Part shown: positions 1 through 64,000 of the stretch, one piece after another
How positions within the stretch are numbered: position 1 is the stretch's first letter
Layout: each line of letters begins with the position of its first letter
Assembly: GCA_958296175.1 (NCBI GenBank)
Contig: OY282448.1
Coordinates: forward strand, 2,150,612-2,214,611
Source of the DNA: an uncultured Chloroflexota bacterium
Lineage (GTDB): Bacteria; Chloroflexota; UBA11872
Direction of reading: 5' to 3'
Length of the DNA: 64,000 nt
Notes under the pieces: model-generated
The model's database searches: none
What the model saw: the letters and a program-made list of their open reading frames with translations, nothing else
Told to the model about the DNA's origin: nothing
Program-made: the position numbers and the translations under genes

Positions 1-1651
1 CGCGCACCCGCCCGACCCGCCCGACCCGCCCGACCCGGCGGCGCGCCGCTCGCTGCTGGCCTCGCTGGGCCACGCCGCGCCGGGCGTCGTGGTGCTGCAG
101 GGTGACGAGCACCACCGCTGGGCCTTGTACGCCGCGGCCATCCAGGCCGCCGCCGCCGCGGGTCGGCAGGCGCTGGTGGTGGCGCCGGACGACGCCACGG
201 CTTCGGACTGCGCCGCCAGCCTGGCCGTGCGCACCGGCGCGGCCGTGGCCGACGCCGCGCGCGCCTCGACCGACGCCCAGCGCGTGGCCTTGTGGCGCTC
301 GCTGCGCGCGGGCGACATCGACGTGCTGGTCGGGCCGCGCGCCGCCGTCTTCGCCCCGCTCACGCGCCTGGGGGTCGTGATCGTGGACCGCGAGGAAGAC
401 CAGGGGCACAAGAACCGCGCCGGGCCGCCGTTTCTTCCGTACCACGCGCCCGCCGTCGCGGCCCAACTGGCGCGCCTGCACGGCTGCGCGCTGATCCTGG
501 GCGCCGAAACGCCCCGCGTCTCCACGTTCCACGCGGTGGAAACCGAACATTCCCACCTGGTCGTGGCGCAGTCGGCGGAACTGCTGCGGCAGACCTGGCG
601 GCGCGTCGGGCGCGGCTGGGGCATGCAGCGGCCGGCCGGGTACGTAGACATCGTGGACGCGCGCTCCGCCGCCACCGCCGGCCGCCGCGGCGTGATTTCC
701 CGCGCGCTCTACACGGCGCTGCGCAAAACGCTGGAGGCCCGCGGGCGGGCCGTGCTGTACGTCAACCGCCGCGGCGTGGCGGCGCTCACCGTCTGCCGCG
801 ACTGCGGCCACGTGTTCGAGTGTCCCAATTGCAGCACCGGCATGGTGCTGCACGGCCGCGGCGCGCCCATGATGGTCTGCCACATCTGCAACTGGCACGA
901 CCCCGCGCCGTCGCGCTGCCCGGCCTGCGCGGGCGACCGCCTGCGGCTGTGGGGCTATGGCAGCGAAACCGTGGCCGACGCCGTCAGCCATCTGCTGCCG
1001 CGGGCGCGCGTGGCGCGGATCGACAGCGACCGGCCGGCCGCGGACATGGACGCCGACGCGGCGGCATTCACCCGCGGCGCCGTGCAGGTGCTGGTCGGCA
1101 CCCAGCGCCTGCTCGGCTACCGGCATGCACTCGGGGCCGACCTGTTGGGCGTGGTGCAGGCGGACGTCGGCCTGCGCTTCCCCGACTTTCTGGCGCCCGA
1201 GCGCGTGTTCGTCACCCTCATGCGCCTGCGCCGCCTGGTGACGGGCGGCAATCCCGACGCCTGCACGATCGTGCAAACCGTCATGCCCCGGCACCGCGCC
1301 TTGACGGCCTTGCAGACTGGCAGCTACTTGCAGTTCTTCCGCGCCGAGATGGAACAGCGGCGCGCGGAAGGTCTGCCGCCGCTGCGCCCCTTGATCAAGG
1401 CGGCCATTGGTGACGAAGACGATCAGCGCGCGCTCGGCGAGGCCATGCGCGCCCGCAAGGAGCTCGAGACCGTGCGCAGCGCCGGCGCGGACCTCGACCT
1501 GGAAGTTCTGGGCCCGGCGCCCGCCCCAACGCCCCGCCAGCGCGGGCGCTACGTCTGGCAGCTTCTGTTGTTGGGCGAGGATGCGCATCAGACGCTGCCC
1601 CTGTTTCACGGCGGCTGGCACATCGACGCCGACCCGATTGACTTGACATAA
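1..1651 (+). CDS. priA: Primosomal protein N' (PriA), C-terminal ~550 aa; N-terminus lies upstream of the window
   Basis: Helicase C-terminal region followed by the PriA Cys-rich zinc region (CRDCGHVFECPNCS...CHICNW...CPACAG) and C-terminal domain. The frame is open back to nt 2, so the ORF-track start at 89 is not the true start. Confidence 0.85.
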   Translation, partial: AHPPDPPDPPDPAARRSLLASLGHAAPGVVVLQGDEHHRWALYAAAIQAAAAAGRQALVVAPDDATASDCAASLAVRTGAAVADAARASTDAQRVALWRSLRAGDIDVLVGPRAAVFAPLTRLGVVIVDREEDQGHKNRAGPPFLPYHAPAVAAQLARLHGCALILGAETPRVSTFHAVETEHSHLVVAQSAELLRQTWRRVGRGWGMQRPAGYVDIVDARSAATAGRRGVISRALYTALRKTLEARGRAVLYVNRRGVAALTVCRDCGHVFECPNCSTGMVLHGRGAPMMVCHICNWHDPAPSRCPACAGDRLRLWGYGSETVADAVSHLLPRARVARIDSDRPAADMDADAAAFTRGAVQVLVGTQRLLGYRHALGADLLGVVQADVGLRFPDFLAPERVFVTLMRLRRLVTGGNPDACTIVQTVMPRHRALTALQTGSYLQFFRAEMEQRRAEGLPPLRPLIKAAIGDEDDQRALGEAMRARKELETVRSAGADLDLEVLGPAPAPTPRQRGRYVWQLLLLGEDAHQTLPLFHGGWHIDADPIDLT

Positions 1652-1656
1652 CATCT

Positions 1657-2157
1657 ATGGCCGTACTGACCGTCCATCCAGTCGACCACCCCATGCTGCG
1701 CCGCAAGGCCAGCCGCGTCTCCCGCGTCTCGGCAGGCCTGCGCACGTTCGTGGATGACCTGTTCGACACCATGGACGCGAACCGCGGCGCGGGTCTGGCC
1801 GCCACGCAGGTGGGGCGGCCCTGGCGCGTGATCGTGGCGAGCGTAGGCGATGAACGCCTGGCGCTCGTCAACCCCGAAATCGTGCGCGCCAGCGGCGCCG
1901 AAGTGGCCGACGAGGGCTGCCTGAGCCTGCCCAACTGGTTCGGCCCCGTTGAACGGGCAACCGAGGTCACCGTCAAGGGCCGCAGCGTGGACGGCGCGTC
2001 GGTGCGCCGCCGCTTGCGCGGCCTGCTGGCGCGCGTGGTGCAGCACGAGATCGACCACCTGGACGGCATCGTCTTCACCGACCGGCTGGTCGACTCCCAG
2101 CGACTGCGCTTCGTCGATCCGCGCTCGCCCGAAGCCAGCCGCCTGCGCGCGTCCTGA
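1657..2157 (+). CDS. def: Peptide deformylase
   Basis: Motifs GCLSLP and HEIDHLDG; lies immediately downstream of priA and upstream of fmt (canonical def-fmt pair). Confidence 0.9.
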   Translation: MAVLTVHPVDHPMLRRKASRVSRVSAGLRTFVDDLFDTMDANRGAGLAATQVGRPWRVIVASVGDERLALVNPEIVRASGAEVADEGCLSLPNWFGPVERATEVTVKGRSVDGASVRRRLRGLLARVVQHEIDHLDGIVFTDRLVDSQRLRFVDPRSPEASRLRAS

Positions 2158-2163
2158 CGCCCC

Positions 2164-3174
2164 GTGCGCGTCGTCTTCTTCGGCACGCCGGCGTTCGCGG
2201 TTCCGTCCCTGCAGCGGCTGGCGCGCGACTTTCAGGTGGTCTTGGTCGTCAGCCGTCCGGACCGTCCGGTCGGCCGCGCGCGGCGGCTCACCGCGCCGCC
2301 CGCGGCGGCGGCGGCGCGCGCGCTCGACCTGGATCTGTTCCAGCCCCCAAACCCCAACCGCGCGGCAGCCGTCGAGGCCATCGCGTCGTACGAACCTGAC
2401 GCCGTCGTCGTGGCGGCCTACGGCCGTCTGATCCGCGCGCCGCTGCGGCGTCTGGCGCCGCGCGGGGTCGTCAACGCGCACCCCTCGCTGCTGCCCGCCT
2501 ATCGCGGCGCGTCGCCCATCCAGGCGGCCATCGCCGCGGGCGAGACCGCGGCGGGCGTCACGCTTATCCGGCTGGACGACGACCTCGACGCCGGCCCGAT
2601 CGTGGCGGCGCGGCGGCTCGCCATCGGCCCGACCGAACGCGCGCCCTCGCTGCACGACCGCCTGGCCGCCGCGTCGGCCGACCTGCTGGCGGACGTGCTG
2701 CCGCGCTGGGCCGCCGGCGAGGCGGCGGAACGTCCGCAGCGCGCGGACCGCGCCACCCTCACGCGCCCGCTGGAACGCGCCGACGCCGAACTCGATCTGC
2801 GGCGGCCGGCGCGGGAATTGTTCGACCGCTGGCGGGCCTTTCAGCCCTGGCCCGGCGCCTTCGTGCGCGTTGGCGAAACGACCTGCACGCTGGTGGAACT
2901 CGCCGCGCTCCCCGACCCGTCCAGCAGCGGCGCCGTTTGCCCGCCGGACGACGCGCCGCTGCCGGGCTGTGGCGAGGTGCACGTGCGGGACCGCGCCCTG
3001 CTGCTGGGCTGCGGCGCAGGCGCGCTGCGCGTCGAGCGCCTGCAGCCCGCCGGCCGGCGGGCCATGACCGCGCAAGACTTCGAACGCGGCTACCAACGCC
3101 TGCTCGCCATACCCTGGGGCGTCCCCCACCCCGAACCCCGCCCACCGCTCGCCCGCCCGCTGCCCCGCCCGTGA
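2164..3174 (+). CDS. fmt: Methionyl-tRNA formyltransferase
   Basis: N-terminus MRVVFFGTPAFAVPSL and formyl-transferase core HPSLLPAYRGASPIQ; follows def. Confidence 0.9.
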   Translation: MRVVFFGTPAFAVPSLQRLARDFQVVLVVSRPDRPVGRARRLTAPPAAAAARALDLDLFQPPNPNRAAAVEAIASYEPDAVVVAAYGRLIRAPLRRLAPRGVVNAHPSLLPAYRGASPIQAAIAAGETAAGVTLIRLDDDLDAGPIVAARRLAIGPTERAPSLHDRLAAASADLLADVLPRWAAGEAAERPQRADRATLTRPLERADAELDLRRPARELFDRWRAFQPWPGAFVRVGETTCTLVELAALPDPSSSGAVCPPDDAPLPGCGEVHVRDRALLLGCGAGALRVERLQPAGRRAMTAQDFERGYQRLLAIPWGVPHPEPRPPLARPLPRP

Positions 3175-3433
3175 ACGCACCGCCGTATACCCATACCAGC
3201 CCGCCTCCGTCCCGGCGGCAGCCGCCATTTTCCCCATCCCTGTCTCCCTCCTCGCATACCAGCCCGCCCTCGTCCCGACGGCCGCAGCCCCTGCCCGAAC
3301 GTCCACCGCGCCGCGGAGCGTCTCGCCCCCTCCCCCGCCCCGCGAACCGCGCAATTTCTTACGGTTGCAAAACGCATGGGTGCTAGGCTGAAAACGCCGA
3401 AGCTCGACGCCGCCCCACCAAGAAGCGCACGCC

Positions 3434-4159
3434 GTGTTTTTCCCATTCATTGACCCGAAGTACTTGTTGATGATTGCGCCCGCCTTCATCCTGGCGATGT
3501 GGGCCCAGAGCCGCGTCAAGGGCGCCTACAACCGCTATTCGCAGGTGATGGCCAGCTCCGGCATCCCCGGCTACGTAGCCGCGCGCCGGCTGCTGGACGC
3601 CGTGGGGCTCTACGAGGTGGACGTCAAGCGCGTCCCCGGTGAGCTGTCCGACCACTACGACCCCAGCAAGAAGGTGCTGCGGCTCTCCGACGGCGTGTAC
3701 GACAGCTCGTCGTTGGCCGCGGTGGCAATCGCGGCGCACGAGGCCGGCCACGCCATGCAGGACCGCACGCGCTACCCGTTTCTGGTGCTGCGCACCGCCA
3801 TGGTGCCCATCACCACCTTCGGGTCGCGGTTCGGTTACTTCATGCTCTTTGGCGGCCTGATTCTGGCCATGTTCACCAATGTCAGCGCGATCAGCCTGGC
3901 GGTGGCCTGGGTCGGGCTGATCCTCTTCAGCACCGCGTTCGTCTTCTCGCTCGTCACGCTGCCGGTCGAGTTCGACGCCAGCCGCCGCGCGCTCGTCATG
4001 ATGGAGCGCGTGGCCGTGGTCAGCAGCGCCGAGCGCGTGCACGCCAAGAAGGTGCTGGACGCGGCGGCGCTGACCTACGTGGCCGCCATGTTCGTGGCGC
4101 TGATGCAGGTGCTCTACTTCGCCATGCGCCTGCTGGCCCTGACCTCCAGCCGCGACTAG
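3434..4159 (+). CDS. Putative neutral zinc metallopeptidase, YugP/PF04298-like membrane protein
   Basis: ~240 aa with hydrophobic N- and C-terminal segments and an HEAGHA (HExxH) zinc motif. Confidence 0.7.
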   Translation: MFFPFIDPKYLLMIAPAFILAMWAQSRVKGAYNRYSQVMASSGIPGYVAARRLLDAVGLYEVDVKRVPGELSDHYDPSKKVLRLSDGVYDSSSLAAVAIAAHEAGHAMQDRTRYPFLVLRTAMVPITTFGSRFGYFMLFGGLILAMFTNVSAISLAVAWVGLILFSTAFVFSLVTLPVEFDASRRALVMMERVAVVSSAERVHAKKVLDAAALTYVAAMFVALMQVLYFAMRLLALTSSRD

Positions 4160-4185
4160 CCGCGGCGCCCTGCCGCACCGCCGCC

Positions 4186-5307
4186 ATGCGCGGGCAGCCC
4201 GACCGACCGCCGATCAGCGAAGCCTCGCCCGACCGTCTGTGCGCGGCCCTGGACGGCCAGCCGACTTACCGCGCCGACCAGCTACGCCAGGCGCTGTTCC
4301 GCACCTCGGCCACGGGCTTCGACCAGATGCTGACGCTGCCCGCCGAGACCCGCGCGGCGCTGGACCAGCAGTTTCGGTTCGAGTCGCTGCGCTTGCTGCG
4401 CGCGCAGCGCTCCACCGACGGCACGCGCAAGGCCTTGTTCCACACCTGGGACGGCGCGGCCGTGGAGACCGTGCGCATGCCCACCGAGCGCCCCGGCGCG
4501 GCCACCGTCTGCCTGAGTTCGCAGGCAGGCTGCGGCATGGGCTGCACGTTCTGCGCCACCGGCGCGCTAGGGCTGACGCGCAACCTGACGGCGGCGGAAA
4601 TCCTGGACCAGTTTCTCTACGTCCGCCGCCGCGCCAGCCGGCCGGCCGCGGTCGACCGCGCCGTGTTCATGGGCATGGGCGAACCGCTGGCCAACCTGCC
4701 GGCGCTGGAAACGGCCGCCGCGCGGCTGGCGGGCGCGGCGTACGTGGGCTTGAGCGCGCGCCGCGTCACCGTGTCGACCGTGGGGCTGCCGGCCGGCATC
4801 GACGCCATGGCGAGCTGGGGGCTGCCGCTGGGCCTGGCCGTCTCGCTGCACGCGCCGGACGACGGCCTGCGCGCGACGCTGGCGCCAATCGCGCGCCGCT
4901 TTCCGCTGCCCGCGCTCATGGAGGCCAGCCGGCGCTACCAACAGGCCGTGCGCCGCCGCGTGACTTACGAGTACACCATGCTGGCGGGCGTGAACGACGC
5001 GCGCGCGCAGGCCGTGGACCTGGCGCGGCTGCTGCGCGGGCAGCGCTGCCACGTCAACCTGATTCCATTCAACACCTATCCCGGCGCAATCTTTCGCGCC
5101 AGCGCCCGCCCGCGCATCCGCGCGTTCCGCGACGAACTGCGGCAGCGCGGCGTGCCGGTCACCATTCGCCGCACCCGCGGGCGTGATATTTCCGGCGCCT
5201 GCGGCCAGCTGCACGCGGGCATGCTGGCCGCAGGCGCTGGAACGCGGCGCTCGAACGGCGCTGCCGGCGGGCGCGCGGCCCGACCCGCGGCGGGTGCGCG
5301 TCCATGA
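4186..5307 (+). CDS. rlmN: 23S rRNA (adenine2503-C2)-methyltransferase RlmN (radical SAM)
   Basis: Radical-SAM CxxxCxxC motif (CGMGCTFCATG) in RlmN/Cfr family context; stop overlaps the rpe start (ATGA). Confidence 0.85.
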   Translation: MRGQPDRPPISEASPDRLCAALDGQPTYRADQLRQALFRTSATGFDQMLTLPAETRAALDQQFRFESLRLLRAQRSTDGTRKALFHTWDGAAVETVRMPTERPGAATVCLSSQAGCGMGCTFCATGALGLTRNLTAAEILDQFLYVRRRASRPAAVDRAVFMGMGEPLANLPALETAAARLAGAAYVGLSARRVTVSTVGLPAGIDAMASWGLPLGLAVSLHAPDDGLRATLAPIARRFPLPALMEASRRYQQAVRRRVTYEYTMLAGVNDARAQAVDLARLLRGQRCHVNLIPFNTYPGAIFRASARPRIRAFRDELRQRGVPVTIRRTRGRDISGACGQLHAGMLAAGAGTRRSNGAAGGRAARPAAGARP

Positions 5308-5969
5308 ATCGCGTGCTCATCGCCCCCTCCATCCTGGCCGCGAACTTCGCGTTCTTGGGCGCGCAGGTGCGCGAGGCGCAGGCCGCGGGCGCGGACTGGA
5401 TTCACGTGGACGTGATGGACGGCCACTTCGTCCCCGCCATCACCATCGGCGCGCCGGTCGTGCGCGACCTGCGCGCGGTGACGGACCTGCCGCTGGACGT
5501 GCATCTGATGATCGAACCCGTCGATCCGCACCTGGAGGCCTTCGCCGCCGCCGGCGCCGACTCGATCACCGTGCAGGTCGAGGCCGCGCCAGACCCGGCG
5601 CGCACGCTGCGGACGATTCGCCGCCTGGGGGTCCGTCCCGGCCTGACGCTGCGCCCGGGCACCCCCGAGGCCGCGGTGCGGCCTTATCTGGAGCTGGCCG
5701 ACGTCGTGCTGGTGATGACCGTCGAGCCCGGCCGCGGCGGGCAGCCCTTCATGGCCGAGATGCTGCCGCGCGTTGCCTCGCTCGCCCGCAGGCTGGAGGC
5801 GCTGGGCGGCGGGCGCGTGCTGCAAGTGGACGGCGGGATCGACGCAGCGACCATCGGCCCGGCCGTGGCCGCCGGTGCAACGTCGGTCGTGGCCGGTTCC
5901 GCCGTCTTCGGCGCCAGCGACGGCGTGGCCGCTGCTATCGCCCGCCTGCGCGCCGCCGCCGGCACCTAG
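5304..5969 (+). CDS. rpe: Ribulose-phosphate 3-epimerase
   Basis: N-terminus IAPSILAANFAFLGAQV...HVDVMDGHFVP is typical of Rpe. Confidence 0.9.
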   Translation: MNRVLIAPSILAANFAFLGAQVREAQAAGADWIHVDVMDGHFVPAITIGAPVVRDLRAVTDLPLDVHLMIEPVDPHLEAFAAAGADSITVQVEAAPDPARTLRTIRRLGVRPGLTLRPGTPEAAVRPYLELADVVLVMTVEPGRGGQPFMAEMLPRVASLARRLEALGGGRVLQVDGGIDAATIGPAVAAGATSVVAGSAVFGASDGVAAAIARLRAAAGT

Positions 5970-5988
5970 GTGCGCGCCCGCGCGGCGC

Positions 5989-6195
5989 TCAGCCGCTGCG
6001 GTCGAGCGTGCGGATGCAGCGCGTGCAAATGTTCAGCCGCCGATAGCGGCCGTCGATCATCAGCCGCTTGCGCTGCACGTTCACCGACCACCGCTTCGGT
6101 TTGCGCGGCGCTTTGCGCTCCCAGCGCCCCGACGCCGAGTGCCGGATATGGCGGCCCATCTGCGGGCCCGCGTCGCAGACTTCACAGCGTGCCAC
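5989..6195 (-). CDS. rpmB: 50S ribosomal protein L28
   Basis: Reverse-strand translation VARCEVCDAGPQMGRHIRHSASGRWERKAPRKPKRW... (68 aa, GTG start); it is the C-terminal part of the 5989..6579 ORF. Confidence 0.8.
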   Translation of the reverse strand: MARCEVCDAGPQMGRHIRHSASGRWERKAPRKPKRWSVNVQRKRLMIDGRYRRLNICTRCIRTLDRSG

Positions 6196-6212
6196 GAGGA
6201 TTCCTGCCAGCG

Positions 6213-6242
6213 TTGACGCAGTTCTGACTGCGCCCCTAAGAT
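6213..6242 (+). promoter_or_regulatory. Putative sigma-70-like promoter for yloV-recG (TTGACG, 18 nt spacer, TAAGAT)
   Basis: Seen directly in the rpmB/yloV divergent intergenic region. Confidence 0.35.
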
Positions 6243-6280
6243 TTACCGTGAATCCTAGCACCGAAGACGGGCGAGGCGGC

Positions 6281-7936
6281 GTGAACACCGCACCCATCGA
6301 CGTGGAAAGCCCCGACATTCGCAGCGGCCGCGGCTTCCTGCGCGCGTTCGAATACAGCTTGCGCTGGCTAGAAGTCAACGCGCGCGCGATCGACCGGCTC
6401 AACGTCTTTCCTGTGCCCGACGGCGACACCGGCGCGAACATGGTGCTCACGTTGCGCGCGGCGCTGAAGGAAGCCTCCGACGCGGAGGCGTTGGACGGCG
6501 CCGCGGCCGGCGCCGGCGCCGTGTCCGCGCGTCTGGCGCGCGGCGCGCTGCTGGGCGCGCGCGGCAACTCGGGCGTCATTTTGTCCCAGATCGTCCGCGG
6601 CCTGGCCGAAGGCCTGGAAGGCCGGCGCGAGTTCGACGCGGCCGACTTCGCCGCCGCGCTCGACCGCGCCGCCCAGGTCGCCTACGCGTCCGTGACCGAG
6701 CCGGTGGAGGGCACCATCCTCACGGTCGCGCGCGACGCCGGGGCGGCGGCGCAGGCTGCGCGCGGCGGGTCGCTGGACGACCTGCTGACGGCGGTCGTGG
6801 ACGCCGCGCGCGCGTCCGTTGCCAATACGCCCAACCTGCTGGCGGTGCTGGCCGAGGCGGGCGTGGTGGACGCCGGCGGCCAGGGCTTGCTCGTCATCTA
6901 CGAGGGCCTGCGGCGCTACGTGCACGGCGAGCCGCTGCCCGACACGTCCGACACCGACCGCGCCGCCGACGCCTTCGCGGCCTTCGCCGAGGCGCACCAG
7001 ACGGACGAGCACGGCTTTTGCACCGAGTTCGTCATCCACGGCGCGGGTCTCGACGCGGCGGCCATGCGCGAGGACTTCGGCAGCCTGGGCGGGTCCCTCC
7101 TGGTCGTCGGCGACGACACGCTCGTGCGCGTGCACATCCACACCGAACGCCCGGGCGACACGCTCAACGCGGCCATGGCCTACGGCCAGCTCGATCGACT
7201 CAAGGCCGACAACATGGACGTGCAGCAGGCGCGCAACTTCGACCAGGCGCTGGCCGAAGGCGCGGCCGCCGCCGAGGCGCTGCCTGCCAACGGCATCGTG
7301 GCCGTGGCCAGCGGCGAGGGGTTCGAAGACGTCTTCCGCAGCCTGGGCGCCGACGTCGTACGCGGCGGCCAGACCATGAATCCCAGCGCCGGCGAACTGC
7401 TGGAAGCAATCGAGCGCACGCCGGACGACTGGGCCCTGGTGCTGCCCAACAACGCCAACATTCACCTGGCGGCGCGGCAGGCGGCCGAGCAGGCCGACAA
7501 GCGCGTCGTCGTCGTTCCCACGCGCACGATGCCGCAGGGCGTGGCGGCGGCGCTGGCCTTCAATCCCGCCGGCCAGCCGTCCGACAACGCCCAGGCCATG
7601 GGCCGCGCGCTTGCCGAGGTGACGACCCTGGAAGTCACGCAGGCGGTGCGCGACGCCACCGTCGACGGTCAGACCGTCGCGCGCGGCCAGACCATGGGCC
7701 TGCTGGACGGCGAGCTGGCGGCGCTCGACGATGAGGCCAACGCCGTCGTGCTGCGCGTCCTGGCGCAGCTGCGCCAGGACGACCCGGAGATCGTGACCAT
7801 CTATCACGGGAACAGCGCCCCGCGCGCGCAGGTTGCCGCGCTGGTGGCAGCGATCGAGGCGCAGCACGCCGACCTCGAAGTCGAGGCCGTCGACGGCGGC
7901 CAGGATCACTACGACTACATCGTCTCGATCGAATAG
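6281..7936 (+). CDS. yloV: DAK2 domain fusion protein YloV (dihydroxyacetone kinase-like)
   Basis: Signature LNVFPVPDGDTGANM. The ORF track starts at 6068, overlapping rpmB; in-frame GTG at 6281 (or 6248) is the more plausible start. Located upstream of recG as in the conserved rpmB/yloV/recG neighbourhood. Confidence 0.8.
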   Translation: MNTAPIDVESPDIRSGRGFLRAFEYSLRWLEVNARAIDRLNVFPVPDGDTGANMVLTLRAALKEASDAEALDGAAAGAGAVSARLARGALLGARGNSGVILSQIVRGLAEGLEGRREFDAADFAAALDRAAQVAYASVTEPVEGTILTVARDAGAAAQAARGGSLDDLLTAVVDAARASVANTPNLLAVLAEAGVVDAGGQGLLVIYEGLRRYVHGEPLPDTSDTDRAADAFAAFAEAHQTDEHGFCTEFVIHGAGLDAAAMREDFGSLGGSLLVVGDDTLVRVHIHTERPGDTLNAAMAYGQLDRLKADNMDVQQARNFDQALAEGAAAAEALPANGIVAVASGEGFEDVFRSLGADVVRGGQTMNPSAGELLEAIERTPDDWALVLPNNANIHLAARQAAEQADKRVVVVPTRTMPQGVAAALAFNPAGQPSDNAQAMGRALAEVTTLEVTQAVRDATVDGQTVARGQTMGLLDGELAALDDEANAVVLRVLAQLRQDDPEIVTIYHGNSAPRAQVAALVAAIEAQHADLEVEAVDGGQDHYDYIVSIE

Positions 7937-8218
7937 GCGTCGGTCGTCCTGATGCCGGCCGGCCGCGCCAGCGCGCCCGCGCGCGAGGGTCCCCAAGCGC
8001 AGCCGACGGGTGGTGATCCGGGCCGCGCCCGCGCGCCCGCGCGCGAGGTGCTGCTCGTCTTGCGCGCGGAAGCCGCAGCCGGATACGACGACTCCGCGGC
8101 GCCCGGCGGCCTCTCGCACTGGATTGCCGCGCATGACCGCGGCGCCGGCGAATTCGGGCAGCTCGCGCAGTACTCGCGGCTGCGTCCGCGCACGCGCGAA
8201 CAGTTGGCGCGCGGCGTG

Positions 8219-10474
8219 ATGGAGCGCCTCGCGCCCAAGCTGCCCAAGCCGTCCGAGCCATCCAAGCCGCTCGAGCCGCCCAAGCCGTCCGAACCGCCCG
8301 AGGCGCAGCGCCCTACGTACGCCGAGGCGCGGCGCGCCTCGCCAGGCGCCGGCGCGGCGCCGAAACCAGCCGCGCGGAGGTCGGGCGCCGCGACCGGACC
8401 GCCGCCCCTCGCGCCCCGCAGCGTCGACGCGCCGGTGAGCGATCTGCCCGGCGTGGGCGGCGCCGCCGTGAAGCGGCTGGCAGCGCTGGACATTCAGACC
8501 GTCGACGACCTGCTGCGGCATCGCCCGCGGCGCTACATCGACCGCGCGTCGGTCGTGGCCATCGCGGACCTCGAGCCGGGACGCGAGGTCACGGTCATCG
8601 GAAACGTGGCTGAGATTCGCGCGCGCCAGTCGGTGTCCGGGCGCGTGCGCGTGATCGAAGCCGCCATCGCCGACGCCAGCGGCGCTCAGATTCTGGCGGT
8701 CTGGTTCAACCAGCCGTACCTGGCCGGGGCGCTGCGCGGCCGCCGCAACGTCGCCTTCGCCGGCCGTGTGGAAACGGGCGCGCACGGCCTGCAGTTCGTC
8801 AGCCCGGAATACGAGCTGGACCTGGGGCGCATGATCCACGCCGGGCGTCTGGTGCCCGTCTACCCGCTCACGCGCGGTCTCACGCAGCGCCAGCTGCGCA
8901 GATGGATGGCCGCGGCGGTGGACGACTACGCGGCGGCGGTGTCCGAAACGCTGCCGGACGAGCTGCGCGGCGCGCACCGGCTGCTCGCCGCCGCGGCGGC
9001 GGTTCGCAACCTCCACTTCCCCGTCGACGCCCAGGCCGCGGCGGCGGCGGCGCGGCGCTTCGCGTTTGCCGAGCTGCTGGTGTTCCAACTGGCGGTGCTG
9101 CAGCATCGCCGCACCTGGCGCGAGAGCCAGCCGGGCCGCGCGGTGGAGTTCCGGCGCGACGCGCTGGCGGCTTTTGGCGCGCGGCTGCCATTCACGCTCA
9201 CGGATGACCAGCGCACCTCCGCGGCCGAGATTCTGAGCGACCTGCGGCGCGACCGCCCCATGAGCCGCCTGCTGCAAGGCGACGTGGGGTCGGGGAAGAC
9301 CGTCGTGGCCGCAGGCGCGCTCTACGCGGTGGTGGACGCCGGCTGGCAGGGCGCCATGATGGCGCCCACGGAAGTGCTGGCCGAGCAGCACGCCGAAACC
9401 TTGCGCGGCCTGCTCCAGCCGCTTGGCGTGCGCGTCGAACTGATCACGGGCGGCGTGCCGGCGGCCGAAAAGCGCAAACGCTGGCGCGGCGTGGAACGCG
9501 GCGAGGTGCACGTGGTGGTCGGCACGCACGCCATCATCCAGCGCAGCGCGCGCTTCGCCCGCCTCAACCTGGCCGTCGTCGACGAGCAACACCGCTTTGG
9601 CGTGCGGCAGCGCGGGGAAATCCGCGCCAAGGGCTACAACCCCCACCTGCTGGCCATGTCGGCCACGCCCATCCCGCGCTCCCTGGCGCTCACGATCTAC
9701 GGCGACCTCGACGTCAGCGTGATCCGGCAACTGCCCCGCGGCCGCAAGCCCATCCACACCTCCTTCGTGCCGCGCAACCGCCGCAGCGACGCCTATGCGT
9801 TCATCCGGCGCGAGGTGGACGCCGGCCGCCAGGCGTTCATCGTGTTTCCGTTGGTCGAGGAGTCCGAGGCTCTCAACGCGCGCGCCGCCGTGGCCGAACA
9901 CGCGCGGCTGACGCGCACCGTCTTTGCGGATCTTGCCGACGCCGTGGGCCTGCTGCACGGGCGCATGAGCACCGCGGACAAGGAGCGCGCCATGCGCGCG
10001 TTCCGCGACGGGGAGCTGCGCCTGCTGGTCAGCACGGCGGTGGTGGAAGTCGGCGTCGACGTGCCCAACGCCACCGTCATCCTGATCGAAGGCGCGGAAC
10101 GGTTCGGCCTGGCGCAGCTGCACCAGCTGCGCGGGCGCGTCGGGCGCGGGCGCTGCCGTTCCTACTGCCTGCTGATGAGCCAGACCACCGACCCCGACGA
10201 GAACGCGCGGCTACGAACCCTGCAAACGGTGCGCGATGGGTTCGCGCTGGCGGAGCGCGACCTGGAGCTGCGCGGCCCGGGCGACGTCATCGGCACCCGG
10301 CAGAGCGGCGCGCTTGGCTTTCGCTTCGCCAGCGTCACCGACCTGCCCACCATCCAGGCGGCGCGCGCCGCCGCCCAGGCGCTGACGCGCGCCGACCCCC
10401 AGCTGGAGCGGCCCGAGCACGCGCCCCTGGCCGCCGAGGTGGAGCGGCTGCTGATCCGCAACGAGTGGAATTAG
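8219..10474 (+). CDS. recG: ATP-dependent DNA helicase RecG
   Basis: N-terminal LPGVGGAAVKRLAALDIQTVDDLLRHRPRRYIDR, Walker A LLQGDVGSGKT, helicase motifs through the C-terminus. Start uncertain: ATG 8219 gives a Pro/Ser/Glu-rich extension, alternative GTG 8435 gives ~680 aa, and the frame is open from 7952. Confidence 0.8.
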   Translation: MERLAPKLPKPSEPSKPLEPPKPSEPPEAQRPTYAEARRASPGAGAAPKPAARRSGAATGPPPLAPRSVDAPVSDLPGVGGAAVKRLAALDIQTVDDLLRHRPRRYIDRASVVAIADLEPGREVTVIGNVAEIRARQSVSGRVRVIEAAIADASGAQILAVWFNQPYLAGALRGRRNVAFAGRVETGAHGLQFVSPEYELDLGRMIHAGRLVPVYPLTRGLTQRQLRRWMAAAVDDYAAAVSETLPDELRGAHRLLAAAAAVRNLHFPVDAQAAAAAARRFAFAELLVFQLAVLQHRRTWRESQPGRAVEFRRDALAAFGARLPFTLTDDQRTSAAEILSDLRRDRPMSRLLQGDVGSGKTVVAAGALYAVVDAGWQGAMMAPTEVLAEQHAETLRGLLQPLGVRVELITGGVPAAEKRKRWRGVERGEVHVVVGTHAIIQRSARFARLNLAVVDEQHRFGVRQRGEIRAKGYNPHLLAMSATPIPRSLALTIYGDLDVSVIRQLPRGRKPIHTSFVPRNRRSDAYAFIRREVDAGRQAFIVFPLVEESEALNARAAVAEHARLTRTVFADLADAVGLLHGRMSTADKERAMRAFRDGELRLLVSTAVVEVGVDVPNATVILIEGAERFGLAQLHQLRGRVGRGRCRSYCLLMSQTTDPDENARLRTLQTVRDGFALAERDLELRGPGDVIGTRQSGALGFRFASVTDLPTIQAARAAAQALTRADPQLERPEHAPLAAEVERLLIRNEWN

Positions 10475-10599
10475 GCGCGGCGTGAACCTGGAGCCAGCAC
10501 GTCGGCCGACCGGTCACGCGCGGCGCCTGGCGCCGCGCGGCAGGTGCGGCGGCGAATCCGCGCATGCGCGAATCCGCACGGCGCGGAGGTAGTCCCAGC

Positions 10600-11190
10600 A
10601 TGGCGGCCCGCGGGCGCGGCGTGACGATTGCGGCGGGCGCGCACCGCGGGCGCCGCCTGCGCGTGTCCGCGGGCGTGCGTCCGACGACCGACCGCGTGCG
10701 CGCCGCCGTTTTCGACGCCCTGGGCGCGCCGCCCGCGCGCGTGCTCGACCTGTACGCCGGCTGCGGCGCCTATGGCATCGAGGCGCTCAGCCGCGGCGCC
10801 GACTACGCCTGCTTCGTCGAGCGCAGCCGCCGCGCCGCCGCCGCCATCGCCCACAATCTGGCCAGCCTGGGCCTGCACGACCGCGGCGTGGTGGTGGTTG
10901 GCGACGCGCAGCGCCCGGCCCGTGCCCGCGGCGGCCCCTTCGGCCTGGTCTTCGCCGACCCGCCCTACGCGCACGCCCCCTGGGCAACCCTCTTCGACGC
11001 CCTGGGCGCGCCGGGCCTGCTGGACCGCCGCGCGGTGCTGGTTGCGGAAACCGGCAGCCGCGCCGGTCCACCCGAACCGTCGGCTGGCTGGCTGCGCCGC
11101 AAGGAACGCCGCCACGGCGATACCGTCTTCACCATCTTCACCCGTCACAACGACGACGCCCCACGCCGCGAGGGCCAAGGGTCGGCGTAA
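10600..11190 (+). CDS. rsmD: 16S rRNA (guanine966-N2)-methyltransferase RsmD
   Basis: RPTTDRVRAAVFDAL...VLDLYAGCGAYGIEALSRGA...FADPPY; ORF-track start 10564, internal Met chosen; upstream of coaD. Confidence 0.8.
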   Translation: MAARGRGVTIAAGAHRGRRLRVSAGVRPTTDRVRAAVFDALGAPPARVLDLYAGCGAYGIEALSRGADYACFVERSRRAAAAIAHNLASLGLHDRGVVVVGDAQRPARARGGPFGLVFADPPYAHAPWATLFDALGAPGLLDRRAVLVAETGSRAGPPEPSAGWLRRKERRHGDTVFTIFTRHNDDAPRREGQGSA

Positions 11191-11254
11191 ACAGGCCGTC
11201 GGACCACCCCGCACCCCTGCCGCGCCGCCCGCGCAGAAAAGACAGGGGCGTACG

Positions 11255-11339
11255 GACGCGCCTGCGCGCACGTGGACGCTGCTCGACCGCACGCCCGGCA
11301 GCCGCCGTCGGGGCCGACGCGCCTGCGCGCACGTGGACG
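11255..11339. repeat. Two perfect 24-bp direct repeats (GACGCGCCTGCGCGCACGTGGACG) spaced 61 bp apart upstream of coaD
   Basis: Identical 24-mers at ~11255-11278 and ~11316-11339 in the 300-bp rsmD/coaD intergenic region; each contains a CACGTG palindrome. Confidence 0.6.
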
Positions 11340-11492
11340 ATGCGCATCCTGCGCATATCCTTTTCTCCGCACGCCGCGCATCCCGCCGCATCCCGCCGCG
11401 GCCTTGCGTGGGCTTCGGGCGTCCTCGGCGCGTCGTCGATTCACGACCCGAATCGCCGCTATACTGACTGCGACTTCGCCGGAGGATCGGCG

Positions 11493-11984
11493 ATGCGCGC
11501 ACTGTTCCCGGCCACGTTCGACCCGGTGACCAACGGTCACATGGATATACTGGCGCGTGCGTCCAGCGTCTTCGACAGCGTGGTGGCCGGAGTATTCGAA
11601 AGCGATCGCGAGGACACGCTGTTCACTGCGGCCGAACGCGAGGAGCTGCTGGGCGTGGCCGTTGCGCACCTGCCCAACGTCGAAGCCTGCACCTACTCGG
11701 GGCTGACCGTGGACTTCGCGCGTCAGATCGACGCGCGCGTGCTGGTTCGCGGGCTGCGGGCCGTGTCGGACTTCGAGTATGAATTCGCGCTCTCGGCCAT
11801 GAACCGGCGGTTGCACCCCGACGTTGACACCATGTTCTTCCTGTCCGCGCCCGAGCACGCGTTCGTCAGCTCGTCGCTCATTCGCGAGATCGGTGCGCTT
11901 GGCCGCTCCGTCGCCCCCTTTGTCCCAGCAAACGTGGCCGCGGCAATCGGATCGAAGTTTGCTCCCCGTACAGAGCGGAGGTAG
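11493..11984 (+). CDS. coaD: Phosphopantetheine adenylyltransferase
   Basis: MRALFPATFDPVTNGHMDIL (T/HxGH nucleotidyltransferase motif), ~163 aa. Internal Met of the 11340 ORF; preceded by GGAGGA and a TATACT -10-like hexamer. Confidence 0.9.
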   Translation: MRALFPATFDPVTNGHMDILARASSVFDSVVAGVFESDREDTLFTAAEREELLGVAVAHLPNVEACTYSGLTVDFARQIDARVLVRGLRAVSDFEYEFALSAMNRRLHPDVDTMFFLSAPEHAFVSSSLIREIGALGRSVAPFVPANVAAAIGSKFAPRTERR

Positions 11985-12046
11985 ACGCTATCAATCTCAT
12001 CAACCTCATCGAGCGTCTCGAAGCCCTGGTTGCCAGCGCCCAACGC

Positions 12047-12472
12047 GTGCCGCTCATGCGCAAAATTGTCGTGGAAGAGCGCGCCCTGCTCGAGATCGTG
12101 GACGAAATGCGCATCAGCATCCCCGAAGAGGTGCGCGAGGCGCGCCGCGTTCTGCGCGCCCGCGAGCAAATCCCCCAGTCCGCCCAGATGGAAGCCGAGC
12201 GCATCTTGCAGGAAGCGCGCGACCAGGCCGAGCTGATGCTCCGCGACGAGGAAATCGTCAAGCAGGCCGACGAACGCGCCGAGCAGGTGGTCCACGAGGC
12301 GGAAGAACGCGCCGAGGCCTCCCGCGAGGAAATGGACATCTACGCGCTGAACATGCTCAACGACCTGGAGCAGCGCCTGGAGTCGCACCTCAGCAGCATT
12401 CGCCGCGGAGTGGCTGCGTTGGACGGTGAACCCGTCGCGGCGGGCGACGTCGACGAAGACGACCGCGCCTAG
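12047..12472 (+). CDS. Hypothetical charged coiled-coil protein (Glu/Arg/Ala-rich, ~140 aa)
   Basis: ORF occupying the conserved slot between coaD and yceD; predicted all-helical and low complexity. No good RBS or canonical start (GTG 12047 or ATG 12056). Confidence 0.45.
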   Translation: MPLMRKIVVEERALLEIVDEMRISIPEEVREARRVLRAREQIPQSAQMEAERILQEARDQAELMLRDEEIVKQADERAEQVVHEAEERAEASREEMDIYALNMLNDLEQRLESHLSSIRRGVAALDGEPVAAGDVDEDDRA

Positions 12473-12522
12473 CCCGGGCCGCTGCCCGCAGGCTGCCCGC
12501 CGGCCGAGCCTCGAGGTTTTCC

Positions 12523-13044
12523 GTGGCTGATTTCGTCTTCAACGTCGCGCGGCTGCTGGCCCAGACGTCTGGCGCCCGCCGCACGGTGGACGTCGACGCT
12601 CCCGCCCGCGTGCTGGACGTCCCGGAAGTCCAGGGCAGCGTCTGCGGCCGGGCGCTCCTGACCCGCCTGGACGTTGGCGTGCTGGTGACCGGGCGCATGC
12701 GCGCGCAGGTCTGCGTTCCCTGCGACCGCTGCACGGACGACGTGCGGCGCGAACTCGTCTTCGAGCTGGACGACCAGTTCGTGCCGCGCCTCGCCTTGGC
12801 CAGCGGCGGCGTGATCGACCCGGGCGACCGCTGGCAACTCGACCCCGGCCACAACCTCGACCTGTCGCAGGTGCTGGCCGAAGGCGTCATCAGCGCTATC
12901 CCGCCGCGGCTGGTGTGCGCGGACGGCTGCGAGCTGCCAGACGTGCGCGCGCCGGCGCAGGGGCCGCCGCTCGACCCGCGCCTTGCCCAGCTGGAGCGAT
13001 TGCGCCGCAAAATGTTTCCAGACGACGCCGTATCTCATGGATAA
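12523..13044 (+). CDS. yceD: YceD/DUF177 family protein
   Basis: C-terminal Cys pairs (VCGRA...CVPCDRCTDD...CADGCE) and the conserved position immediately upstream of rpmF. Confidence 0.8.
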   Translation: MADFVFNVARLLAQTSGARRTVDVDAPARVLDVPEVQGSVCGRALLTRLDVGVLVTGRMRAQVCVPCDRCTDDVRRELVFELDDQFVPRLALASGGVIDPGDRWQLDPGHNLDLSQVLAEGVISAIPPRLVCADGCELPDVRAPAQGPPLDPRLAQLERLRRKMFPDDAVSHG

Positions 13045-13050
13045 TGGGCT

Positions 13051-13248
13051 ATGCCATTACCAAAGCGCCGTCTGACACGGTCACGCTCCCGCGCGCGCCG
13101 TCACGCCGTTCGTCTGCGCTCGCCGAATCTCGGTCGCTGCCCAACCTGCCAGCATCTGGCGGCCAGCCATCAGGTGTGCCCCGTGTGCGGCAACTATCGG
13201 GGCAACCTCGTGTTCGAGCCCTCAGACCAGGCAGTCAAGTACCGATAG
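13051..13248 (+). CDS. rpmF: 50S ribosomal protein L32
   Basis: MPLPKRRLTRSRSRARRHA...CPTCQH...CPVCGNYRG matches the L32 pattern. Confidence 0.9.
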   Translation: MPLPKRRLTRSRSRARRHAVRLRSPNLGRCPTCQHLAASHQVCPVCGNYRGNLVFEPSDQAVKYR

Positions 13249-13272
13249 CGGAGCGCCGCCGCCGCGAACGCC

Positions 13273-14268
13273 ATGACCGGTGACCGCGAACGCGCGGCGT
13301 TCGTCTTTCCGGGGCAAGGCTCGCAAGCGCCGGGCATGGGCCGCGCGTTGTTCCAGGCCTCCCCTGCGGCGCGCGCCGTCTGGCAAGCCGCGGACCGCAG
13401 CTACGGCAGTGCGCTCAGTGCGCTGGTCTTCGAGGGTGGTGAGGACGACCTGCGGCCGACCTCCGTCCAGCAGCCGGCCATCGCGGCAACGTCGCTTGCC
13501 GCCTTCGCCGCTTTCAACGAAGCTCTGGGCGTCGACGGCGCGGCGGTCGGGCCGGAGTATCCAATCGACGTTGCGGCGCTGGCCGGCCACAGCGTGGGCC
13601 TGGTGTCCGCCGTGGTTGCGGCCGGCGCCGCAACGGTCGGCGAAGCCGTGGCGCTGGTGCGCGACCGCGGGCGCTTGATGGCCGCCGCCGCGGCCGAGCT
13701 GCCGGGCCGCATGGCCGCCGTGCTGGGGATGGACGAAGACGCCGTGGAGGCGTTGGCCAGCCGCATCCGCGCGCAGATTCCCGGCAGCTATCTGGCCGCC
13801 GCCAACATCAACGCGCCCGGCCAGGTGGTGGTGGCCGGCGACCTGCTCGCTGTCGACCGCCTCGTGCGCGAGGGCCGCGCCGCCGGCGCCCGCCGTGTGG
13901 TTCCCCTGAACGTCAGCGGCGCGTTTCACTCCGTGGCCATGCTGCCGGTGCGCGAGGCCCTGCGCGAACGTCTGCTGGCCGTGGGGATCGACCCGCCGGC
14001 GGCGCCGATCGTGAGCAACGTGGACGCCGCCTTGCTCAGCGACCCGGCCGACATTCGCGCAGAGCTTGCCGACCACGTCGCCGCCCCCGTGCGCTGGCTC
14101 GACGGCGTGCGCGCGCTTGCGGCGCTGGGTGTGCGGCATATCGTGGAGTTTGGACATGGCTCGGTTCTGGTCGGCATGCTGCGGCGCACGGTGAAGGGAA
14201 TGCAGCTGTACAACGTCAATGATGCGGCCTCGGCCCGCGCAACGGCTTCGGCGCTGACGCATGGCTGA
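13273..14268 (+). CDS. fabD: Malonyl CoA-acyl carrier protein transacylase
   Basis: FVFPGQGSQAPGMG and active-site GHSVGLVSA motifs. Confidence 0.9.
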   Translation: MTGDRERAAFVFPGQGSQAPGMGRALFQASPAARAVWQAADRSYGSALSALVFEGGEDDLRPTSVQQPAIAATSLAAFAAFNEALGVDGAAVGPEYPIDVAALAGHSVGLVSAVVAAGAATVGEAVALVRDRGRLMAAAAAELPGRMAAVLGMDEDAVEALASRIRAQIPGSYLAAANINAPGQVVVAGDLLAVDRLVREGRAAGARRVVPLNVSGAFHSVAMLPVREALRERLLAVGIDPPAAPIVSNVDAALLSDPADIRAELADHVAAPVRWLDGVRALAALGVRHIVEFGHGSVLVGMLRRTVKGMQLYNVNDAASARATASALTHG

Positions 14269-15019
14269 CGGCAGGCGCTTGGAAGGCGCGCGGGTGCTGC
14301 TGACCGGCGCGTCCGGCGCCCTGGGGCAAGCGTTTGCGCGCCGGCTGGCCGCCGAAGGCGCCCGGCTGGCCTTGCACTACCACGCCAACGCCGCCAAGGC
14401 CGAGGCGCTGGCCGACGCTATCCGCGCCGACGGCCGCGCCGCCGTGCTGCTGCGCGCCGACCTGTCCACGATCGACGGCGCAACGGGCGTGGTGGATCAG
14501 GCGCAGGACGCCCTGGGCGGGCTGGACGTGCTGATCAACAACGCCGGCATCACGCGCGACGCGCTGCTGCTGCGCATGTCCGACCAGCAATGGGACGAAG
14601 TGATGAACACCAACCTGCGCTCGGCGTTCGTGTGCTCGCGCCGCGCGCTGCGCCAGATGGTCCGCCAGCGCCACGGGCGCATCATCAACATCGCCTCCGT
14701 GGCAGGGCTGGTCGGCAATCCGGGTCAGACCAACTACGCCGCGGCCAAGGCCGGCCTGGTGGGGTTCACCAAGGCGCTGGCGCGCGAAGTGTGCAGCCGC
14801 GGGATCACCGTCAACGCCGTGGCGCCCGGCTTCGTCACCTCGCCGCTGACCGACGCCATTCCTGCCAACCTGCGGCGCGAGGCGCTGCGCACCATCCCCC
14901 TGGGCCGCTTCGCCGAGCCGGAGGAAATCGCCGGCGCGGTGGCGTTTCTGGCGTCCGACGACGCCGTCTACGTCACGGGCCACGTGCTCACCGTGGACGG
15001 CGGCATCTCGATGGACTGA
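14261..15019 (+). CDS. fabG: 3-oxoacyl-[ACP] reductase
   Basis: SDR Rossmann motif LTGASGALG, NNAGI, catalytic YAAAKAG; follows fabD. Confidence 0.9.
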   Translation: MADGRRLEGARVLLTGASGALGQAFARRLAAEGARLALHYHANAAKAEALADAIRADGRAAVLLRADLSTIDGATGVVDQAQDALGGLDVLINNAGITRDALLLRMSDQQWDEVMNTNLRSAFVCSRRALRQMVRQRHGRIINIASVAGLVGNPGQTNYAAAKAGLVGFTKALAREVCSRGITVNAVAPGFVTSPLTDAIPANLRREALRTIPLGRFAEPEEIAGAVAFLASDDAVYVTGHVLTVDGGISMD

Positions 15020-15022
15020 GCC

Positions 15023-16381
15023 GTGTTCGAGCGCGTGCTGGTTGCCAATCGAGGCGAGATGGCCATCCGCATCATCCGCGCCTGCCGCGACCTGGGCGTC
15101 CGCACCGTGGTGGTCTACTCGGAAGCCGACGCCGACGCGCTGCCCGTGCGGCTGGCGGACGAAGCCGTGTGCATCGGGCCGGCCCCAGCCGCGGCCAGCT
15201 ATTTGAACGTGCCCCACATCATCGCGGCCGGATTGAACACGGGCTGCGACGCCGTGCACCCTGGCGCCGGGTTCCTGGCCGAAAACGCCTACTTTGCCGA
15301 AGCCTGCGAGCGCTACCGCATCACCTTCATCGGACCCTCGCCGGACAATATCCGCCGCATGGGCGACAAGACCCGCGCGCGCCAGGCGGCGCTGGCCGCT
15401 GGCCTGTCCGTCATTCCCGGCTCCGACGGCCCCGTGGCCGACGTCAACGAGGCCAAAGACGTCGCGCGCGGCATCGGGTTTCCGGTCATGCTCAAGGCGG
15501 CGGCCGGCGGCGGCGGACGCGGCATTCGGCGCATTCGCGGCGCCGACGACCTCATCACACTCTTTCCACTCGCCCAGGCCGAAGCCCGCAGCTCGTTCGG
15601 CAACGCCGACCTCTACGTCGAAAAGCTCATCGAGCCTTCGCGCCACGTGGAAGTGCAGGTGCTGGGCGACGGATCCAGCGTCGTGCACCTCGGCCATCGG
15701 GAATGCTCGATCCAGCGCCGCTTCCAGAAGCTCGTGGAAGAAGCGCCGGCGCCCAGTCTGGAGGGACGGCGCGGCGACCGCGTGGCGCGCTCCGCCGTGC
15801 GTCTGGCCGACTCGATCGGCTATCTCGGCGCGGGCACCGTCGAGTTCCTGCTGGACGCCCAGGACCACGCCTACTTCATCGAAGCCAACACGCGCATCCA
15901 GGTCGAGCATCCCGCCACGGAGGCCGTCACCGGCGTCGACGTCGTGAAGGAACAGCTCGCTATCGCCGCCGGGGAACCATCCGGTCTGCGTCAGCGCGAT
16001 ATTGCAACCAGCGGCCACGCCATCGAGTTCCGTCTACTGGCCGAAGACCCCGAGCGCGACTTCCGCCCCGACGCCGGCGTCATCAGCGGCCTGAACCTGC
16101 CCGGCGGCCCCGGCGTGCGCGTGGACACCCACGTGTTCGCGGGGTACGAAGTCCCGCCGTTCTACGACTCGCTGCTGGCCAAGCTGATCGTGTTTGGCGC
16201 CACCCGCGAGGAGGCCATCCGCCGCGCGCGCCGCGCGCTGGCCGAAACCTCCATCGACGGGGTGTCCACCAACGTGGACCTGCACCGCGCGGTCTTGGAC
16301 GACCCGCGGTTCCTGGCCGCCGAGTACGACCTGGACTACGTGACCGCGACGCCGGCGCCCGCCGCGGAGCCGGCGCACTAG
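15023..16381 (+). CDS. accC: Biotin carboxylase subunit of acetyl-CoA carboxylase
   Basis: N-terminus MFERVLVANRGEMAIRIIRACRDLG and ATP-grasp core. Confidence 0.9.
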   Translation: MFERVLVANRGEMAIRIIRACRDLGVRTVVVYSEADADALPVRLADEAVCIGPAPAAASYLNVPHIIAAGLNTGCDAVHPGAGFLAENAYFAEACERYRITFIGPSPDNIRRMGDKTRARQAALAAGLSVIPGSDGPVADVNEAKDVARGIGFPVMLKAAAGGGGRGIRRIRGADDLITLFPLAQAEARSSFGNADLYVEKLIEPSRHVEVQVLGDGSSVVHLGHRECSIQRRFQKLVEEAPAPSLEGRRGDRVARSAVRLADSIGYLGAGTVEFLLDAQDHAYFIEANTRIQVEHPATEAVTGVDVVKEQLAIAAGEPSGLRQRDIATSGHAIEFRLLAEDPERDFRPDAGVISGLNLPGGPGVRVDTHVFAGYEVPPFYDSLLAKLIVFGATREEAIRRARRALAETSIDGVSTNVDLHRAVLDDPRFLAAEYDLDYVTATPAPAAEPAH

Positions 16382-16385
16382 GCCA

Positions 16386-16823
16386 ATGGCCGCACGAACG
16401 CGCCGCGGCCGCCGGCTGGCGCGCGAAACGGCCGTGCGCCTGATCTACGAGTCCGACTTCACCGCGCGCGCCGCCGTGGAGCTGCTGGACGCGCGCCGCG
16501 GCGAACTGCACCTCGATGCAAAGACGCTGGCCTACGTGCGCGCGCTCGTGGAGGCCGTGGCCGACAACCGCGCCGACCTGGACGCCGTGATCGGCGCGCT
16601 CACTCCGGCGCGGCCGGTCGACCAGATGGCCCGCCTGGACATTGCCATCCTGCGCATCGCCCTCACCGAGATCGACGCCGGCGACGTGCCCATCGCCGTG
16701 GCGATCAACGAAGCCGTCGAACTCGCCAAACGCTACTGTGCCGAAGGCGCCGTACGCATGATCAACGGCGCGCTAGGATCGTATGTCCGTCAGCGAACCG
16801 CCGCCGCCGAACCCGGCCGCTAA
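16386..16823 (+). CDS. nusB: Transcription antitermination factor NusB
   Basis: ~145 aa NusB fold (RRLARETAVRLIYESDF...); accC-nusB adjacency as in Firmicutes-type operons. Confidence 0.85.
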   Translation: MAARTRRGRRLARETAVRLIYESDFTARAAVELLDARRGELHLDAKTLAYVRALVEAVADNRADLDAVIGALTPARPVDQMARLDIAILRIALTEIDAGDVPIAVAINEAVELAKRYCAEGAVRMINGALGSYVRQRTAAAEPGR

Positions 16824-16977
16824 TCCACCGCCATGTTTGACCGCGCCCAGACGCCGCCGGCCGCGCCCGCTCGGCATGCCCGCGGCGTTGGGAACCCGCG
16901 CGCCGCCGCGGCCGACCCCCGCCCGCTGTCCGCCGCGCCCCCGGCAGGCCTGCGCCGGCGGGAGGCGTTAGCCCGCC

Positions 16978-17799
16978 ATGTCTGACGTCGACCAGGCCCT
17001 GCCGGACGCCGCCTCCCAGGAGGGACTCGGCGGCGTGATGACGCTGCGCGAGCATCTGGACGAGCTGCGCAAGCGCCTCACCATTGCCGTGCTGGCCGTC
17101 ATCGTCTGCAGCTTCGTGGTGTGGCCGTTCAAGGACTGGGTCTTCCAGTTCGTGCAGCTGCCGCTGCCGCGCGGCGCCATCTTGCAGCAGATCGCCGTCA
17201 CCGAAACCCTGTTCACGTTCATCAAGATCTCCTTCATCGTGGGGATCGGCCTGGCCAGCCCCATCGTGGTGTACCAGGTGCTGGCCTACGTGGCGCCCGG
17301 GCTGTACGGGCACGAAAAACGCTGGCTGTATCTCAGCATTCCCGTCATCGCGGCGGCCTTCCTGGCGGGGGCCGCCTTTGCCTGGTTCGTGGTGCTGCGC
17401 TTCACCGTCGGGTTCCTGGCCGGATTCGCGCCCGCCTCCATCAGCACCGAGTTCACCGTGGACGGCTGGGTCACCTTCGTGCTGCGCATCCTGCTGGCCG
17501 TGGGACTTGCCTTTGAGACGCCCTTCGTCATCTTCGCCCTGGCCAAGATCGGCCTGGTGTCCGCCGACACCCTGGCGCGTCAACGCCGCTACGCCATCGT
17601 GGCCATCGCCATCGTCTCCGCCGTCATCACCCCCACGCCCGACCCCTTCACCCAAGCCTCCGTCGGCATCCCGCTCTACGCCCTCTACGAAGTCGGCGTC
17701 GTGCTCGCCCGCGTCGCCGTCCCCGCCGACCGCCCCGACCCCGACGAAGAACCTCCCGACGAAGACACCCCCGCCGACACCCAACCCACAACCCCCTAA
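16978..17799 (+). CDS. tatC: Sec-independent protein translocase TatC
   Basis: TatC signature LREHLDELRKRL and six hydrophobic segments; acidic/Pro-rich C-terminal tail. Confidence 0.9.
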   Translation: MSDVDQALPDAASQEGLGGVMTLREHLDELRKRLTIAVLAVIVCSFVVWPFKDWVFQFVQLPLPRGAILQQIAVTETLFTFIKISFIVGIGLASPIVVYQVLAYVAPGLYGHEKRWLYLSIPVIAAAFLAGAAFAWFVVLRFTVGFLAGFAPASISTEFTVDGWVTFVLRILLAVGLAFETPFVIFALAKIGLVSADTLARQRRYAIVAIAIVSAVITPTPDPFTQASVGIPLYALYEVGVVLARVAVPADRPDPDEEPPDEDTPADTQPTTP

Positions 17800-17892
17800 C
17801 TCTTCTAGCTCCCCTTCCACGAAGTCGGCGTCGTTCTCGCCCACAGCTCTTGTCCCCTCCCCTCCCCCCACGCCCGATTGGGACCCGCGCCG

Positions 17893-18045
17893 CGTTCTTT
17901 TCTTTCCCCTCGCCCCCGCGCCGCGGGGAGAGGTTCAGGGTGAGGGGCGGCCCCGACGCCAGATGAGGCCCCGTGCCCCGTTCTTTTCTTTCCCCTCTCC
18001 CCGCGCCGCGGGGAGAGGGTTAGGGTGAGGGGCGGCCCCGACGCC
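17893..18045. repeat. Two ~68-bp near-identical direct repeats, each carrying GC palindromes, in the tatC/rluD convergent intergenic region
   Basis: Copy 1 ~17893-17960 and copy 2 ~17979-18045 (CGTTCTTTTCTTTCCCCTC.CCCCGCGCCGCGGGGAGAGG.TT.AGGGTGAGGGGCGGCCCCGACGCC), period ~86 bp. In addition ~17816-17850 repeats the last ~33 nt of tatC (~17689-17722). Confidence 0.6.
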
Positions 18046-18093
18046 GCCCGCGCGTCCCATCGGCAATCCCCCCAGCCAGGCCCTCCGGAGTCC

Positions 18094-19050
18094 TCACTCG
18101 CCGCCAGGCGTCAGCGGCCCCGAGGGCGGCGTTTCTGGCACCGGCAACCCCAGGCGAGCGGCAGCCTGCTGGAAGTCTTCGGGCGGCGCGGCGGCGGCGA
18201 GCCAGCGTTGGCCTGCGGGGTCGAAGAAAGTCAGCGTCCAGGCGTGCAGGAGGGGGCGGGCGGCGCCGGGGGCCTCGCCGCCGTACGCGGCATCGCCCAG
18301 AATCGGGTGGCCGATGGCGGCCGCGTGGACGCGAATCTGGTGGGTGCGGCCGGTTTCCGGGCGCGCGTCCAACAGCGACGCGCCGGCGCCGCGCGCCAGC
18401 ACCTGGTAGTCGGTTTGCGCGGGGCGGCCGCGGCGCGCCACGGCCATGCGCGTGCGTTTCGCGGGGTGGCGGCCGATGGCGGCGTCGATGCGTCCGCGCG
18501 GCGCCGACGGCGTTCCCTTCACAATCAGCAGGTAGCGCTTGCCCACGCGCCGCTGCTCGAACTCCCGCGCCAGATGCGCGTAGGCCGCGGGAGTGCGCGC
18601 CGCCGCCACCACGCCGGACGTGTCCTTGTCCAGCCGATGCACGATCCCGGGCCGCCGCGGATGGCCCACCGCGCGCATCTCCGGAAAGTGCGCCAGCAGC
18701 CGGTGCGCCAGCGTCCCGCTGGCCGTCCCCGCGCCGGGATGCATCACCAGGCCGGCCGGCTTGTCGATCACCACAAAGTCGTCGGTGGCCAGCACGCGCG
18801 CCAGCGGCCCCGGCTCTGGCTTCAGCTCGGCACGGTCGGGCGGCGTCTCGATGCAAACCGTGTCGCCGTGGCGGAGCCGGCGGCTGGCAGGCGCCGGCGC
18901 GCCGTTCACCGTGACCCGGCCCGCGCGAATCAACCGTGCAACCCGTGAGCGCGTGAGGTCCGCCGCCTGCGCTGCGGCGAACACGTCCAGCCGCACGGCG
19001 CTCGATGCGCCGGTGTAGGTAAGGTCGATCCGGCGCGGCTCGCCGCTCAT
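18094..19050 (-). CDS. rluD: RluA-family 23S rRNA pseudouridine synthase (RluD-like) with S4 domain
   Basis: S4-like N-terminus (VRLDVFAA...RSRVARLIRAGRVTVNG) and catalytic HRLDKDTSGVV motif. Confidence 0.85.
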   Translation of the reverse strand: MSGEPRRIDLTYTGASSAVRLDVFAAAQAADLTRSRVARLIRAGRVTVNGAPAPASRRLRHGDTVCIETPPDRAELKPEPGPLARVLATDDFVVIDKPAGLVMHPGAGTASGTLAHRLLAHFPEMRAVGHPRRPGIVHRLDKDTSGVVAAARTPAAYAHLAREFEQRRVGKRYLLIVKGTPSAPRGRIDAAIGRHPAKRTRMAVARRGRPAQTDYQVLARGAGASLLDARPETGRTHQIRVHAAAIGHPILGDAAYGGEAPGAARPLLHAWTLTFFDPAGQRWLAAAAPPEDFQQAAARLGLPVPETPPSGPLTPGGE

Positions 19051-19101
19051 CGTGCTGCGCCGCGGCTGTACGGGTGCGCAGGACGGCCGGCCGCGCAGAT
19101 G

Positions 19102-19974
19102 TTACCTGTCCGCCTGGGCGCTGGTGCGCACGTCGATCTCGCCAATGGAGACGTACGCCGCGTGCCCGTGGTTGGACGACACGCGCAGCACGACGTAGCG
19201 CGCGATGCTGATCGGGAACTCGATGCGGGTTTCGGGCTGCGCGTCCAGGTCTACGTCGCGCGCCAGCGCCAGCTCCGCCGCGTCGATGCGCGGGTCGGCG
19301 TCGTACGAGGTCAGCACCTGCAGCCGCCGCGGATAGCTGGCCGGCGGCTCGGACGGGTGATTGCGGATGGTGACGCTGGCCACCGGGCTGCGCAGGTTGA
19401 GCTTCAGCACCAGGTCGAGCGGGAAGGCCGTGTCGGCCGACCGCCAGGCGGGGAAGTCGGGGTGCACCAGCCCGTCGATCAAGGCGTCCGCCTCGTGGCC
19501 CGCCTGCGAGCCGCCCGCGGCAGTGGCCCGGCCGCCCACCGCCGCCGCCGAGACCAGCGCCCCGCGGGTCGGGTCGGACCCGTCGAACAGCAGCTGCATC
19601 TTCACGGCCAGGTCGCGGCGCAGGTCGCTGCCGTTGGAAACGACGTACAGCTGCGCCGCCATGGCCAGCGACAGCGCCATGACGATCCCGAACGGGATCC
19701 AGTTGACGCTCCAGAGGCTGCGCCGCAGCGAGGTGCGCCGCAGTTCGGCGCGGCGTTCCAGCTGTCCGCGGCAGACCGTGCACACGTGGCCCCAGGCCGT
19801 GTCGTGCATGGCCTCGTCGCAAAAGAGCCGCCCGCAGTGGTCGCAGCGCTGCGACGCTACGCGCGTGGGGTAGACCGTGCAGCGGTAGAGCGCCATCTCC
19901 CGCGCGCCCTGTGGAAACAGCCGCCGGCTGGGCGGCCGCTTCGGCGGCTCGGCAAAGGGGTCGAGCGTAGTCAT
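19102..19974 (-). CDS. Hypothetical membrane protein: N-terminal zinc ribbon, one TM helix, C-terminal discoidin (F5/8 type C)-like domain
   Basis: CxxC...CxxC cluster (CDHCGRLFC...CTVCRG), TM segment WIPFGIVMALSLAMAAQLYVV, and a C-terminal ...ARYVVLRVSSNHGHAAYVSIGEIDV resembling the end of galactose-binding/discoidin domains. True start may be the internal Met (MALYRC...). Confidence 0.45.
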   Translation of the reverse strand: MTTLDPFAEPPKRPPSRRLFPQGAREMALYRCTVYPTRVASQRCDHCGRLFCDEAMHDTAWGHVCTVCRGQLERRAELRRTSLRRSLWSVNWIPFGIVMALSLAMAAQLYVVSNGSDLRRDLAVKMQLLFDGSDPTRGALVSAAAVGGRATAAGGSQAGHEADALIDGLVHPDFPAWRSADTAFPLDLVLKLNLRSPVASVTIRNHPSEPPASYPRRLQVLTSYDADPRIDAAELALARDVDLDAQPETRIEFPISIARYVVLRVSSNHGHAAYVSIGEIDVRTSAQADR

Positions 19975-20106
19975 GCGCGGAGGCTCCGCCGCCAGCGCGG
20001 GATTGCGCCCAGAGCCGCGGCGCGGCGCGCCCGCTCCTTATACTTGCGGGGTCCGGCCGGCGACGGCGCGTGCGCAGGCACCTCCGGCGTCCATATACGT
20101 GGTGTC

Positions 20107-20676
20107 GTGTTCAGGCGTAACCGCAGCGTACTGCTCGAAATCGTGGAGACCATACTGCTGGCGGCGCTCATCTTCTTTGGCACGCGGCTGTTGGTGCAAA
20201 ACTTTCGCGTGGACGGCCCCAGCATGTCGCCCAATCTGACCGGCGCCGAGTTCCTGTTGGTCAACAAGCTCTCGTATCTGGCGTCCGACCCCAAGCGCGG
20301 GGACATTATCGTCTTTCGCTCCCCGCGCAATCCAGACGAGGACCTGGTGAAGCGCGTCGTTGGCTTGCCGACGGAGGTGGTGGAAATCCGCGGCGAGCAG
20401 GTGTTCGTGGACGGGCAGGTTGTGGACGAGTCGAAATACTTCAGCGGGCAGATCGGCCGCGACACGCTGGCGCAGCGCGTGCCCGAGGGGGCGTACTTCG
20501 TGATGGGCGACAACCGCTTGCAGAGCCGCGACTCGCGCGACATCGGCGCGGTGCCGCGCGACGCCATCGTGGGGCAGGTGTTGCTGGTGTATTGGCCGTT
20601 CGATGAATTCGGCCTGTTGCCCGACGCCTCCCCCACGCTGGCGCCGGCCCCGCAGCGGGCGGCCGCGCCAGCCTGA
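20107..20676 (+). CDS. lepB: Signal peptidase I
   Basis: VDGPSMSPNL (Ser box), KRVVGLPTEVVEI, GDNRLQSRDSRDIG. It is the 3' portion of the long 19099..20676 ORF, whose 5' part is antisense to the preceding gene; GTG 20107 is the proposed start. Confidence 0.8.
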   Translation: MFRRNRSVLLEIVETILLAALIFFGTRLLVQNFRVDGPSMSPNLTGAEFLLVNKLSYLASDPKRGDIIVFRSPRNPDEDLVKRVVGLPTEVVEIRGEQVFVDGQVVDESKYFSGQIGRDTLAQRVPEGAYFVMGDNRLQSRDSRDIGAVPRDAIVGQVLLVYWPFDEFGLLPDASPTLAPAPQRAAAPA

Positions 20677-20690
20677 GCGGCGCGGGGCGG

Positions 20691-21149
20691 CTACCCGCCC
20701 CAGGCGCGCGCGATGCGGTCCCGCGTTTGCTCCAGAGTCTCGGGCAGCACCTTCACGTCGGCGGTGACTGGCATGAAGCTGGTGTCGCCGCTCCAGCGGG
20801 GCACGACGTGGAAGTGCACGTGGCCAGGGATGCCCGCGCCCGCCGCCGACCCGAGGTTCATGCCAATGTTGAACCCGTCCGGCGCCAGCGCGCGGCGCAG
20901 GACGGCCTGCGAATCCACCACCAGCGCCATCAGCGCGGAGGCCTCGTCCGTGTCCAACTCCTCCAGCTCCGCCGCGTGGCGGTAGGGCAGCACCAGCAGG
21001 TGCCCGTTGTTGTAGGGATACAGGTTCAGCACCACGTAGGCCAGCGCGCCGGCGTGGACGATTAGCCCAGGCAGCTCCGCGGCCTGTTGGCGCGCGACGC
21101 AAAACGGGCACGCGCGCTCGCCGCGCTCGTCGTCGGTGACGTAGGACAT
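20691..21149 (-). CDS. HIT-family (histidine triad) hydrolase
   Basis: HVHFHVVPR histidine triad and ~150 aa size; internal Met start (MSYVTDDE...). Confidence 0.8.
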   Translation of the reverse strand: MSYVTDDERGERACPFCVARQQAAELPGLIVHAGALAYVVLNLYPYNNGHLLVLPYRHAAELEELDTDEASALMALVVDSQAVLRRALAPDGFNIGMNLGSAAGAGIPGHVHFHVVPRWSGDTSFMPVTADVKVLPETLEQTRDRIARAWGG

Positions 21150-21307
21150 GCGCCAGGGGCTCCACAAGCGCTGGGAAGGCAGACGACGCTCCAACTGGCG
21201 GGCTGCGCCGCGGCTGCGCCGCGGGCCGCGTGATGGCGCGTCGATCATACCCAGCAGCAATACCCAGCGGCCCCGCCGCCGCGCGGCTCGACTGCTACGA
21301 TCGCGCC

Positions 21308-22519
21308 ATGCCGCTCAGCGACTTCTACAGCCCCATTGCGCAAGCGATGGAGCAAAACCCGCTGCGCCCCAACTGGGCCATGCAGCGCCCCGGCCTGATC
21401 AGTCTGGCCTACGGCTTCCCCGACGCCGCCAGCTTCCCCTACCAGGAGCTGGCCGCCGCCGCCGCGCGTCTCATGGCCGACCGCACGGCCGACGCCTTGC
21501 AGTACGGCCCGGTCTCGGGGCCCGAACCGTTGCGGCGCTTCCTGGCGGATTGGGTCAACACCACCGAGGGGCTGGACGTCGGCCCCGACAACATCATGAT
21601 CACCAGCGGCGCCTCGCAGGGCATCGCCCTGGCCGCGCGGCTGCTGACGCCGCCGGGCGGAACCGTCATCGTGGAGTCCCCCACGTTCATCGGCGCCCTG
21701 TGGTTCCTGCGCGGCCTGGGCATCGACGTCGCGGGCGTGGCCACGGACGGCCAGGGCATCGTGCCGGCTGACCTGCGGCGCGTGGTGCTCGGTCTGCGCC
21801 GGCGCGGCGCCGACGTATCGCTGGTGTACACCATGCCCACCGTGCACAACCCGGGCGGGTTCGACGCGCCGGTCGAGCGCCGCCGCGAACTGGCCGAGCT
21901 GGCCCACGACCTGGGCCTGCTGTTCCTGGAGGACGACGCGTACGGCGACCTGATCTACGACGGCGAGCGTCCGCCGGCGCTGTACACCCTCGCCGGACGC
22001 GACCGGGTCATCAAGCTGGGCACGCTGTCCAAACTCGTGGCCGGCGGCATGCGGCTCGGCTGGGCGGTGGCGGACCCGGAGGACATCTCGCGCATGTGCG
22101 CGCTCAAGGCGGACAGCGCCACCAGTCCGTTTGCCGCCTGGGTCACGGCCGCCTACCTGGCCACCGGCGCGCTGCGCGAGCGCCTGCCCGACCTGCGGCG
22201 CATGTATCGCGCGCGCCGCGACGTCATGCTGGAGGAGCTGGCGCCGCTGCGCGAGGTCGGCTGCCGCTGGGTCGTGCCGTCCGGCGGCTTCTTCGTCTGG
22301 CTGCGCCTGCCCCAGGGCTTCGACAGCGAAGACATTCGCGCGCGCGCCGAAGCGCAGGGCGTGACCTACCTGGCGGGACATCATTGCTTTGCCGACGGCG
22401 CAGACCGCCGCCACCTGCGGCTGGCGTTCAGTTACCTGCCAGACGATCAGATTCGGGAAGGGACCCGCCGCCTGACGGCAGTGCTGCGCGCGGAGCTGGC
22501 GGCGGCGGCCGCGGGCTGA
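21308..22519 (+). CDS. PLP-dependent aminotransferase, class I/II (2-aminoadipate/LysN-like)
   Basis: PLP-lysine region LSKLVAGGMRLGW and overall fold-type-I pattern; start taken at MPLSDF. Confidence 0.75.
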   Translation: MPLSDFYSPIAQAMEQNPLRPNWAMQRPGLISLAYGFPDAASFPYQELAAAAARLMADRTADALQYGPVSGPEPLRRFLADWVNTTEGLDVGPDNIMITSGASQGIALAARLLTPPGGTVIVESPTFIGALWFLRGLGIDVAGVATDGQGIVPADLRRVVLGLRRRGADVSLVYTMPTVHNPGGFDAPVERRRELAELAHDLGLLFLEDDAYGDLIYDGERPPALYTLAGRDRVIKLGTLSKLVAGGMRLGWAVADPEDISRMCALKADSATSPFAAWVTAAYLATGALRERLPDLRRMYRARRDVMLEELAPLREVGCRWVVPSGGFFVWLRLPQGFDSEDIRARAEAQGVTYLAGHHCFADGADRRHLRLAFSYLPDDQIREGTRRLTAVLRAELAAAAAG

Positions 22520-22589
22520 CGCCCGGCCGCAGAAGCGCGGCGCTCGCCGCCAGCCGGCGCGGACAGGAGCCGGCAGTCGTTCGCGTGGT

Positions 22590-23633
22590 CTAGCGCGCGC
22601 CGGCGGCCGCGGCCTGCGGCCGTTCCGCCCGCCGGTCGACAGGCGCCGCGGTCCACGTCAGCGCCGCCGCCGCCCAAGCCAGCCCGGCGCCGAAGCCCAC
22701 CAGCACCACGCGGTCGCCCGGCTGCACGCGGCCCTCGTGCAGCGCCTCGCACAGAGCGATGGGGATGGAACCGGCTGACGTGTTGCCGTAGCGGTCTGCG
22801 TTCACGAACACCCGCGCCATGGGAATGCCCGCGCCGCGCGCCGCCGACCTGATGATGCGCAGGTTGGCCTGATGCGGAATGAACAGGTCCACCTCGTCGG
22901 GCGCCAGGCCGGCCGTGCGCATGACCTGGCGCGCCGCGTCGGCCGTGGCCTTCACGGCGAACTTATAGACCTCGCGCCCGTTCATGCGCAGGAAGTGGTC
23001 GCCGGCCGCCAGCGCGGCGGCCGAGGCCGGCTGCCGACTACCGCCGGCCTGTTGGATGAGCAGCCCGGCGCCGGCGCCGTCCGACCCGACCGCCGTGCTC
23101 AAGATGCCGCCGCCGTCGTCCGCGGCCTGCATCACCACGGCGCCCGCGCCGTCCCCAAACAGCACGCAGGTCGAGCGGTCCGTCCAGTCCACCACGCGCG
23201 ACATGGTGTCGGAACCGATGAGCAGCACGGTGCGGTGCGCGCCGGATTCGATCAGGCTGCGCACCACCGCCATGCCGTACACGAAGCCCGCGCAGGCGGC
23301 GTTCAGATCGAACGCGCCGGCCCGTGCGGCGCCGATGGCGTCTTGCACCAGGCTGGCGGTGGCTGGAAACCCGTATTCGGGCGTCAGCGTGGCCACCACC
23401 ACCAGGTCCACGTCGATGGGCTGCACGCCGGCCACCTGCAGCGCCTGCTCGGCGGCGCTGCGCGCCAGAGTGAAGGTGGACTCGTGCTCGGCGGCGATGC
23501 GGCGCTCGTGGATGCCGGTGCGCGACACGATCCACGCGTCCGAGGTGTCGATCATCCGTTCCAGGTCGGTGTTGGTGCGGACCTGTGCTGGAACGGCCAT
23601 GCCCCAGCCAACGATCGTTGCCGCGCGCGTCAC
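22590..23633 (-). CDS. fabH: 3-oxoacyl-[ACP] synthase III
   Basis: AWIVSRTGIHERR and active-site NAACAGFVYG..., H..N catalytic residues; GTG start preceded by GGAGG. Confidence 0.9.
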   Translation of the reverse strand: MTRAATIVGWGMAVPAQVRTNTDLERMIDTSDAWIVSRTGIHERRIAAEHESTFTLARSAAEQALQVAGVQPIDVDLVVVATLTPEYGFPATASLVQDAIGAARAGAFDLNAACAGFVYGMAVVRSLIESGAHRTVLLIGSDTMSRVVDWTDRSTCVLFGDGAGAVVMQAADDGGGILSTAVGSDGAGAGLLIQQAGGSRQPASAAALAAGDHFLRMNGREVYKFAVKATADAARQVMRTAGLAPDEVDLFIPHQANLRIIRSAARGAGIPMARVFVNADRYGNTSAGSIPIALCEALHEGRVQPGDRVVLVGFGAGLAWAAAALTWTAAPVDRRAERPQAAAAGAR

Positions 23634-23820
23634 AAACGCCTCCGAAACCCGTCGTTCGAGTCGATCAGGCTGCTAGAGCATAGCCGGCAGCGTTGGCGAG
23701 CCGCGACCCGCCGCCGCTGCCCGTGCCGCCCGGCCTGCCGCGGCGCGCCGGGTCTCGCTGATACACTCAAACGCCGATTGATGCATGTTGTCGCGGTGGT
23801 CGTTCATGAGCGAGGACGGC

Positions 23821-25056
23821 ATGACAAAGAGAGTCGTCGTCACCGGCGTCGGCGCGGTGACGCCGCTCGGGCTTAGCGCCGAAGACACCTGGAAGGCCAC
23901 GCTCGATGGCCGGAACGGGATCGGCCCCATCACGGCTTTTGACGCCTCGGAGTTCAGCAGCTCGATCGCCGGCGAGGTCAAGGGCTGGGACGCCAACGCG
24001 CAGATCGGGCGGCGGCAGGCGCGGCGCACCGACCGGTTCGCACAGTTCGCCATCGTGTCGGCGCGGCAGGCCGTGGCCGACGCCGGCCTGGAGATCACCG
24101 ACGACAACCGCGCCTCGATCGGTTGCTTCATCGGCAGCGGCATCGGCGGGTTGCTGGTGCTGGAAGAGCAGGTGCATCTGCTGCGCGACCGCGGCCCCAG
24201 GCGCGTCTCGCCGTTTATGATCCCCGAAATCATTGCCAACATGGCCGCGGGGCTGGTGTCCATCGACCTGAAGATTGGCGGCCCGAACATTGCCATCGTC
24301 ACGGCCTGCGCCAGCGGCGCCCACTCCATCGGCGAAGCGGCGGCCTCGATTCGGCGCGGCGTGGCCGACGTGATACTGGCCGGCGGCACCGAAGCCGCGA
24401 TCGGGCCGATCGGCCTGGCCGGATTCTGCGCCGGGCGCGCGTTGAGCACGCGCAACGACGACTACGAGCACGCCTCGCGCCCGTTCGACCTGAACCGCGA
24501 CGGCTTCGTGGCCGCGGAAGGCGCCGGCGTGCTGGTGCTGGAGAGTTACGAGCACGCGGCCGCGCGCGGCGCGCCCATGCGCGCCGAAATCCTGGGCTAC
24601 GGGCTGAGCTCCGACGCCTTTCACGTCACCCAGCCGCCGGCCGACGGTGACGGCGCGGCGCGCTCCATGCAGGCGGCGCTGGACGACGCGCGGCTGGACG
24701 CCTCGCAGATCGACTACGTCAACGCCCACGGCACCTCCACCCCGGCAGGCGACCTGGCCGAGTCGAACGCCATCAAACAGGTGTTCGACGGCTCAGCGGC
24801 CACGGCGCCCGTCAGTTCCACCAAGTCGATGATGGGGCACCTGATCGGCGCCGCGGGCGCGGTGGAGCTGCTGCTCTGCATGTGCGCCATCCGCGACGGG
24901 GCGATCCCGCCGACCACCAACTACGAGACGCCGGACCCCGAGTGCGACCTGGATTACGTCCCAAACGAAGCGCGCGACCTGCCCGTCGCGCGCGCGATGT
25001 CGAACAGCTTCGGCTTCGGCGGGCACAACGCTTCGCTGATCGTCGGCGCAGTGTAG
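23821..25056 (+). CDS. fabF: 3-oxoacyl-[ACP] synthase II
   Basis: KRVVVTGVGAVTPLG, active-site TACASG, HGTSTPAGD, C-terminal GFGGHNASL; Met 23821 preceded by GAGGA. Confidence 0.9.
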   Translation: MTKRVVVTGVGAVTPLGLSAEDTWKATLDGRNGIGPITAFDASEFSSSIAGEVKGWDANAQIGRRQARRTDRFAQFAIVSARQAVADAGLEITDDNRASIGCFIGSGIGGLLVLEEQVHLLRDRGPRRVSPFMIPEIIANMAAGLVSIDLKIGGPNIAIVTACASGAHSIGEAAASIRRGVADVILAGGTEAAIGPIGLAGFCAGRALSTRNDDYEHASRPFDLNRDGFVAAEGAGVLVLESYEHAAARGAPMRAEILGYGLSSDAFHVTQPPADGDGAARSMQAALDDARLDASQIDYVNAHGTSTPAGDLAESNAIKQVFDGSAATAPVSSTKSMMGHLIGAAGAVELLLCMCAIRDGAIPPTTNYETPDPECDLDYVPNEARDLPVARAMSNSFGFGGHNASLIVGAV

Positions 25057-25111
25057 CCGGGCCGACGGAGAGGACGTTCGACCGCTGAGTCTCCAGGTCG
25101 ACGCCCGGCGC

Positions 25112-25561
25112 GTGCGAGCCTTGATGCAGACGATGCGGCAGCACGACTTGCTGGAGCTGGAAATCCGCATCGGCGCGCAGCGGGTGGCGCTGCGCCGCGC
25201 GGGCGCGCGCCCGCGTGCGGCGGCGGCAGACGCGCTGGCGGTCGAGGCGCCGCCTCCGCCGCCGCCCGCGCCGGCCGGTGCGGCGGTGGCCTCGCCGCTG
25301 GCCGGGACGTACTATGCCTCGCCGCGGCCGGGCGCCGAGCCGTTCGTGCGCGTCGGCGCGCACGTCGGCGTGGGCACGGTGATCGGCGTCATCGAGGCCA
25401 TGAAGGTGTTCAACGAGATCACTTCCGACCAGGACGGCAACGTCATAGCTATTCTGGTCGAGAACGGCGACACTGTGGCTGCGGGACAGCCGTTGATACG
25501 GTTGGACACGGGCACGGACGCCGCCGGCGTATCGGCGACCGGCCGAAAGGATGCGGGGTGA
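25112..25561 (+). CDS. accB: Biotin carboxyl carrier protein of acetyl-CoA carboxylase
   Basis: Biotinyl-lysine motif EAMKVFNEI and a Pro/Ala-rich linker. Confidence 0.85.
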   Translation: MRALMQTMRQHDLLELEIRIGAQRVALRRAGARPRAAAADALAVEAPPPPPPAPAGAAVASPLAGTYYASPRPGAEPFVRVGAHVGVGTVIGVIEAMKVFNEITSDQDGNVIAILVENGDTVAAGQPLIRLDTGTDAAGVSATGRKDAG

Positions 25562-25568
25562 CGTTGCA

Positions 25569-26207
25569 ATGAGCGTGCTGGCTGGCCGGCGCGTGGCCGG
25601 AGTCGAACCCAGACAGGCCGCTGCGGATGCGGTGCTGGTCGTCGTCTTCGCCCTGCTCATGATCCCCGCCGCGCAGGCCAAGATCGAGGCCGAGCCTGTG
25701 CCCTACACGCTCCAGCTGCTGTTCGTGGTGCTGACGGGGCTGGCTCTGGGGCCGTGGCGCGGCGCCGCCGCCATGGCGCTGTACGCCGTCATGGGCTTCG
25801 GCGGGCTGCCCGTGTTTGCGCGCGGCGGCGGGCTCGCCTATGTCCTGACCCCGACCGCCGGCTACATCTACGGGTTCGTGGTCGGCGCGTTCGTCACCGG
25901 CATGACGGCCCGCATCCTGTCACAGCGCGTCGGCGTGTCCGACACCGGCAGCCGCGGCGCGATTGGGCGCTTCCTGCGCGTCGACCTGATCGCGGCGCTG
26001 GCGGGCGTGCCGTTCATTTATCTCTTTGGCGTAAACCACCTGGCTCTTTACTATGTGCTGGCAACCGACGAGGCCAACCCGTGGGGACGGGCGTGGTCCG
26101 CCGGTGCTGGTATTTTCGTTTGGTACGACATTCTGAAGGCTGCAATTGCCGCCGCGCTCGTGAGCAGCGCCGGTATGCGAAAAGAGGGAACGCGTGGGAA
26201 CCGTTGA
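25569..26207 (+). CDS. bioY: Biotin transporter BioY (ECF S-component)
   Basis: ~210 aa polytopic protein with BioY-like pattern (PYTLQLLFVVLTGLALGP...GGLAYVLTPTAGYIYGF). Confidence 0.8.
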   Translation: MSVLAGRRVAGVEPRQAAADAVLVVVFALLMIPAAQAKIEAEPVPYTLQLLFVVLTGLALGPWRGAAAMALYAVMGFGGLPVFARGGGLAYVLTPTAGYIYGFVVGAFVTGMTARILSQRVGVSDTGSRGAIGRFLRVDLIAALAGVPFIYLFGVNHLALYYVLATDEANPWGRAWSAGAGIFVWYDILKAAIAAALVSSAGMRKEGTRGNR

Positions 26208-26430
26208 ACGTGTCATCGAGGTCGTGGCCGACAAGCTGGACGTCCCGGTGGATGAGATTTCGACCCAGTCGCGCTTTGTCGAAGATCTGAACGCCGACTC
26301 GCTGGATCAGGTCGAGCTCATCATGGCGCTCGAAGACGAATACGACATCACGATCCCGGACGAGGACGCGCAAAAGATCGCCACGATCAACGACGCCGTC
26401 AGCTATATCGACTCGCAGGAAAACTCCTAG
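26194..26430 (+). CDS. acpP: Acyl carrier protein
   Basis: 78 aa with phosphopantetheine-attachment motif LNADSLDQVELIM. GTG start preceded by AAGAGGG; overlaps the bioY 3' end by 14 nt. Confidence 0.9.
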   Translation: MGTVERVIEVVADKLDVPVDEISTQSRFVEDLNADSLDQVELIMALEDEYDITIPDEDAQKIATINDAVSYIDSQENS

Positions 26431-26528
26431 CCGAGCGGCGGCGCGTCCAGGCGGCCGCCGTCCATGGCCGGCCTGGCCGCAGGACGGCTGCGTGAATGGC
26501 GGCCGCCGCCCCCAAGACCGTACGGGGA

Positions 26529-26557
26529 GGGCGGGGTTCGGAACCCGCCCGTTCGTG
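26529..26557 (+). terminator. Candidate acpP terminator: GC hairpin (GGGCGGG-GTTCGGA-ACCCGCCC) followed by a weak GTTCGTG tail
   Basis: Seen directly ~95 nt downstream of the acpP stop. Confidence 0.35.
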
Positions 26558-26663
26558 CGCCGAATCCGAGCGCAGGGGCTGTGCGGCATTCCCCCGCGCC
26601 GGCGGGAATGACGAGCGTCGCGCTAGTCGCCTATCGAGGTGGACCCCGCGCCTCGGAGGTCGT

Positions 26664-26688
26664 GAAAAGAGACCCTGACGCAGGTCTC
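26664..26688 (-). terminator. Candidate intrinsic terminator of the nuo operon (minus-strand hairpin GAGACC-tgcgtcag-GGTCTC followed by TTTTC)
   Basis: Seen directly ~90 nt downstream of the nuoN stop on the minus strand. Confidence 0.5.
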
Positions 26689-26776
26689 GCAGGAATCCGC
26701 TGACGGCCGCAGCCGCGGGTCCCCCGTCGTTCCGGCGAAGGCCGGAATCCAGACTGGCCGGCCCGCGAACGCGCGC

Positions 26777-28270
26777 TTACAGCAGCGAGCTGGCGACGGC
26801 CGCCTGCGCCCAGGCCAGCAGCCCGCCGCCCACGATGCCGAAGGCCACCGTTGCGCCCGCCGTCACGGCCACCACGGCCGAATGCGCGTCGGCCACCGCG
26901 CCCGACGCCGCGGGCGCGTCCGCCGCCGCAGACGCCGCGGCCGGCGCGTCTTCGTCCTCCATGAACATCAGCACCACCACCCGCAGGTAGTAGAACGCCG
27001 ACACCACCGAGGTCACCACCAGCGTGACGGCCAGCCAGCCCAGGCCGGCGTCCACCGCGGATTGCAGAATGTAGAGCTTGCCCAGGAAACCGGACAGCGG
27101 CGGCACGCCCGTCAGCGAGAGCATGAAGACTGCCATCGCCGCCGCCGGCAGCATGGAGCGCCGCGCCAGACCGCGGAAGGCGCTCAGGTCGTTGCTGTCC
27201 GTCTGGGCTTCCACCACGTAGGCCACCGCGAACGCGCCGAAGGTCATCAGCGCATAGACGAAACCGTAGAACAACACCGACGGCACGCCCACGAAGTCGG
27301 CGCCCGCGTCCGTCTGGCTGACGGCGGCCACGCCCACCAGCATGTAGCCCGTGTGCGCGATGCTGGAATAGCCCAGCATGCGCTTCACGTCCGACTGCGC
27401 AATGGCTGCCAGGTTGCCCAAGATCATGGTGGCGGCGGCGATGACCGCCAGCGCCACGGTGATGTTGGCGGCCAGCGGCTCGAAGGCCAGCGTCACCACC
27501 CGCGCCAGCAGCGCCATGGCGGCCACTTTGGGGCCAACCGAGACGAATGCCGCGGCTGGCGTGGGCGCGCCCTGATAGGCGTCGGGCGTCCAGGCGTGGA
27601 ACGGCACGGCCGCCACCTTGAACCCCAGCGCGACCAGAATCAACCCCAGCGCGAACAGGCTCCAGGGTTCGTCGCCGCGGCTGGCGATGCCGTCCGCCGT
27701 CTCGGCCAGGCTGGTCGTGCCCGTCAGCCCGTAGCTCCAGGCGATGCCGTACACCAGCACCGCCGAGGCGAACGCGCCCAACGCGAAGTACTTCATGGCC
27801 GCTTCCAGCGAGGCGCGCCGGAAGCGGGTCAATCCCACCAGCACGTACACCGGAATGGCCATGGTCTCGATGGCGATGAAGGCCGTGGCCCAGTCCGCCG
27901 CCCCGACCAGCAGCATCATGCCCAGCAGCGAGAACTGCAGCAGCGCCGCAAAGTCGATGAGCGGCGCCGAGGGAAACCGCTGCGCGCCGAAGACGATGGC
28001 CAGCGAGGCCAGCAGGAGGAACAGCGTGCGGAAGAAGGTGGAATAGCCGTCCACCACCAGCTGCCCGGCGAAGAGCTCCACGGCGGCGCCGTCGGCCGGC
28101 GTGCGCATGAATAGCATCAGCGCCGCGGAACCGTTGCCGGCCAGCGCAATGCTCACGCTCATCCAGCGCCGGTCGCCGCGCGTGATTGCCGCCCACAGCA
28201 GCAGTGTCAGCGCCGTGCCCAGCACGATCAGCTCGGGAACGACGTAGCCCAGGTCGCCAGGTTCGATCAT
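26777..28270 (-). CDS. nuoN: NADH-quinone oxidoreductase subunit N
   Basis: ~14-TM antiporter-like subunit, last gene of the cluster. Confidence 0.9.
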   Translation of the reverse strand: MIEPGDLGYVVPELIVLGTALTLLLWAAITRGDRRWMSVSIALAGNGSAALMLFMRTPADGAAVELFAGQLVVDGYSTFFRTLFLLLASLAIVFGAQRFPSAPLIDFAALLQFSLLGMMLLVGAADWATAFIAIETMAIPVYVLVGLTRFRRASLEAAMKYFALGAFASAVLVYGIAWSYGLTGTTSLAETADGIASRGDEPWSLFALGLILVALGFKVAAVPFHAWTPDAYQGAPTPAAAFVSVGPKVAAMALLARVVTLAFEPLAANITVALAVIAAATMILGNLAAIAQSDVKRMLGYSSIAHTGYMLVGVAAVSQTDAGADFVGVPSVLFYGFVYALMTFGAFAVAYVVEAQTDSNDLSAFRGLARRSMLPAAAMAVFMLSLTGVPPLSGFLGKLYILQSAVDAGLGWLAVTLVVTSVVSAFYYLRVVVLMFMEDEDAPAAASAAADAPAASGAVADAHSAVVAVTAGATVAFGIVGGGLLAWAQAAVASSLL

Positions 28271-29748
28271 GGTTGCCCCGCCAGGCCGGCCGTGGCCGTG
28301 CCGAGAAGCCGCACGAACGTGTCAGGGAAAATACCCACCCACACGACTAGCACGCCCAGGCCCGCGAACGTTGCGATTTCCAGGCGGTTCGCGTCTGGAA
28401 TTGCCGCCAGGGACTGGTTGCGCAGGCGGCCCAGCACCACGCGTTGATACATCCACAGCATGTAGGCCGCCGCCAGGATCACGCCCAGCGCGGCCAGCAC
28501 GCCCACGGCCGTGTCGTAGCCGAACGCGCCGACCAGTACCAGGAACTCGCCCACGAACCCGCTCAGCAACGGAAGCCCCAGCGAGGCCAACATGAAGAAG
28601 CCGAAGATCGCCGCATACAGCGGCATCCGCGGCGCCAGGCCGCCCAGATCGTCGATGCGGCGCGTGTGGGCGCGTTCGTACACCACGCCAACCGCAAAGA
28701 ACAGCGCCGGGCTGATGACCCCGTGGCTGAGCATCTGGATGATCGCGCCGTCCATGCCGGTCTGACTGGCGGTGAAAATACCCAGCGTGACGAACCCCAT
28801 GTGGCTGACGCTGGAGTAGGCCACCAGCTTCTTGAGGTCCGGCTGCACCAGGGCCACCAGCGCGCCGTAAATGATGGCCGCCAGCGAGAGCGCCACCAGC
28901 AGGCCGCGCGTCTCGTCCACCGCCGCCGGCGTCATCGGCAGCAGGAAGCGCAGAAAACCGTAAGCGCCCATCTTGAGCAGCACGCCCGCCAGCACCATGC
29001 TGCCGGCCGTGGGCGCCTCCACGTGCGCGTCGGGCAGCCAGGTGTGGAACGGGAACATGGGCACCTTGATGGCGAAGGCCAGGAAGAAGGCCGCGAAGAC
29101 CCAGCGCTGCAGCACCAGCGGCGCGCCCGCCATTTCTGCGGGAATCGCTTCGATGTCGAACGTGCCCGTGGTCAACCGGATGGCCAGGATTGCCACCAGC
29201 ATCAACACGCTGCCGGCAAAGGTGTAGAGGAAGAACTTCACCGTGGCGTAGATGCGGCGCTCGTGCCCCCAGACTCCGATCATCAGGTACATCGGAATCA
29301 ACGCCATTTCCCAGAAGACGTAGAACAGGATGAAGTCCAGCGTGACGAACACGCCCAGCATGGCCGTCTGCAAAACGACCAGCGCCGCGAAGAACTCGCG
29401 CTCGCGCTTGTGGATGGTGAGCCAGGCCGCGCCCACCACCAGCGGTCCCAGAACGCCGGTCAGCAGGACCATCAGGATGGATACGCCGTCCACGCCTAGC
29501 TTGTAGGAAATGCCCAGGGCGGGGATCCACTCCGCCGCTTCCACGAACTGATAGCCGCTGGCGTTGTGGTCGAACCTGACCGTGACCAGGATGGCGATGG
29601 CGGCCTGCACCAGGCTGGCGGCCAGCGCTCCCAGCGCGATGGCGCCGCGGCTGCGCGCCAGCACGATGACCGGCAGCCCGACCAGCAGCGGCAGCCAGAG
29701 CGCCAGGGACAGGTAAGGAAAGTCGAGGGCGGTTTCGCCGGTTGTCAT
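28267..29748 (-). CDS. nuoM: NADH-quinone oxidoreductase subunit M
   Basis: WLPDAHVEAPTAGSMVLAGVLLKMGAYGFLRF signature. Confidence 0.9.
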   Translation of the reverse strand: MTTGETALDFPYLSLALWLPLLVGLPVIVLARSRGAIALGALAASLVQAAIAILVTVRFDHNASGYQFVEAAEWIPALGISYKLGVDGVSILMVLLTGVLGPLVVGAAWLTIHKREREFFAALVVLQTAMLGVFVTLDFILFYVFWEMALIPMYLMIGVWGHERRIYATVKFFLYTFAGSVLMLVAILAIRLTTGTFDIEAIPAEMAGAPLVLQRWVFAAFFLAFAIKVPMFPFHTWLPDAHVEAPTAGSMVLAGVLLKMGAYGFLRFLLPMTPAAVDETRGLLVALSLAAIIYGALVALVQPDLKKLVAYSSVSHMGFVTLGIFTASQTGMDGAIIQMLSHGVISPALFFAVGVVYERAHTRRIDDLGGLAPRMPLYAAIFGFFMLASLGLPLLSGFVGEFLVLVGAFGYDTAVGVLAALGVILAAAYMLWMYQRVVLGRLRNQSLAAIPDANRLEIATFAGLGVLVVWVGIFPDTFVRLLGTATAGLAGQP

Positions 29749-29752
29749 GCCG

Positions 29753-31672
29753 TCACCGGAAGAGCACCAGGCCGCCCACGGTGAGCACCAGGCCGACCAC
29801 CATCAGCAGGGCGTAGTTTTGCGCTTGTCCGGTTTGAATCCGTCCGGCCTGGCCGCCGGCGAAGCGCGACAGTTTCCCAACGCCGTTGACGATGCCGTCC
29901 ACCACGCCCGCGTCGAACCCCCACGAGAGCATAGCTGCGGCCTTGGTCAGCGCCACCATGAACCCGTCGCCCAGGTGGTCCAGGTACCACTTCTGTCGGA
30001 ACAAGGTTTCGGCGCCTGGGGCCAGCGCGCGGGCGCGCTGCGGGATTGGCAGCCCGCGGCCGTAAGCGCCCAGGGCCAGCAGCAGACCCGTCAGCGCGGC
30101 CACCGTCGACACCACGGCCAGGATCAGCGTGGGCGCCGCGCCGGCGCCTTCGAGGTGCAGCACGCCGGCGGCGTGTTCCAGATAGCCGTGGATGACGCCG
30201 TGTTCGGGCGGAATGCCCAGCACGGCCCCGCTCAGCGCCGCACCCGCCGCCAGCACGATCAGCGGCACGGTCATAACCCAGGGCGATTCGTGCGCGTGCT
30301 CGTGCAGCGCCGCGTCGCGCGGCGCGCCGTGGAAGGTCTTCACGATCATGCGGAAGGTGTAGAACGCGGTCAGCACCGAGACGGTCAGCCCGGTGGCGTA
30401 GAACAGCCAGAAGACGCCCGCGCCGTGATCGGCGGTCAGGGCGCCGCCGGGGTCGGCGGCCGCTTTCAGGAACACGTGCGCCAACACTTCATCCTTGCTC
30501 CAGAACCCGGCCAGGGGAAAGACCGCGGCCAGGGCCAGGCCGCCGAGTATGAAGGTGGCGTAGGTTACTGGCAGCTTGCGCCGCAGGCCGCCCATGCGCC
30601 GCATGTCCTGTTCGTCGTTCAGCGCGTGGATCACGCTGCCGGAGCCGAGGAACAGCAGCGCCTTGAAGAAGGCGTGCGTGGCCAGGTGAAAGATCGCCAC
30701 CGTGTAGGCGCCTGCGCCGGCCGCCAGAAACATGAGGCCCAGCTGGCTCACCGTGGAGTAGGCCAGCACGCGCTTGATGTCCGTTTGCACCAGGGCGATG
30801 GTGGCGGCCAGCACGGCCGTGAACGCGCCGACGGCCGCCACCAGCAGCAGCGCTTCCGGCGCCTGCGTGTAGAGCGGATTCATGCGCACGACCAGATACA
30901 CGCCGGCCGTCACCATGGTGGCGGCGTGAATCAGCGCGCTGACTGGCGTGGGGCCTTCCATGGCGTCGGGCAGCCACACGTGCAGCGGAAACTGCGCCGA
31001 CTTGCCCATGGCCCCGACGAACAGCAGGCAGGCGATGGCCGTCACCATGCCCGCGTCCGCCGATCCCAGCCCGGCAAAAATCTCGCGGTAGCGCAGCGTG
31101 CCGAACTCCAGGAAGGCCAGGATGATGCCGATGGCGAACCCGAAGTCCCCGATGCGGTTCACCAGGAACGCCTTCGTGGCCGCCGCGTTGGCGCTGTCGC
31201 GGTCGTACCAGTAGCCGATCAGCAGATACGAACACAGCCCCACCATCTCCCAGAAGACGAAGAGCTGCAGCAGGTTGTCGGAGATGACCAGCATGATCAT
31301 GCTGAACACGAACAGCGGAATCCAGGTGAAGAAGCGCGGCTTGTTCGCGTCGTGGTCCATGTAGCCCACCGCGTACAGCGACACCAGCGCGCTGACGCCG
31401 GTGACGACCAGCAGCATCACGATCGTCAAGGCGTCGGTCAGGAACGCGATGTCGATGGTGAAGCCGCCGCTAGCGACCCAGCGGTACAGCAGCGACTCGT
31501 CCTGGTCCGCGCCGGCGCTTGCGATCCAAAGCGCCACGGTTGCCGCAAACGACCCCACGACGGCCGCCGTGGACACCCAGCCGGTCCAGCGCGGATTGCG
31601 CCTGCCAAACAGGCCGTTGACCGCGAACGCCGCCAGCGGCAGCAGCGGGATGATCCAGGGGGCGTTCAGCAT
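29753..31672 (-). CDS. nuoL: NADH-quinone oxidoreductase subunit L
   Basis: 639 aa antiporter-like subunit with long C-terminal extension. Confidence 0.9.
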   Translation of the reverse strand: MLNAPWIIPLLPLAAFAVNGLFGRRNPRWTGWVSTAAVVGSFAATVALWIASAGADQDESLLYRWVASGGFTIDIAFLTDALTIVMLLVVTGVSALVSLYAVGYMDHDANKPRFFTWIPLFVFSMIMLVISDNLLQLFVFWEMVGLCSYLLIGYWYDRDSANAAATKAFLVNRIGDFGFAIGIILAFLEFGTLRYREIFAGLGSADAGMVTAIACLLFVGAMGKSAQFPLHVWLPDAMEGPTPVSALIHAATMVTAGVYLVVRMNPLYTQAPEALLLVAAVGAFTAVLAATIALVQTDIKRVLAYSTVSQLGLMFLAAGAGAYTVAIFHLATHAFFKALLFLGSGSVIHALNDEQDMRRMGGLRRKLPVTYATFILGGLALAAVFPLAGFWSKDEVLAHVFLKAAADPGGALTADHGAGVFWLFYATGLTVSVLTAFYTFRMIVKTFHGAPRDAALHEHAHESPWVMTVPLIVLAAGAALSGAVLGIPPEHGVIHGYLEHAAGVLHLEGAGAAPTLILAVVSTVAALTGLLLALGAYGRGLPIPQRARALAPGAETLFRQKWYLDHLGDGFMVALTKAAAMLSWGFDAGVVDGIVNGVGKLSRFAGGQAGRIQTGQAQNYALLMVVGLVLTVGGLVLFR

Positions 31673-31702
31673 CGGGGCGCACTCATCGCGTGAAGCAGGG
31701 CG

Positions 31703-32002
31703 TCACCCTCGCAGACTGTCGAGTTGGTCCACGTTGACCACCGGATACACGCGGCTCAGCGCCACCAGGATGGCAAGCCCCACGGCCACTTCCGCCGCCG
31801 CCACCGTGAGCGAGAAGATCACCAGCACGAACCCGGCCTGGTCGTCCAGATAGGCCGAGAAGGCGGCCAGCGTGACGTTGGCGCCTTGCAGCATCAGCTC
31901 GATCGACATCAGCATCACGATGGCGTTGCGGCGAATCAGCACACCCATGGCACCGATGGAAAAGATCAACGCGCCCACCACCAGAAAGCCGTTCAGCGTC
32001 AT
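31703..32002 (-). CDS. nuoK: NADH-quinone oxidoreductase subunit K
   Basis: 99 aa, three TM helices, SIELMLQGANV motif. Confidence 0.9.
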   Translation of the reverse strand: MTLNGFLVVGALIFSIGAMGVLIRRNAIVMLMSIELMLQGANVTLAAFSAYLDDQAGFVLVIFSLTVAAAEVAVGLAILVALSRVYPVVNVDQLDSLRG

Positions 32003-32643
32003 CGCGGCGATTCCTGCGCGGCCTGCGCGGCCTGTTCGGCCTGCGCCGCCGAATCAGCGCCGTTCGCCGCGGACGTCTGCGCCCGCTGGCGCGGGAAGTC
32101 GGCGCGCTCGTGCTCCTCGATGCGGCGCGCCAGCACGATTGCCCCGACGGTTGCGGCCGTCAGCATCACGCTCGCGCCCAGGAAGGGCAGCGTGTAGTCG
32201 TTGAACAACGCCACGGCCAGCGCCTCGGCGCTGCCGCCCAGTTCGGACACGGTCGCCGGCGGGAACGCGCCCTTGATCGACTCCCGCACCTCCGGCGTGC
32301 CGGCCCCGATGACGACCGCCTCCACCGCCAGCAGCAGCGCCAGCGGAATGCCCAGCCAGAGCTGCCGATGGGTCACGCGCTCTTCCGGCAGGTGCCGCAG
32401 ATCCAGCATCATCAGCGTGAACAGGAACAGCACCACAATCGCGCCCGCGTAGATGGCGATTTGCGCCACGGCCAGGAATCCGGACCCCAGGATCGCGAAG
32501 AACCCGGCCACGTGGAAGATCACCACGACCAGAGAAATGGCCGAGTGCACCGGGTTGCGCACCGAGACCATCAACAGCGACGCCGCCACCGACGCGGCGG
32601 CCAGGTACCAGAACGCGAGATGGGTTTCGATGTTGTCAGGCAT
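31999..32643 (-). CDS. nuoJ: NADH-quinone oxidoreductase subunit J
   Basis: Five-TM subunit overlapping nuoK by 4 nt. Confidence 0.85.
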   Translation of the reverse strand: MPDNIETHLAFWYLAAASVAASLLMVSVRNPVHSAISLVVVIFHVAGFFAILGSGFLAVAQIAIYAGAIVVLFLFTLMMLDLRHLPEERVTHRQLWLGIPLALLLAVEAVVIGAGTPEVRESIKGAFPPATVSELGGSAEALAVALFNDYTLPFLGASVMLTAATVGAIVLARRIEEHERADFPRQRAQTSAANGADSAAQAEQAAQAAQESPR

Positions 32644-32702
32644 CGAGACTCACCGGCGCGCGGCGCGCGCGGCTGCCGCGGCGGGGCGAGTGGAGACCGA
32701 AC

Positions 32703-33194
32703 TCAGCCACGTTCGAACCAGTTGGCAATGGCGGCGCCGGGGCCGATGTTGTGCTGTTCCGCTTCCCGATACGCCTGGTCGTTCTCGTAGATCTCGATCA
32801 TCTTCTGGCCGTCGATCAGCAGGCCGCGGCGGTCCTCGGTGACGAGGTGGAAGTCGTGCGTGCGCTGCAGGGCGTCCACCGGGCAGGCCTCGATGCAGAA
32901 GTAGCAGAACACGCAGCGCCCCACGTCGAACAGGTAGCGGTCGACGAAGCGGGTGCCGTCCGCGTTTTCGCTGGTGTCCACCCGAATCACGTCGTTGGGG
33001 CAGGCGGTCTCGCACAGGCCGCAGCCCACGCAGGTCATGCCGCCCGTCACCTCGTCGCGCCGCATGCCCACCTGGCCGCGGAAGCGGTAGCCGATGTCGC
33101 GCACGTGCTCCGGATACATCACGGTGGACGGCTTGCGCCGGCCGACCATGAGCACGGTCTTGAGTCCGGTCAGAACGCCTGATCCAAGGGGCAT
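32703..33194 (-). CDS. nuoI: NADH-quinone oxidoreductase subunit I (2x[4Fe-4S] ferredoxin)
   Basis: Two CxxCxxCxxxCP motifs (CVGCGLCETACP, CVFCYFCIEACP). Confidence 0.9.
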   Translation of the reverse strand: MPLGSGVLTGLKTVLMVGRRKPSTVMYPEHVRDIGYRFRGQVGMRRDEVTGGMTCVGCGLCETACPNDVIRVDTSENADGTRFVDRYLFDVGRCVFCYFCIEACPVDALQRTHDFHLVTEDRRGLLIDGQKMIEIYENDQAYREAEQHNIGPGAAIANWFERG

Positions 33195-33197
33195 GAG

Positions 33198-34199
33198 CTA
33201 GCTCCAGGCCATCCGCAGCGCCGCCGCCGCGAGGAGATTGAGCGCGCCAATCGGAATGAGGATCTTCCAACAGAAGTTCATCAGCTGGTCGTAGCGGAAC
33301 CGCGGCAGCGCGGCGCGGAACAGGAAGAAGGCAAAGACGAAGAGGCCGGTCTTCAGCACAAACCAGCCCACGCCGGAGATCGCCTCCAGGCCCGGAATCG
33401 TCCATCCGTGCCAGCCGCCCAGGAACAACGTGGCGGCAATGGCCGACATCAGCAGGATGTTGGCGTATTCGGCCATGAAGAAGAAGGCCCAGCGCATGCC
33501 CGAATACTCCACGTGGAAGCCCGCCACCAGCTCCGTCTCGGCCTCCGGCAGGTCCAGCGGCGCGCGGTTCGTTTCGCCCACGGCCGCGATGAGGAACAGC
33601 AGGAAGCCGATGAACTGCGGGACGATGAACCACAGACCCGCCTGCGCGTTCACGATATCCACCAGGCTGAGCGAGCCGCTGTAGACGATGACCGCCAGCA
33701 CGCCCAGGCCCAGCACCAGCTCGTAGCTGATGATTTGCGCGCTGGAGCGCAGCGCGCCCAGGTGGGCGTATTTGCTGTTCGAGGCCCAACCGGACATCAC
33801 CACGCCGTAGACCCCCAGCGACCCCATGGCCAGGAAGAACAGGACGCCCACGTTGAGGTCGGCGACCCACAGCCCGAAGGTGCGGCCAACGTCCACCGGC
33901 GGCCCGAAGGGCACCACCGCCCAGGCCGCCAGCGCCGGCGTCACCATCATCACCGGCGCAAACCAGAAGATGCCCTTGTCGGCCATGGCCGGGATCGTGT
34001 CTTCTTTGATGCCCAGTTTCAGGCCGTCGGCCGCGGTTTGCAGCGAGCCTCGCCAGCCCACGCGGTTGGGGCCGATGCGGGATTGCAAGCGGCCCAGCGT
34101 CCAGCGTTCGAATAGCACCAGCGCCAGCGGCGCCACCGGCAGCAACAGGAACACCGCCAACACCTTGGTGACGACGATGAACCAGTCCCAGAAATCCAC
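33198..34199 (-). CDS. nuoH: NADH-quinone oxidoreductase subunit H
   Basis: Eight-TM NuoH/ND1 pattern. Confidence 0.9.
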   Translation of the reverse strand: MDFWDWFIVVTKVLAVFLLLPVAPLALVLFERWTLGRLQSRIGPNRVGWRGSLQTAADGLKLGIKEDTIPAMADKGIFWFAPVMMVTPALAAWAVVPFGPPVDVGRTFGLWVADLNVGVLFFLAMGSLGVYGVVMSGWASNSKYAHLGALRSSAQIISYELVLGLGVLAVIVYSGSLSLVDIVNAQAGLWFIVPQFIGFLLFLIAAVGETNRAPLDLPEAETELVAGFHVEYSGMRWAFFFMAEYANILLMSAIAATLFLGGWHGWTIPGLEAISGVGWFVLKTGLFVFAFFLFRAALPRFRYDQLMNFCWKILIPIGALNLLAAAALRMAWS

Positions 34200-34201
34200 G
34201 C

Positions 34202-36631
34202 TCAGACCTTGTGCACGCGCACGGCGGCGCCGTCGGGCGCCCGGGGGTCGAGCTGCCGGGGGGCGGCCTCCAGGAAGCGGTCGGGCAGGCTGACCACGCC
34301 GGGCGGCACGCGGTCGGCCACCAGGGCTTTCAGATTGACTTCGCCGCCGTCCGCCGAAAGGCGGATGCGGTCGCCGTGGGCGATGGACAGCCGCTGCGCG
34401 TCGCCCGCGTTCAGTTCGGCCACCGCCTCCGGCAGCATGAGCGTCAGGCTGTCTGCGCGGCGTCCGCTGACGCCGGCGGTGTAAAGATGCTGCTCGGTGG
34501 CCAGAACGAATCCGTCCGCGGGCGCCGGCGCCGCGCCGTTGACCGCGGCGGACTCCCGCGAGCCGGGAAGCGAGGGCCGCTGCATCAGCCCGGCCAGTTC
34601 GGTGCTGATGGGCTCGTGGCTGCGCCAGCCAAAATCGGCCCCCATGGCTGCCGAGACGCGGGCAACGATCTCCCAGTCGGGGCGCGCCTTGCCCACGGGC
34701 GGAATTGCCGGAGCGAGCCGTCCCAGGCGTCCCTCGAAGTTGGTGAAGTGCCCGCCCTTTTCGGCGAAGGTCGCGCCAGGCAGCACCACGTCGGCGGCTT
34801 CGGTGGTCGCATTCATGAAGATGTCCTGCGCCACCACCAGGCGGGCGCGTTCGAGGGCCGCCTGCGCGCCCTGCGGGTTGGCCGACCCGCCCACCACGTC
34901 TTCGCCCATCACGTAGAGCGCCTGCATCGGGCCGTCGATGAAGTCGTCGAAGGCCAGGCCGGGTTCGGCGGGTACCGGAGCGCCCCAGGCGTCGGACGCC
35001 TGGCGGCGGGCCTCGTCGTCGCTCAGCGGGCGCGCGCCCGGCAGAAGGTCGGGCGCCATGCCCAGCAGGAACGTGCCGGCGGCGTTGGCGCGTTCGGGCA
35101 GGGGAAAGAGCTTCACGCCGTCATGCGCCAGCGCCAGATTGGCGGCGCCCTGCGCAATCGCTTCGGCCTTGCCCAGCGTCCACACGCCCGTATCCCAGAC
35201 CACTGCAACGGTGCCGGCCGCCTGTACGCGGCTGCGCATCGCTGTCAGCGTGTCGGCGTCGATCCCCGTCAGCGCGTGCATGTTGGGGATGTCCGCGCCG
35301 GCCAGGGCGCTCAACAGGACGGCCTCTGCCCCCGGTCGCACGCGCGCCGCGACGGTTGCGAAGTCGTCCAGCCCGCTGGCGAGCCGGGTTGCCACCAGCA
35401 GCGTGCGCCCGTCGTCGCGGGCGGCCTGCTTGACGTGCGCGCCCACCACGTTGTGCGTCTGGCCAATGTCCGCGCCCACCACCAGGATCACGTCGGATTC
35501 CAGCAGTTCCGACTGCGAGCGGGGGCCGGCGGCGCTGCCCAGCACCGCGCGCAGCGTGCGCGCGGCGGCGTGCAGGCCGCTGCTCTGGCTGTAGACGTTG
35601 TTGGTGCCCAGCACGGCGCGGGCGAACCGCTGCAGGGTGTAGTTGTCTTCGTTGGTGGTGTTCGGCGAGCCAACCACGCCCACGGCCTGCGGACCGTGCG
35701 CGTCCAGCACCTCGCGCAGACCCGCGCTGATCACGTTCAGGGCTTCGCTCCAGCTGGCGGGCTGCAGCGCGCCGTTGCGGCGGACCAGCGGCTCCGTAAT
35801 CCGCTCGCCGCTGTTGACGAACGAGTGGCCGAAGAATCCCTTGGCGCACAGGATGCCGCGGTCGGGCTCTTCCAGGCCGTTGGAGCGCGTGCGCACCACG
35901 CTGCCGTGGCGGGATTCCACCAGCAGCGAACACCCAACCGCGCAATGGGGGCAGGTGGAGGCGGTCTTCTCGGTTTGCCAGCTGCGCGCCGCGTGCTTGA
36001 ACGGGCGGCTGAGCAGCGCGCCCACCGGGCAGGTTTCGATGCACATCCCGCAGCGTTCGCAGTCCATGAACTCGTGCTGCGCCGGCGCGATGAACGTGCC
36101 CACGGCGCGTTCCACGAAGTCGAGCGCGCGCACGCCGATTTGTTCGTCGCACATGCGCACGCAGCGCCCGCAGAGGATGCAGCGGTTGTGGTTGATGAGG
36201 ATGACCTCGTTGAGGATTTCCTCCGGGTGCGCCTTGGGCACGGTCTCGTAGGGGCTCTGGAAAATCTCCTGATCGAACACCTCGTCTTGCAGCTCGCAGG
36301 TGCCGGCCTGGTCGCAGTAGGGGCAGTCCAGCGGGTGGTGCTGCAATTGCAGCTCGATCACGTGCTTGCGAATGTCCTTGATGCTCTGGCTGTCGGTCAC
36401 CACCGTCATGCCGTCGCCGGCGGGCGTGGTGCACGAGGCCGTGGGCCGCGGCGGGCCGGGCTGGACTTCCACCACGCACATGCGGCAGGCGCCGTAGGGC
36501 TTCAGCCGCGGGTCGGTGCAGAGCGTGGGAATCTCGACGCCGATGGACTCGCAGGCTTGCAGCACGGTCGCCCCGCGCGGCACCTGCACCTCCTGGCCGT
36601 CTATCGTGAGCGTGACGGTCTCGGAACTCAT
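34202..36631 (-). CDS. nuoG: NADH-quinone oxidoreductase subunit G (75 kDa Fe-S subunit)
   Basis: MSSETVTLTIDGQEVQVPRGATVLQACE...CRMCVVEV 2Fe-2S N-terminus, 4Fe-4S cysteine motifs and molybdopterin-like domain. The 34202..38044 ORF is an artefactual fusion; the true start ATG overlaps the nuoD stop (ATGA). Confidence 0.85.
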   Translation of the reverse strand: MSSETVTLTIDGQEVQVPRGATVLQACESIGVEIPTLCTDPRLKPYGACRMCVVEVQPGPPRPTASCTTPAGDGMTVVTDSQSIKDIRKHVIELQLQHHPLDCPYCDQAGTCELQDEVFDQEIFQSPYETVPKAHPEEILNEVILINHNRCILCGRCVRMCDEQIGVRALDFVERAVGTFIAPAQHEFMDCERCGMCIETCPVGALLSRPFKHAARSWQTEKTASTCPHCAVGCSLLVESRHGSVVRTRSNGLEEPDRGILCAKGFFGHSFVNSGERITEPLVRRNGALQPASWSEALNVISAGLREVLDAHGPQAVGVVGSPNTTNEDNYTLQRFARAVLGTNNVYSQSSGLHAAARTLRAVLGSAAGPRSQSELLESDVILVVGADIGQTHNVVGAHVKQAARDDGRTLLVATRLASGLDDFATVAARVRPGAEAVLLSALAGADIPNMHALTGIDADTLTAMRSRVQAAGTVAVVWDTGVWTLGKAEAIAQGAANLALAHDGVKLFPLPERANAAGTFLLGMAPDLLPGARPLSDDEARRQASDAWGAPVPAEPGLAFDDFIDGPMQALYVMGEDVVGGSANPQGAQAALERARLVVAQDIFMNATTEAADVVLPGATFAEKGGHFTNFEGRLGRLAPAIPPVGKARPDWEIVARVSAAMGADFGWRSHEPISTELAGLMQRPSLPGSRESAAVNGAAPAPADGFVLATEQHLYTAGVSGRRADSLTLMLPEAVAELNAGDAQRLSIAHGDRIRLSADGGEVNLKALVADRVPPGVVSLPDRFLEAAPRQLDPRAPDGAAVRVHKV

Positions 36632-37851
36632 CGATCGACCTCGCCCAACACTATGTCCACGCTGCCGATGATCGCCACCACGTCGGCAATCAGCGCGCCC
36701 ACGCTGATCTTTTCGATGATGGCCAGATTTACGAACGACGGTGAGCGCACGTGGCAGCGGTACGGCTCGCCGCTGCCGTCGCTGACGAAGTAGAAGCCCA
36801 GCTCGCCCTTCGGGTTCTCGATACTGAAGTAAGCCTCGCCGGGTTCCGGCTGCACGCCGTGCATGACCAGCTTGAAGTGATTGATCATCGCTTCCATGTC
36901 CACCGGCACGCGGCTGATGTCTGGCGGCGTCACCGTGGGCAGCGCCGCGTTCGAGGGCGAGCCGGACGGCAGGCCGCGCAGCGCCTCCACACACTGGCCG
37001 ATGATGCGGCAGGACTGGTACATCTCGTTCAGGCGCACCAGGTAGCGCGCGTACACGTCGCCTTCCTCGAACACCGGCAGCTCGAAGTCCACCAGGTCGT
37101 AGGCCGCGTAGGGCCGCGCCTTGCGCAGGTCCCAGGCCACGCCCGACCCGCGCAGCACTGGGCCGGTCAGCCCGTAGCTCAGGGCCTCCTCGCGCGTGAT
37201 GTGCCCCACGTCGCGCGTGCGCTCCAGAAAGACTTCGTTCTCGGTCAGCAGCGTGTCGATCTCGTGCAGCGCGTAGCCCTCCAGAAAGGCTTCCACGTTG
37301 TCCAGCCACTGGTCGCCCACGTCGTGCGGCCCGGTGCCGCCCACGCGCATGAACGAGGTGGTGAGCCGCGCACCGCAGGCTTCTTCGAACAGATACAGGA
37401 TCTTTTCGCGTTCCCGCAGCGACCACAGGAAGGCCGACATGGCGCCGATGTCCAGCCCGTGGGTGCCGATCCAGATGTGATGCGAGGCCAGCCGCGAGAG
37501 CTCCGCCACGGCCGTGCGCAGGTAGCGCGCGCGCAGCGGAATCTCGTCCGTGATGCCCATCAGCTTTTCGATGGCCATCAGGTAGCCCATGTTGTTGGAC
37601 GGCCCGGCGGTGTAGTCCATGCGGTCGGTCAGGGTGATGCCGCCGCGGTAGTCGTGCGCCTCGATCAGCTTTTCCACCCCGCGGTGCAGGTAGCCCATGT
37701 CGGCCTTGCAGCCGAGCACTTCTTCGCCGTCCAGCTCCAGCAGCAGCCGCAGCACGCCGTGCGTGCTGGGGTGCTGCGGCCCCAGGTTGAGAATCATGGA
37801 GTCCGGGCTGGTGCGTTCCAGGTCCATGCGCGGCCCCGCGTTCACCGCCAT
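36628..37851 (-). CDS. nuoD: NADH-quinone oxidoreductase subunit D (49 kDa)
   Basis: MILNLGPQHPSTHGVLRL...GYLHRGVEKL signature; start overlaps the nuoC stop (TGATG). Confidence 0.9.
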   Translation of the reverse strand: MAVNAGPRMDLERTSPDSMILNLGPQHPSTHGVLRLLLELDGEEVLGCKADMGYLHRGVEKLIEAHDYRGGITLTDRMDYTAGPSNNMGYLMAIEKLMGITDEIPLRARYLRTAVAELSRLASHHIWIGTHGLDIGAMSAFLWSLREREKILYLFEEACGARLTTSFMRVGGTGPHDVGDQWLDNVEAFLEGYALHEIDTLLTENEVFLERTRDVGHITREEALSYGLTGPVLRGSGVAWDLRKARPYAAYDLVDFELPVFEEGDVYARYLVRLNEMYQSCRIIGQCVEALRGLPSGSPSNAALPTVTPPDISRVPVDMEAMINHFKLVMHGVQPEPGEAYFSIENPKGELGFYFVSDGSGEPYRCHVRSPSFVNLAIIEKISVGALIADVVAIIGSVDIVLGEVDR

Positions 37852-38426
37852 CAGGCCTTCGCCTCGTCGTCCACGCCCGCCCAGAAGTCGTCGGGGTCCA
37901 GCGCGCCCACCAGGTCGTTGCGGTGCGCGTCTTCGGGGAACGTAGGCCCTTCCACCGGATACTCCTTGCGCAGCGGATGGCCCTCGTAGCCTTCGGGCAG
38001 CAGAATCCGCCGCAGGTCGGGGTGGCCGGTGAAGCCGATGCCAAAGAGGTCGAACACTTCCCGTTCCAGGTAGACCGCGGAGGCGTAGGTGGACGCCGCT
38101 GAGGCTACCGCCCCGCCGTCCGCCAGGCGCACGCTCACGCGCGCGTAGAGATTATTGGTCAGCGAGCGGAACTGCCATACCACCTCGAACTCGCGGCCGG
38201 AGTCGAGCGGCCAGTGCACCGCCGTGACGTCGATCAGCTGTTCCAGCCGCAGGTGCGGGTCGCCGCGCAGCGCCGCGAAGAGCGCCGGCAGCGCGCCAGC
38301 CTCAACCTCGGCCACCGGGTCGCCGTGATCCACGCGGCCGCCCAGGTACGCCGCGCCAGCGTGGTGGGACACGTGTTCCAGCACGGCGTCCGGCGCCAGG
38401 GTGGCTTCAGCCGCGGGGATCAGCAT
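37851..38426 (-). CDS. nuoC: NADH-quinone oxidoreductase subunit C (30 kDa)
   Basis: Motif EREVFDLFGIGFTGHPDLRRILLPEGYEGHPLRKEYP. Start taken at the Met immediately after the nuoA stop (ORF-track start 38462 would overlap nuoA). Confidence 0.8.
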   Translation of the reverse strand: MLIPAAEATLAPDAVLEHVSHHAGAAYLGGRVDHGDPVAEVEAGALPALFAALRGDPHLRLEQLIDVTAVHWPLDSGREFEVVWQFRSLTNNLYARVSVRLADGGAVASAASTYASAVYLEREVFDLFGIGFTGHPDLRRILLPEGYEGHPLRKEYPVEGPTFPEDAHRNDLVGALDPDDFWAGVDDEAKA

Positions 38427-38428
38427 CG

Positions 38429-38791
38429 TCAGCGGTTCCAGTCCAGCGCGCCCTTGCGCCACTCGTAGACGAACGCCGTGGCCAGGATGGCCAGGAACAC
38501 CGCGCCCACGCCAAACAGCGACACGCGGTCGTCAATCATGTTGAAGTACAGCGCCCACGGATAGAAGAAGAGCAGCTCCACGTCGAAGATCAGAAAAGTC
38601 ACCGCCACCAGATAGAAGCGGATGCTGTGGCGGCCGCGCGCGTCGCCGATGGGTTCCATGCCCGACTCGTAGGCCGTGACCTTGGCCCGGTACTTGCGGC
38701 GCGGCTTGAGCGCCATGGTGCCAACCAGGCTCCCCACGGCAAAGAGAAAGGCCAGGGCGAACAACAGGACAACGGCCACCCAACTCGGCAT
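38429..38791 (-). CDS. nuoA: NADH-quinone oxidoreductase subunit A
   Basis: YESGMEPIGDARGRHSIRFYLVAVTFLIFDVELLFFYPW is typical of NuoA/ND3. Confidence 0.85.
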   Translation of the reverse strand: MPSWVAVVLLFALAFLFAVGSLVGTMALKPRRKYRAKVTAYESGMEPIGDARGRHSIRFYLVAVTFLIFDVELLFFYPWALYFNMIDDRVSLFGVGAVFLAILATAFVYEWRKGALDWNR

Positions 38792-38830
38792 TCGAGCCCT
38801 ACGCCTGCCCTCGTGTGCGGTTCTGCGGGG

Positions 38831-38848
38831 TTGTGAACGATTTCACAA
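38831..38848. promoter_or_regulatory. Rex operator (ROP) TTGTGAACGATTTCACAA upstream of nuoA, plus a -10-like TATGAT (minus strand, ~38859-38864) just upstream of it
   Basis: Perfect match to the Rex consensus TTGTGAAnnnnTTCACAA, ~35 nt upstream of the nuoA ATG, with the rex gene immediately upstream on the same strand. Confidence 0.75.
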
Positions 38849-38928
38849 ACGCCGCGCCATCATAACGCGCCCGCGGGCAAGCGTGCGAGTGAAACGCCCG
38901 GCGCGCCAGCCGCAGCCGCAGCCGCGGT

Positions 38929-39564
38929 TCAGCGGCTGAGACAGTAGGCCAGGTACTCCAGTTCCACCGCCAGGTCCACGTGGGCCAGCTCCACGTGGTC
39001 CGGAACCTGGAGCTTGGCGGGCGCGAAGTTCAGCACGGCCCGCACGCCGGCCGCCACGGCGCGGTCCACCACCGGCTGCGCGGCTGCGGCTGGCACGGTT
39101 ACGACCACCATGTCGATGCGCTGCTCGCGCACCGCGCGCGCCAGGCGCTCGACGGGCAGCACGGTCTGGCCGCCCACGGCTGCGCCCACCATGCGCGGGT
39201 CGTTGTCGAAGGCCGCCGCCACCGTGAAGCCCTGCGCGCCAAACCCCTGGTAAGCCAGCAGCGCGCGCCCCAGGTTCCCCACGCCGATCAACGCCACGCG
39301 CCAGCCGCGGTCGATGCCCAGGATGGCGGCCAGCCGCCGCCGCAGCGGTGCGACCGCGTAGCCCACGCCGCGTTTGCCGAACGTGCCGAAATAGGTCAAA
39401 TCGCGCCTGACCTGCGCGGCCGTGAAGCCGGTGAGCTGCGCCAGCGCCCGGGACGACGCGTTGGCGCGCCCCTCCGCGTGCAGCGCGCCCAGCACGCGGT
39501 AGTAGGTGGACAACCGCCGGATCGTGGTCGGCGGCGCGGAGCGTGCGGCTCGACTCGGGACCAT
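38929..39564 (-). CDS. rex: Redox-sensing transcriptional repressor Rex
   Basis: Winged-helix N-terminus (TIRRLSTYYRVL) and Rossmann NADH-binding motif ALIGVGNLGRALL; ~210 aa. Confidence 0.85.
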   Translation of the reverse strand: MVPSRAARSAPPTTIRRLSTYYRVLGALHAEGRANASSRALAQLTGFTAAQVRRDLTYFGTFGKRGVGYAVAPLRRRLAAILGIDRGWRVALIGVGNLGRALLAYQGFGAQGFTVAAAFDNDPRMVGAAVGGQTVLPVERLARAVREQRIDMVVVTVPAAAAQPVVDRAVAAGVRAVLNFAPAKLQVPDHVELAHVDLAVELEYLAYCLSR

Positions 39565-39823
39565 CGCGCGGACTTCGCGCTTCTGCGGGCGTGCTGCGGC
39601 CGCTCACAGGATGCACGCTTTTCGCGCCCGCGGCGCGTGCGCGGCCGCCGGGCAGCGTTCGCGGGCGGCGCACGTCGGCACCCATGCCTCGCCGCGGCGT
39701 GACGGCGCGCCGCCGCGGACGGCGGGGTGTCCGCGGCGGCGCCGAACCGGCTAGCATCGTCCACCCGCGGCCGCGGCATTGGCGCGCCGCGCGCCCGACC
39801 CACCTGGAGGCGCCCCGACCACG

Positions 39824-41818
39824 ATGAGCGAAACCCGCGTCGGCGTCGACGTCGGCGGCACGTTCACCGACTTCGTGGTGACGGACGGCGAATCGCTGCA
39901 CGCATTCAAGGTGTCCAGCACGCCGGGCGACCCGGGCGAGGCGGTGCTGGAGGGGCTGCGGCGCGCCGGCGCGGGCGCGGGCGCAACCGTCGTTCACGGC
40001 TCCACGGTTGCCACCAACGCCGTGCTGGAACGGCGCGGCGCGCGCACCGCGCTGGTCACCACCGAAGGGTTTCGCGACGTGCTGGAGATCGGCCGCCAGC
40101 ACCGCCCGGAGCTCTACGCCATCGAGCCGCGCAAGCCGCCGCCGCTGATCGACCGCGGCCTGCGGCTGGAAGTCGCGGAGCGCGTGGGCGCCGACGGGGC
40201 GGTGCGCCGGCCGCTGGACCCTGCCTCGCTGGACCGGCTGGTCGAGCGCGTGCGGGCGCTGCAACCGGAAGCTGCCGCCGTCTGCCTGCTCTTCAGCTTC
40301 TTGCGGCCGTCGCACGAACGCTCGGTGCGCGCCGCGCTGCGCCGCGCCGGCGTCCGCTGGGTGTCGATTTCTTCGCAGGTGCTGCCCGAGCACCGCGAAT
40401 ACGAACGCACCAGCACCACGGTCGTGGACGCCTACGTCGCGCCGCTGATGGGGCGCTACGTCCGCCGTCTGGAGCGCGCCCTGGCGGGCAGGCTCTGGAT
40501 CGTGCAGTCCAGCGGCGGCGTGCTGCGCTCCGCGGAAGCCGCCGCCGCCCCGGTGCAAACCGTGCTCAGCGGCCCCGCGGCGGGCGTGGCCGGGGCGCGC
40601 GCGGTGGCCGCCGCCTCCGGGTTCGACCATATCGTCACGCTGGACATGGGCGGCACTTCCACCGACGTTGCCATTTGTCCGGGCGAGCCGCTGCGCCGCA
40701 CCGACGCAACGATTGGCGGGCTGCCCGTGGCGATTCCGATGACCGACATTCACACCGTGGGCGCGGGCGGCGGCTCCGTGGCGGCGCGCGACGACGTGGG
40801 CGGCCTGCGCGTCGGCCCCCGCAGCGCCGGCGCCGTGCCCGGGCCGGCCGCCTACGGCCGCGGCGGCCGCCAGCCCACCGTCACCGACGCCAACGTGGTG
40901 CTGGGGCGCTTGCCCGCGGGCGCGGCGCTGGCCGACGACGTGGCGCTGGACGCCGCGGCCGCGGCCGCCGCCGTCGACCGGCTGCTGCCGGCGGCCGCGC
41001 GCTCTCCCCAGGCGCGCATCCACGCCGCCGCCAGCGTCGTCGCCGTGGCAGACGCGCACATGGAGCGCGCTTTGCGCGTCATCACGCTGGAGCGCGGCTA
41101 CGACCCGCGCGACTTCGTGCTGGTGGCCTTTGGCGGCGCGGGGCCGCTGCACGGCTGCGCGCTTGCCGAACGCCTGGAGATCGACCGCGTGCTGGTTCCG
41201 CGCTATCCGGGCGTGCTCTCGGCGCTGGGCGCGCTCAGCGGCGAGCACGTGCGCGAATATGCGGCCACGCTGCTGCGGCCCGCCGCCGCGGCCAGCGCGC
41301 CAGCGGTGCGCGCGGCTTTCGCGCGGCTGGAACGCACGGCGCGGCGCGACTTCCAGGGCGCGGGCCGCCCGCAGCTGCGCCGCCGCCTCGATCTGCGCTA
41401 CGCGGGCCAGTCGTTCGAACTCACAGTGCCGCTGCGCGGCCTAGGCATTGCCCGCGCCGTGCGCGCCTTTCACGCCCGCCATCAGGAGCGCTACGCGCAC
41501 AGCCGCCCCGAGGCGCCGGTGGAAATTGTGGTCGCGCGTCTGGTGGCCGCGGTTGCGCGGCCGCCGCTGCCGCCCACGCGGCCGCCGGCTGCCGGCGCCC
41601 CGCGCGCACAGCGCGCGCCCGTCGTCGTCGGCGAGACCGCGCGCGGCGCCCGCGTGTTTCAGCGCGCCGAGCTGCCCGGCGGCTTCCGTGCGCACGGGCC
41701 GCTGCTGGTGCTGCAGGACGACGCCACGACCTGGGTGCCGCCGGGGTGGTTTGCTACAGTCGATCCGCAGGCCGCGCTCATCCTCAGCCGTTCCCGAACG
41801 CGCGGCGGCCCTGAGTAA
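39824..41818 (+). CDS. Hydantoinase/oxoprolinase family protein (HyuA-like, N-methylhydantoinase A family)
   Basis: RVGVDVGGTFTDFVV N-terminus and second ASKHA motif VTLDMGGTSTDVAI; ~664 aa. No HyuB partner adjacent. Start set at MSETR within the 39779 ORF. Confidence 0.75.
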   Translation: MSETRVGVDVGGTFTDFVVTDGESLHAFKVSSTPGDPGEAVLEGLRRAGAGAGATVVHGSTVATNAVLERRGARTALVTTEGFRDVLEIGRQHRPELYAIEPRKPPPLIDRGLRLEVAERVGADGAVRRPLDPASLDRLVERVRALQPEAAAVCLLFSFLRPSHERSVRAALRRAGVRWVSISSQVLPEHREYERTSTTVVDAYVAPLMGRYVRRLERALAGRLWIVQSSGGVLRSAEAAAAPVQTVLSGPAAGVAGARAVAAASGFDHIVTLDMGGTSTDVAICPGEPLRRTDATIGGLPVAIPMTDIHTVGAGGGSVAARDDVGGLRVGPRSAGAVPGPAAYGRGGRQPTVTDANVVLGRLPAGAALADDVALDAAAAAAAVDRLLPAAARSPQARIHAAASVVAVADAHMERALRVITLERGYDPRDFVLVAFGGAGPLHGCALAERLEIDRVLVPRYPGVLSALGALSGEHVREYAATLLRPAAAASAPAVRAAFARLERTARRDFQGAGRPQLRRRLDLRYAGQSFELTVPLRGLGIARAVRAFHARHQERYAHSRPEAPVEIVVARLVAAVARPPLPPTRPPAAGAPRAQRAPVVVGETARGARVFQRAELPGGFRAHGPLLVLQDDATTWVPPGWFATVDPQAALILSRSRTRGGPE

Positions 41819-41853
41819 CTGGCGGCCTCGTCCGCTCCCGTTCCTGAGAACCA

Positions 41854-42768
41854 ATGCCCGTAATCGAAGTGCGCGATCTTGCCAAGACCTACGGCGACCT
41901 GGAAGCCGTGCGCGGCGTGTCGTTCGAGGTCGTCGAGGGCGAGGTCTTTGGCCTGCTGGGCCCCAACGGCGCCGGCAAGACCACCACCGTGGAAATCCTG
42001 GAAGGGCTGCGCACCCGCGACCGCGGCCACGTGCGCGTGCTGGGTCTCGATCCAGCCAACGCCGGCCCCAAGCTCAAGCAGCAGCTGGGCGTGCAGCTGC
42101 AGAACGTGGCGCTCTATCCCCGCCTGCGCGTCCACGAGGTCATCGGCCTCTTCGGATCGTTCTACGGCCTGCGCGCCGACACCGACCGCCTGGTCGAACT
42201 GATGGGCCTGCACGACCGCCGCAACGCGCGCATCAGCGAACTTTCCGGCGGCCAGGCGCAGCGCCTGTCGGTGGCGCTGGCCATCGTCAACCGCCCCCAC
42301 CTGGTCTTTCTGGACGAGCCGTCCACCGGCATGGACCCGCAGGCGCGGCGGAATCTGTGGGACATCATCGAAGGCTTTCGCGCCGACGGCATGACCGTGG
42401 TGCTCACCACGCACTACATGGAGGAGGCCGAACGGCTCTGCGACCGCGTGGCGGTTATGGACCACGGGCACATCATTGCGCTGGACACGCCGCGCGCCCT
42501 GGTGCGCGCGAACTTCGAGGAAGACGCCATCGAGTTCACCTCCAGCAACGGCGTGAGCGTGGACGCGCTGCGCGAGCTGGACGCCGTGAGCAACGCGACC
42601 GGCCAGGCCGGTTCTTTCAGCATCTTCAGCAGCGACATTCCCCGCACCATGGGCAGCCTGCTGGCGTTCGCGCGCGGCCAGGACGTTCCCTTGGAAGGCA
42701 TGCGCGTGCGCCAGGCCACGCTGGAAGACGTGTTCCTCAAGCTCACCGGAAGGACCTTGCGAGATTGA
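41854..42768 (+). CDS. ABC transporter ATP-binding protein (ABC-2/DrrA-like)
   Basis: Walker A GPNGAGKTT, ABC signature LSGGQAQRL, Walker B LVFLDEPSTGMD. Confidence 0.85.
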   Translation: MPVIEVRDLAKTYGDLEAVRGVSFEVVEGEVFGLLGPNGAGKTTTVEILEGLRTRDRGHVRVLGLDPANAGPKLKQQLGVQLQNVALYPRLRVHEVIGLFGSFYGLRADTDRLVELMGLHDRRNARISELSGGQAQRLSVALAIVNRPHLVFLDEPSTGMDPQARRNLWDIIEGFRADGMTVVLTTHYMEEAERLCDRVAVMDHGHIIALDTPRALVRANFEEDAIEFTSSNGVSVDALRELDAVSNATGQAGSFSIFSSDIPRTMGSLLAFARGQDVPLEGMRVRQATLEDVFLKLTGRTLRD

Positions 42769-43853
42769 GCGCCTTCGTTCCCCTGCTGCTGGCCAACCAC
42801 CGCGAATTCGTGCGCGACCGCACCGCCTTGTTCTGGACGCTGGCGTTCCCGATTCTCTTCGTCGGCATCTTCAGCATCGTGTTGAGCCGCGGCGACGATG
42901 GGGCCAGCTATGCCGTGGGCTTGGTGGTGGAGGACGACTCGCCGCAGGCCCAGGCGCTGGCGCGGCTGCTGGCGGAGGTGAACGCCTTCGAGCTGACCCA
43001 GGGCGGGCGCGGCGCGGAGATCGACAGCCTGCGGGACGGCGACCGCCGCGCCGTGGTGGTCGTCCCCGCCGGGTTCGGCGCGTCCATAGATGCCGGCGCC
43101 CCGCAGCCGCTCCAGGTCCATTACGACGCCGCGCAGGCCACCACCCAGCAGGTCGTCATCCCCGTGCTGCTGGGCGCCGTCGAGGCCGCCGACCGCGCGC
43201 TCACGCAGACCAGCCCCATGGTCACGGTCGAGTTCGTGACGCTGCAATCGGAGCGGCTGGAGACCATCGACTTCATCATGCCCGGCATCATTGCGATGAG
43301 CGTGATGAACGCGGGCGTCTTCGGCGCTATCAACATGGTGTCGCTCCGCGAGCGCCGCGTACTGCGGCGCCTCTCGGCCACGCCGCTGCCGGCCTGGGCG
43401 CTGGTGGGGGCCGACGTGGTCTTCCGCTTGGTTGTGCTGCTGGTGCAGGCCGCGCTGCTGCTGGTGCTGGCCGTGCTGATCGGCGGCGTCAAGGTCCAGG
43501 CCGCCAACCTGCCGGCGCTGGCGGGCGTGACGCTGCTCGGCGGGCTGGCCTTCCTGGCCATCGGTTTCTTCCTGGGCGCCTTCGCCAAGACCGAGCAAGG
43601 GTTCTTTCCCATCGCCCAGGTCGTCACCTTTCCCATGCTCTTCCTGTCCGGCGTCTTCTTCCCCGTGGACGCGATGCCCGACTGGATTCGCCCGCTGGTC
43701 AGCGCCTTGCCCTTGACCTATCTGGGCGACGGCATGCGGCAGCTGATGGTGGGCGGCGCGCCGGTGAACGCCATGGTCGTCAACGTGGGCGTGCTGGCTG
43801 CGTTTCTGGTGGTGTTCTTCGGCCTGGCGGTGCGCTTCTTCCGCTACGAGTAG
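42765..43853 (+). CDS. ABC-2 type transporter permease
   Basis: Six-TM ABC-2 permease pattern directly downstream of the ATPase. Start proposed at TTG overlapping the ATPase stop; it is the 3' part of the artefactual 41448..43853 ORF. Confidence 0.7.
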   Translation: MSAFVPLLLANHREFVRDRTALFWTLAFPILFVGIFSIVLSRGDDGASYAVGLVVEDDSPQAQALARLLAEVNAFELTQGGRGAEIDSLRDGDRRAVVVVPAGFGASIDAGAPQPLQVHYDAAQATTQQVVIPVLLGAVEAADRALTQTSPMVTVEFVTLQSERLETIDFIMPGIIAMSVMNAGVFGAINMVSLRERRVLRRLSATPLPAWALVGADVVFRLVVLLVQAALLLVLAVLIGGVKVQAANLPALAGVTLLGGLAFLAIGFFLGAFAKTEQGFFPIAQVVTFPMLFLSGVFFPVDAMPDWIRPLVSALPLTYLGDGMRQLMVGGAPVNAMVVNVGVLAAFLVVFFGLAVRFFRYE

Positions 43854-43953
43854 CAAGGCGTCCCCCGCGCGGCCGGCCGCCGAGGTCGGCGCCTGGCCAA
43901 CCCCGCCGGCGCGGTGAGGGCGGTCCGCGTGCGGCTCGGCGTCAATCGCGCGG

Positions 43954-44799
43954 CTAGGCGCCGATCGCGCGGCGCAGCGCCCGCACCTCGCGGAACAGGC
44001 CGGCGGGGTTCATGCCCACCGTGTCGATCATGTGCACCGTGCCGGGGTTGCGGCCAACCGCGCGCATGATCGTGCCCACGTCCAGCCCGCGCTGTAGCTC
44101 CACGTGCAGCGGCACGCTTGGCTCGCGGCCCGGCGCCGTGTTGTGCCAGCGAATCTCGGCCAGCCGGTCGGCGAACCGCGCCATGTAGTTCAGCCGCGAC
44201 TCGAAGGCCAGATGGTTGCCGTCCACCGAGTGAAACGCGCGCCCGGTGTGCAGCGCCAGGCGCACGCGGGAGGTCTCCTCCAGCATGGACAGCACGCTGT
44301 CCACGGCGTGCAGCGCCGCGCCGCTGTCGGCGTTTTCGACCGCGATCGGCAAGCCGGGGAACAGGTTGTGGATCGTGCGAAAGCTCTCTCGCAGCGCGTC
44401 CATGTGCCGCGCGTCCGGCCCTGTGCGCCGCCCCGGATGCACCACGTACATCTCCATGGCGTGGCGCTGCTCGAAGAACTCGACGATCTGCACCAGCTGG
44501 CGCAAGGCGATGCTGCGGTCGGTCGCGTTCGGGTCGGTCAACGCGGGCCAGCGCCGCTCGGGCGCGTCGCGGAAGACGTTCAGGTGGAAGCGCATCGGCG
44601 CGCGGTCCAGGATGTGGATGAAGTCGGCATCGAAGAACGTGCGCAGCCCCAGCTCGTACATCACCGTGTCCAGGCTGAACTCCACGACCTGAAACTCCAG
44701 CCGCACGGCCACGTCCACGATGGCGCGCAGTTGTGCCAGCAGCCGCCGGCGGTCGTGCGCCGCCAGCCGCGGATTGAACCCCAAACGCAGCGGCGGCAT
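43954..44799 (-). CDS. Sugar phosphate isomerase/epimerase (xylose isomerase-like TIM barrel)
   Basis: AP-endonuclease-2/xylose-isomerase-like TIM-barrel pattern; internal Met start (MPPLRLGFNP). Confidence 0.65.
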   Translation of the reverse strand: MPPLRLGFNPRLAAHDRRRLLAQLRAIVDVAVRLEFQVVEFSLDTVMYELGLRTFFDADFIHILDRAPMRFHLNVFRDAPERRWPALTDPNATDRSIALRQLVQIVEFFEQRHAMEMYVVHPGRRTGPDARHMDALRESFRTIHNLFPGLPIAVENADSGAALHAVDSVLSMLEETSRVRLALHTGRAFHSVDGNHLAFESRLNYMARFADRLAEIRWHNTAPGREPSVPLHVELQRGLDVGTIMRAVGRNPGTVHMIDTVGMNPAGLFREVRALRRAIGA

Positions 44800-44946
44800 G
44801 GCCGTTACCCCGCCCGTCCAGACGGCGGCGCGGCCCAACCAGCCGCCAGCGGCGCTGCCCAATCTGGCGGCGGCGCGGCCACCGAACGCGGCTTTACATA
44901 ACTGGCTTGCAGGATCACGGTGCAGACTCCCGCCGCCGGCCCCGCC

Positions 44947-45864
44947 TTACGGCTCCCACAGCCCCGACGACACGTAGCGGTCGCCGATGTCCGAAAACAC
45001 CGTGACCACGCAGGCCGCGGGTTCCCGCTCCAGCACCTGGCGCACCGCGTAGAGATAGGCGCCGGACGACTGCCCGACGAAGATGCCCGTGCGCGCCAGA
45101 GCGAACGAGAGCGCGCCGGCCGCGTCCACGTCCACGTCGATCCAGTCGTCCACCACGGCGCGGTCCAAGATCGCGGGTTCGATGTGCCCGCTGCCCAAGG
45201 GCTTCAGCCCCTCCACGCCGGGAAACTCCGGCGGCCGCGCGCCCACGATGCGCACGTCGGGCCGTTCCTCGCGCAGGCGGCGGCCGACCCCCGTAATGGT
45301 GCCGCCGGTGCCCACGCCGGCCACGAAGTGCGTAACGTCGGGCGGCGCCTGCGCCAGCAGCTCCACCGCGGTGCCTTCGTAATGCGCCAGCCAGTTCGAC
45401 TGGTTGCTGTATTGGTCGGCAAAGTAGTAGCGGTCCGGGTCGGCCTCGTAGCGCCGCCGCACTTCCCGCAGCGCCTCGTCATAGCCCAGCAGCGCGTCGG
45501 TCACCACCAGGCGCGCGCCGTGCGCCGTCAGCCGCTGGCGCCGCTCCTGGCTGGCGTTGGCCGGGATCACGATTTCCACCGGGTACCCCAGCGCCGCGGC
45601 GAACATGGCGTAGGCAATGCCGGCGTTGCCGGACGACGAGTCCAGAATCGTCTGCCCGGGCCGCAGCGCGCCGCTGGCCAGCGCGTCGCGCAGCATGCGC
45701 GCCGCCGGACGGTCCTTGATCGAGCCGCCCGGGTTCATCGACTCCAGCTTGGCGTAGACCGAGGCCTGGGGGAACTCGCCGCGCAGCGCCGACACCTCAA
45801 TCAGCGGCGTGCCGCCCACCAGGTCGAACAGCGGGTGCGCGGCCGCGCCGCCCGTCACGGCCAT
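44947..45864 (-). CDS. cysK: Cysteine synthase (O-acetylserine sulfhydrylase)
   Basis: PLP-lysine motif NPGGSIKDRPA and the GTGGT loop; overlaps the serS 3' end by 10 nt. Confidence 0.85.
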   Translation of the reverse strand: MAVTGGAAAHPLFDLVGGTPLIEVSALRGEFPQASVYAKLESMNPGGSIKDRPAARMLRDALASGALRPGQTILDSSSGNAGIAYAMFAAALGYPVEIVIPANASQERRQRLTAHGARLVVTDALLGYDEALREVRRRYEADPDRYYFADQYSNQSNWLAHYEGTAVELLAQAPPDVTHFVAGVGTGGTITGVGRRLREERPDVRIVGARPPEFPGVEGLKPLGSGHIEPAILDRAVVDDWIDVDVDAAGALSFALARTGIFVGQSSGAYLYAVRQVLEREPAACVVTVFSDIGDRYVSSGLWEP

Positions 45865-47135
45865 GGCGCTTCTGCCTCGACGTGGGTTTGGCCGCCCATG
45901 TAGGGCTGCAAGACCTGGGGAACGGCCACGCGCCCGTCCGCCTGCACGCCCTGCTCCAGCAGCGCGGCGTAGGTGCGGGGCACCCCCAGCGCGGTGCCGT
46001 TGAGGGAATGCGCCAGCTCGGTGCTCCCCGACCCGGCGCGCCGCACGCGCACCCCGGCGCGGCGGGTTTGGAACGCCTCGCAGTTAGAAATCGACGAGAC
46101 CTCCAGCCACGCCTGCGCGCCTGGCGCCCAGACTTCCACGTCGTATTGCTTGGCCGCCGCGAACCCCAGGTCGCCGGTCGGGACTTCGCGCACGCGGTAG
46201 CTCAGGTCCAGCCATTGCACCACAGCTTCCACCTCGGCGCGCATGCGTTCCAGCGCGGCGTAGGAATCGTCGGCGGTCGTCACGGTGAACAGCTCGATTT
46301 TGTCGAACTGATGCACGCGCCGCAGGCCGCGCGTCTCGGCGCCGGCGGCGCCCGCTTCCCGTCGGAAGGCGGCCGCGTACGCGGCGTATTTGGCCGGCAG
46401 CAGCGCCGCGTCCAGCGTTTCGCCGGCGTGGTATTCGGACAGCGCCACCTCGGCCGTGGGGCTGAGCCAGAGGCGGCTCTGGTCGAGGCGGTAGGAGTCC
46501 TCCGCGAACTTGGGCAGCTTGGCGGCGTTGGTCATGGCCGCGGTGGTCACCAGCGCCGGCAGGTAGAGCTCGCGGTAGCCGTGCTCGCGCACCTGCACGT
46601 CCAGCAGCCACTGCATGAGCGCGCGGTGCAGCCGCGCGCCTGCGCCGCGAAACACCCAGAAGCCCGACCCGGCCAGCTTGGCCGCGCGGCCAAAGTCCAG
46701 GATGCCCAGGTCGGCGGCGATTTCGTCGTGCGCCGGGCGCGCGTCGTCCGCGGGCGGCTGGCCGCCGTGCGCGTGGATCACGCCCACGTCGTCGGCGCCG
46801 CCCACGGGAACCGAGGCGTGCGGCAGCATGGGAATCTCCAGCAGCAGCCGGTCCACGTCCGCGCGCAGCTCCGCCAGCTCGGGTTCGTGCGCGTCCAGCT
46901 GCGCCGTCAGGCTGCGCGTGCGCTCGATCAGCGCGGCGCGCTCGCCGCTGGCGGCGCCGCCAATCTGGCGGGTCAGCGTGCGCCGCTCGGCGCGCAGGCG
47001 CTCGACCTCGGCCAGCGCGCCGCGCCAGTGCGCGTCCCGCGCCAGCAGCTCGTCGAGTGGTGCGCCCGCGCCGCGCGTGTCGAGGCGCGCGCGCACCAGC
47101 GCTTCGTGGTCGCGGATGAATCTCAGCGGCAGCAC
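45855..47135 (-). CDS. serS: Serine--tRNA ligase
   Basis: N-terminal coiled coil (MLPLRFIRDHEALVRARL...) and class II core (GLRRVHQFDKIELF, SNCEAFQTRRAGVR). Confidence 0.9.
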   Translation of the reverse strand: MLPLRFIRDHEALVRARLDTRGAGAPLDELLARDAHWRGALAEVERLRAERRTLTRQIGGAASGERAALIERTRSLTAQLDAHEPELAELRADVDRLLLEIPMLPHASVPVGGADDVGVIHAHGGQPPADDARPAHDEIAADLGILDFGRAAKLAGSGFWVFRGAGARLHRALMQWLLDVQVREHGYRELYLPALVTTAAMTNAAKLPKFAEDSYRLDQSRLWLSPTAEVALSEYHAGETLDAALLPAKYAAYAAAFRREAGAAGAETRGLRRVHQFDKIELFTVTTADDSYAALERMRAEVEAVVQWLDLSYRVREVPTGDLGFAAAKQYDVEVWAPGAQAWLEVSSISNCEAFQTRRAGVRVRRAGSGSTELAHSLNGTALGVPRTYAALLEQGVQADGRVAVPQVLQPYMGGQTHVEAEAPWP

Positions 47136-47213
47136 GGCATCGCCAGAACGAAGGACCCGCGCCGCGGCGCCGCCGGCTGGCCGCCCGCGCGCGGGACCAC
47201 GTGGGAACCGATT

Positions 47214-48821
47214 CTACGAACGGTCACGCAGCTGGGGAAAAAGGATGACGTCGCGAATGTTGGCCGCGCCGGTCAGCACCATCACCAGCCGGTCCACGCC
47301 CAGCCCCAGCCCGCCCGCCGGCGGCATGCCGTGTTCCAGCGCCAGCAGGAAGTCCTCGTCCACCGGCATCGCCTCGCTCCCCTCGCGGCCCGAGGCTTGC
47401 GCCTGCAAGCGCGCCCGCTGGTCGATGGGGTCGTTCAGTTCCGTGTAGGCGTTGCCCAGTTCCATGCCGTCCACAAAGAACTCGAAGCGGTCCACGTAGC
47501 GCGGGTCGTCCTCGCAGCGCTTGGCCAGCGGCGTGGTTTCGGCCGGGTAGCGTTCCAGCAGCGTCGGCGCGGTCAGCGCAGGTTCCACCACGTGCTGCAT
47601 CAGGGTGTCCAGCAGTTTGGCGCGCGGCCAGGCGGCGTCGACGCGCAGACCGCGGTCGCGCCCCGCCGCGGCCAGCTCCGCGTCGCCCAGGGTTTCCAGA
47701 TCCAGCCCCGCGTGTTCCAGCAGCGCCTCGCGGTAGGCCACGCGCGGCCAGGGCGGGGTGAAGTCCACGCGGCGCCCGCCGATCGTGGCTTCGGTCGACC
47801 CGTGCACGGCCGTCACGGCGGCGGCCACCAGCGCCTGGACGAGCTCGCGCATGCCGCCCAGGTCCGCAAAGGCCTGATAGGCCTCCAGCATCGTGAACTC
47901 CGGGCAGTGCGTGCGGTCGATGCCCTCGTTGCGGAAGTCCTTGCAGATTTCGAACACGCGCTCGTAGCCGGCCACCAGCAGGCGCTTCAGATACAGCTCG
48001 TCGGCGATGCGCAGGTAATAGTCGCGGTGCAGCGCGTCGTACGAGGTGACGAACGGCGTGGCCGATCCGCCGCCGTATACCGGCTGCAGGGTGGGCGTCT
48101 CGACTTCCATGAAGCCGTGCTCGTCCAGTTCGGCCCGCAGCGCGGCCACGATGGCCGAGCGGGACTCGAAGCGCCGCCGCGCGTCCTCGTTGGTCAGGAT
48201 GTCCAGATAGCGCTGTCGGAAGCGCGCCTCTGGGTCTTGCAGCCCGCCCCACTTGTCTGGCAGCGGCCGCAGGGCCTTGGCGGCCATGCGCAGGCGTTCC
48301 ACGCGCACGCTCGGCTCGCCGCTGCGCGTGCGAAAGGGCTGCCCGCCGGCCGACACCAGATCGCCAACGTCCAGCACCTCCAGCGCACTGCTGTAGGCAG
48401 AGGCGCCCATGACCTTGTCGGTGAGGAACAGCTGAATCTCGCCAGACGCGTCGCGCAAGGTCGCGAACGACGTGCGGCCCATGCGGCGCACCCCGACGAT
48501 GCGCCCGGCCACGTCGACCAGGGCCTCGCCGCCGCCGCGCGCCGCGGCCTCCGAGTCGTTGGCGTCCGGGGCGTCGGCTTCCGAGTCGTCGGCGTCCGGG
48601 GTGTCGGCGCCGCGGCCGCCGCGCGGCGCGGCGCGCGCGGTCAGCAGCTCGCGCGTCGAGAGGCGCCAGCGCACGTCCGCGGCCGTGCAGCTGCGCGGCA
48701 CGCGGCTCGGGTAGGCCGACCCTTGCGCGGCCGCAACCGCGGCCAGTTTCGCCCGCCGGGTCTCGAACAACCGCTCGCCCGCCGTCGCCCCGGTGGGCGC
48801 GGCGCTCGTGTCGACGTTCAG
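47214..48821 (-). CDS. lysS: Lysine--tRNA ligase (class II)
   Basis: Anticodon-binding OB domain (VDVAGRIVGVRRMGRTSFATLRDASGEIQLF) and class II motifs (FMEVETPTL, EFTMLEAYQAF). The start lies at/near the greA stop and is uncertain (no in-frame ATG). Confidence 0.78.
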   Translation of the reverse strand: MNVDTSAAPTGATAGERLFETRRAKLAAVAAAQGSAYPSRVPRSCTAADVRWRLSTRELLTARAAPRGGRGADTPDADDSEADAPDANDSEAAARGGGEALVDVAGRIVGVRRMGRTSFATLRDASGEIQLFLTDKVMGASAYSSALEVLDVGDLVSAGGQPFRTRSGEPSVRVERLRMAAKALRPLPDKWGGLQDPEARFRQRYLDILTNEDARRRFESRSAIVAALRAELDEHGFMEVETPTLQPVYGGGSATPFVTSYDALHRDYYLRIADELYLKRLLVAGYERVFEICKDFRNEGIDRTHCPEFTMLEAYQAFADLGGMRELVQALVAAAVTAVHGSTEATIGGRRVDFTPPWPRVAYREALLEHAGLDLETLGDAELAAAGRDRGLRVDAAWPRAKLLDTLMQHVVEPALTAPTLLERYPAETTPLAKRCEDDPRYVDRFEFFVDGMELGNAYTELNDPIDQRARLQAQASGREGSEAMPVDEDFLLALEHGMPPAGGLGLGVDRLVMVLTGAANIRDVILFPQLRDRS

Positions 48822-49273
48822 CTGATCGCCAGGATCTCGTGCACCAGGGCGCCGCGGGGGGTGTCTACGGTGACAGACTCGCCCACTTTGCACCCGTCCA
48901 GCGCCTGGCCCAGCGGCGATTCGTTCGAAATCTTGCCCGACGCCAGGTCGATCTCGTCCGTGCCCACGATGGTGAAGGTGTGTTCTCCGTTCCCGGAGTG
49001 CAGGCGCACGGTGGAGCCGATGCCCACCGTGTCGGACGAGTGCTCGCTGATGATGACGGCGTCTTTGAGCAGCCGCTCCAGCATCATGATGCGGCCCTCG
49101 ATGAAGGCCTGCTCGTTGCGAACTTCGTCGGACTCGTTGCCCTCGCCCAGCTCGCCGAACTCTTTGGCTTCCTGGATGCGCCGGATGATGTCGGGCCGTT
49201 GCTTGGTCTTCAGCTCGTCCAGCTCGTCCATCAGACGCGCGCGACCCTCTTCGGTCAGGAACTTGGTTGCCAC
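48818..49273 (-). CDS. greA: Transcription elongation factor GreA
   Basis: VATKFLTEEGRARLMDELDELK...GEGNESDEVRNEQAFIEGRIMMLERLL; GTG start preceded by AGGAGG. The ORF track fuses it into a longer artefactual ORF. Confidence 0.85.
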   Translation of the reverse strand: MATKFLTEEGRARLMDELDELKTKQRPDIIRRIQEAKEFGELGEGNESDEVRNEQAFIEGRIMMLERLLKDAVIISEHSSDTVGIGSTVRLHSGNGEHTFTIVGTDEIDLASGKISNESPLGQALDGCKVGESVTVDTPRGALVHEILAIS

Positions 49274-49290
49274 CCCGGCGTCCTCCTGAG

Positions 49291-49320
49291 CAAAAACATA
49301 GGGCCGCGCCGCGCGGCCGC
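49291..49320 (-). promoter_or_regulatory. greA 5' leader: GC-rich hairpin (GCGGCCGCGCGGCGCGGCCC) followed by UAUGUUUUUG immediately upstream of the RBS
   Basis: Seen directly; terminator-like structure within the leader. Confidence 0.4.
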
Positions 49321-49437
49321 TGGAACCTTCCCCCTGGGGAACCCAAGTATAGGCAACGCCCATCGCGCATTCCCCCGCCCTCGAGAGCGCGAAGGCCGCA
49401 GGGAGCGCCGCCAGGCCTGGCGGCGCTCCTGCCGTCG

Positions 49438-51441
49438 TCACGGCGCCGCCGGACGTCCGGCGCCGATGAACGTAAACCGCGTCTCCATCAGGTAAGCGCC
49501 GTCCGAGGAGTCGGCCTGTTCGGCGTCCCAGCTGCGTTCGGCCAGCGTCACGTCGGGTTCGGAGACGCCTGCCGCGCGGGCGCGGGCGCGGGCCAGCTGG
49601 GGGCCGGCGCGTTCCACGTAGGCGCGGGCGTCGGCGAACGAGCCGAAGCGGCGGCGCTCCGTCGGCCCGTGCACCACGTAGCCAGTCACGCCGAAGCGCG
49701 CGTACAGCGGCCGCAGCAGGAACTCCACCGGCTCCGCCACCTGCGCCGACGCCGCCCCGGCCGCGCTGGCCACGCCGGCCAGCGCGGGGACCACGCAGTC
49801 GGCGTGCAGCCGTTGGGCGACCGTGGGCATCCAGGCCGGCGCCGGCGCGCCAAGCGCCACGATCGGCGTCGTGACCGCCAGCCGCACGTCGAGCGGGTCC
49901 TGGCGATGGTCCAGCGACAGCGACCGATCCAGCATGAACCGCCCCAGCGCGCCGCCGTCGGCGTCGGCCGCGCGGCGGTCGTGCTCCGCAACGGCGCGCA
50001 GCAGCACGCTGGCGCCCAGCCGCCGCACCACCAGTTCGTGCGCGCGCGCGATGAAGACGGCGGAGTCGGTGCGGCTCTCGCGCGCCGCAATCCGGCAGGC
50101 GCGCCGCGCCGCCTCGGCGTCGAATGCTTCGAACTCGCCCCGCGCGTGCAGCAGGTCGGTCGGCGTCAGCCCAATCCGCCGCACCAGGCCGCGGGCGATC
50201 AGCGCGCGCACGTTCAACAGGCGCGCGTCGGCCAGGTTCACGCGCCGCGTCAGGGCGGTCACGTCCAGCGGGCCGTCGGTCAGAGCGTTGCAGATCGCGT
50301 GCTCGCCGCGCGTCAGCACGTCGGCGTCGGCCGCGCGCCCGGCGGCGAAGAACTCCCAAACCGGCGTCAGGCGGTGGGTCACGCCGTCGCGTTCGATGCG
50401 GGCCAGCGCCTCGGCCACGGACGGGTTCGCGGCCGCGGCGGCGGCCAGCGGTTCCACGCGCTGCGGCCCGACGTGCAGGTCCAGCGGGTCGGCCACGATG
50501 CGGCTGTCGCCGCCGATGCCGGACGACCGCGCGTCGGCCGCGCGCACCGCGGTGCGCCAATCGCCGATCACGGCGCCCTGCTCGCTGACGGTGGGCTGGC
50601 CGCCGCGCACGAGCGCCGCGTCGGTCGTCGTGCCGCCCACGTCGACCACCAGCGCGTCGTCCAGCCCGGTCAGCCGCCGCGCGCCGAGCGCGCTGGCGGC
50701 CGGCCCCGACAGCAGGGTGTCCACGGGCCGCTGCCGGGCGCGCTCCAGGGGCGTCAGCGCACCGTCGCCGCGCACGACGGCCAGCGGCGCCTGGATGCCG
50801 CGCGCGGTCACGCTGGCGCGCACGGCGCGCAGCAGCCGCTCGACGTTGGGAATCAGCCGCGCGTTCAGCACGGCTGTGGTTGCGCGGCGCACCGAGTCCA
50901 GCGAGCGGCCCACGCTCCCCCCCGTGACCACGGGCGCGTCCGTCAGGCTGGCGGCAATCTCGCGCGCCCGCAGCTCGTGATCGGGATTGCGGACGGCCAG
51001 ATAACTGGAAACCGCGAAGGCGTCCACGGCGCCGCGGCGCCGCTCCACCGCCCGCCGCAGCGCGTCTTCGTCCAGCGCCGCGCGCTCGTCGCCGAACACG
51101 TCGTGGCGCCCCTGCACGTATTCGATGACCGACGCGCGAATCCGCCGCTCCAGCCCGTAGCGCCGCAGCATGGCGCGGTCGTAGCCGATCAGCAGGGCGC
51201 ACACCCGCCCGCCCAGCCCCTCCACGGCCGCGTTGGTTGCCAGGGTGGTCGACAGCGCCACCAGCCCGATGCGCCGCCGCGGCGCGGCGGGCAAGGCGTC
51301 GATCGCCTGCGCCGCGCCAAGCGCCAGGTCCTCGTGCCGCGTGGGGGCCTTCGCCCAGGCCGACACCGCGCCCGTGGCCGGATCCATCAGCACGGCGTCG
51401 GTATGCGTGCCTCCCGTGTCGATCCCAAGAACCAGCGCCAT
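49438..51441 (-). CDS. Hydantoinase/oxoprolinase family protein (second HyuA-like paralog)
   Basis: LGIDTGGTHTDAVLMD N-terminus and second motif LVVDVGGTTTDAALV; ~667 aa. Confidence 0.7.
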   Translation of the reverse strand: MALVLGIDTGGTHTDAVLMDPATGAVSAWAKAPTRHEDLALGAAQAIDALPAAPRRRIGLVALSTTLATNAAVEGLGGRVCALLIGYDRAMLRRYGLERRIRASVIEYVQGRHDVFGDERAALDEDALRRAVERRRGAVDAFAVSSYLAVRNPDHELRAREIAASLTDAPVVTGGSVGRSLDSVRRATTAVLNARLIPNVERLLRAVRASVTARGIQAPLAVVRGDGALTPLERARQRPVDTLLSGPAASALGARRLTGLDDALVVDVGGTTTDAALVRGGQPTVSEQGAVIGDWRTAVRAADARSSGIGGDSRIVADPLDLHVGPQRVEPLAAAAAANPSVAEALARIERDGVTHRLTPVWEFFAAGRAADADVLTRGEHAICNALTDGPLDVTALTRRVNLADARLLNVRALIARGLVRRIGLTPTDLLHARGEFEAFDAEAARRACRIAARESRTDSAVFIARAHELVVRRLGASVLLRAVAEHDRRAADADGGALGRFMLDRSLSLDHRQDPLDVRLAVTTPIVALGAPAPAWMPTVAQRLHADCVVPALAGVASAAGAASAQVAEPVEFLLRPLYARFGVTGYVVHGPTERRRFGSFADARAYVERAGPQLARARARAAGVSEPDVTLAERSWDAEQADSSDGAYLMETRFTFIGAGRPAAP

Positions 51442-51586
51442 GTCCCGATATTCGCCCCGCGGCCGCGCCTCGCGCGCGCCCCCAGGCTACCTGTCTTCCT
51501 GGAGCCGGCGGGGGCGCGCCGCCCGCGGCGGAGGCCGTTCGAGGGGCGGCGGCGCCGCCGAGTGGGCGGGATTGCGCTGCGGCGGG

Positions 51587-51615
51587 TTGACCGTGGGCGG
51601 CACTACATCTAGTAT
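51587..51615 (+). promoter_or_regulatory. Putative strong sigma-70-type promoter for dnaN (TTGACC, 17 nt spacer, TAGTAT)
   Basis: Near-consensus hexamers with optimal spacing ~110 nt upstream of the dnaN GTG, which is preceded by GGAGAG. Confidence 0.45.
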
Positions 51616-51727
51616 CCGCGCGAGCTTGGGGTCGATATGTGCGGTAGTCCGCTCTGACATCGGCGTCACCCAGGCCGAGAGACGTGAGGACGTTGGAGCG
51701 TCACGCAGCACATCGGAGAGTCACGGC

Positions 51728-52885
51728 GTGGACATCACTTGCCTACAAGAGAACCTGCATCGCGCGTTGAACCTCGTCACTCGGGCCGTGGCGGCGCGCA
51801 GTCCGTTGCCGGTGTTGAGCAACGTGCTGATCGCCACGGAAGAGGGCGGGCTGAAGATCGCGGCCATGAATCAGCAAATGGCCATCACCGTCTGGATTGG
51901 CGCCAGCGTCGAGACGGACGGCGCAACCACCGTGCCCGCGCGCCTGCTGGCGGACTTCGTGAGCCAGCTGCCGGAAGGCCCGGTCACCATGTCGCTGGAC
52001 ACGGAGACCGACACGCTGGAGATCGCGTCGGGGCGCTACCGCGCCAAGCTGAAAGGCATCGACGCCAACGAATTCCCGCCCATTCCCGAAACCAAGCCCG
52101 AGCACGAGCTGGAAATGCCCACGACGACCTGGGGCGAACTCATCGACCAGGTGGTGGTGGCGGCGGCCTCGGACGACAGCCGCCCGGTGCTGGCCGGCGT
52201 GAGCATCACGCTGGCCGCGGAACATGTGGAGCTGGCGGCGGCCGACGGCTATCGCCTGGCGGTGCGCCGCGCAACCTCCGTGACCGGCTTGCCCGACCCC
52301 ACGCAGTTCATCGCGCCGCGCGCGGCGATGATTGAGCTGTCGCGCATCCTGGCCGACGACCCGGGGCTGGTGACGATCGGCCTGGCGCCCAACTCGTCCT
52401 CGGTCGTCTTCAGCACCAAATCGGTATCGCTGGTGTCGCAGCTCATCGACGGGCACTTCCCGGCCTACGAGCAGCTGGTGCCGGACGGCTCGGCCGTGGA
52501 GACGCGCGTGGTGGCGGACACGGCGGCGCTGGTGCAGGCCACGCGCATCGCCGGGCTCTTCGCGCGCGACGGGCAGAACGTCATCAAGGCCACCATTGAA
52601 GGCCAGGAGGACGGGTCGGGGCGCCTGGTGCTTTCGGCCACGTCGGCGGAGCTGGGCGAGAACCAGGGCGAAGTGGAAGCTGCCGTGTCGGGTTCGACGC
52701 CCAACGCGATCATCGCCTTCAACTACCGCTTCCTGCACGAGTGCCTGGGCACGCTCGCGTCGGACCGCGTCTCCATTGCGCTGTCGGGCTCGACCAGCCC
52801 AGGGTTGTTCCGTCCGGTGGACGATGATGACGCGGACATTCCGACCTTCAGCCACGTCATCATGCCCATGCACACGGTGTCGTAG
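51728..52885 (+). CDS. dnaN: DNA polymerase III subunit beta (sliding clamp)
   Basis: LHRALNLVTRAVAARSPLPVLSNVLIATEEGGLKIAAMN... three-domain clamp pattern; GTG start inside the 51233 ORF. Confidence 0.85.
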   Translation: MDITCLQENLHRALNLVTRAVAARSPLPVLSNVLIATEEGGLKIAAMNQQMAITVWIGASVETDGATTVPARLLADFVSQLPEGPVTMSLDTETDTLEIASGRYRAKLKGIDANEFPPIPETKPEHELEMPTTTWGELIDQVVVAAASDDSRPVLAGVSITLAAEHVELAAADGYRLAVRRATSVTGLPDPTQFIAPRAAMIELSRILADDPGLVTIGLAPNSSSVVFSTKSVSLVSQLIDGHFPAYEQLVPDGSAVETRVVADTAALVQATRIAGLFARDGQNVIKATIEGQEDGSGRLVLSATSAELGENQGEVEAAVSGSTPNAIIAFNYRFLHECLGTLASDRVSIALSGSTSPGLFRPVDDDDADIPTFSHVIMPMHTVS

Positions 52886-52965
52886 ATCGACACCGTTCAT
52901 CCTGATGCGCGAGTGGCGGGTGCGGCCGCGGCGGTCGGCGGCGTGCGCGGGCTGATGCTGCGCCG

Positions 52966-54570
52966 ATGACCGCCGGCGACAGCACGCGCTGGGCCACCGG
53001 ACGCGATCCGGTGGTCGGCTCGCAGGCCATGATTTCGACCGGCCACCCACTGGCGACGGAGGCCGGGCTGCGCGTGCTGCGCGGCGGCGGCAACGCCTTC
53101 GACGCCGTGGTGTGCGCGGCGGCGGTGATCGCGGTGGTGGAGCCGCACACCAATCAGGTTGGGGGCGACGTGTTTGCGTTGTGCCTGCCGGCCGGCGCCG
53201 AGCAACCGACGGCCATCAACGCCAGCGGCCCGGCGCCGGCGGCGCTGGACGTGCGCACGTTTGGCGACGACATTCCCGAGCACGGCGTCAACGCCGCCAC
53301 CGTGCCCGGCGCGGTGAAGGCATGGGAGACCCTGCTGGAACGCTTTGGCACGCTGAGCCTGGCAGACGCGCTGGGTCCGGCCGTTGCCTACGCCAGTGAG
53401 GGAGCGCCTGTCGATCTGGACACCGCGCGCGCCATCGCCGCGGCTGCGCCGGCGTTGGCGCGGCTGGGCGCGTCGGCGCAGAGCTTTCTGCCCGACGGTG
53501 CGCTGCCGCGGCCCGGCGCGCGGCTGCGCCAGCCCGACCTGGCCCAGACGCTGCGGCAGATTGCCGCCGACGGCGCCGACGGCTTTTACAAGGGCGCGTT
53601 CGCCGACGCGCTGGTGCGCGCGTCGGCGCGGGAGGGCGGCGCGTTTTCGCACCGCGACCTGGCCGAGTACGACTGCGAGGTGACGGCGCCGCTGCGCACC
53701 TATTACCGCGGCTTCGAGATGCTGGGGCAGCCCCTGCCGTCGCAAGGGTTCCTGCTGCTGGAGCAGCTGAACGTAGCGGAAGGATTCGAGCTGCCGGAGC
53801 TGGAATTCGGCGACCCCGGCCTGCTGCACCTCATGATCGAGTGCAAGAAGGCGGCTTTTGCCGACCGTCTGGCGCACGCCGGGGACCCCCGCCGGGTGTC
53901 CGTGCCCATGGCGCGCCTGCTCAGCAAGGAATTCGCGGCGCAGCGGCGCATGTCCATCGATCCCGCGCGCGCGTCCAAACGCCCGTCGCCCGGCGACCCC
54001 AGCGCGTCCGGCCGCGACACCACCGCGCTGTCGGCCGTGGACGCGGACGGGAACGCGGTCACGTTCATCCAGAGCGTGTTCGCCAGTTTCGGGTCGGCCT
54101 ACGTGGTGCCGGGCACGGGGGTGCTGCTGAACAACCGCATGCGCGGGTTTTCGCTCGATCCGTCCAGCCCGAACCTGTGCGCGGGCGGCGCGCGGCCCCT
54201 GCACACCCTCAACACCTACATGGTGCGCCACGAGGCCGACCTGCTGCTGCTGGGCGCCTCGCCGGGCGGGCAGTATCAGGTGCAGACCAACGCGCAGGTG
54301 GTCTCGAACGTCATCGACCACGCCATGCACTGGCAGGCGGCCATCGACGCGCCGCGTTGGTATCACGTGGAGGACACGGGCGCCGTGATTCTGGAAGACC
54401 GCTTCGACTACGCCGTGGCCGGCGAGCTGGAACGCCGCGGCCACACCGTGCAGCTGGAGGCGCCGTTCACGACCTATTCGCGCGCGCAAGGGATAATGCT
54501 CGACCCGGCCACGGGCGCGCGCATCGGCGCGACGGACCCGCGCTGGCACGGGCAGGTGTTGGGGTTTTAG
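52966..54570 (+). CDS. ggt: Gamma-glutamyltranspeptidase
   Basis: GGNAFDAVVCAAAV N-terminus and autoprocessing/catalytic Thr region DTTALSAVDADGNAV. Confidence 0.85.
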   Translation: MTAGDSTRWATGRDPVVGSQAMISTGHPLATEAGLRVLRGGGNAFDAVVCAAAVIAVVEPHTNQVGGDVFALCLPAGAEQPTAINASGPAPAALDVRTFGDDIPEHGVNAATVPGAVKAWETLLERFGTLSLADALGPAVAYASEGAPVDLDTARAIAAAAPALARLGASAQSFLPDGALPRPGARLRQPDLAQTLRQIAADGADGFYKGAFADALVRASAREGGAFSHRDLAEYDCEVTAPLRTYYRGFEMLGQPLPSQGFLLLEQLNVAEGFELPELEFGDPGLLHLMIECKKAAFADRLAHAGDPRRVSVPMARLLSKEFAAQRRMSIDPARASKRPSPGDPSASGRDTTALSAVDADGNAVTFIQSVFASFGSAYVVPGTGVLLNNRMRGFSLDPSSPNLCAGGARPLHTLNTYMVRHEADLLLLGASPGGQYQVQTNAQVVSNVIDHAMHWQAAIDAPRWYHVEDTGAVILEDRFDYAVAGELERRGHTVQLEAPFTTYSRAQGIMLDPATGARIGATDPRWHGQVLGF

Positions 54571-54633
54571 CGTGGGCGGCGGAACGCCTGCGGCCGCGCA
54601 CCGTACGCCGTCGGTGAGGCCGCCGCCGGCAAA

Positions 54634-56217
54634 GTGAGGAACCACGTGCCTCCGTCCGACGCTTCGAGCGCGCCGCCAGCCCCGGCGCGGGCCTGGCTGG
54701 TGCTGATTGTGGCGTTCTTTTCCGGCATGACCGTGCTGGCCGTGGAGATCAGCGCCTCGCGGCTGCTGGCGCCCTTCTTCGGTACCAGCATCATCATCTG
54801 GGCGGTGGTGATCGGCCTGACGCTGCTGTACCTCTCCGTGGGCTACTGGCTGGGCGGCCGCGCGGCCGACCGGCGGCCGCACGCGGCGACGCTGTTCCAC
54901 GTGGTGGCGATCGGGGCGTTTCTGGTGGGGCTGGTGCCGTTTCTGGCGCGGCCGGTGCTCAGCGTGTCGTCGCAGGCCATCGCTTCCGTCAGCGGCGGGT
55001 TGTTCTTCGGGTCGCTGGTGGGCGTGCTGCTGCTGCTGGCCGCGCCGCTGACGCTGCTGGGGATGGTCTCGCCGTTTGCCATCCGCCTGCTCACGCACGA
55101 CGTGCGCCACGCCGGCAAGCGCGCCGGCCAGGTGTTTGCCGTCAGCACCGTGGGCAGCATTATGGGGGCGTTCATCCCCGTGCTGATTCTGACCCCCACG
55201 GTTGGCACGCGCTCCACCTTCTTGATCTTTGCCGTGGGGCTGCTGGCGCTGGCGCTGGCGGCCACCAGCATCCTGCGGCGCCGCGCCGTCTACGCGGTGC
55301 TGCTGGCGATCCTGATCGTCCTGTGGGTGGCGGTGAACCCGGGCCCGGTGCGGCCCGCCGACGGTCTGGTGACGGAGGGCGAGTCGGCGTTGCAGTTCTT
55401 CCAAGTCATCGACCAGCCCGGCATCGGGCGCCGCCTGGTGCTGAACGAAGGCATCGGCACGCACTCGATTTACAACCCGCAGCGCCTGCTGACCGACGGG
55501 CCGTGGGACTACTTCCTGCTGGCGCCGTTCATCGGCGGCCAGCAGGCGCAGGACGTGGAATCGCTGCTCGTCATTGGATTGGGCGCGGGCACGGTCTCGA
55601 AGCAGTACACGACCGTGTTCGGCGGGGACGTGGCGATCGACGGGGTGGAGATCGACGACCGGGTGATCGACGTCGGCCGCGAGTACTTCGACATGAACGA
55701 GCCGAACCTGACCACGTTTGCCGAAGACGGCCGCGCGTTCCTGCAACGGGTCGACCGCCGCTACGACGTGATTGCCGTGGACGCCTATCGGCAGCCGTAC
55801 ATCCCATTCCACCTCGTCACGCAGGAGTTCTTCGCCGCCGCCCGCCAGCGGCTGGCCGCGGACGGCGTGCTGGCCTTGAACGCGGGCCGCACCGCCACCG
55901 ACTTTCGGCTGGTGGGCGTGTTGTCCGAGACGATGCGGTCGGTGTTCCCGTACGTCTACGTGATCGACCTGCCCTCGGGGTTTTCCAACAGCCTGATCTA
56001 CGGGTCGCTGCGTCCGGTGAGTCCGGCGGAATTGCGCGCGCGCGCGCTGGCCGCGGGCGGCGCGGCGCTGACCGAGATTGCCGCTCGCCCCTGGGAGCTG
56101 CGCGCGGTTGACCGCGCCGACACGGTTTACACCGACGACCTTGCGCCGGTAGAGCGCTTGATCGACGACATCATCGTGCGCGAGGCGCTGGGAGGAACCT
56201 CGGGCCGCCAACGCTAG
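54634..56217 (+). CDS. Membrane-fused spermidine-synthase-like polyamine aminopropyltransferase family protein
   Basis: N-terminal ~7 TM helices followed by a PABS/SAM-MTase-like domain (VIGLGAGTVSK...DVIAVDAY). Confidence 0.75.
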   Translation: MRNHVPPSDASSAPPAPARAWLVLIVAFFSGMTVLAVEISASRLLAPFFGTSIIIWAVVIGLTLLYLSVGYWLGGRAADRRPHAATLFHVVAIGAFLVGLVPFLARPVLSVSSQAIASVSGGLFFGSLVGVLLLLAAPLTLLGMVSPFAIRLLTHDVRHAGKRAGQVFAVSTVGSIMGAFIPVLILTPTVGTRSTFLIFAVGLLALALAATSILRRRAVYAVLLAILIVLWVAVNPGPVRPADGLVTEGESALQFFQVIDQPGIGRRLVLNEGIGTHSIYNPQRLLTDGPWDYFLLAPFIGGQQAQDVESLLVIGLGAGTVSKQYTTVFGGDVAIDGVEIDDRVIDVGREYFDMNEPNLTTFAEDGRAFLQRVDRRYDVIAVDAYRQPYIPFHLVTQEFFAAARQRLAADGVLALNAGRTATDFRLVGVLSETMRSVFPYVYVIDLPSGFSNSLIYGSLRPVSPAELRARALAAGGAALTEIAARPWELRAVDRADTVYTDDLAPVERLIDDIIVREALGGTSGRQR

Positions 56218-56311
56218 GCGGGTCGTCTGCCCGGCGCGGGCCCGCGCGCCCGACGGGACGCCGGGCGCGCCTATACTTTCAGTGCCGCCGCTGCCACGTC
56301 GAGAGCGCGTT

Positions 56312-57154
56312 ATGCCGACGCTCGTTCCTGCCCTGCACCCCGCTACGGTCGCGCGGGCGTCCGACTTGTGCGAATACCTGGACGCCGCGGCCGCGGCAGG
56401 ATTCCAGGCCGCGGACTTCGACATGACGCTCGCGCACGCGCTGCAGGAACGAGACGGACGCGACGCGGTGATCGAAGCCTTCGCGTCGCGCGGCGTACGC
56501 GCCGGCGGCTGGGGCAGCGGCGCGCCGGTGGTCGGGTCGGACGCCGAGTTCATGCAAGGCCTGGAGCAGGCGGCCGCATTCGCCGAGCTGGGCGCGGCCC
56601 TGGGCGCGCGCGCGGCCGCAGTGGTCGTTCCCAACCGCACCTACGCGCCGCGCGGCGAGGCGCTGGACGCTCTGGCGCTGCGCATGGGTGATCTGGCGGA
56701 CGCCGCGGCCGCCGCAGGCGTGGCGCTGTCGCTGGAGTTCATCGGGCCAAACCTCTGGCCAGAGCGTCCGCACGAGCTGTTCTGCGGCATTCGCGGCACG
56801 CTCGATCTGATCGAGCGCATCGGGCGCGTGAACGTGGGCGTGCTCTTCGACACGTATCACTTCCACTGCGGTGACAGCACCCTGGACGACATCCGGCTGG
56901 CCGGGCGCGCCATCAACCACGTGCATCTGAACGACGCGCCGCCGGGGGACCCGGCCGGTTTTGACGACAGCGTGCGCCGCCTGCCCGGCGATGGCGTGAT
57001 CGATCTGGCGGCCGTGACCGCCGCGCTCGACGCGGCCGGCTATGCGGGGCCGGGCGGCGTGGAAATCTTCGACGACGCGCTGCGCGCCGCTCCCATCGCC
57101 GAAGGCGCGGCCAGGGTCGCGGCCGCCTGCCGCCGAACGTTCGGCGCGCTCTGA
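56312..57154 (+). CDS. Sugar phosphate isomerase/epimerase (xylose isomerase-like TIM barrel)
   Basis: TIM-barrel AP-endonuclease-2-like pattern (HVHLNDAPPGDPAGFDD); internal Met start MPTLVP. Confidence 0.7.
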   Translation: MPTLVPALHPATVARASDLCEYLDAAAAAGFQAADFDMTLAHALQERDGRDAVIEAFASRGVRAGGWGSGAPVVGSDAEFMQGLEQAAAFAELGAALGARAAAVVVPNRTYAPRGEALDALALRMGDLADAAAAAGVALSLEFIGPNLWPERPHELFCGIRGTLDLIERIGRVNVGVLFDTYHFHCGDSTLDDIRLAGRAINHVHLNDAPPGDPAGFDDSVRRLPGDGVIDLAAVTAALDAAGYAGPGGVEIFDDALRAAPIAEGAARVAAACRRTFGAL

Positions 57155-57334
57155 CGGCGGCCAGGTACGTGAAGCGCGCGGTTCGCGGTGGAACGGCCCC
57201 GTGGTGACGGGCGGCGTGCGGCGCACCGCCGCGCCCGCGCGGCGGGCAGCGATTCCGCGGTGGGACCGCGGGCGGCGATGCGAACGGACGCAGCGCGCGG
57301 CGTTGCGCCTGGGCGCCGCGCGACGCATTCTGGG

Positions 57335-58639
57335 ATGATGGATGACGGCGTGAAACGACAGAAACAGCGGCAGACGCGCGGCGCGCGGCGAATCTCGCGG
57401 CGCGGCTTCGTGATCGCCGCGGCCGGCGGCGCGCTCGGCGTGCTGGCGGCCTGCGGAGACGAGCCGGCGCCCGTGCAGCCCCCCGCCCAACCGGCCGCGG
57501 CTCCCGCCGCGCCGGCGGCGCCCGCAACCCAACCATCGCCCACGGCCGCGCTCGCCGCCGCCGCCAGACCGGCGCCGGCGCCGGCGCCGACGGTGGCGGC
57601 GCCGCGTCCCACGCGCGCCGTCACGACGCCCGCGGCCACTCCCGCGCCCACGACGCCGCCGCCGCCCACGGCCGCGCCCACCTCCACGCCCATGCCGACG
57701 CCTACGCCCGAACCTACGCCCACCGAGCCGCCCATTCTGTCGCCGTTGACCGGCCGCGCCGTCAGCGCCGAGGTGGCCGCGCGGCGGGTCGTAGCCGTCA
57801 AGATCGACAACGCGCCCTCGGCGCGCCCGCAGAGCGGCCTCAGCACCGCCGACGTCGTGTACGAACATCTCACCGAAGGCCCGGTGACCCGCTACACCGC
57901 GTTCTTCCAGGAGAGCGGCGCGCAGCAGGTGGGGCCGATCCGCAGCTCGCGCTTCGTGGACCGTGACCTGGTGCAGCAGTTCGACGCGCTCTTCGTCCAC
58001 GTGGGCGCCAGCCCGCCGGTGATGGATGACCTGCGCGCGGCGCCGGTGGCCGATCTCGACCAGTTCTTCTACGACGAAACGCGGCCGTATTACCGCGTGT
58101 CCAGCCGCCCCGCGCCGTTCAACATGTACGCAAACCTGGCCTGGCTGCGCGACGCCGGCGCGGCGCGGCATCCGCAGCGGCGAGAGATCCCGAGCCTGCG
58201 CTTCTATGCCGCCGAACCCGACCTGGGCTCGCTGTCCACGCTGCGAATCCCCGCCGGGCCGCGCACGCTCTTCCAGTCCGAATACGCCTTCGACGCCGAG
58301 GCGCGCCGCTGGCGCAGGTCCATCGGCGGCACGCTGGACGTGGACGCGGAAACGGGGGACGCCGTGGCCGTGGAAAACGTGATCGTGCAGCGCGTGTCAT
58401 CGAGGCTGACGGAACACGACGAAGACTCGCTGGGCAACAAGTCGCTCTGGATCGGCACCACCGGCGAAGGCGCGGTGAGCGTCTTCCGCGACGGCGCGCG
58501 CCATGACGGCGTCTGGCGGCGCGCCTCGCCCACGGACGTGACGGAGTTCTTCGACGCCGACGGAGCGCCGCTCGACTTGCGGCCCGGCCAGACCTGGGTG
58601 CATCTGTTGTCCGACGCAGACGCGATCGAGGTTCAGTGA
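57335..58639 (+). CDS. DUF3048 domain-containing Tat lipoprotein
   Basis: Twin-arginine signal and lipobox (SRRGFVIAAAGGALGVLAAC), ~90 aa Pro/Ala/Thr linker, DUF3048-like C-terminal domain (VVAVKIDNAP...VYEHLTEG...). Confidence 0.7.
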   Translation: MMDDGVKRQKQRQTRGARRISRRGFVIAAAGGALGVLAACGDEPAPVQPPAQPAAAPAAPAAPATQPSPTAALAAAARPAPAPAPTVAAPRPTRAVTTPAATPAPTTPPPPTAAPTSTPMPTPTPEPTPTEPPILSPLTGRAVSAEVAARRVVAVKIDNAPSARPQSGLSTADVVYEHLTEGPVTRYTAFFQESGAQQVGPIRSSRFVDRDLVQQFDALFVHVGASPPVMDDLRAAPVADLDQFFYDETRPYYRVSSRPAPFNMYANLAWLRDAGAARHPQRREIPSLRFYAAEPDLGSLSTLRIPAGPRTLFQSEYAFDAEARRWRRSIGGTLDVDAETGDAVAVENVIVQRVSSRLTEHDEDSLGNKSLWIGTTGEGAVSVFRDGARHDGVWRRASPTDVTEFFDADGAPLDLRPGQTWVHLLSDADAIEVQ

Positions 58640-59688
58640 ACGCCGCGCCGGGGGCCGCGCCCACGAGTCGACCCGCGGCTGACCCGCCGGTCGTTCTGAT
58701 TCCGCAGCAGCACGCGCACCGCTTCCGTCCGCACCACAACATCGTCGAGGCCGCGGGCGGGCGCGTGGAGGTGGTCGACCTGCACGACGCCGAGGCGCGT
58801 CGGGAGGCGCTCGGCCGCGCGGCGGCGGCGGCCGTGGGGCTGGACGGGTTCGACGGCCGCGACTTTGCAGCTGCGCCGAACCTGCGCGCGATCGTGACCT
58901 GCACGACCGGCGTCGACCCCATCGACCTGGACGCGGCCACCGCGCACGGCGTGATGGTGGGCAACACGCCGGACCTCTGCATCGAAGAAGTGGCCGACCA
59001 CGCGCTGCTACTGCTGCTGGCCTGCTACCGACGGCTTCCTCGCTTGCTGCATCTGGCGCGCGCGCGTGCGCCGCGGCGCGAGGACCTCATCGATCCCGCC
59101 GAACACTGCCCGCGCCTGCGGGGACAGACGGCGGCGCTGTTGGGCTTCGGCAACATTGCGCGCGCCGCCGCGCCGCGCTGCCAGGCCTTTGGCCTGCGCG
59201 TAATTGCGTACGACCCCTTTGTCGAGCCTGCCCTGGCCGCCGATCTGGGCGTGGAGCTGGTCGACGTCGACCAGGCGCTGGCGCAGGCGGATTACCTCTC
59301 GGTGCACCTGCCGCTCAACCCGCAGACCTACCACCTGCTGGACGCGGCGGCCTTCGCGCGCATGAAACCGACGGCCTTCGTCATCAACACGGCGCGCGGT
59401 CCCGTAATCGACGAAGCCGCCCTGGCCGCGGCGCTGGACGCTGGCCAGATTGCGGGCGCGGGACTGGACGTAACCGAGGTCGAGCCGCTGGCCGACGACA
59501 ACCCCCTGCTTGCCATGCCCAACGTGGTGGTCACGCCGCACACCGCGGGCTATTCGCAGGACGCCTCCGCCTGGGGGCCGGAAAGCGCCATGCGCTGCGT
59601 GGCCGAGGTCGTGCGCGGCGGGCGGCCGCGGTCCGTGCAGAACCCCGCGGTGCTGGAGCGAGCGGAGTTCGCCGACCCCGCGCCATGA
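58636..59688 (+). CDS. D-isomer-specific 2-hydroxyacid dehydrogenase (NAD-binding)
   Basis: GFGNIARAAAPRCQAFGLRVIAYDP Rossmann motif; INTARGPVID; catalytic His in TPHTAG. Confidence 0.8.
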   Translation: MNAAPGAAPTSRPAADPPVVLIPQQHAHRFRPHHNIVEAAGGRVEVVDLHDAEARREALGRAAAAAVGLDGFDGRDFAAAPNLRAIVTCTTGVDPIDLDAATAHGVMVGNTPDLCIEEVADHALLLLLACYRRLPRLLHLARARAPRREDLIDPAEHCPRLRGQTAALLGFGNIARAAAPRCQAFGLRVIAYDPFVEPALAADLGVELVDVDQALAQADYLSVHLPLNPQTYHLLDAAAFARMKPTAFVINTARGPVIDEAALAAALDAGQIAGAGLDVTEVEPLADDNPLLAMPNVVVTPHTAGYSQDASAWGPESAMRCVAEVVRGGRPRSVQNPAVLERAEFADPAP

Positions 59689-59695
59689 GCTGCTG

Positions 59696-61279
59696 ATGGC
59701 CGTCCGATTCACCGCCTACGGCGGCGCGGGCGAGATCGGCGGCAACAAACTCCTGCTCGAAGACGGCGACTGGCAGGTCATGCTGGATTTTGGGCTGTCG
59801 TTCGGCGCGCTGGAACGCTATTTCGAGGAGTTCCTGACGCCGCGGGCCGCGCACGGCCTCTCCGACTACCTGCAGACCGGCCTGCTGCCGCCGTTGGAAG
59901 GCCTGTACCGCGCCGACCTCACCCAGCTGCCCGAGCACGCGCACGTCTGGGAGCGGCTGCGGGGCCGGCCCGGGTACCGAAACGACGTATGCCCGCGCGC
60001 GGTGCTGCTGAGCCACGCGCACGCCGACCACGTGAGCTACGTCTCCATGCTGCGCCCCAGCGTGCCTGTCGTGGCCAGCGCCACCACGGCGCTGATTGCC
60101 AAGGCCATGCAGGACAGCGGCCTGGGCGGCGTCAGTGCGCAGACGGTGTTCTGGAAGGGCAGCGTGACGCAGGGCCACGTGCTGCGGCAGCCCACCCGCA
60201 AGGGGTTCGTGTTCCAGCAGCGCCCCTGGACCATCGTGGACGGCGCCGCGTGGCAGCCGGGCGCGGCCGACTATTGGGCGCGGCGCTACACGAAGGGCGA
60301 GGCGCCCGAAACGCGCGCCGCCGTTCTGGGCGCGGGCGATATCGACGGGCGCGCGGTGCGCGCGTTTCCGGTCGACCATTCCATTCCCGGCGCCTGCGGC
60401 TTCGCCGTCGAGACGTCGGCGGGCTGGATTGGCTACAGCGGCGACATCCGCATGCACGGGCGGCGGGGGCGGCAGACGCTGCGGTTTGCCGAGGAACTGG
60501 CCAAGCTGGACCTGGCGGCGCTGATCTGCGAGGGCACGCAGGCGGGCAAGCCGCCGGGCGCGTCGGAAGACGACGTGCGCGCGCGCGCAATCGAGCGGGT
60601 GCGCGCCGAGCGCGGTTTGGTCGTGGCCGACTTCGGCCCCCGCAACATCGAGCGCCTGGAAGGGTTTCTGGCCGCGGCGCGCGCGGCGGGCCGCCGGCTG
60701 GTCATCCTGGACAAGGACGCCCTGATCCTGAAGGCCATGCGCACCGTCGACCCCGCCGTGCCCACGCCGGCAGCGTCCGAGGGTCTCCTGATCTACGCGG
60801 ACTATCGAACCGGCGCCCGCGGCTGGCGCGCCGCGGTGCTGGCTGAGTTTGCCGACGCGCTGGTCGGGCCGTCGGCCATTCGCGCCGCTCCCGGCGAGTA
60901 CGTGCTGTGCCTGAGTTTCTACGACGCGCCGCGCCTGCTGGACGTGGGGCCGACGCCCGGCGTCTGGATTTACTCGTCCAGCGAGCCGTACAACGAAGAG
61001 CAGCTGCTCGACCGGCGGCGTCTGCACAACTGGACCCGTCTGCTGGGGCTCGACTTTGCCGGGGCGATGGGGGACGACGAAGCCGAGCAGGCCGGGTTCC
61101 ACGCCTCCGGCCACGCCAGCGGGCCCGACCTGGAACAGTTTGTCACCATCGCCAACCCGCGCGTCCTGATTCCCGTGCATCTCCAGGACGACGGGCTGGC
61201 GTTCTATCTACGCACGTTCGGCGGGTCGTCCATCGACGTTCGCGAACCCCGCTGGGGCGAGCCGATTGACATCGGTTAG
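59696..61279 (+). CDS. MBL-fold metallo-hydrolase (RNase-J/beta-CASP-like architecture possible)
   Basis: LLSHAHADHV (HxHxDH) zinc motif ~100 aa from the N-terminus, ~527 aa; start at the internal Met of the 59510 ORF. Confidence 0.65.
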   Translation: MAVRFTAYGGAGEIGGNKLLLEDGDWQVMLDFGLSFGALERYFEEFLTPRAAHGLSDYLQTGLLPPLEGLYRADLTQLPEHAHVWERLRGRPGYRNDVCPRAVLLSHAHADHVSYVSMLRPSVPVVASATTALIAKAMQDSGLGGVSAQTVFWKGSVTQGHVLRQPTRKGFVFQQRPWTIVDGAAWQPGAADYWARRYTKGEAPETRAAVLGAGDIDGRAVRAFPVDHSIPGACGFAVETSAGWIGYSGDIRMHGRRGRQTLRFAEELAKLDLAALICEGTQAGKPPGASEDDVRARAIERVRAERGLVVADFGPRNIERLEGFLAAARAAGRRLVILDKDALILKAMRTVDPAVPTPAASEGLLIYADYRTGARGWRAAVLAEFADALVGPSAIRAAPGEYVLCLSFYDAPRLLDVGPTPGVWIYSSSEPYNEEQLLDRRRLHNWTRLLGLDFAGAMGDDEAEQAGFHASGHASGPDLEQFVTIANPRVLIPVHLQDDGLAFYLRTFGGSSIDVREPRWGEPIDIG

Positions 61280-61347
61280 CGTGCAGCTATTGACGGCCCA
61301 AGGGTCACGGCCGAATATCTTGTGAGCGCTCCCCCAGCCACGGCCTG

Positions 61348-62214
61348 ATGTCCCGCCGCGTCGTTGATTGCACGAAGGTTCTCCAGCACGGGCAAACGCC
61401 CGCGTTCGTCTCGCGTGAATTCGAGCGCGCGGGGCGGCCCGGCGCGCTCGATCACCGCGTGGAGATGGACGCCACCGCCGGCACGCACGTGCTGGCCCCG
61501 CGCCACTTCGTGCGCTGGGGCTCGGCCATTGCCGACCTGCCCGTCGAATCGTTCTTTGGCGAAGGCGTGGTTGCACAGATCGAGGTCACGGACGACGCGC
61601 CCGACATCGATTCGAACCGGCTGGAGGACGCGCTGGGCCGCCGTCTGCAAAACCACGACGTGGTGGTGGTCGCCGCCCGCGGCCGCGGGGCCGCGCCGTG
61701 TTTCACGGCGCAGGCGGCGCAGTGGTTGTTCGTGCGCGGCGCCAAACTGGTCGCGCTGGCGGACGGCGTGGTGGTGGGGCGCGCGGCCGAACCCGACGAC
61801 GAGCGCGTGATTCTGAGCACGCTGCTGGAGACGAACGTGCCCGTGGTGCGCGGCCTGGTGAACACCGACGCGCTGAGTTCCGAGCGCATGGCGTTCATGG
61901 CCGTGCCCGCCGCCGCAGCCGGGGTGACGGCCTGGCCGGTGCGGTTCGTGGCGCTCGATCCAGGGCCGCCGCCCGAGGCGGGCGCCGCCCCGGCGCCTGA
62001 GACCGCGCCGGCGGCGGCCGCGGCGCCGCAGGGCGCCGCCGCCCCCGAGCAAAGCTCCCCAGCCGCAGCAGCAGACAATGCCGACGCCGCGCCCGCCGAG
62101 GCGCCGTCCGACGCTGAAGACGGCGCTGCCCCCGATGGCAGCGCCGACGCGCCTGCCGAGACGCCCTCGCCCGGAGAACGACCCGAGGCGCCCCCCGACC
62201 GGCCCGCGGGTTGA
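61348..62214 (+). CDS. Cyclase family protein (kynurenine-formamidase-like, PF04199) with Pro/Ala-rich acidic C-terminal tail
   Basis: Partial match to the cyclase motif HxGTHxDxPxH (AGTHVLAPRHF); C-terminal ~90 aa low complexity. Confidence 0.65.
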   Translation: MSRRVVDCTKVLQHGQTPAFVSREFERAGRPGALDHRVEMDATAGTHVLAPRHFVRWGSAIADLPVESFFGEGVVAQIEVTDDAPDIDSNRLEDALGRRLQNHDVVVVAARGRGAAPCFTAQAAQWLFVRGAKLVALADGVVVGRAAEPDDERVILSTLLETNVPVVRGLVNTDALSSERMAFMAVPAAAAGVTAWPVRFVALDPGPPPEAGAAPAPETAPAAAAAPQGAAAPEQSSPAAAADNADAAPAEAPSDAEDGAAPDGSADAPAETPSPGERPEAPPDRPAG

Positions 62215-62232
62215 GCGGAACCATCCGCGGAG

Positions 62233-62775
62233 TCAGGAACGATTTGGAAACAGCAGCTCGTCGCCCACGTAAATCGTGTAGGGATCGTCGATGGCGTTCA
62301 GCTCCGCGATCTCCTGAAAGCCGTAGCCGTAGCGGCTGGCAATGGCCGCCAGCGTGTCGCCGGGCTGCACGGTCACCAGGAAGTAGCGCGCCGGCGTCGT
62401 TTCGCGCACCGGAATCGCGGTGGGCGTCAGCGGGCGCTCCACGGGTCCCGGCGCGGCTGGCAGGTCGATGACGATCGGTTCGGGAGTGACCGGAATGACC
62501 GCCGGCGGCGGCTGCGTGCGCGCGGGGCGCACGGGCGCTTCTGTGGGGCGCAGCACGTCGGGAATGGTCGGCGGGCTGCGCAGGCTGCGGTCGGCCAGCA
62601 GCACGAACACGACGCTGGCGGCCAGCAACGCCACGACCGCCAGCCCGGCATACACGCCGGCGCCCGCCGCGGCGCGATCCGGCGGCGTCCCCGCCGGCTG
62701 GCGCTCAGGTTCGTTTCCAACCAAACGACCTCGATTCGCCACCGCTGCGCTGTCTAACAAAAGGCCATGCCGCAC
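62233..62775 (-). CDS. LysM domain-containing membrane protein
   Basis: One TM helix, Pro-rich linker, C-terminal LysM (VQPGDTLAAIASRYGYGFQEIAELNAIDDPYTIYVGDELLFP). True start may be the TTG at ~62724, since the ORF start overlaps the divergent GH2 start. Confidence 0.65.
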   Translation of the reverse strand: MRHGLLLDSAAVANRGRLVGNEPERQPAGTPPDRAAAGAGVYAGLAVVALLAASVVFVLLADRSLRSPPTIPDVLRPTEAPVRPARTQPPPAVIPVTPEPIVIDLPAAPGPVERPLTPTAIPVRETTPARYFLVTVQPGDTLAAIASRYGYGFQEIAELNAIDDPYTIYVGDELLFPNRS

Positions 62776-64000
62776 GACCGCCTAGAGCTTACGGGGCCGT
62801 GGCGCTTCGGCGTCAGCGACTCGCCCGACCTGCGCGGCGTGCGCTTCCGTGCGCAGATCGAGCCGCCCGCCTACCCGCAACTCGTCCTGGAGCACCCGCC
62901 GGAGGGCCCGGCCTATTACTGGTACCAGCGCGAGCTTCAGCTGCCGCGCGCCCTGGACGGCCACCAAACCGTCGTCAGGTTCGGCGCGTCCGACTGGTTG
63001 ACCGACGTCTGGATGGACGGCGAGCACGCGGCGTCGAACCGCGGCGGATACCTGCCGTTCGAGGCGGTCGTTCCCCCGGCCGCGCACGGCCGCGCCGTCA
63101 CCGTGACCGTGCGCGTCTGGGACGCGCCGGCGCTGCATGCGGGCGCGGCAAGCGCCCCCGACGGCAAACCCCTCGACCCGGCCTGGATCCCGCGCGGCAA
63201 ACAGCACTGGTACGGCGAATGCTCCGGTCTCTGGCAGCCGGTCTGGCTGATCCAGCGGCCCGCAACCCACGCGACTGGGCTGCGAACCAACCTCGACGCC
63301 GACCTGCACACCGTGCGTCTGACCGTCTTCGGCTCGGCGTCCGACGACTGCCGCGTCAGCGTCGAGGTGTCCGCGGCCGGCGGTTCCGCCCTGGACTGGC
63401 GCGCGGAGGCGCGCGGCAATCCGGCGGCTGGGATCGAGCTGGCGCATCGCTGGCCCGACGTGCGGCGCTGGTCGCCCGGCGCGCCGTCGCTGTACGACGT
63501 CACGGTGCGTCTGACGTCGGAGGGACTGACCGACGAGCGGCGCTTCACCACCGGGTTCCGCCGCGTGGAGGCCGACGAGCGCGAGCTGCGGCTGAACGGC
63601 GCGCCGCTGTACCTGCGCGGCGCGCTGGATCAGGATTACAGCCCCCACACCGGCAACGCCTACCCGGGCGACGACGCCCTGGCGCGCCGCTTCGCGCTGG
63701 CGCGGGACGCGGGGCTCGATCTCGTTCGCTGCCACGTGAAACTGCCCGACCCGCGTTATCTGGCGCTGGCCGACCGCGCCGGCCTGCTGGTGTGGTACGA
63801 ACTGCCCAGCTGGGGACATCCCAGCCTGCCGGCGGGAGAGCCGCCGCCCTGGGTGGACGCGGACACGGCAGCCATGCTGCGCGCGGCGGCGCTGCGCGAC
63901 GCTCATCACCCCGCGCTCATCGCGCGGTCCGTCATCAACGAAGGCTGGGGCCTCGACCTGCCAAGCTCGGCGGCCGACCGCGACCGCCTGCGGCGCTGGA
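62767..64000 (+). CDS. Glycoside hydrolase family 2 protein (beta-galactosidase/mannosidase-like), N-terminal ~410 aa; continues beyond the window
   Basis: Not in the ORF track (no stop before the window end). Translation from ATG 62767 gives a GH2 sugar-binding-domain pattern (VVRFGASDWLTDVWMDGEHAASNRGGYLPFE) and an open frame to the end. Confidence 0.7.
   Translation, partial: MPHDRLELTGPWRFGVSDSPDLRGVRFRAQIEPPAYPQLVLEHPPEGPAYYWYQRELQLPRALDGHQTVVRFGASDWLTDVWMDGEHAASNRGGYLPFEAVVPPAAHGRAVTVTVRVWDAPALHAGAASAPDGKPLDPAWIPRGKQHWYGECSGLWQPVWLIQRPATHATGLRTNLDADLHTVRLTVFGSASDDCRVSVEVSAAGGSALDWRAEARGNPAAGIELAHRWPDVRRWSPGAPSLYDVTVRLTSEGLTDERRFTTGFRRVEADERELRLNGAPLYLRGALDQDYSPHTGNAYPGDDALARRFALARDAGLDLVRCHVKLPDPRYLALADRAGLLVWYELPSWGHPSLPAGEPPPWVDADTAAMLRAAALRDAHHPALIARSVINEGWGLDLPSSAADRDRLRRW

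Follow-up and report, generated by a model that had tools for sequence, protein, structure and literature searches.

What becomes of a replication restart protein when its motor is taken apart? PriA restarts broken DNA replication, and the 64-kb stretch of DNA analysed here (the window), from an uncultured Chloroflexota lineage, starts within a priA gene for which degenerate Walker A and Walker B motifs had been predicted. We asked whether this is a functional priA that has turned into a pseudohelicase, a gene in decay, an active enzyme with unusual residues, a protein that binds a ligand without hydrolysing it, or a specialised paralogue.

The window starts within a priA gene

Frame 2 of the + strand is open over positions 2-1651, and its translation includes ...GVVVLQGDEHHRWALYAAAIQAAAAAGRQALVVAPD... 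and ...LVGPRAAVFAPLTRLGVVIVDREEDQGHK..., the two strings read there in the original prediction. The 549 encoded amino acids are residues 271-819 of an 819-aa protein, P0001, and are 100% identical to it over the shared stretch, which agrees with the expectation that only the C-terminal ~550 aa lie inside the window. They span helicase lobe 1, lobe 2 with an inserted Cys-rich region, and the C-terminal domain (Table 1); GC by codon position is 0.77/0.54/0.92.

The identification of the gene product as PriA, also made earlier, was confirmed by profile and by structure. TIGR00595 (cut-off 230 bits) matched the 549-aa part with 319 bits (E=5e-95), and the K. pneumoniae and E. coli PriA structures in the PDB matched residues 41-524 with E=3e-58 to 6e-57. 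The AlphaFold model of P0001 (pLDDT 91.5, pTM 0.91) had only PriA among its best Foldseek matches (8fak_H, TM 0.85, E=5e-43), followed by Mfd, RecG and DEAD-box cores. The model and these matches show the two-lobe RecA-like SF2 core fold, and the N-terminal beta-barrel and helix-turn-helix modules are modelled with pLDDT above 90.

Table 1. Features of the priA locus, in window coordinates
Feature	Position	Strand	Basis or remark
3' part of priA, C-terminal 549 aa and stop codon	2..1651	+	translation, TIGR00595, PDB, P0001
Perfect 9-bp x 3.6 tandem repeat ACCCGCCCG, codes (PPD)n	6..37	+	TRF
Degenerate motif I (Walker A), LQGDEHHRW	95..121	+	HMMER and MAFFT alignments
Degenerate motif Ia, QALVVAPDDATA (canonical ALvLVPEIaLTp), Pro alone kept	167..202	+	alignment
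Motif Ib, retained, VLVGPRAAVFAP (canonical vVvGTRSAvFAP), DNA-contacting element; G and R invariant	323..358	+
Degenerate motif II (Walker B), VVIVDREED	374..400	+	alignment
Loop equivalent to E. coli PriA aromatic-rich loop	401..457	+	alignment
Degenerate motif III, LILGAETP (canonical LGSATP)	491..514	+	alignment
Clade-specific variable insertion between motifs III and IV	572..643	+	disordered in model; clade consensus undefined here
Motif IV, retained, AVLYVNRRG	749..775	+	alignment
Cys-rich region, CxxC...CxxC...CxxC...CxxC	794..928	+	PF18319 match
Motif V, partly retained, VLVGTQRLLGY: GTQ kept, following AKG lost	1088..1120	+	alignment
Degenerate motif VI, LMRLRRLVTGG (canonical LtQvaGRaGRg)	1217..1249	+	alignment
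PriA C-terminal domain	1391..1588	+	PF18074, 31.6 bits vs cut-off 26.9; confident in model
def (peptide deformylase), directly downstream of priA	1657..2157	+	PF01327, E=1e-41
fmt (methionyl-tRNA formyltransferase)	2164..3174	+	PF00551 and PF02911; conserved synteny
recG, related SF2 fork-remodelling helicase, same gene string	7952..10474	+	Pfam RecG_wedge, DEAD, Helicase_C, RecG_dom3_C

Walker A and Walker B are both replaced

The protein was aligned with members of its Chloroflexota clade and with canonical PriAs. At the Walker A site, G-DEHHRW falls on GVTGSGKT with a one-residue deletion; compared with AGVTGSGKT of E. coli, both P-loop glycines are gone, Lys230 is replaced by Arg and Thr231 by Trp. 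HMMER and MAFFT agree on this register, with R39 of the window protein (nt 116-118) aligned to the Walker lysine K230 and W40 to T231. The original prediction was therefore right that Walker A is degenerate but wrong that its lysine is simply missing, since after correction of the register an Arg occupies the Lys position. This column reads R in 48 of 48 clade members and K in 63 of 63 canonical PriAs, and the neighbouring Thr column reads W in 42 of the 48 and T in all 63.

Walker B reads DREED (nt 386-400), as had been predicted, where canonical PriAs have DEEHD. The Asp is kept; in the full-length alignment the catalytic Glu321 has become Arg (nt 389-391) and His323 of the DExH has become Glu, each in 48/48 clade members, and the motif is fixed as [DE]REED across the clade.

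A search of the full-length 819-aa protein for a canonical GxGKT/DEEH pair elsewhere found none, and the degeneracy stands. No [AG]x4GK[ST] occurs anywhere in P0001 by motif scan, and Walker A is absent throughout each of P0001-P0054; the full-length proteins among P0055-P0120 all carry it except P0115, which belongs to a Nitrospirota lineage. Three look-alike strings in P0001 were considered and rejected. DEHH at residue 305 is what remains of Walker A, DEDD at residue 741 lies inside the C-terminal domain, and GKT at residues 158-160, located between two helices in the winged-helix domain, does not have the spacing of a Walker motif and falls in a segment where those canonical PriAs that have it mostly read G-R-[GA].

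All other ATP-site motifs have degenerated as well

The original prediction named motifs I and II only, whereas the degeneration covers every ATP-site motif, namely Q, I, Ia, II, III, V and VI. An alignment of 65 canonical PriAs has 121 columns with at least 90% conservation. The Chloroflexota clade keeps 76 of them and has lost 34, and nearly all of the lost ones lie within these motifs. The column of the Q-motif glutamine (E. coli Q203), conserved in 100% of the 65 canonical PriAs and in 0% of the clade, falls in the ACCCGCCCG repeat, where nt 32-34 encode Asp; the repeat is part of the linker ahead of helicase lobe 1 and has lower pLDDT. Motif III has lost both Ser and Ala, and its Glu is 96% conserved in the clade. 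From the QxxGRxGR of motif VI both arginines and both glycines are gone, and the Gln is Arg in 48/48.

The residues that stand in the former ATP cleft in their place are invariant or nearly so: R309, R400, E402, E439, R357, R519 and R678, which in E. coli numbering make the set K230R, E321R, H323E, A357E, S278R, Q420R and Q580R. These residues may make up a network of charges that occupies the cleft, and such a network would fix the position of the two lobes relative to each other.

Could such a protein still be an active ATPase and helicase that works with non-canonical residues, for example with Arg for the P-loop Lys? A positive charge is indeed present at the Walker Lys position in 48/48, and Walker B keeps its Asp and its third acidic residue. 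However, K230R alone kills the ATPase of E. coli PriA (PMC4504706, PMC5778457), and in the Chloroflexota protein the losses go further: the glycines and the Thr of Walker A, the catalytic Glu and the Gln of the Q motif are missing, as are Ser and Ala from motif III and both arginines from motif VI, so that we consider an active enzyme very improbable.

The remainder of the PriA protein is retained

Motif IV has its N, R, R and G without exception in the clade, and these residues are conserved in canonical PriAs too. All 48 clade and all 63 canonical sequences have the eight zinc-ligand cysteines, and PF18074 scores above its cut-off, bearing out the earlier statement that the zinc region and the C-terminal domain are kept. 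Outside the window, the N-terminal part of full-length P0001 carries PF17764, the 3'-end-binding domain. An altered residue in the 3'-end-binding pocket (E. coli D17) was considered as a pseudohelicase trait and rejected; the position is unconserved, and canonical PriAs mostly have Thr there.

The equivalent of the aromatic-rich loop (ARL), a concept taken from PMC5175346, has an invariant Lys, His in place of Tyr, and in this genome an extra PFL insertion. Another insertion, variable and specific to the clade, lies between motifs III and IV (Table 1), and residues 466-480 of P0001 have pLDDT below 50.

Compared with canonical PriA (E. coli and K. pneumoniae; PDB 4NL4, 6DGD, 8FAK), the Chloroflexota protein has the same domain order and fold. 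The eight zinc cysteines and the C-terminal domain are common to both, as are motifs Ib and IV, the GTQ in motif V and the priA-def-fmt gene order, but the Chloroflexota protein is without Walker A, DExH and QxxGRxGR.

The loss is fixed in a Chloroflexota clade under purifying selection

The loss of the ATP motifs is a fixed property of the whole Chloroflexota clade, maintained under purifying selection, and not an oddity of one gene. The same replaced residues occur in at least 48 protein clusters and in 42 species-level genomes of Chloroflexota, most of them marine or sponge MAGs. Among pairs with dS of 0.2-0.5, dN/dS was 0.09-0.21; by region, lobe 1 gave 0.04-0.29 and lobe 2 with the Cys-rich region 0.07-0.13.

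These data bear on the simplest alternative, that priA is a pseudogene or a decaying gene, or that errors of sequencing or assembly in one MAG spoiled its motifs. The motifs do look broken, and the data are metagenome-assembled genomes. Nevertheless, clade-wide invariance and low dN/dS refute this alternative in practice, and we give it practically no weight: across the 48 clusters and 42 species-level genomes the gene has an uninterrupted frame of about 810 aa and invariant replacement residues, dN/dS is 0.1-0.2 throughout, helicase lobes included, and the structure is modelled with high confidence.

Gene order places priA at its ancestral locus

The gene string gmk-priA-def-fmt-Zn peptidase-radical SAM-rpe-fakA(-recG) is conserved in the 42 species-level Chloroflexota genomes, and def holds its place in 42/42 related loci. 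A motif scan showed that the motifs of recG are intact (GDVGSGKT, DEQH, QLRGRVGR). Rfam gave no match within the 64-kb window, which thus holds no rRNA.

The gene order argues against a paralogue with a specialised role, active alongside a canonical PriA from another locus of the genome, since the gene stands at the ancestral priA position (gmk-priA-def-fmt...rpe...recG) in 42/42 loci. A weak second point is that none of the canonical PriAs within the 120 best relatives of P0001 lies on a contig equal in length to any of the approximately 35 large contigs (0.1-4 Mb) with the clade gene. On gene order and on this comparison among relatives of P0001, we consider a paralogue unlikely.

A probable natural counterpart of priA300 and of Deinococcus PriA

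Taken together, we favor the interpretation, at a probability of roughly 0.8, that this gene is a priA orthologue, functional in its uncultured Chloroflexota lineage, and that its product has turned into a pseudohelicase. The motif loss, and the analogy with E. coli K230R and with D. radiodurans PriA, suggest that P0001-type PriAs are without ATPase and helicase activity.

A precedent in Deinococcus had been pointed out in the original prediction, and Lopper, Boone & Morrow (2015; PMC4504706) do describe such a protein: D. radiodurans PriA has no ATPase or helicase activity, binds ssDNA, forks and DnaB, and likewise has Arg in place of the Walker lysine. The Chloroflexota protein has the sequence features of the Deinococcus-Thermus type of pseudohelicase, as a PriA homologue with degenerate motifs I and II and Lys to Arg in GKT. 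Both match Walker A and Walker B poorly and keep the rest of the protein. They differ in that the Chloroflexota protein belongs to another phylum and is known from its sequence, that Q, Ia, III, V and VI are replaced too, and that its substitutions, E321R and H323E among them, hold without exception across the clade.

In E. coli, PriA K230R has its ATPase and helicase abolished and yet supports primosome assembly and viability (PMC4504706; PMC5778457); this allele, priA300, is without ATPase, helicase and translocase activity and gives near-wild-type growth via the PriA-PriB pathway (PMC5778457, PMC4504706). The Lys to Arg change at the Walker A lysine is common to priA300 and the Chloroflexota protein. 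However, priA300 is a single point mutation made in the laboratory, in an ATP site that is otherwise intact, whereas 34 of 121 conserved columns are replaced in the Chloroflexota protein and the state is natural in a whole lineage.

The six-domain architecture of PriA (3'-end-binding domain, winged helix, two RecA-like lobes, Cys-rich region and C-terminal domain) is kept as a whole. With every element for binding and hydrolysing ATP replaced, and with motifs Ib and IV, which contact DNA, and the GTQ of motif V kept, the protein is predicted still to recognise abandoned forks and D-loops. By analogy with the helicase-dead PriAs above, it may serve as a passive scaffold to which the replicative helicase DnaB is brought, directly or via a loader. 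Strand remodelling would be left to other enzymes, for example the intact RecG encoded 6 kb downstream.

Probable helicase-dead PriAs in other lineages

Full-length PriAs without Walker A also occur in Nitrospirota, with Arg at the Lys position in 117 of 119 clusters, and in an Aminicenantes-type lineage, with Arg in both of 2 loci. This extends the loss beyond what has been published. The degenerate motifs II, III and VI of these two lineages differ in sequence from those of the Chloroflexota clade, and Walker B is variable in Nitrospirota where it is fixed in Chloroflexota. A literature search on PriA and replication restart with Chloroflexi or Nitrospira returned no papers, and the degenerate PriAs of Nitrospirota and of the Aminicenantes type are apparently undescribed in the literature searched.

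Actinobacterial PriAs may be degenerate too. The actinobacterial PriA at locus L043 (Actinobacteria UBA912) is canonical, the candidate at L047 (Blastococcus) was rejected as it is Mfd, and a search for literature on degenerate actinobacterial PriAs found nothing.

The nearest relatives of P0001 outside its clade are canonical PriAs, including a Roseiflexus group. Its 120 closest relatives include no Deinococcus-Thermus protein, and all those outside the clade are canonical save one Nitrospirota protein. In a neighbor-joining tree of the pseudohelicase lineages other than Deinococcus-Thermus, with canonical PriAs and 200 bootstraps, the pseudohelicase lineages grouped in 73% of replicates, with a signature of long-branch attraction. 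This grouping is confounded by long branches, because the distances between the pseudohelicase lineages (1.5-1.8) exceed their distances to canonical PriAs (1.4-1.55).

Arg for the Walker lysine, the natural equivalent of priA300, is thus found in the Chloroflexota clade, in Nitrospirota and in the Aminicenantes-type lineage, and from the literature in Deinococcus-Thermus. Its recurrence in three aligned lineages, with a fourth published, suggests a retained role for the positive charge, as would be expected if the protein no longer hydrolyses but still binds a nucleotide or another phosphate ligand as a conformational switch. We think there is little chance of this. The glycine-rich loop and the Q motif are gone and the loop is one residue shorter, which makes the phosphate-binding geometry of a P-loop unlikely, and an Arg stands at the site of the Glu that activates Mg/water. 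Loss of the motor in a PriA that is otherwise kept remains our preferred interpretation.

PriA helicase activity can harm, and missense mutations in helicase motifs suppress recG defects (PMC10870727). Tentatively, and with the odds somewhat against it, helicase-dead PriA may be a recurrent evolutionary outcome, and the Arg/Glu set of Chloroflexota could lock the two RecA lobes in one 'loader-scaffold' conformation. If true, selection has repeatedly removed a PriA helicase activity that can be harmful through over-replication and has kept fork recognition and DnaB reloading.

What is known is a helicase-dead PriA in Deinococcus; what is new is a Chloroflexota lineage in which every ATP-using motif is replaced. 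Conservation of the helicase serves as an argument that unwinding is important in nature, although E. coli tolerates its loss. A second and a third natural lineage, each large, under purifying selection and with its ATP site dismantled, challenge that argument, and one of them is the ecologically important Nitrospirota. Because of these lineages, restart without unwinding by PriA appears to be a repeatable and stable solution. They provide natural comparison sets for asking which PriA surfaces are needed in fork recognition and helicase loading, why Arg always stays at the Walker lysine position, and how the lost activity is compensated (RecG, SSB, type of loader). For annotation, the name "replication restart helicase" is unsuitable for such PriAs. 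Of the MAGs, the jk18x bins were obtained from sponges of the genus Ircinia in the Caribbean, and UBA6622 carries the label of an unclassified Chloroflexi bacterium.

The window gene encodes a member of the PriA family

Frame 2 of the forward strand reads without interruption from the start of the window to a stop at 1649-1651 and encodes a product of 549 residues, with a GC content of 0.77/0.54/0.92 at the three codon positions, the third-position bias of a real gene in a sequence of 71% GC overall. The product matched the PriA equivalog model TIGR00595 with 319 bits (cut-off 230, E = 5e-95), and its residues 41-524 matched the PriA structures of K. pneumoniae and E. coli (E = 3e-58 to 6e-57). 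Pfam detected the PriA zinc ribbon and the PriA C-terminal domain in the window product, and no DEAD or Helicase_C domain. An 819-aa protein from a 3.0-Mb contig in the public collection (P0001) was 100% identical over the window part, and therefore the window encodes residues 271-819. The AlphaFold2 model of P0001 (82-sequence alignment; mean pLDDT 91.5, pTM 0.91) was ordered except at residues 466-480, an insertion specific to the clade. The solved structures that matched it best were all PriA (8fak_H, TM 0.85, E = 5e-43), with Mfd, RecG and DEAD-box cores far weaker. By five structural and sequence criteria the window protein is a PriA family member, and, as judged from its motifs, it does not qualify as an active SF2 helicase.

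The ATP site has lost its motifs

The original prediction had read this gene as a PriA with degenerate Walker A and Walker B motifs. The motif strings it quoted were found where it had placed them, the observation is real and the interpretation is correct. At Walker A, QG-DEHHRW stands in place of the E. coli GVTGSGKT, with one residue deleted and both P-loop glycines absent; HMMER and MAFFT placed R39 of the window protein under the Walker lysine (K230, E. coli numbering) and W40 under T231. Walker B reads D-R-E-E-D instead of D-E-E-H-D. Full-length P0001 contains no canonical motif pair elsewhere: [AG]x4GK[ST] does not occur, and DExx appears just twice, as the Walker A remnant itself and as DEDD in the C-terminal domain.

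The alignment comprised 48 full-length members of the Chloroflexota clade that shares this protein, 63 canonical PriAs that the same search had returned, three locus-derived proteins and E. coli PriA. The K230 column was R in 48/48 clade members and K in 63/63 canonical PriAs, T231 was W in 42/48 and T in 63/63, E321 was R in 48/48 and E in 63/63, and H323 was E in all 48 clade members. The eight zinc cysteines were invariant in both sets.

Helicase motifs in the clade and in canonical PriAs
Motif	Clade	Canonical	State in clade
I	qG-.e.dRw	GVTGsGKT	lost
Ia	vaPda	LVPEIaL	lost, Pro kept
Ib	VGtR	VGtR	kept
II	V[DE]REED	vDEEHd	lost
III	GtETP	GSATP	lost
IV	VNRR	NRR	kept
V	GTQ, no AKG	GTq...AKG	partly kept
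VI	mRLrrlvtg	tQvaGRaGR	lost

Among 65 canonical PriAs, 121 alignment columns were at least 90% conserved; the clade kept 76, lost 34 and was mixed at 11. The loss is specific to the ATP site, because nearly all of the 34 lost columns belong to the Q motif (Q203) or to motifs I (225-231), Ia (251-257), II (321, 323), III (356, 357), V (544-554) and VI (576-587), or are H277, S278, Q420 and R569. Many of the substituted residues are fixed in their turn, with R309, R400, E402 and R678 (P0001 numbering) in 100% of the clade, E439 in 96%, R519 in 94% and R357 in 92%. As read from the alignment, the ATP site is rebuilt, not eroded.

A GKT tripeptide upstream of the window (P0001 158-160, inside LGKTAATRG; G in 47/48, K in 46/48 and T in 48/48 clade members) was rejected as a P-loop, since its spacing is not that of a Walker motif and it sits in the winged-helix domain with a helix on either side. 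Canonical PriAs that have the same segment mostly read G-R-[GA] there. Within priA, 3.6 perfect tandem copies of a 9-bp unit (ACCCGCCCG) encode PPDPPDPPDP in the linker, at the place of the Q motif in canonical PriAs, and slippage could change the number of copies.

The loss is clade-wide and under selection

Clusters P0001-P0054 contain the same type of protein, about 810 aa long; over the part searched, identity to the window protein is 47-68%. None of these clusters had a precomputed DEAD or Helicase_C match, and every match from P0055 on had one, except P0115. With each GTDB species represented by one genome, a scan yielded 42 loci of the clade type, every one in a MAG that carries the label Chloroflexota or Chloroflexi. 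Several of these MAGs are closed chromosomes of 3-4 Mb, and many are from marine sponges or seawater, the jk18x bins being Ircinia sponge symbionts (PMC9531527).

In twelve pairs analyzed by the Nei-Gojobori method, dN/dS was 0.09-0.21 for the whole gene (pairs with dS of 0.2-0.5), 0.04-0.29 for helicase lobe 1, and 0.07-0.13 for lobe 2 plus the Cys-rich region. A decaying gene was rejected because the protein type is the same across the clade, dN/dS is low even in the helicase lobes, and the AlphaFold2 model is confident. The loss of the helicase motifs is clade-wide and under selection.

The clade priA lies in a conserved gene order

The order gmk-priA-def-fmt-Zn peptidase-radical SAM-rpe-FakA/DAK2-like is kept in more than 40 Chloroflexota MAGs (L002-L042 and L044); L021 is the one locus in which the radical-SAM gene is missing, and a subgroup carries about 0.9 kb more between fmt and the peptidase gene. 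Relatives have gmk and prfA upstream of priA, and in the window recG follows the FakA/DAK2-like gene. A string gmk...priA-def-fmt...rpe...recG is known from Firmicutes. The clade order resembles this priA-to-recG string, which supports a vertically inherited orthologue at the ancestral priA locus and not a transferred paralogue. Among the 120 closest relatives of P0001, no canonical PriA had a contig equal in length to any of the large contigs with the clade gene, a weak and indirect hint against a second priA.

Features of the window
Feature	Position (nt)	Strand	Remark
priA, frame 2	1 to stop 1649-1651	+	
9-bp tandem repeat	6-37		in priA
R39 codon	116-118	+	Walker lysine position
Walker B position	386-400	+	
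def	1657-2157	+	downstream of priA
fmt	2164-3174	+	downstream of priA
recG	7952-10474	+	GDVGSGKT, DEQH and QLRGRVGR intact
9/18/27-bp tandem repeat	8232-8306		in recG, imperfect
ORF	10474-11502	-	failed codon-position GC filter
ORF	19105-20037	-	gene-like codon-position GC bias
nuo string	26777-38151	-	complex I
Hydantoinase/oxoprolinase A-type	39755-41818	+	
ORF	43957-44946	-	gene-like codon-position GC bias
Hydantoinase/oxoprolinase A-type	49438-51486	-	

A PriA that may work without a motor

In E. coli, the priA300 product, PriA K230R, is devoid of ATPase, helicase and translocase activity, still assembles primosomes, and leaves cells nearly wild type via the PriA-PriB route (PMC5778457; PMC4504706). 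D. radiodurans PriA, whose motifs I and II are poor and whose Walker lysine is likewise Arg, neither hydrolyzes ATP nor unwinds forks; its binding to ssDNA has a Kd of about 215 nM and its binding to forks one of about 109 nM, and with DnaB it gives a shift on native gels (PMC4504706). PriA helicase activity is potentially deleterious, and suppressors of recG defects map to the PriA helicase motifs (PMC10870727).

By analogy with the published behavior of E. coli K230R and D. radiodurans PriA, we infer that the Chloroflexota PriA is without ATPase and helicase activity and would act as a scaffold for fork recognition and DnaB reloading. Where remodelling is needed, one candidate enzyme is RecG, encoded nearby with intact motifs. 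The former ATP cleft is now lined by invariant Arg and Glu residues, which suggest a putative salt-bridge network that would fix both lobes.

The Deinococcus-Thermus PriA pseudohelicase is the closest described case. The window protein likewise falls under the sequence definition (a PriA in which motifs I and II are degenerate and the Walker lysine has become Arg); unlike that case, known here by its published description, it comes from another phylum and its ATP site is more thoroughly dismantled. It is another member of the known PriA-pseudohelicase type, not a new kind of system.

Putative helicase-dead PriAs in other lineages

P0115, the one match outside the clade without helicase Pfam domains, served as the seed of a search, which brought in 119 further clusters (P0173-P0291), almost all named, where a name was given, as Nitrospirota, Nitrospiraceae, Nitrospirales or Nitrospira sp. 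None of the 119 had a Walker A at the proper site; the Walker lysine position was Arg in 117, and the catalytic Glu of Walker B was variable in the Nitrospirota PriAs (D, E, Q, G or R). The genome scan also gave PriAs from a Candidatus Aminicenantes MAG (L045:5959-7941) and an uncultured bacterium (L046:5476-7458), with GGRGARRA, VEDESD and IRMIRFTRP as motifs I, II and VI and intact zinc cysteines; by these motifs they are a third kind of pseudohelicase.

The shared Arg apart, the degenerate motifs differ among the three lineages, and every pseudohelicase lineage is nearer to canonical PriAs than to the others, both of which favor independent losses. A single origin might be read from the neighbor-joining bootstrap, which grouped the pseudohelicase lineages in 73% of replicates, a grouping that long branches can produce. 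A 2017 review lists Deinococcus as the sole exception (PMC5778457). No paper that ties replication restart by PriA to Chloroflexi or Nitrospira came up in full-text searches, and no published mention of a Nitrospirota PriA without Walker A was found. Predicted helicase-dead PriA is thus wider than published, extending to the Chloroflexota clade, Nitrospirota and an Aminicenantes-type lineage, and such a PriA with Arg at the Walker lysine may be a repeated natural outcome.

Other features of the window

The recG product has about 170 Pro/Ala-rich residues before the wedge domain, and the position of its start codon is uncertain; its tandem repeat encodes PKPSEPSKPLEPPKPSEPPE. Rfam at the gathering threshold found no tRNA, rRNA, riboswitch or other family in the whole 64-kb window, and Pfam (E<=1e-4) found no domain in the three tabulated ORFs of 310-343 aa. 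The nuo string comprises N, M, L, J, I, H and a molybdopterin-type G, with neither nuoE nor nuoF between D and G; a 507-aa ORF containing NuoD may be a C-D fusion. The two hydantoinase/oxoprolinase genes lie 8 kb apart, with an ABC ATPase, serS and lysS between them.

Follow-up and report, generated by a model that had tools for sequence, protein, structure and literature searches.

The locus lies on the minus strand of a 64 kb stretch of DNA (hereafter the window, which is the whole stretch that was analysed). Between positions 26777 and 38791, eleven nuo genes follow one another in the order nuoA-C-D-G-H-I-J-K-L-M-N, preceded by a redox-sensing repressor gene and an operator-like palindrome. 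From the divergent upstream neighbour to the last gene of the operon, the features are:

39779-41818, plus strand: hydantoinase/oxoprolinase A-like gene (PF05378 and PF01968), divergent from rex
38929-39564, minus strand: rex, NADH/NAD+ redox-sensing repressor (NCBIfam NF003992 equivalog, 255 bits against a cutoff of 226)
38831-38848, no strand assigned: palindrome TTGTGAACGATTTCACAA, resembling a Rex operator, between rex and nuoA and 40 nt before the nuoA ATG
38429-38791, minus strand: nuoA, 120 aa (PF00507, E 2e-30)
37851-38426, minus strand: nuoC, 191 aa from the ATG at 38426 (PF00329, E 8e-35)
36628-37851, minus strand: nuoD, 407 aa, quinone-site subunit (TIGR01962 NuoD, 490 bits against a cutoff of 459)
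34202-36631, minus strand: nuoG, 809 aa (NuoG family models and Pfam domains)
33198-34199, minus strand: nuoH, 333 aa (PF00146, E 1.5e-117)
32703-33194, minus strand: nuoI, 163 aa (TIGR01971, E 3e-32), with two CxxCxxCxxxCP motifs
31999-32643, minus strand: nuoJ, 214 aa (PF00499, E 6e-34)
31703-32002, minus strand: nuoK, 99 aa (PF00420, E 3e-26; NF004321 above cutoff)
29753-31672, minus strand: nuoL, 639 aa (PF00662 and PF00361)
28267-29748, minus strand: nuoM, 493 aa (PF00361, E 2e-82)
26777-28270, minus strand: nuoN, 497 aa, last gene of the operon (TIGR01770 NuoN, 388 bits against a cutoff of 333)

Every one of the eleven genes matches the Pfam or NCBIfam family expected for it (E 1e-26 to 1e-147), and all lie on the minus strand, in the order and at the places that a sequence-only reading of this DNA had given. 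The membrane-arm set, i.e. NuoA, H, J, K, L, M and N, is complete and intact (E 1e-26 to 1e-117). The Q-module subunits NuoC, NuoD and NuoI are present together with their quinone-site and 4Fe-4S motifs: NuoD contains both GPQHPSTHG and GYLHRGVEK and finds its top match among solved structures in Aquifex NuoCD2 (7Q5Y, E 8e-120), and the 4Fe-4S motifs of NuoI read CVGCGLCETACP and CVFCYFCIEACP. The chosen start of nuoC is supported by the length of its homologues, which measure 186-192 aa. Junctions within the operon range from -4 to +59 nt. The overlaps described in the sequence-only reading, TGATG between nuoC and nuoD (37853-37849) and ATGA between nuoD and nuoG (36631-36628, 4 nt), were both found. 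Its statement that the nuoA stop is immediately followed by the nuoC start needs a small correction, as the dinucleotide CG separates the TGA (38431-38429) from the ATG at 38426. The junctions bear out its further claim that the operon leaves no space for nuoB, nuoE or nuoF. The genes 3' of nuoN are unrelated to the operon (here bioY and accB), as they are in the relatives, and scans for promoters, terminators, tRNAs and Rfam families yielded nothing useful.

No coding sequence or remnant of NuoB, NuoE or NuoF was detected in any frame of the 64 kb window by tblastn, profile or Pfam searches. The tblastn queries comprised four NuoB, two NuoE and two NuoF sequences from E. coli, Thermus and the Thermobaculum-type operon; hmmsearch with a 120-sequence NuoB profile and phmmer with NuoE and NuoF were run on six-frame open reading frames of at least 25 aa, where the positive control (the Thermobaculum-type locus) alone scored; and Pfam found none of the three subunits in any other predicted gene of the window. 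A frameshifted nuoB remnant, the possibility raised in the sequence-only reading, is excluded by the six-frame search together with the reading of the junctions. Fusion of NuoB to an adjoining subunit was rejected as well, the subunits being of normal length and of single-family domain content. When the Thermobaculum-type NuoB was used as query, the best 120 of more than 8000 matches were Thermobaculum-like and Acidobacteriota NuoB, none of them on contigs of the lineage. The nearest NuoCD-fusion match was examined in case the lineage has two nuo clusters, and dismissed, as it belongs to an unrelated organism.

The arrangement is not peculiar to one genome. The order hydantoinase (hyuA)/rex-nuoA-C-D-G-H-I-J-K-L-M-N recurs in 34 of 34 related loci, drawn from at least 30 Chloroflexota MAGs of GTDB UBA2235/UBA11872 and including complete HiFi MAGs, sponge MAGs and UBA6622, and nuoB, nuoE and nuoF are absent from all of these loci too. 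NuoC identity falls from 82% to 44%, and the gene order is conserved across a class-level, sponge-associated lineage of Chloroflexota. Reading frames are intact in all eleven genes, and dN/dS against the closest relative ranges from 0.06 to 0.17 over all eleven, which indicates purifying selection. Misassembly or a recent deletion is effectively ruled out by the recurrence of the same order in all 34 loci, and the wider idea of an artefact or decaying locus, which would also cover a deletion in a single MAG or pseudogenisation, has next to no probability: the same order and junctions are found in independently assembled genomes, circular long-read contigs among them, the frames are open, dN/dS stays well under 1 and there is no remnant of a gene. 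Since the order without the three genes is identical in every relative examined, the most probable explanation is that nuoB, nuoE and nuoF simply have their place elsewhere in the genome.

With nuoB missing from the operon, the question arises of what could take the place of cluster N2. To our knowledge, a NuoB homologue is found in every known relative of complex I. Both NuoA and NuoC are devoid of cysteine and no protein of the cluster has an extra domain, so that nothing encoded here can replace N2, and NuoB would therefore have to come in trans. A complex I-like enzyme that truly lacks NuoB, reducing quinone without N2 or serving a non-redox role, is very improbable. The one argument for it is that every relative lacks nuoB both in the operon and in the DNA around it, to which may be added that the nearest NuoC homologues outside the lineage also lie in clusters without nuoB (L030, A-C-D-H-J-K-L-M, and L032, C-D-H-I-J-K-L). 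We know of no characterised member of the complex I/group 4 hydrogenase superfamily without a NuoB-type subunit, the cluster offers no alternative cysteine-rich site, and the redox and quinone-site motifs of NuoD, NuoI and NuoG, which are under purifying selection, would make no sense without N2.

The rex gene lies directly upstream of nuoA and in the same direction, and occupies the same place in all related loci. The predicted operator in the spacer is a perfect TTGTGAA-N4-TTCACAA; it is the sole match in the window at up to two mismatches, where 0.02 are expected by chance. Nearly all relatives have a Rex-type site with at most two mismatches at the corresponding place, and one also precedes the canonical nuoA of the Thermobaculum-type operon. 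The operon thus has the features of a Rex regulon, i.e. a Rex repressor and a predicted operator in the promoter region. Such control would make NADH the likely substrate, and hence suggests that nuoE and nuoF, too, lie elsewhere. The hydantoinase-like gene stands beside rex in all related loci as well; a role in the complex is not evident.

The retention of nuoG, as claimed in the sequence-only reading, was confirmed by its domains (Fer2_4, NADH-G_4Fe-4S_3, Fer4_Nqo3, Molybdop_Fe4S4, Molybdopterin and Molydop_binding) and by a full set of Fe-S ligands, the Fe-S motifs being conserved across the lineage. Its best models are both NuoG models (NF005895, 443 bits; TIGR01973, 427 bits), both below their curated cutoffs, and the formate dehydrogenase alpha model reaches 331 bits. 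In the active-site segment '…RVCHSPT…' of FdsA (6TG9), the cysteine, which we take to be the Mo ligand, aligns with a leucine of NuoG. A cysteine at this position was found in no NuoG of the lineage, nor in a canonical NuoG. The alignment indicates that the molybdopterin-like domain is non-catalytic. An identity of the gene product as a catalytic formate dehydrogenase alpha subunit was rejected, because leucine replaces the Mo-ligand cysteine and the NuoG models outscore that of formate dehydrogenase.

That NuoG keeps all of its Fe-S ligands while NuoE and NuoF are missing from the operon throughout the lineage invites another explanation, namely that nuoB is encoded elsewhere, that no NuoE or NuoF is dedicated to complex I, and that NuoG docks a ferredoxin, flavodoxin or other flavoprotein donor. 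An unrelated metagenomic cluster (L039) with the order nuoA-B-CD, GltD/NADH_4Fe-4S flavoprotein, nuoG-H… has a GltD-like flavoprotein before nuoG, which suggests that NuoG can pair with partners other than NuoE and NuoF, and Campylobacter-type complex I, in which NuoG is kept and NuoE and NuoF are absent, provides a further precedent. However, these precedents hold substitute genes between nuoD and nuoG, where the present genes overlap by 4 nt; the 25 kb to either side contain no candidate donor module, Pfam searches of the predicted genes having found neither a hydrogenase nor a formate dehydrogenase nor a flavodoxin module in the window; and the operon appears to be governed by Rex, a sensor of NADH/NAD+, as are canonical NADH-oxidising nuo operons. 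We therefore regard another input module as unlikely, and the variant complex proposed as an alternative in the sequence-only reading received no positive support. A fuller form of the idea is quite unlikely: here NuoE, NuoF and NuoB would lie outside the operon lineage-wide, NuoG would dock a separately encoded donor in genomes without dedicated NuoE and NuoF, and NuoB would act in trans and might serve another Nuo-like membrane module as well. Were there indeed no dedicated NuoE and NuoF but another donor, complex I would here be modular, and its input exchangeable.

We propose instead, with a probability of roughly 78%, that the locus is the functional, Rex-regulated main operon of an NADH:quinone oxidoreductase whose nuoB, nuoE and nuoF are located elsewhere on the chromosome. 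This agrees with the suggestion, made for nuoB in the sequence-only reading and extended here to nuoE and nuoF, that the missing genes reside at another site; it is now the best-supported reading, and we infer the relocation itself from lineage-wide conservation, purifying selection, the lack of any protein able to substitute for N2, and the predicted Rex control, all of which make it the most probable outcome. The product of the operon would be the proton-pumping respiratory complex I of an uncultured Chloroflexota bacterium of the UBA2235/UBA11872 lineage. The operon would supply the membrane arm in full (NuoA, H, J, K, L, M and N) and, of the peripheral arm, the subunits NuoC, D, I and G, whereas NuoB, which carries N2 and donates electrons to quinone, and NuoE/NuoF, with FMN and the NADH site, would be encoded elsewhere on the chromosome of about 3 Mb and be added to the complex in trans. 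Electron flow would follow the canonical path from NADH to FMN (NuoF), N3, N1b/N4/N5 (NuoG), N6a/b (NuoI) and N2 (NuoB), and quinone would be reduced in a pocket formed by NuoD, NuoH and NuoB. The arrangement is consistent with, and does not establish, descent from a 14-gene operon, since the nearest standard relative found, of the Thermobaculum terrenum type, has the order nuoA-B-C-D-E-F-G-H…. Simple relocation leaves unexplained why precisely the subunits carrying the entry cofactors (FMN, N1a and N3) and the exit cofactor (N2) are missing.

The novelty lies in the gene order only; the enzyme is ordinary, and for Chloroflexi split nuo operons, including ones with a detached nuoB, have already been described (Chadwick et al. 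2018, as summarised in PMC7117926). Our literature searches found no report of the present order, which adds evidence that Chloroflexota can split the nuo operon along unusual lines. If nuoB, nuoE and nuoF are merely elsewhere, we are dealing with a lineage-specific variant of gene order, relevant chiefly to annotation: pipelines that demand an unbroken nuoA-N run, or all 14 genes on a single contig, would score abundant sponge symbionts as complex I-negative. Only if the genomes truly lacked NuoE and NuoF (or NuoB) would the locus bear on module exchange in complex I and on the route of electron entry.

Compared with canonical nuoA-N operons (the Thermobaculum terrenum-type L034, Thermus nqo and E. 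coli nuo), the present operon has the same eleven subunits, relative order and cofactor motifs, but nuoB is gone between nuoA and nuoC, as are nuoE-nuoF between nuoD and nuoG. The 11-subunit 'ancestral' enzymes NuoABCDHIJKLMN, such as the NDH-1 of cyanobacteria and those of Dehalococcoidia and Desulfitobacterium, possess nuoB and lack nuoG. The present cluster likewise comprises eleven genes without nuoE and nuoF, yet it lacks nuoB and contains nuoG, which places it outside this group. In the complex I of Campylobacterota, two non-homologous genes replace nuoE and nuoF between nuoD and nuoG, and nuoB is kept. Campylobacterota and L039-like clusters share with our operon a nuoG without nuoE and nuoF; here, however, nuoE and nuoF are unreplaced, as the ATGA overlap of nuoD and nuoG attests, and nuoB is absent, so that the operon is of neither type. 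Rex-regulated nuo operons of Gram-positive bacteria, e.g. Streptomyces, combine Rex with a TTGTGAA-N4-TTCACAA operator. A Rex protein and a predicted operator of this form upstream of nuoA are found here too, with the difference that throughout the lineage rex itself directly precedes the operon. Within the same phylum, the '2M' complex I of Chloroflexi is described in PMC7117926 as having a second nuoM between nuoL and nuoM, with nuoB, a fused nuoCD and nuoI grouped in an operon of their own. As far as that description goes, nuoB likewise lies away from the membrane-arm genes; in contrast, the operon described here retains nuoC, nuoD and nuoI, unfused, has single nuoL, nuoM and nuoN genes and is thus not of the 2M type, and it is nuoE and nuoF that are detached while nuoG stays.

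Eleven closely packed genes on the minus strand (26777-38791) form the nuo cluster, in the order nuoA-C-D-G-H-I-J-K-L-M-N, and gene calls and family matches bear out the extent assigned to it in the sequence-only reading. Each protein matches the single expected family in Pfam and NCBIfam, i.e. NuoA (PF00507), NuoC (PF00329), NuoD (TIGR01962) and NuoN (TIGR01770), the latter two over the curated cutoffs, as well as NuoG, NuoH, NuoI, NuoJ, NuoK, NuoL and NuoM. NuoC is 191 aa long from the ATG at 38426, in agreement with homologues of 186-192 aa. The overlaps described earlier between nuoC and nuoD (TGATG) and between nuoD and nuoG (ATGA) were read directly in the sequence. The nuoA-nuoC junction is indeed close, but the nuoA stop does not directly abut the nuoC ATG as had been described, since a 2-nt spacer (CG) separates them. 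The C-terminus of NuoJ (31999-32100, minus strand) is a low-complexity tail, ...AAQAEQAAQAAQESPR, and NuoJ is the subunit with the lowest conservation among relatives (56-80% identity).

The remaining genes of the window encode ordinary housekeeping functions, as identified by Pfam scans (priA, def, fmt, rpe, recG, coaD, fabD/G/H/F, accB/C, nusB, tatC, bioY, an ABC transporter, a cysK-like gene, aspS, dnaN, ggt and others), with serS inferred from synteny alone. Scans of the window found no tRNA and no Rfam match. The following genes are referred to by position.

Further genes of the window
12047-12472, plus strand: predicted gene, strong coding GC3 bias, without Pfam match
19102-19974, minus strand: predicted gene, strong coding GC3 bias, without Pfam match
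39779-41818, plus strand: hydantoinase/oxoprolinase A-like gene 1
43954-44862, minus strand: predicted gene, strong coding GC3 bias, without Pfam match
49438-51441, minus strand: hydantoinase/oxoprolinase A-like gene 2
51233-52885, plus strand: dnaN (DNA polymerase III beta clamp)

The real start of dnaN is probably further downstream, because its domains begin only at ~residue 168, and no dnaA lies beside it within the window. Relatives carry a Pfam-less gene in the position equivalent to 43954-44862 (e.g. 5802-6647 in the lineage locus L001), a correspondence of position alone.

Searches of the window for NuoB, NuoE and NuoF were negative. E. coli and Thermus queries gave only chance matches in tblastn (the top one, E 0.04, antisense to an ABC-transporter gene), and those from the Thermobaculum-type operon gave none at E ≤ 0.01. 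When all six-frame stop-to-stop ORFs of at least 25 aa were searched with a NuoB profile HMM built on 120 sequences and with NuoE/NuoF in phmmer, the positive control alone scored. A frameshifted nuoB remnant in the cluster, which the sequence-only reading had named as a sign of a sequencing or pseudogene problem, is absent by the six-frame HMM and tblastn searches. In a protein search with the Thermobaculum-type NuoB, no contig of this lineage (GTDB UBA2235/UBA11872) was represented among the best 120 of >8000 matches. Because NuoA and NuoC have no cysteines and no cluster protein carries an extra domain (sequence and Pfam), none of these proteins would be able to substitute for the N2 cluster of NuoB. 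A separate input module could stand in place of NuoE/NuoF, but this is unsupported and we consider it improbable; the Pfam scan of all other predicted window genes revealed neither a hydrogenase, a formate dehydrogenase or a flavodoxin nor any further candidate for such a module.

The cluster itself is predicted to be functional. All eleven genes show dN/dS of 0.06-0.17 against the closest relative, rough figures as dS is near saturation. NuoD contains the conserved Tyr motif as well as the N-terminal motif of the complex I type and aligns over its full length with solved complex I subunits, NuoI contains both 4Fe-4S motifs, and NuoG (34202-36631, minus strand) keeps the 2Fe-2S and every 4Fe-4S ligand set, N7-type included, lineage-wide. 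The top solved-structure matches of NuoG are alpha subunits of NAD-dependent formate dehydrogenases (6TG9, 9WXB), with mycobacterial NuoG ranking lower. A catalytic formate dehydrogenase is nevertheless ruled out and the protein is predicted to be non-catalytic, because Leu occupies the position of the Mo-binding Cys and NuoG models score higher than the formate dehydrogenase model. The NuoG equivalog models score it under their curated cutoffs, which marks it as a divergent NuoG.

The gene directly upstream of nuoA is rex, whose product scores over its NCBIfam cutoff. The rex-nuoA spacer holds a perfect Rex operator-like palindrome, TTGTGAA-N4-TTCACAA (38831-38848); the window has no second site of this kind, and chance would account for 0.02. 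A near-perfect copy occupies the equivalent position in nearly all relatives, ~40-57 nt upstream of nuoA (at ~7777 in L006-L029 and 9585 in L001); in L004/L005 it is located ahead of rex rather than ahead of nuoA, and in the Thermobaculum terrenum-type locus it precedes, at 6556, a canonical 14-gene nuo operon. Since Rex is a sensor of NADH/NAD+, its gene and the predicted operator favour an NADH-oxidising enzyme. The hydantoinase gene at 39779-41818 is divergent from rex in all relatives examined. In more distant lineage members a Methyltransf_28 gene (PF02636; L004 5656-6780, L035 3048-4121, L036 5047-6069), absent from the window, adjoins the hydantoinase gene upstream of rex-nuo; this family includes NDUFAF7/MidA, an assembly factor of mitochondrial complex I.

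The arrangement without nuoB, nuoE and nuoF is a trait of the lineage, and an artefact is excluded. In the protein search, NuoC was 100% identical to a database protein encoded on a 3,002,743-bp contig and had close homologues in ~67 clusters, several labelled Chloroflexi/Chloroflexota MAG proteins; homologues with 67% and 47% NuoC identity share the order divergent hydantoinase, rex, nuoA-C-D-G-H-I-J-K-L-M-N. When one genome per GTDB species was scanned with NuoG, 24 loci emerged, all from "Chloroflexota bacterium" MAGs of sponge, seawater and long-read metagenome origin, several being complete chromosomes, and the nuo order is identical in all 24 (tblastn). The order also agrees in more lineages with NuoD identity of 59-75%, where nuoN closes the operon and the genes beyond it are unrelated. 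Robbins et al. 2021 (PMC8163846) assign four sponge MAGs among the loci to p__Chloroflexota; c__UBA2235; o__UBA11872; in a later study UBA2235/UBA11872 is handled as a class-level lineage, and UBA11872 MAGs are reported from corals and sponges (PMC10608941).

We infer that nuoB, nuoE and nuoF lie elsewhere in the genome, because NuoB is, to our knowledge, universally required, the redox chain is intact on either side of the gap, and the genes are under purifying selection and apparent Rex control. The reading we prefer, with a probability of about 0.8, is a lineage-wide relocation of the three genes from a complex I operon that is functional and in other respects canonical. The missing nuoB might also be taken at face value, as a genuinely NuoB-less enzyme, which the universal requirement makes very unlikely.

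The nearest standard relative found is the Thermobaculum terrenum-type operon, nuoA-B-C-D-E-F-G-H-I-J-K-L, with NuoD 54% identical; the window's order may plausibly derive from an operon of this type, though the small NuoD margin over other phyla falls short of establishing it. Outside the lineage, three clusters invite comparison.

Clusters beyond the lineage
L030, 5634-12735: nuoA-C-D-H-J-K-L-M, without nuoB, nuoI and nuoE/F/G
L032, 6001-12642: nuoC-D-H-I-J-K-L
L039, 8176-18969: nuoA, nuoB, fused nuoCD, GltD-like flavoprotein, nuoG-H-I-J-K-L

The first two hold the closest NuoC homologues beyond the lineage and likewise lack nuoB, so nuoB detachment may be more widespread than UBA2235/UBA11872. 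The unrelated metagenomic cluster L039, in which nuoB is two short gene calls and a GltD-like flavoprotein of 634 aa with an NADH_4Fe-4S domain precedes nuoG, appears to encode a complex I variant whose input protein, placed ahead of NuoG, is not NuoEF. Split nuo operons are already known in Chloroflexi (PMC7117926, summarising Chadwick et al. 2018); in the '2M' type, according to that summary, nuoB, fused nuoCD and nuoI are detached, a pattern unlike that of the window. The 11-subunit ancestral type has nuoB and lacks nuoG, the Campylobacter type has replacement genes between nuoD and nuoG, and the cluster belongs to neither. Its gene order is new, within a system that is itself known.

Follow-up and report, generated by a model that had tools for sequence, protein, structure and literature searches.

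A perfect Rex-consensus palindrome between rex and the nuo operon in an uncultured Chloroflexota lineage

Results

The rex-nuoA spacer carries a perfect Rex-type palindrome

We find that the spacer between rex and nuoA in the 64-kb window (i.e., the whole stretch of DNA analysed here) holds an 18-bp palindrome that very probably serves as a Rex operator (ROP) within the nuo core promoter, where Rex would repress the nuo genes and NADH would relieve this repression. The features concerned are the following, listed in the order in which they are met on the minus strand:

39564..38929, minus strand: rex, redox-sensing transcriptional repressor, 211 aa (Pfam PF06971 and PF02629)
38792..38928, minus strand: rex-nuoA spacer, 137 nt, containing the putative nuo promoter, the operator and the 5' leader
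38889..38884, minus strand: weak -35-like element CTCGCA, 19 nt upstream of the -10-like hexamer, aligning with (T/C)TCGC(A/G) in relatives
38864..38859, minus strand: -10-like hexamer TATGAT, read directly, 93% conserved, 10 nt upstream of the palindrome
38831..38848, no strand assigned: putative Rex operator TTGTGAACGATTTCACAA, a perfect 18-bp inverted repeat of the form TTGTGAA-N4-TTCACAA
38791..38429, minus strand: nuoA, 120 aa (Pfam Oxidored_q4, E 2e-30), heading the operon
26777..38428, minus strand: nuoC, nuoD, nuoG, nuoH, nuoI, nuoJ, nuoK, nuoL, nuoM and nuoN, assigned with Pfam

The initial annotation had described a perfect palindromic match to the Rex consensus at about 38831-38848, situated about 35 nt upstream of the nuoA ATG and just downstream of a TATGAT -10-like hexamer, with rex as the next gene upstream on the same strand. 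Sequence and coordinates proved exact: TTGTGAACGATTTCACAA has 0 mismatches to the consensus TTGTGAANNNNTTCACAA, and read on the minus strand (i.e., in the sense of nuoA) the box is TTGTGAA-ATCG-TTCACAA, or TTGTGAAATCGTTCACAA. The placement of the hexamer (a gap of 10 nt on the minus strand) and the order of the genes (both on the minus strand with the 137-nt spacer between them) were also borne out, while the position upstream of nuoA stood with a corrected distance, which we measured on the minus strand as 39 nt from box to ATG.

Scanning the 64-kb window for TTGTGAANNNNTTCACAA with up to 3 mismatches tolerated returned the box at 38831-38848 and nothing else, in agreement with the earlier statement that the window has no second full site; the runner-up, at 3861, has 4 mismatches and lies within a coding region. 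From base composition, a perfect match is expected by chance 5.7e-11 times per position and 3.6e-6 times per window. This expectation is low because the window has a G+C content of 71.5% and 10 of the 14 specified bases of the Rex consensus are A or T. No perfect match arose in any of 100 dinucleotide-preserving shuffles of the window. With about 4e-6 matches expected per window, the box is not a chance occurrence. We also searched the region upstream of rex (39565-39778) for a second or weaker Rex site or half-sites and found none apart from a lone TCACA at 39604, so nothing points to autoregulation of rex in this genome.

The adjacent gene encodes a Rex protein

By its sequence, the protein encoded next to the palindrome is a full-length Rex. 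It combines an N-terminal winged-helix domain (Put_DNA-bind_N, PF06971; E 5.8e-16, residues 11-56) with a C-terminal Rossmann domain (CoA_binding, PF02629; E 6e-20), which is the architecture of Rex, and its residues 10-208 align with Thermus aquaticus Rex (3IKT/1XCB) with an E value of about 1e-46. More specifically, the recognition-helix/wing stretch reads TAAQVRRDLTYFGTFGKRGVGY in the window protein and TAFQVRKDLSYFGSYGTRGVGY in T. aquaticus Rex, with the conserved recognition segment QVRrDLtYFGtfGkRGVGY. The dinucleotide-binding loop GxGxxG is present as GVGNLG (GMGRLG in T. aquaticus), the FD.DP motif with the acidic residue after beta-2 as AFDNDP (FFDVDP in T. aquaticus), and LNFAP is conserved between the two proteins. 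By homology, the window Rex would tell NADH from NAD+ and change its conformation. Its named relatives in the database are redox-sensing transcriptional repressors Rex from Chloroflexota metagenome-assembled genomes, the nearest other sequence being about 72% identical.

The palindrome is conserved in relatives with a long rex-nuoA spacer

Reference genomes were scanned with the window Rex protein and 41 loci were returned. In 21 of these (L001-L020 and L033; Rex 60-74% identical), nuoA, nuoC and nuoD come after rex. Three more relatives (L042-L044; Rex 59-65% identical) were obtained from an exact-protein look-up. In all 21 loci of the first set, the rex-nuoA spacer includes a box that deviates from the consensus at no more than 2 positions, namely TTGTGAAAATGATCACAA in 20 of them and TTGTGAAATTGATCACCA in one. 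The three additional relatives have the same layout as the other long-spacer loci and carry TTGTGAATTTGATCACCA, TTGTGAAAATCTTCACCA and TTGTGAAATTGATCACCA, respectively; the spacer of the last of them (L044) is identical to that of L020, and the two may be the same organism. Conservation upstream of nuoA in relatives, on which the initial annotation had made its reading depend, was thus found in 24 of 24 long-spacer loci (spacers of about 90-130 nt; Rex 59-74% identical), each time with at most 2 mismatches. In the 415 kb of DNA fetched, sites with 2 or fewer mismatches number 27, of which 24 are these spacer boxes and 3 lie directly upstream of rex. The gene order rex->nuoA-C-D-G is shared by 29 related loci, comprising these 24 and the five more distant ones described below.

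Conservation in the spacer is concentrated on two elements. In the spacer alignment, identity to the window is 92% over the 14 arm positions of the box, 50% over its central N4, 93% over the TATGAT hexamer and 41% over the remaining 113 nt. Among the 24 spacer boxes the left arm TTGTGAA is invariant and the right arm changes at two positions only (T12->A and A17->C), while the central N4 is free to vary (ATCG, AATG, ATTG, TTTG and AATC). Neither of the right-arm changes is ever compensated on the left arm, which shows that the sequences of the two half-sites are conserved, and not base pairing between them.

The box lies just downstream of a -10-like hexamer

Across the window and the 24 relatives, 31-39 nt separate the box from the nuoA ATG that lies downstream of it, and the box follows a TATNAT hexamer at a distance of 8-10 nt. 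The hexamer occurs in relatives as TATGAT, TATCAT and TATTAT; position 4 alone varies, and the retained T-A-T..A-T pattern is the one expected of a functional -10, as which we regard this putative element. The assignment of CTCGCA as the -35 is tentative, since it matches TTGACA poorly; in relatives the spacing between the corresponding (T/C)TCGC(A/G) and the -10 is 18 nt and the TCGC core is kept. A scan of positions 38300-40000 for consensus sigma-70 promoters called none, the -35 being too weak, and the nuo promoter is therefore argued from conservation.

Downstream of the box (window 38792-38830), a conserved G-rich element is located about 20-25 nt ahead of the nuoA start codon, as GAGGG in the window and AGGGGA in relatives. 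No such conservation is seen immediately 5' of the ATG, the usual place of a Shine-Dalgarno sequence. The start context of nuoA itself (ATGCC.AG.TGG) is conserved in relatives.

The palindrome moves upstream of rex where the spacer is short

Five more distant loci from three lineages (L045-L049; Rex 55-59% identical, 60-62% G+C) show the gene order hydantoinase<-|rex->nuoA-C-D-G with a rex-nuoA spacer of 39-51 nt that has no box. The lone conserved island upstream of rex in these loci, TATGTGATA(A/T)(A/T)TTTCAC(G/A)(T/C)ACTCAAA, is located about 65-115 nt upstream of the gene (L045 3888-3905, L046 3935-3952, L047 3934-3951). Within it, ATGTGAT-N4-TTCACGT or -TTCACAC forms a Rex-like palindrome that differs from the consensus at 3-4 positions, and in L045, L046, L048 and L049 the palindrome is extended by the arms GAGTA...TACTC. 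The simplest reading of this arrangement is that rex and nuo would form one operon with a Rex-controlled promoter upstream of rex. The palindrome suggests that this putative rex-nuo operon is autoregulated and possibly reflects a shifted half-site preference. Because the palindrome moves upstream of rex when the spacer shrinks, the box stays with whichever promoter serves nuo, a pattern that would be difficult to account for if box and rex were unrelated.

Where rex is not beside nuo (L021-L029 and L050), no box was found within 4 kb of rex. In two SAR202 loci and one Gemmatimonadota locus, a Rex box with 1-2 mismatches lies directly upstream of rex (L030 3873-3890, L031 3875-3892, L041 3943-3960). 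By its placement, this box indicates probable autoregulation of rex in those lineages, unlike in the window.

The nuo operon lacks nuoB, nuoE and nuoF

The operon downstream of the box comprises 11 genes in the order A-C-D-G-H-I-J-K-L-M-N (26777-38791, minus strand), and the genes that follow nuoA adjoin or overlap one another. A search of the whole 64-kb window with Pfam and six-frame motifs found no nuoB, nuoE or nuoF; nuoG is present in the operon although nuoE and nuoF are absent. These three genes are likewise absent from the operon in all of the relatives examined (L001-L020, L033 and L042-L049), and nuoC directly follows nuoA in 29 of 29 related loci. As the nuoA-nuoC junction recurs in every locus, the absence of nuoB, nuoE and nuoF is a trait of the lineage and not an assembly fault. 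NuoB is the subunit of the N2 cluster and is indispensable, and NuoE and NuoF are the NADH-oxidising subunits of complex I. The three genes must be located elsewhere, and with nuoE and nuoF missing from the operon, the logic of an NADH sensor controlling an NADH dehydrogenase depends on genes outside it. A survey of complex I (PMC4758237) makes no mention of Chloroflexi and contains nothing on clusters without nuoB.

Genes surrounding rex and nuo

The window contains two genes of the hydantoinase/oxoprolinase A family (39779-41818, plus strand; 49438-51441, minus strand). The first lies upstream of rex and is divergent from it, an arrangement also seen in 10 of 10 relatives with annotated gene context; it is followed in the window by an ABC-2 exporter pair (41854-43853), as it is in L042 and L043. 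The gene for the DNA polymerase III beta clamp, dnaN (51233-52885, plus strand), is present, and no dnaA was seen in the window. The long dnaN ORF overlaps the end of the opposite-strand hydantoinase gene, an overlap typical of a spurious N-terminal extension in high-GC DNA; its clamp domains begin only at about residue 168, and translation is therefore likely to start close to 51.7 kb. On the other side of nuo, a biotin transporter gene (BioY, 25551-26207) is convergent with nuoN, whose end is about 570 nt away, and a fatty-acid synthesis cluster occupies 13273-25561 (fabD-like, fabG-like, biotin carboxylase, FabH-like, FabF-like and biotin carboxyl carrier genes).

Alternative explanations for the palindrome

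The core 16 bp of the box match the CRP-type operator TGTGA-N6-TCACA, and the palindrome could be a CRP/FNR-family site controlling nuo, with the adjacency of rex being coincidental. The CRP core is perfect both in the window box and in TTGTGAAAATGATCACAA, the commonest variant in relatives, which departs from the Rex consensus at position 12 and keeps the CRP core. Variants at position 7 or position 12 are, however, known among footprinted Streptomyces ROPs (PMC5355995). Two features of the left arm that are specific to Rex, the outer TT and the A at position 7, do not vary among the 24 spacer boxes, whereas the CRP core is broken to TCACC in four loci (L020 and L042-L044). Location does not fit either: being downstream of the -10-like hexamer, the box is not compatible with class I or class II activation by CRP, for which, given the putative promoter, it would have to be near -41.5 or -61.5. 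None of the roughly 55 ORFs of the 64-kb window is a CRP/FNR-family gene, while rex adjoins nuoA in 29 loci and the palindrome appears upstream of rex where the spacer collapses. Position relative to the -10, adjacency of rex and conservation of the flanking bases all favour Rex, and we consider control by a CRP/FNR-family protein improbable.

An inverted repeat could also act as RNA, either by protecting the nuo mRNA with a stem-loop at its 5' end or by serving as a terminator or attenuator of rex. The predicted fold of the spacer does include a 7-bp stem with a 4-nt loop, which would be near the 5' end of the inferred nuo transcript. The fold of the spacer is no more stable than that of shuffled sequence (z = -0.09), the scan of 38300-40000 found no terminator-like site and no U-tract, no Rfam family was found in the whole window, and T12->A and A17->C are never compensated, so that pairing is not conserved. 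Given the unexceptional fold, the missing terminator-like site and the absence of covariation, we rejected the hairpin or terminator reading, which is very improbable. Finally, a chance match or a relic with no present function is barely credible with 3.6e-6 matches expected per window and with position and sequence kept although Rex is 59-74% and the other spacer sequence 41% identical.

Discussion

We favour the reading of the palindrome as a Rex operator in the nuo core promoter. The transcription start, the binding of Rex, the direction of regulation (repression) and the response to NADH at nuo are here modelled on established Rex behaviour in Streptomyces, Thermus, Bacillus and Thermotoga. 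The spacer would hold a promoter dedicated to nuo, made up of the weak -35 CTCGCA, a 19-nt gap and the -10 TATGAT. As the operator starts 10 nt after the -10, it would cover roughly +4 to +21 of the nuo transcript. At a low NADH/NAD+ ratio, a Rex dimer produced from the gene immediately upstream would bind the two TTGTGAA half-sites and block RNA polymerase, at initiation or at promoter escape, and would also stop any read-through from rex. When NADH accumulates (e.g., when the respiratory chain is limited), NADH would bind the Rossmann domains, and the NADH-bound dimer would close and leave the DNA. The nuo genes would then be transcribed, which would provide more capacity to reoxidise NADH.

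The closest parallel is found in Streptomyces. In S. avermitilis, Rex binds the ROP of the nuoA1 promoter as determined by EMSA, ChIP and footprinting, its binding there is weakened by NADH, and nuoA1 is up-regulated upon deletion of rex (PMC5355995). Control of nuoA-N through Rex and its ROP is also reported for S. coelicolor (Brekasis and Paget 2003, as cited in PMC6018154), and the structural basis of NADH-induced release has been described for several Rex proteins (PMC6125430). The window shares with Streptomyces an 18-bp operator of the TTGTGAANNNNTTCACAA type in the nuoA promoter region and a target that is the operon for the proton-pumping NADH dehydrogenase, the Streptomyces repressor being a Rex released by NADH.

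The two systems differ in several respects. The window belongs to Chloroflexota and Streptomyces to Actinomycetota. The nuoA1 ROP of S. avermitilis is imperfect (TTGTGACCTGCTTCACAT), unlike the perfect box of the window, and it lies at -42..-16, where it overlaps the -35, whereas the window box is just downstream of the -10-like hexamer. The window operon has no nuoB, nuoE or nuoF, unlike nuoA-N of Streptomyces. In addition, rex is immediately upstream of nuoA in the window, while the rex of Streptomyces is cotranscribed with hemACD and not linked to nuo (PMC5355995). The initial annotation had called the arrangement a locus organisation reported for Streptomyces; what is reported there is the regulation of nuo, and the adjacency of rex and nuo is a feature of this Chloroflexota lineage.

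The closest solved relatives of the window Rex by sequence are those of Thermus aquaticus and T. thermophilus (PDB 1XCB, 2DT5 and, with operator DNA, 3IKT). They share with it the winged-helix N-terminal domain, the Rossmann NAD(H) domain and the C-terminal helix region; identity is only moderate. Ravcheev et al. (2012, J Bacteriol 194:1145; RegPrecise; cited in PMC6018154) reportedly found Rex orthologues and the motif TTGTGAANNNNTTCACAA conserved across several phyla including Chloroflexi, with a regulon content that is said to be lineage-specific. The window box fits this picture of a generalized Rex motif across phyla, and the lineage, represented by metagenome-assembled genomes, was probably not available in 2012. 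In the literature searchable to us, which did not include that study, we found no description of rex-nuo adjacency or of a Rex regulon in Chloroflexota.

The unusual content of the operon allows a more speculative reading, which we consider unlikely: the lineage might assemble complex I from modules that are separately encoded and separately regulated, with Rex setting the scaffold of membrane and Q modules, and NuoEF and NuoB being supplied from elsewhere and possibly shared or swapped with another electron-input module. If this were true, Rex would switch the composition of the enzyme and not simply its amount.

With a canonical operator placed before a canonical class of Rex target, our findings leave the knowledge of Rex and of complex I regulation unchanged. 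They make modest additions, namely a conserved linkage of regulator, operator and target, two promoter layouts and an unusual gene content of the operon. One regulatory module would thus exist in two layouts, with the operator either between rex and nuoA or upstream of a rex-nuo operon, and autoregulation of rex would follow only in the second. The tight linkage of regulator, operator and target would also offer a convenient minimal system in which the Rex of this phylum could be studied in a heterologous host. The result provides a confident regulatory annotation for a Chloroflexota lineage that is uncultured, in which Rex probably couples the synthesis of complex I to the NADH/NAD+ ratio.
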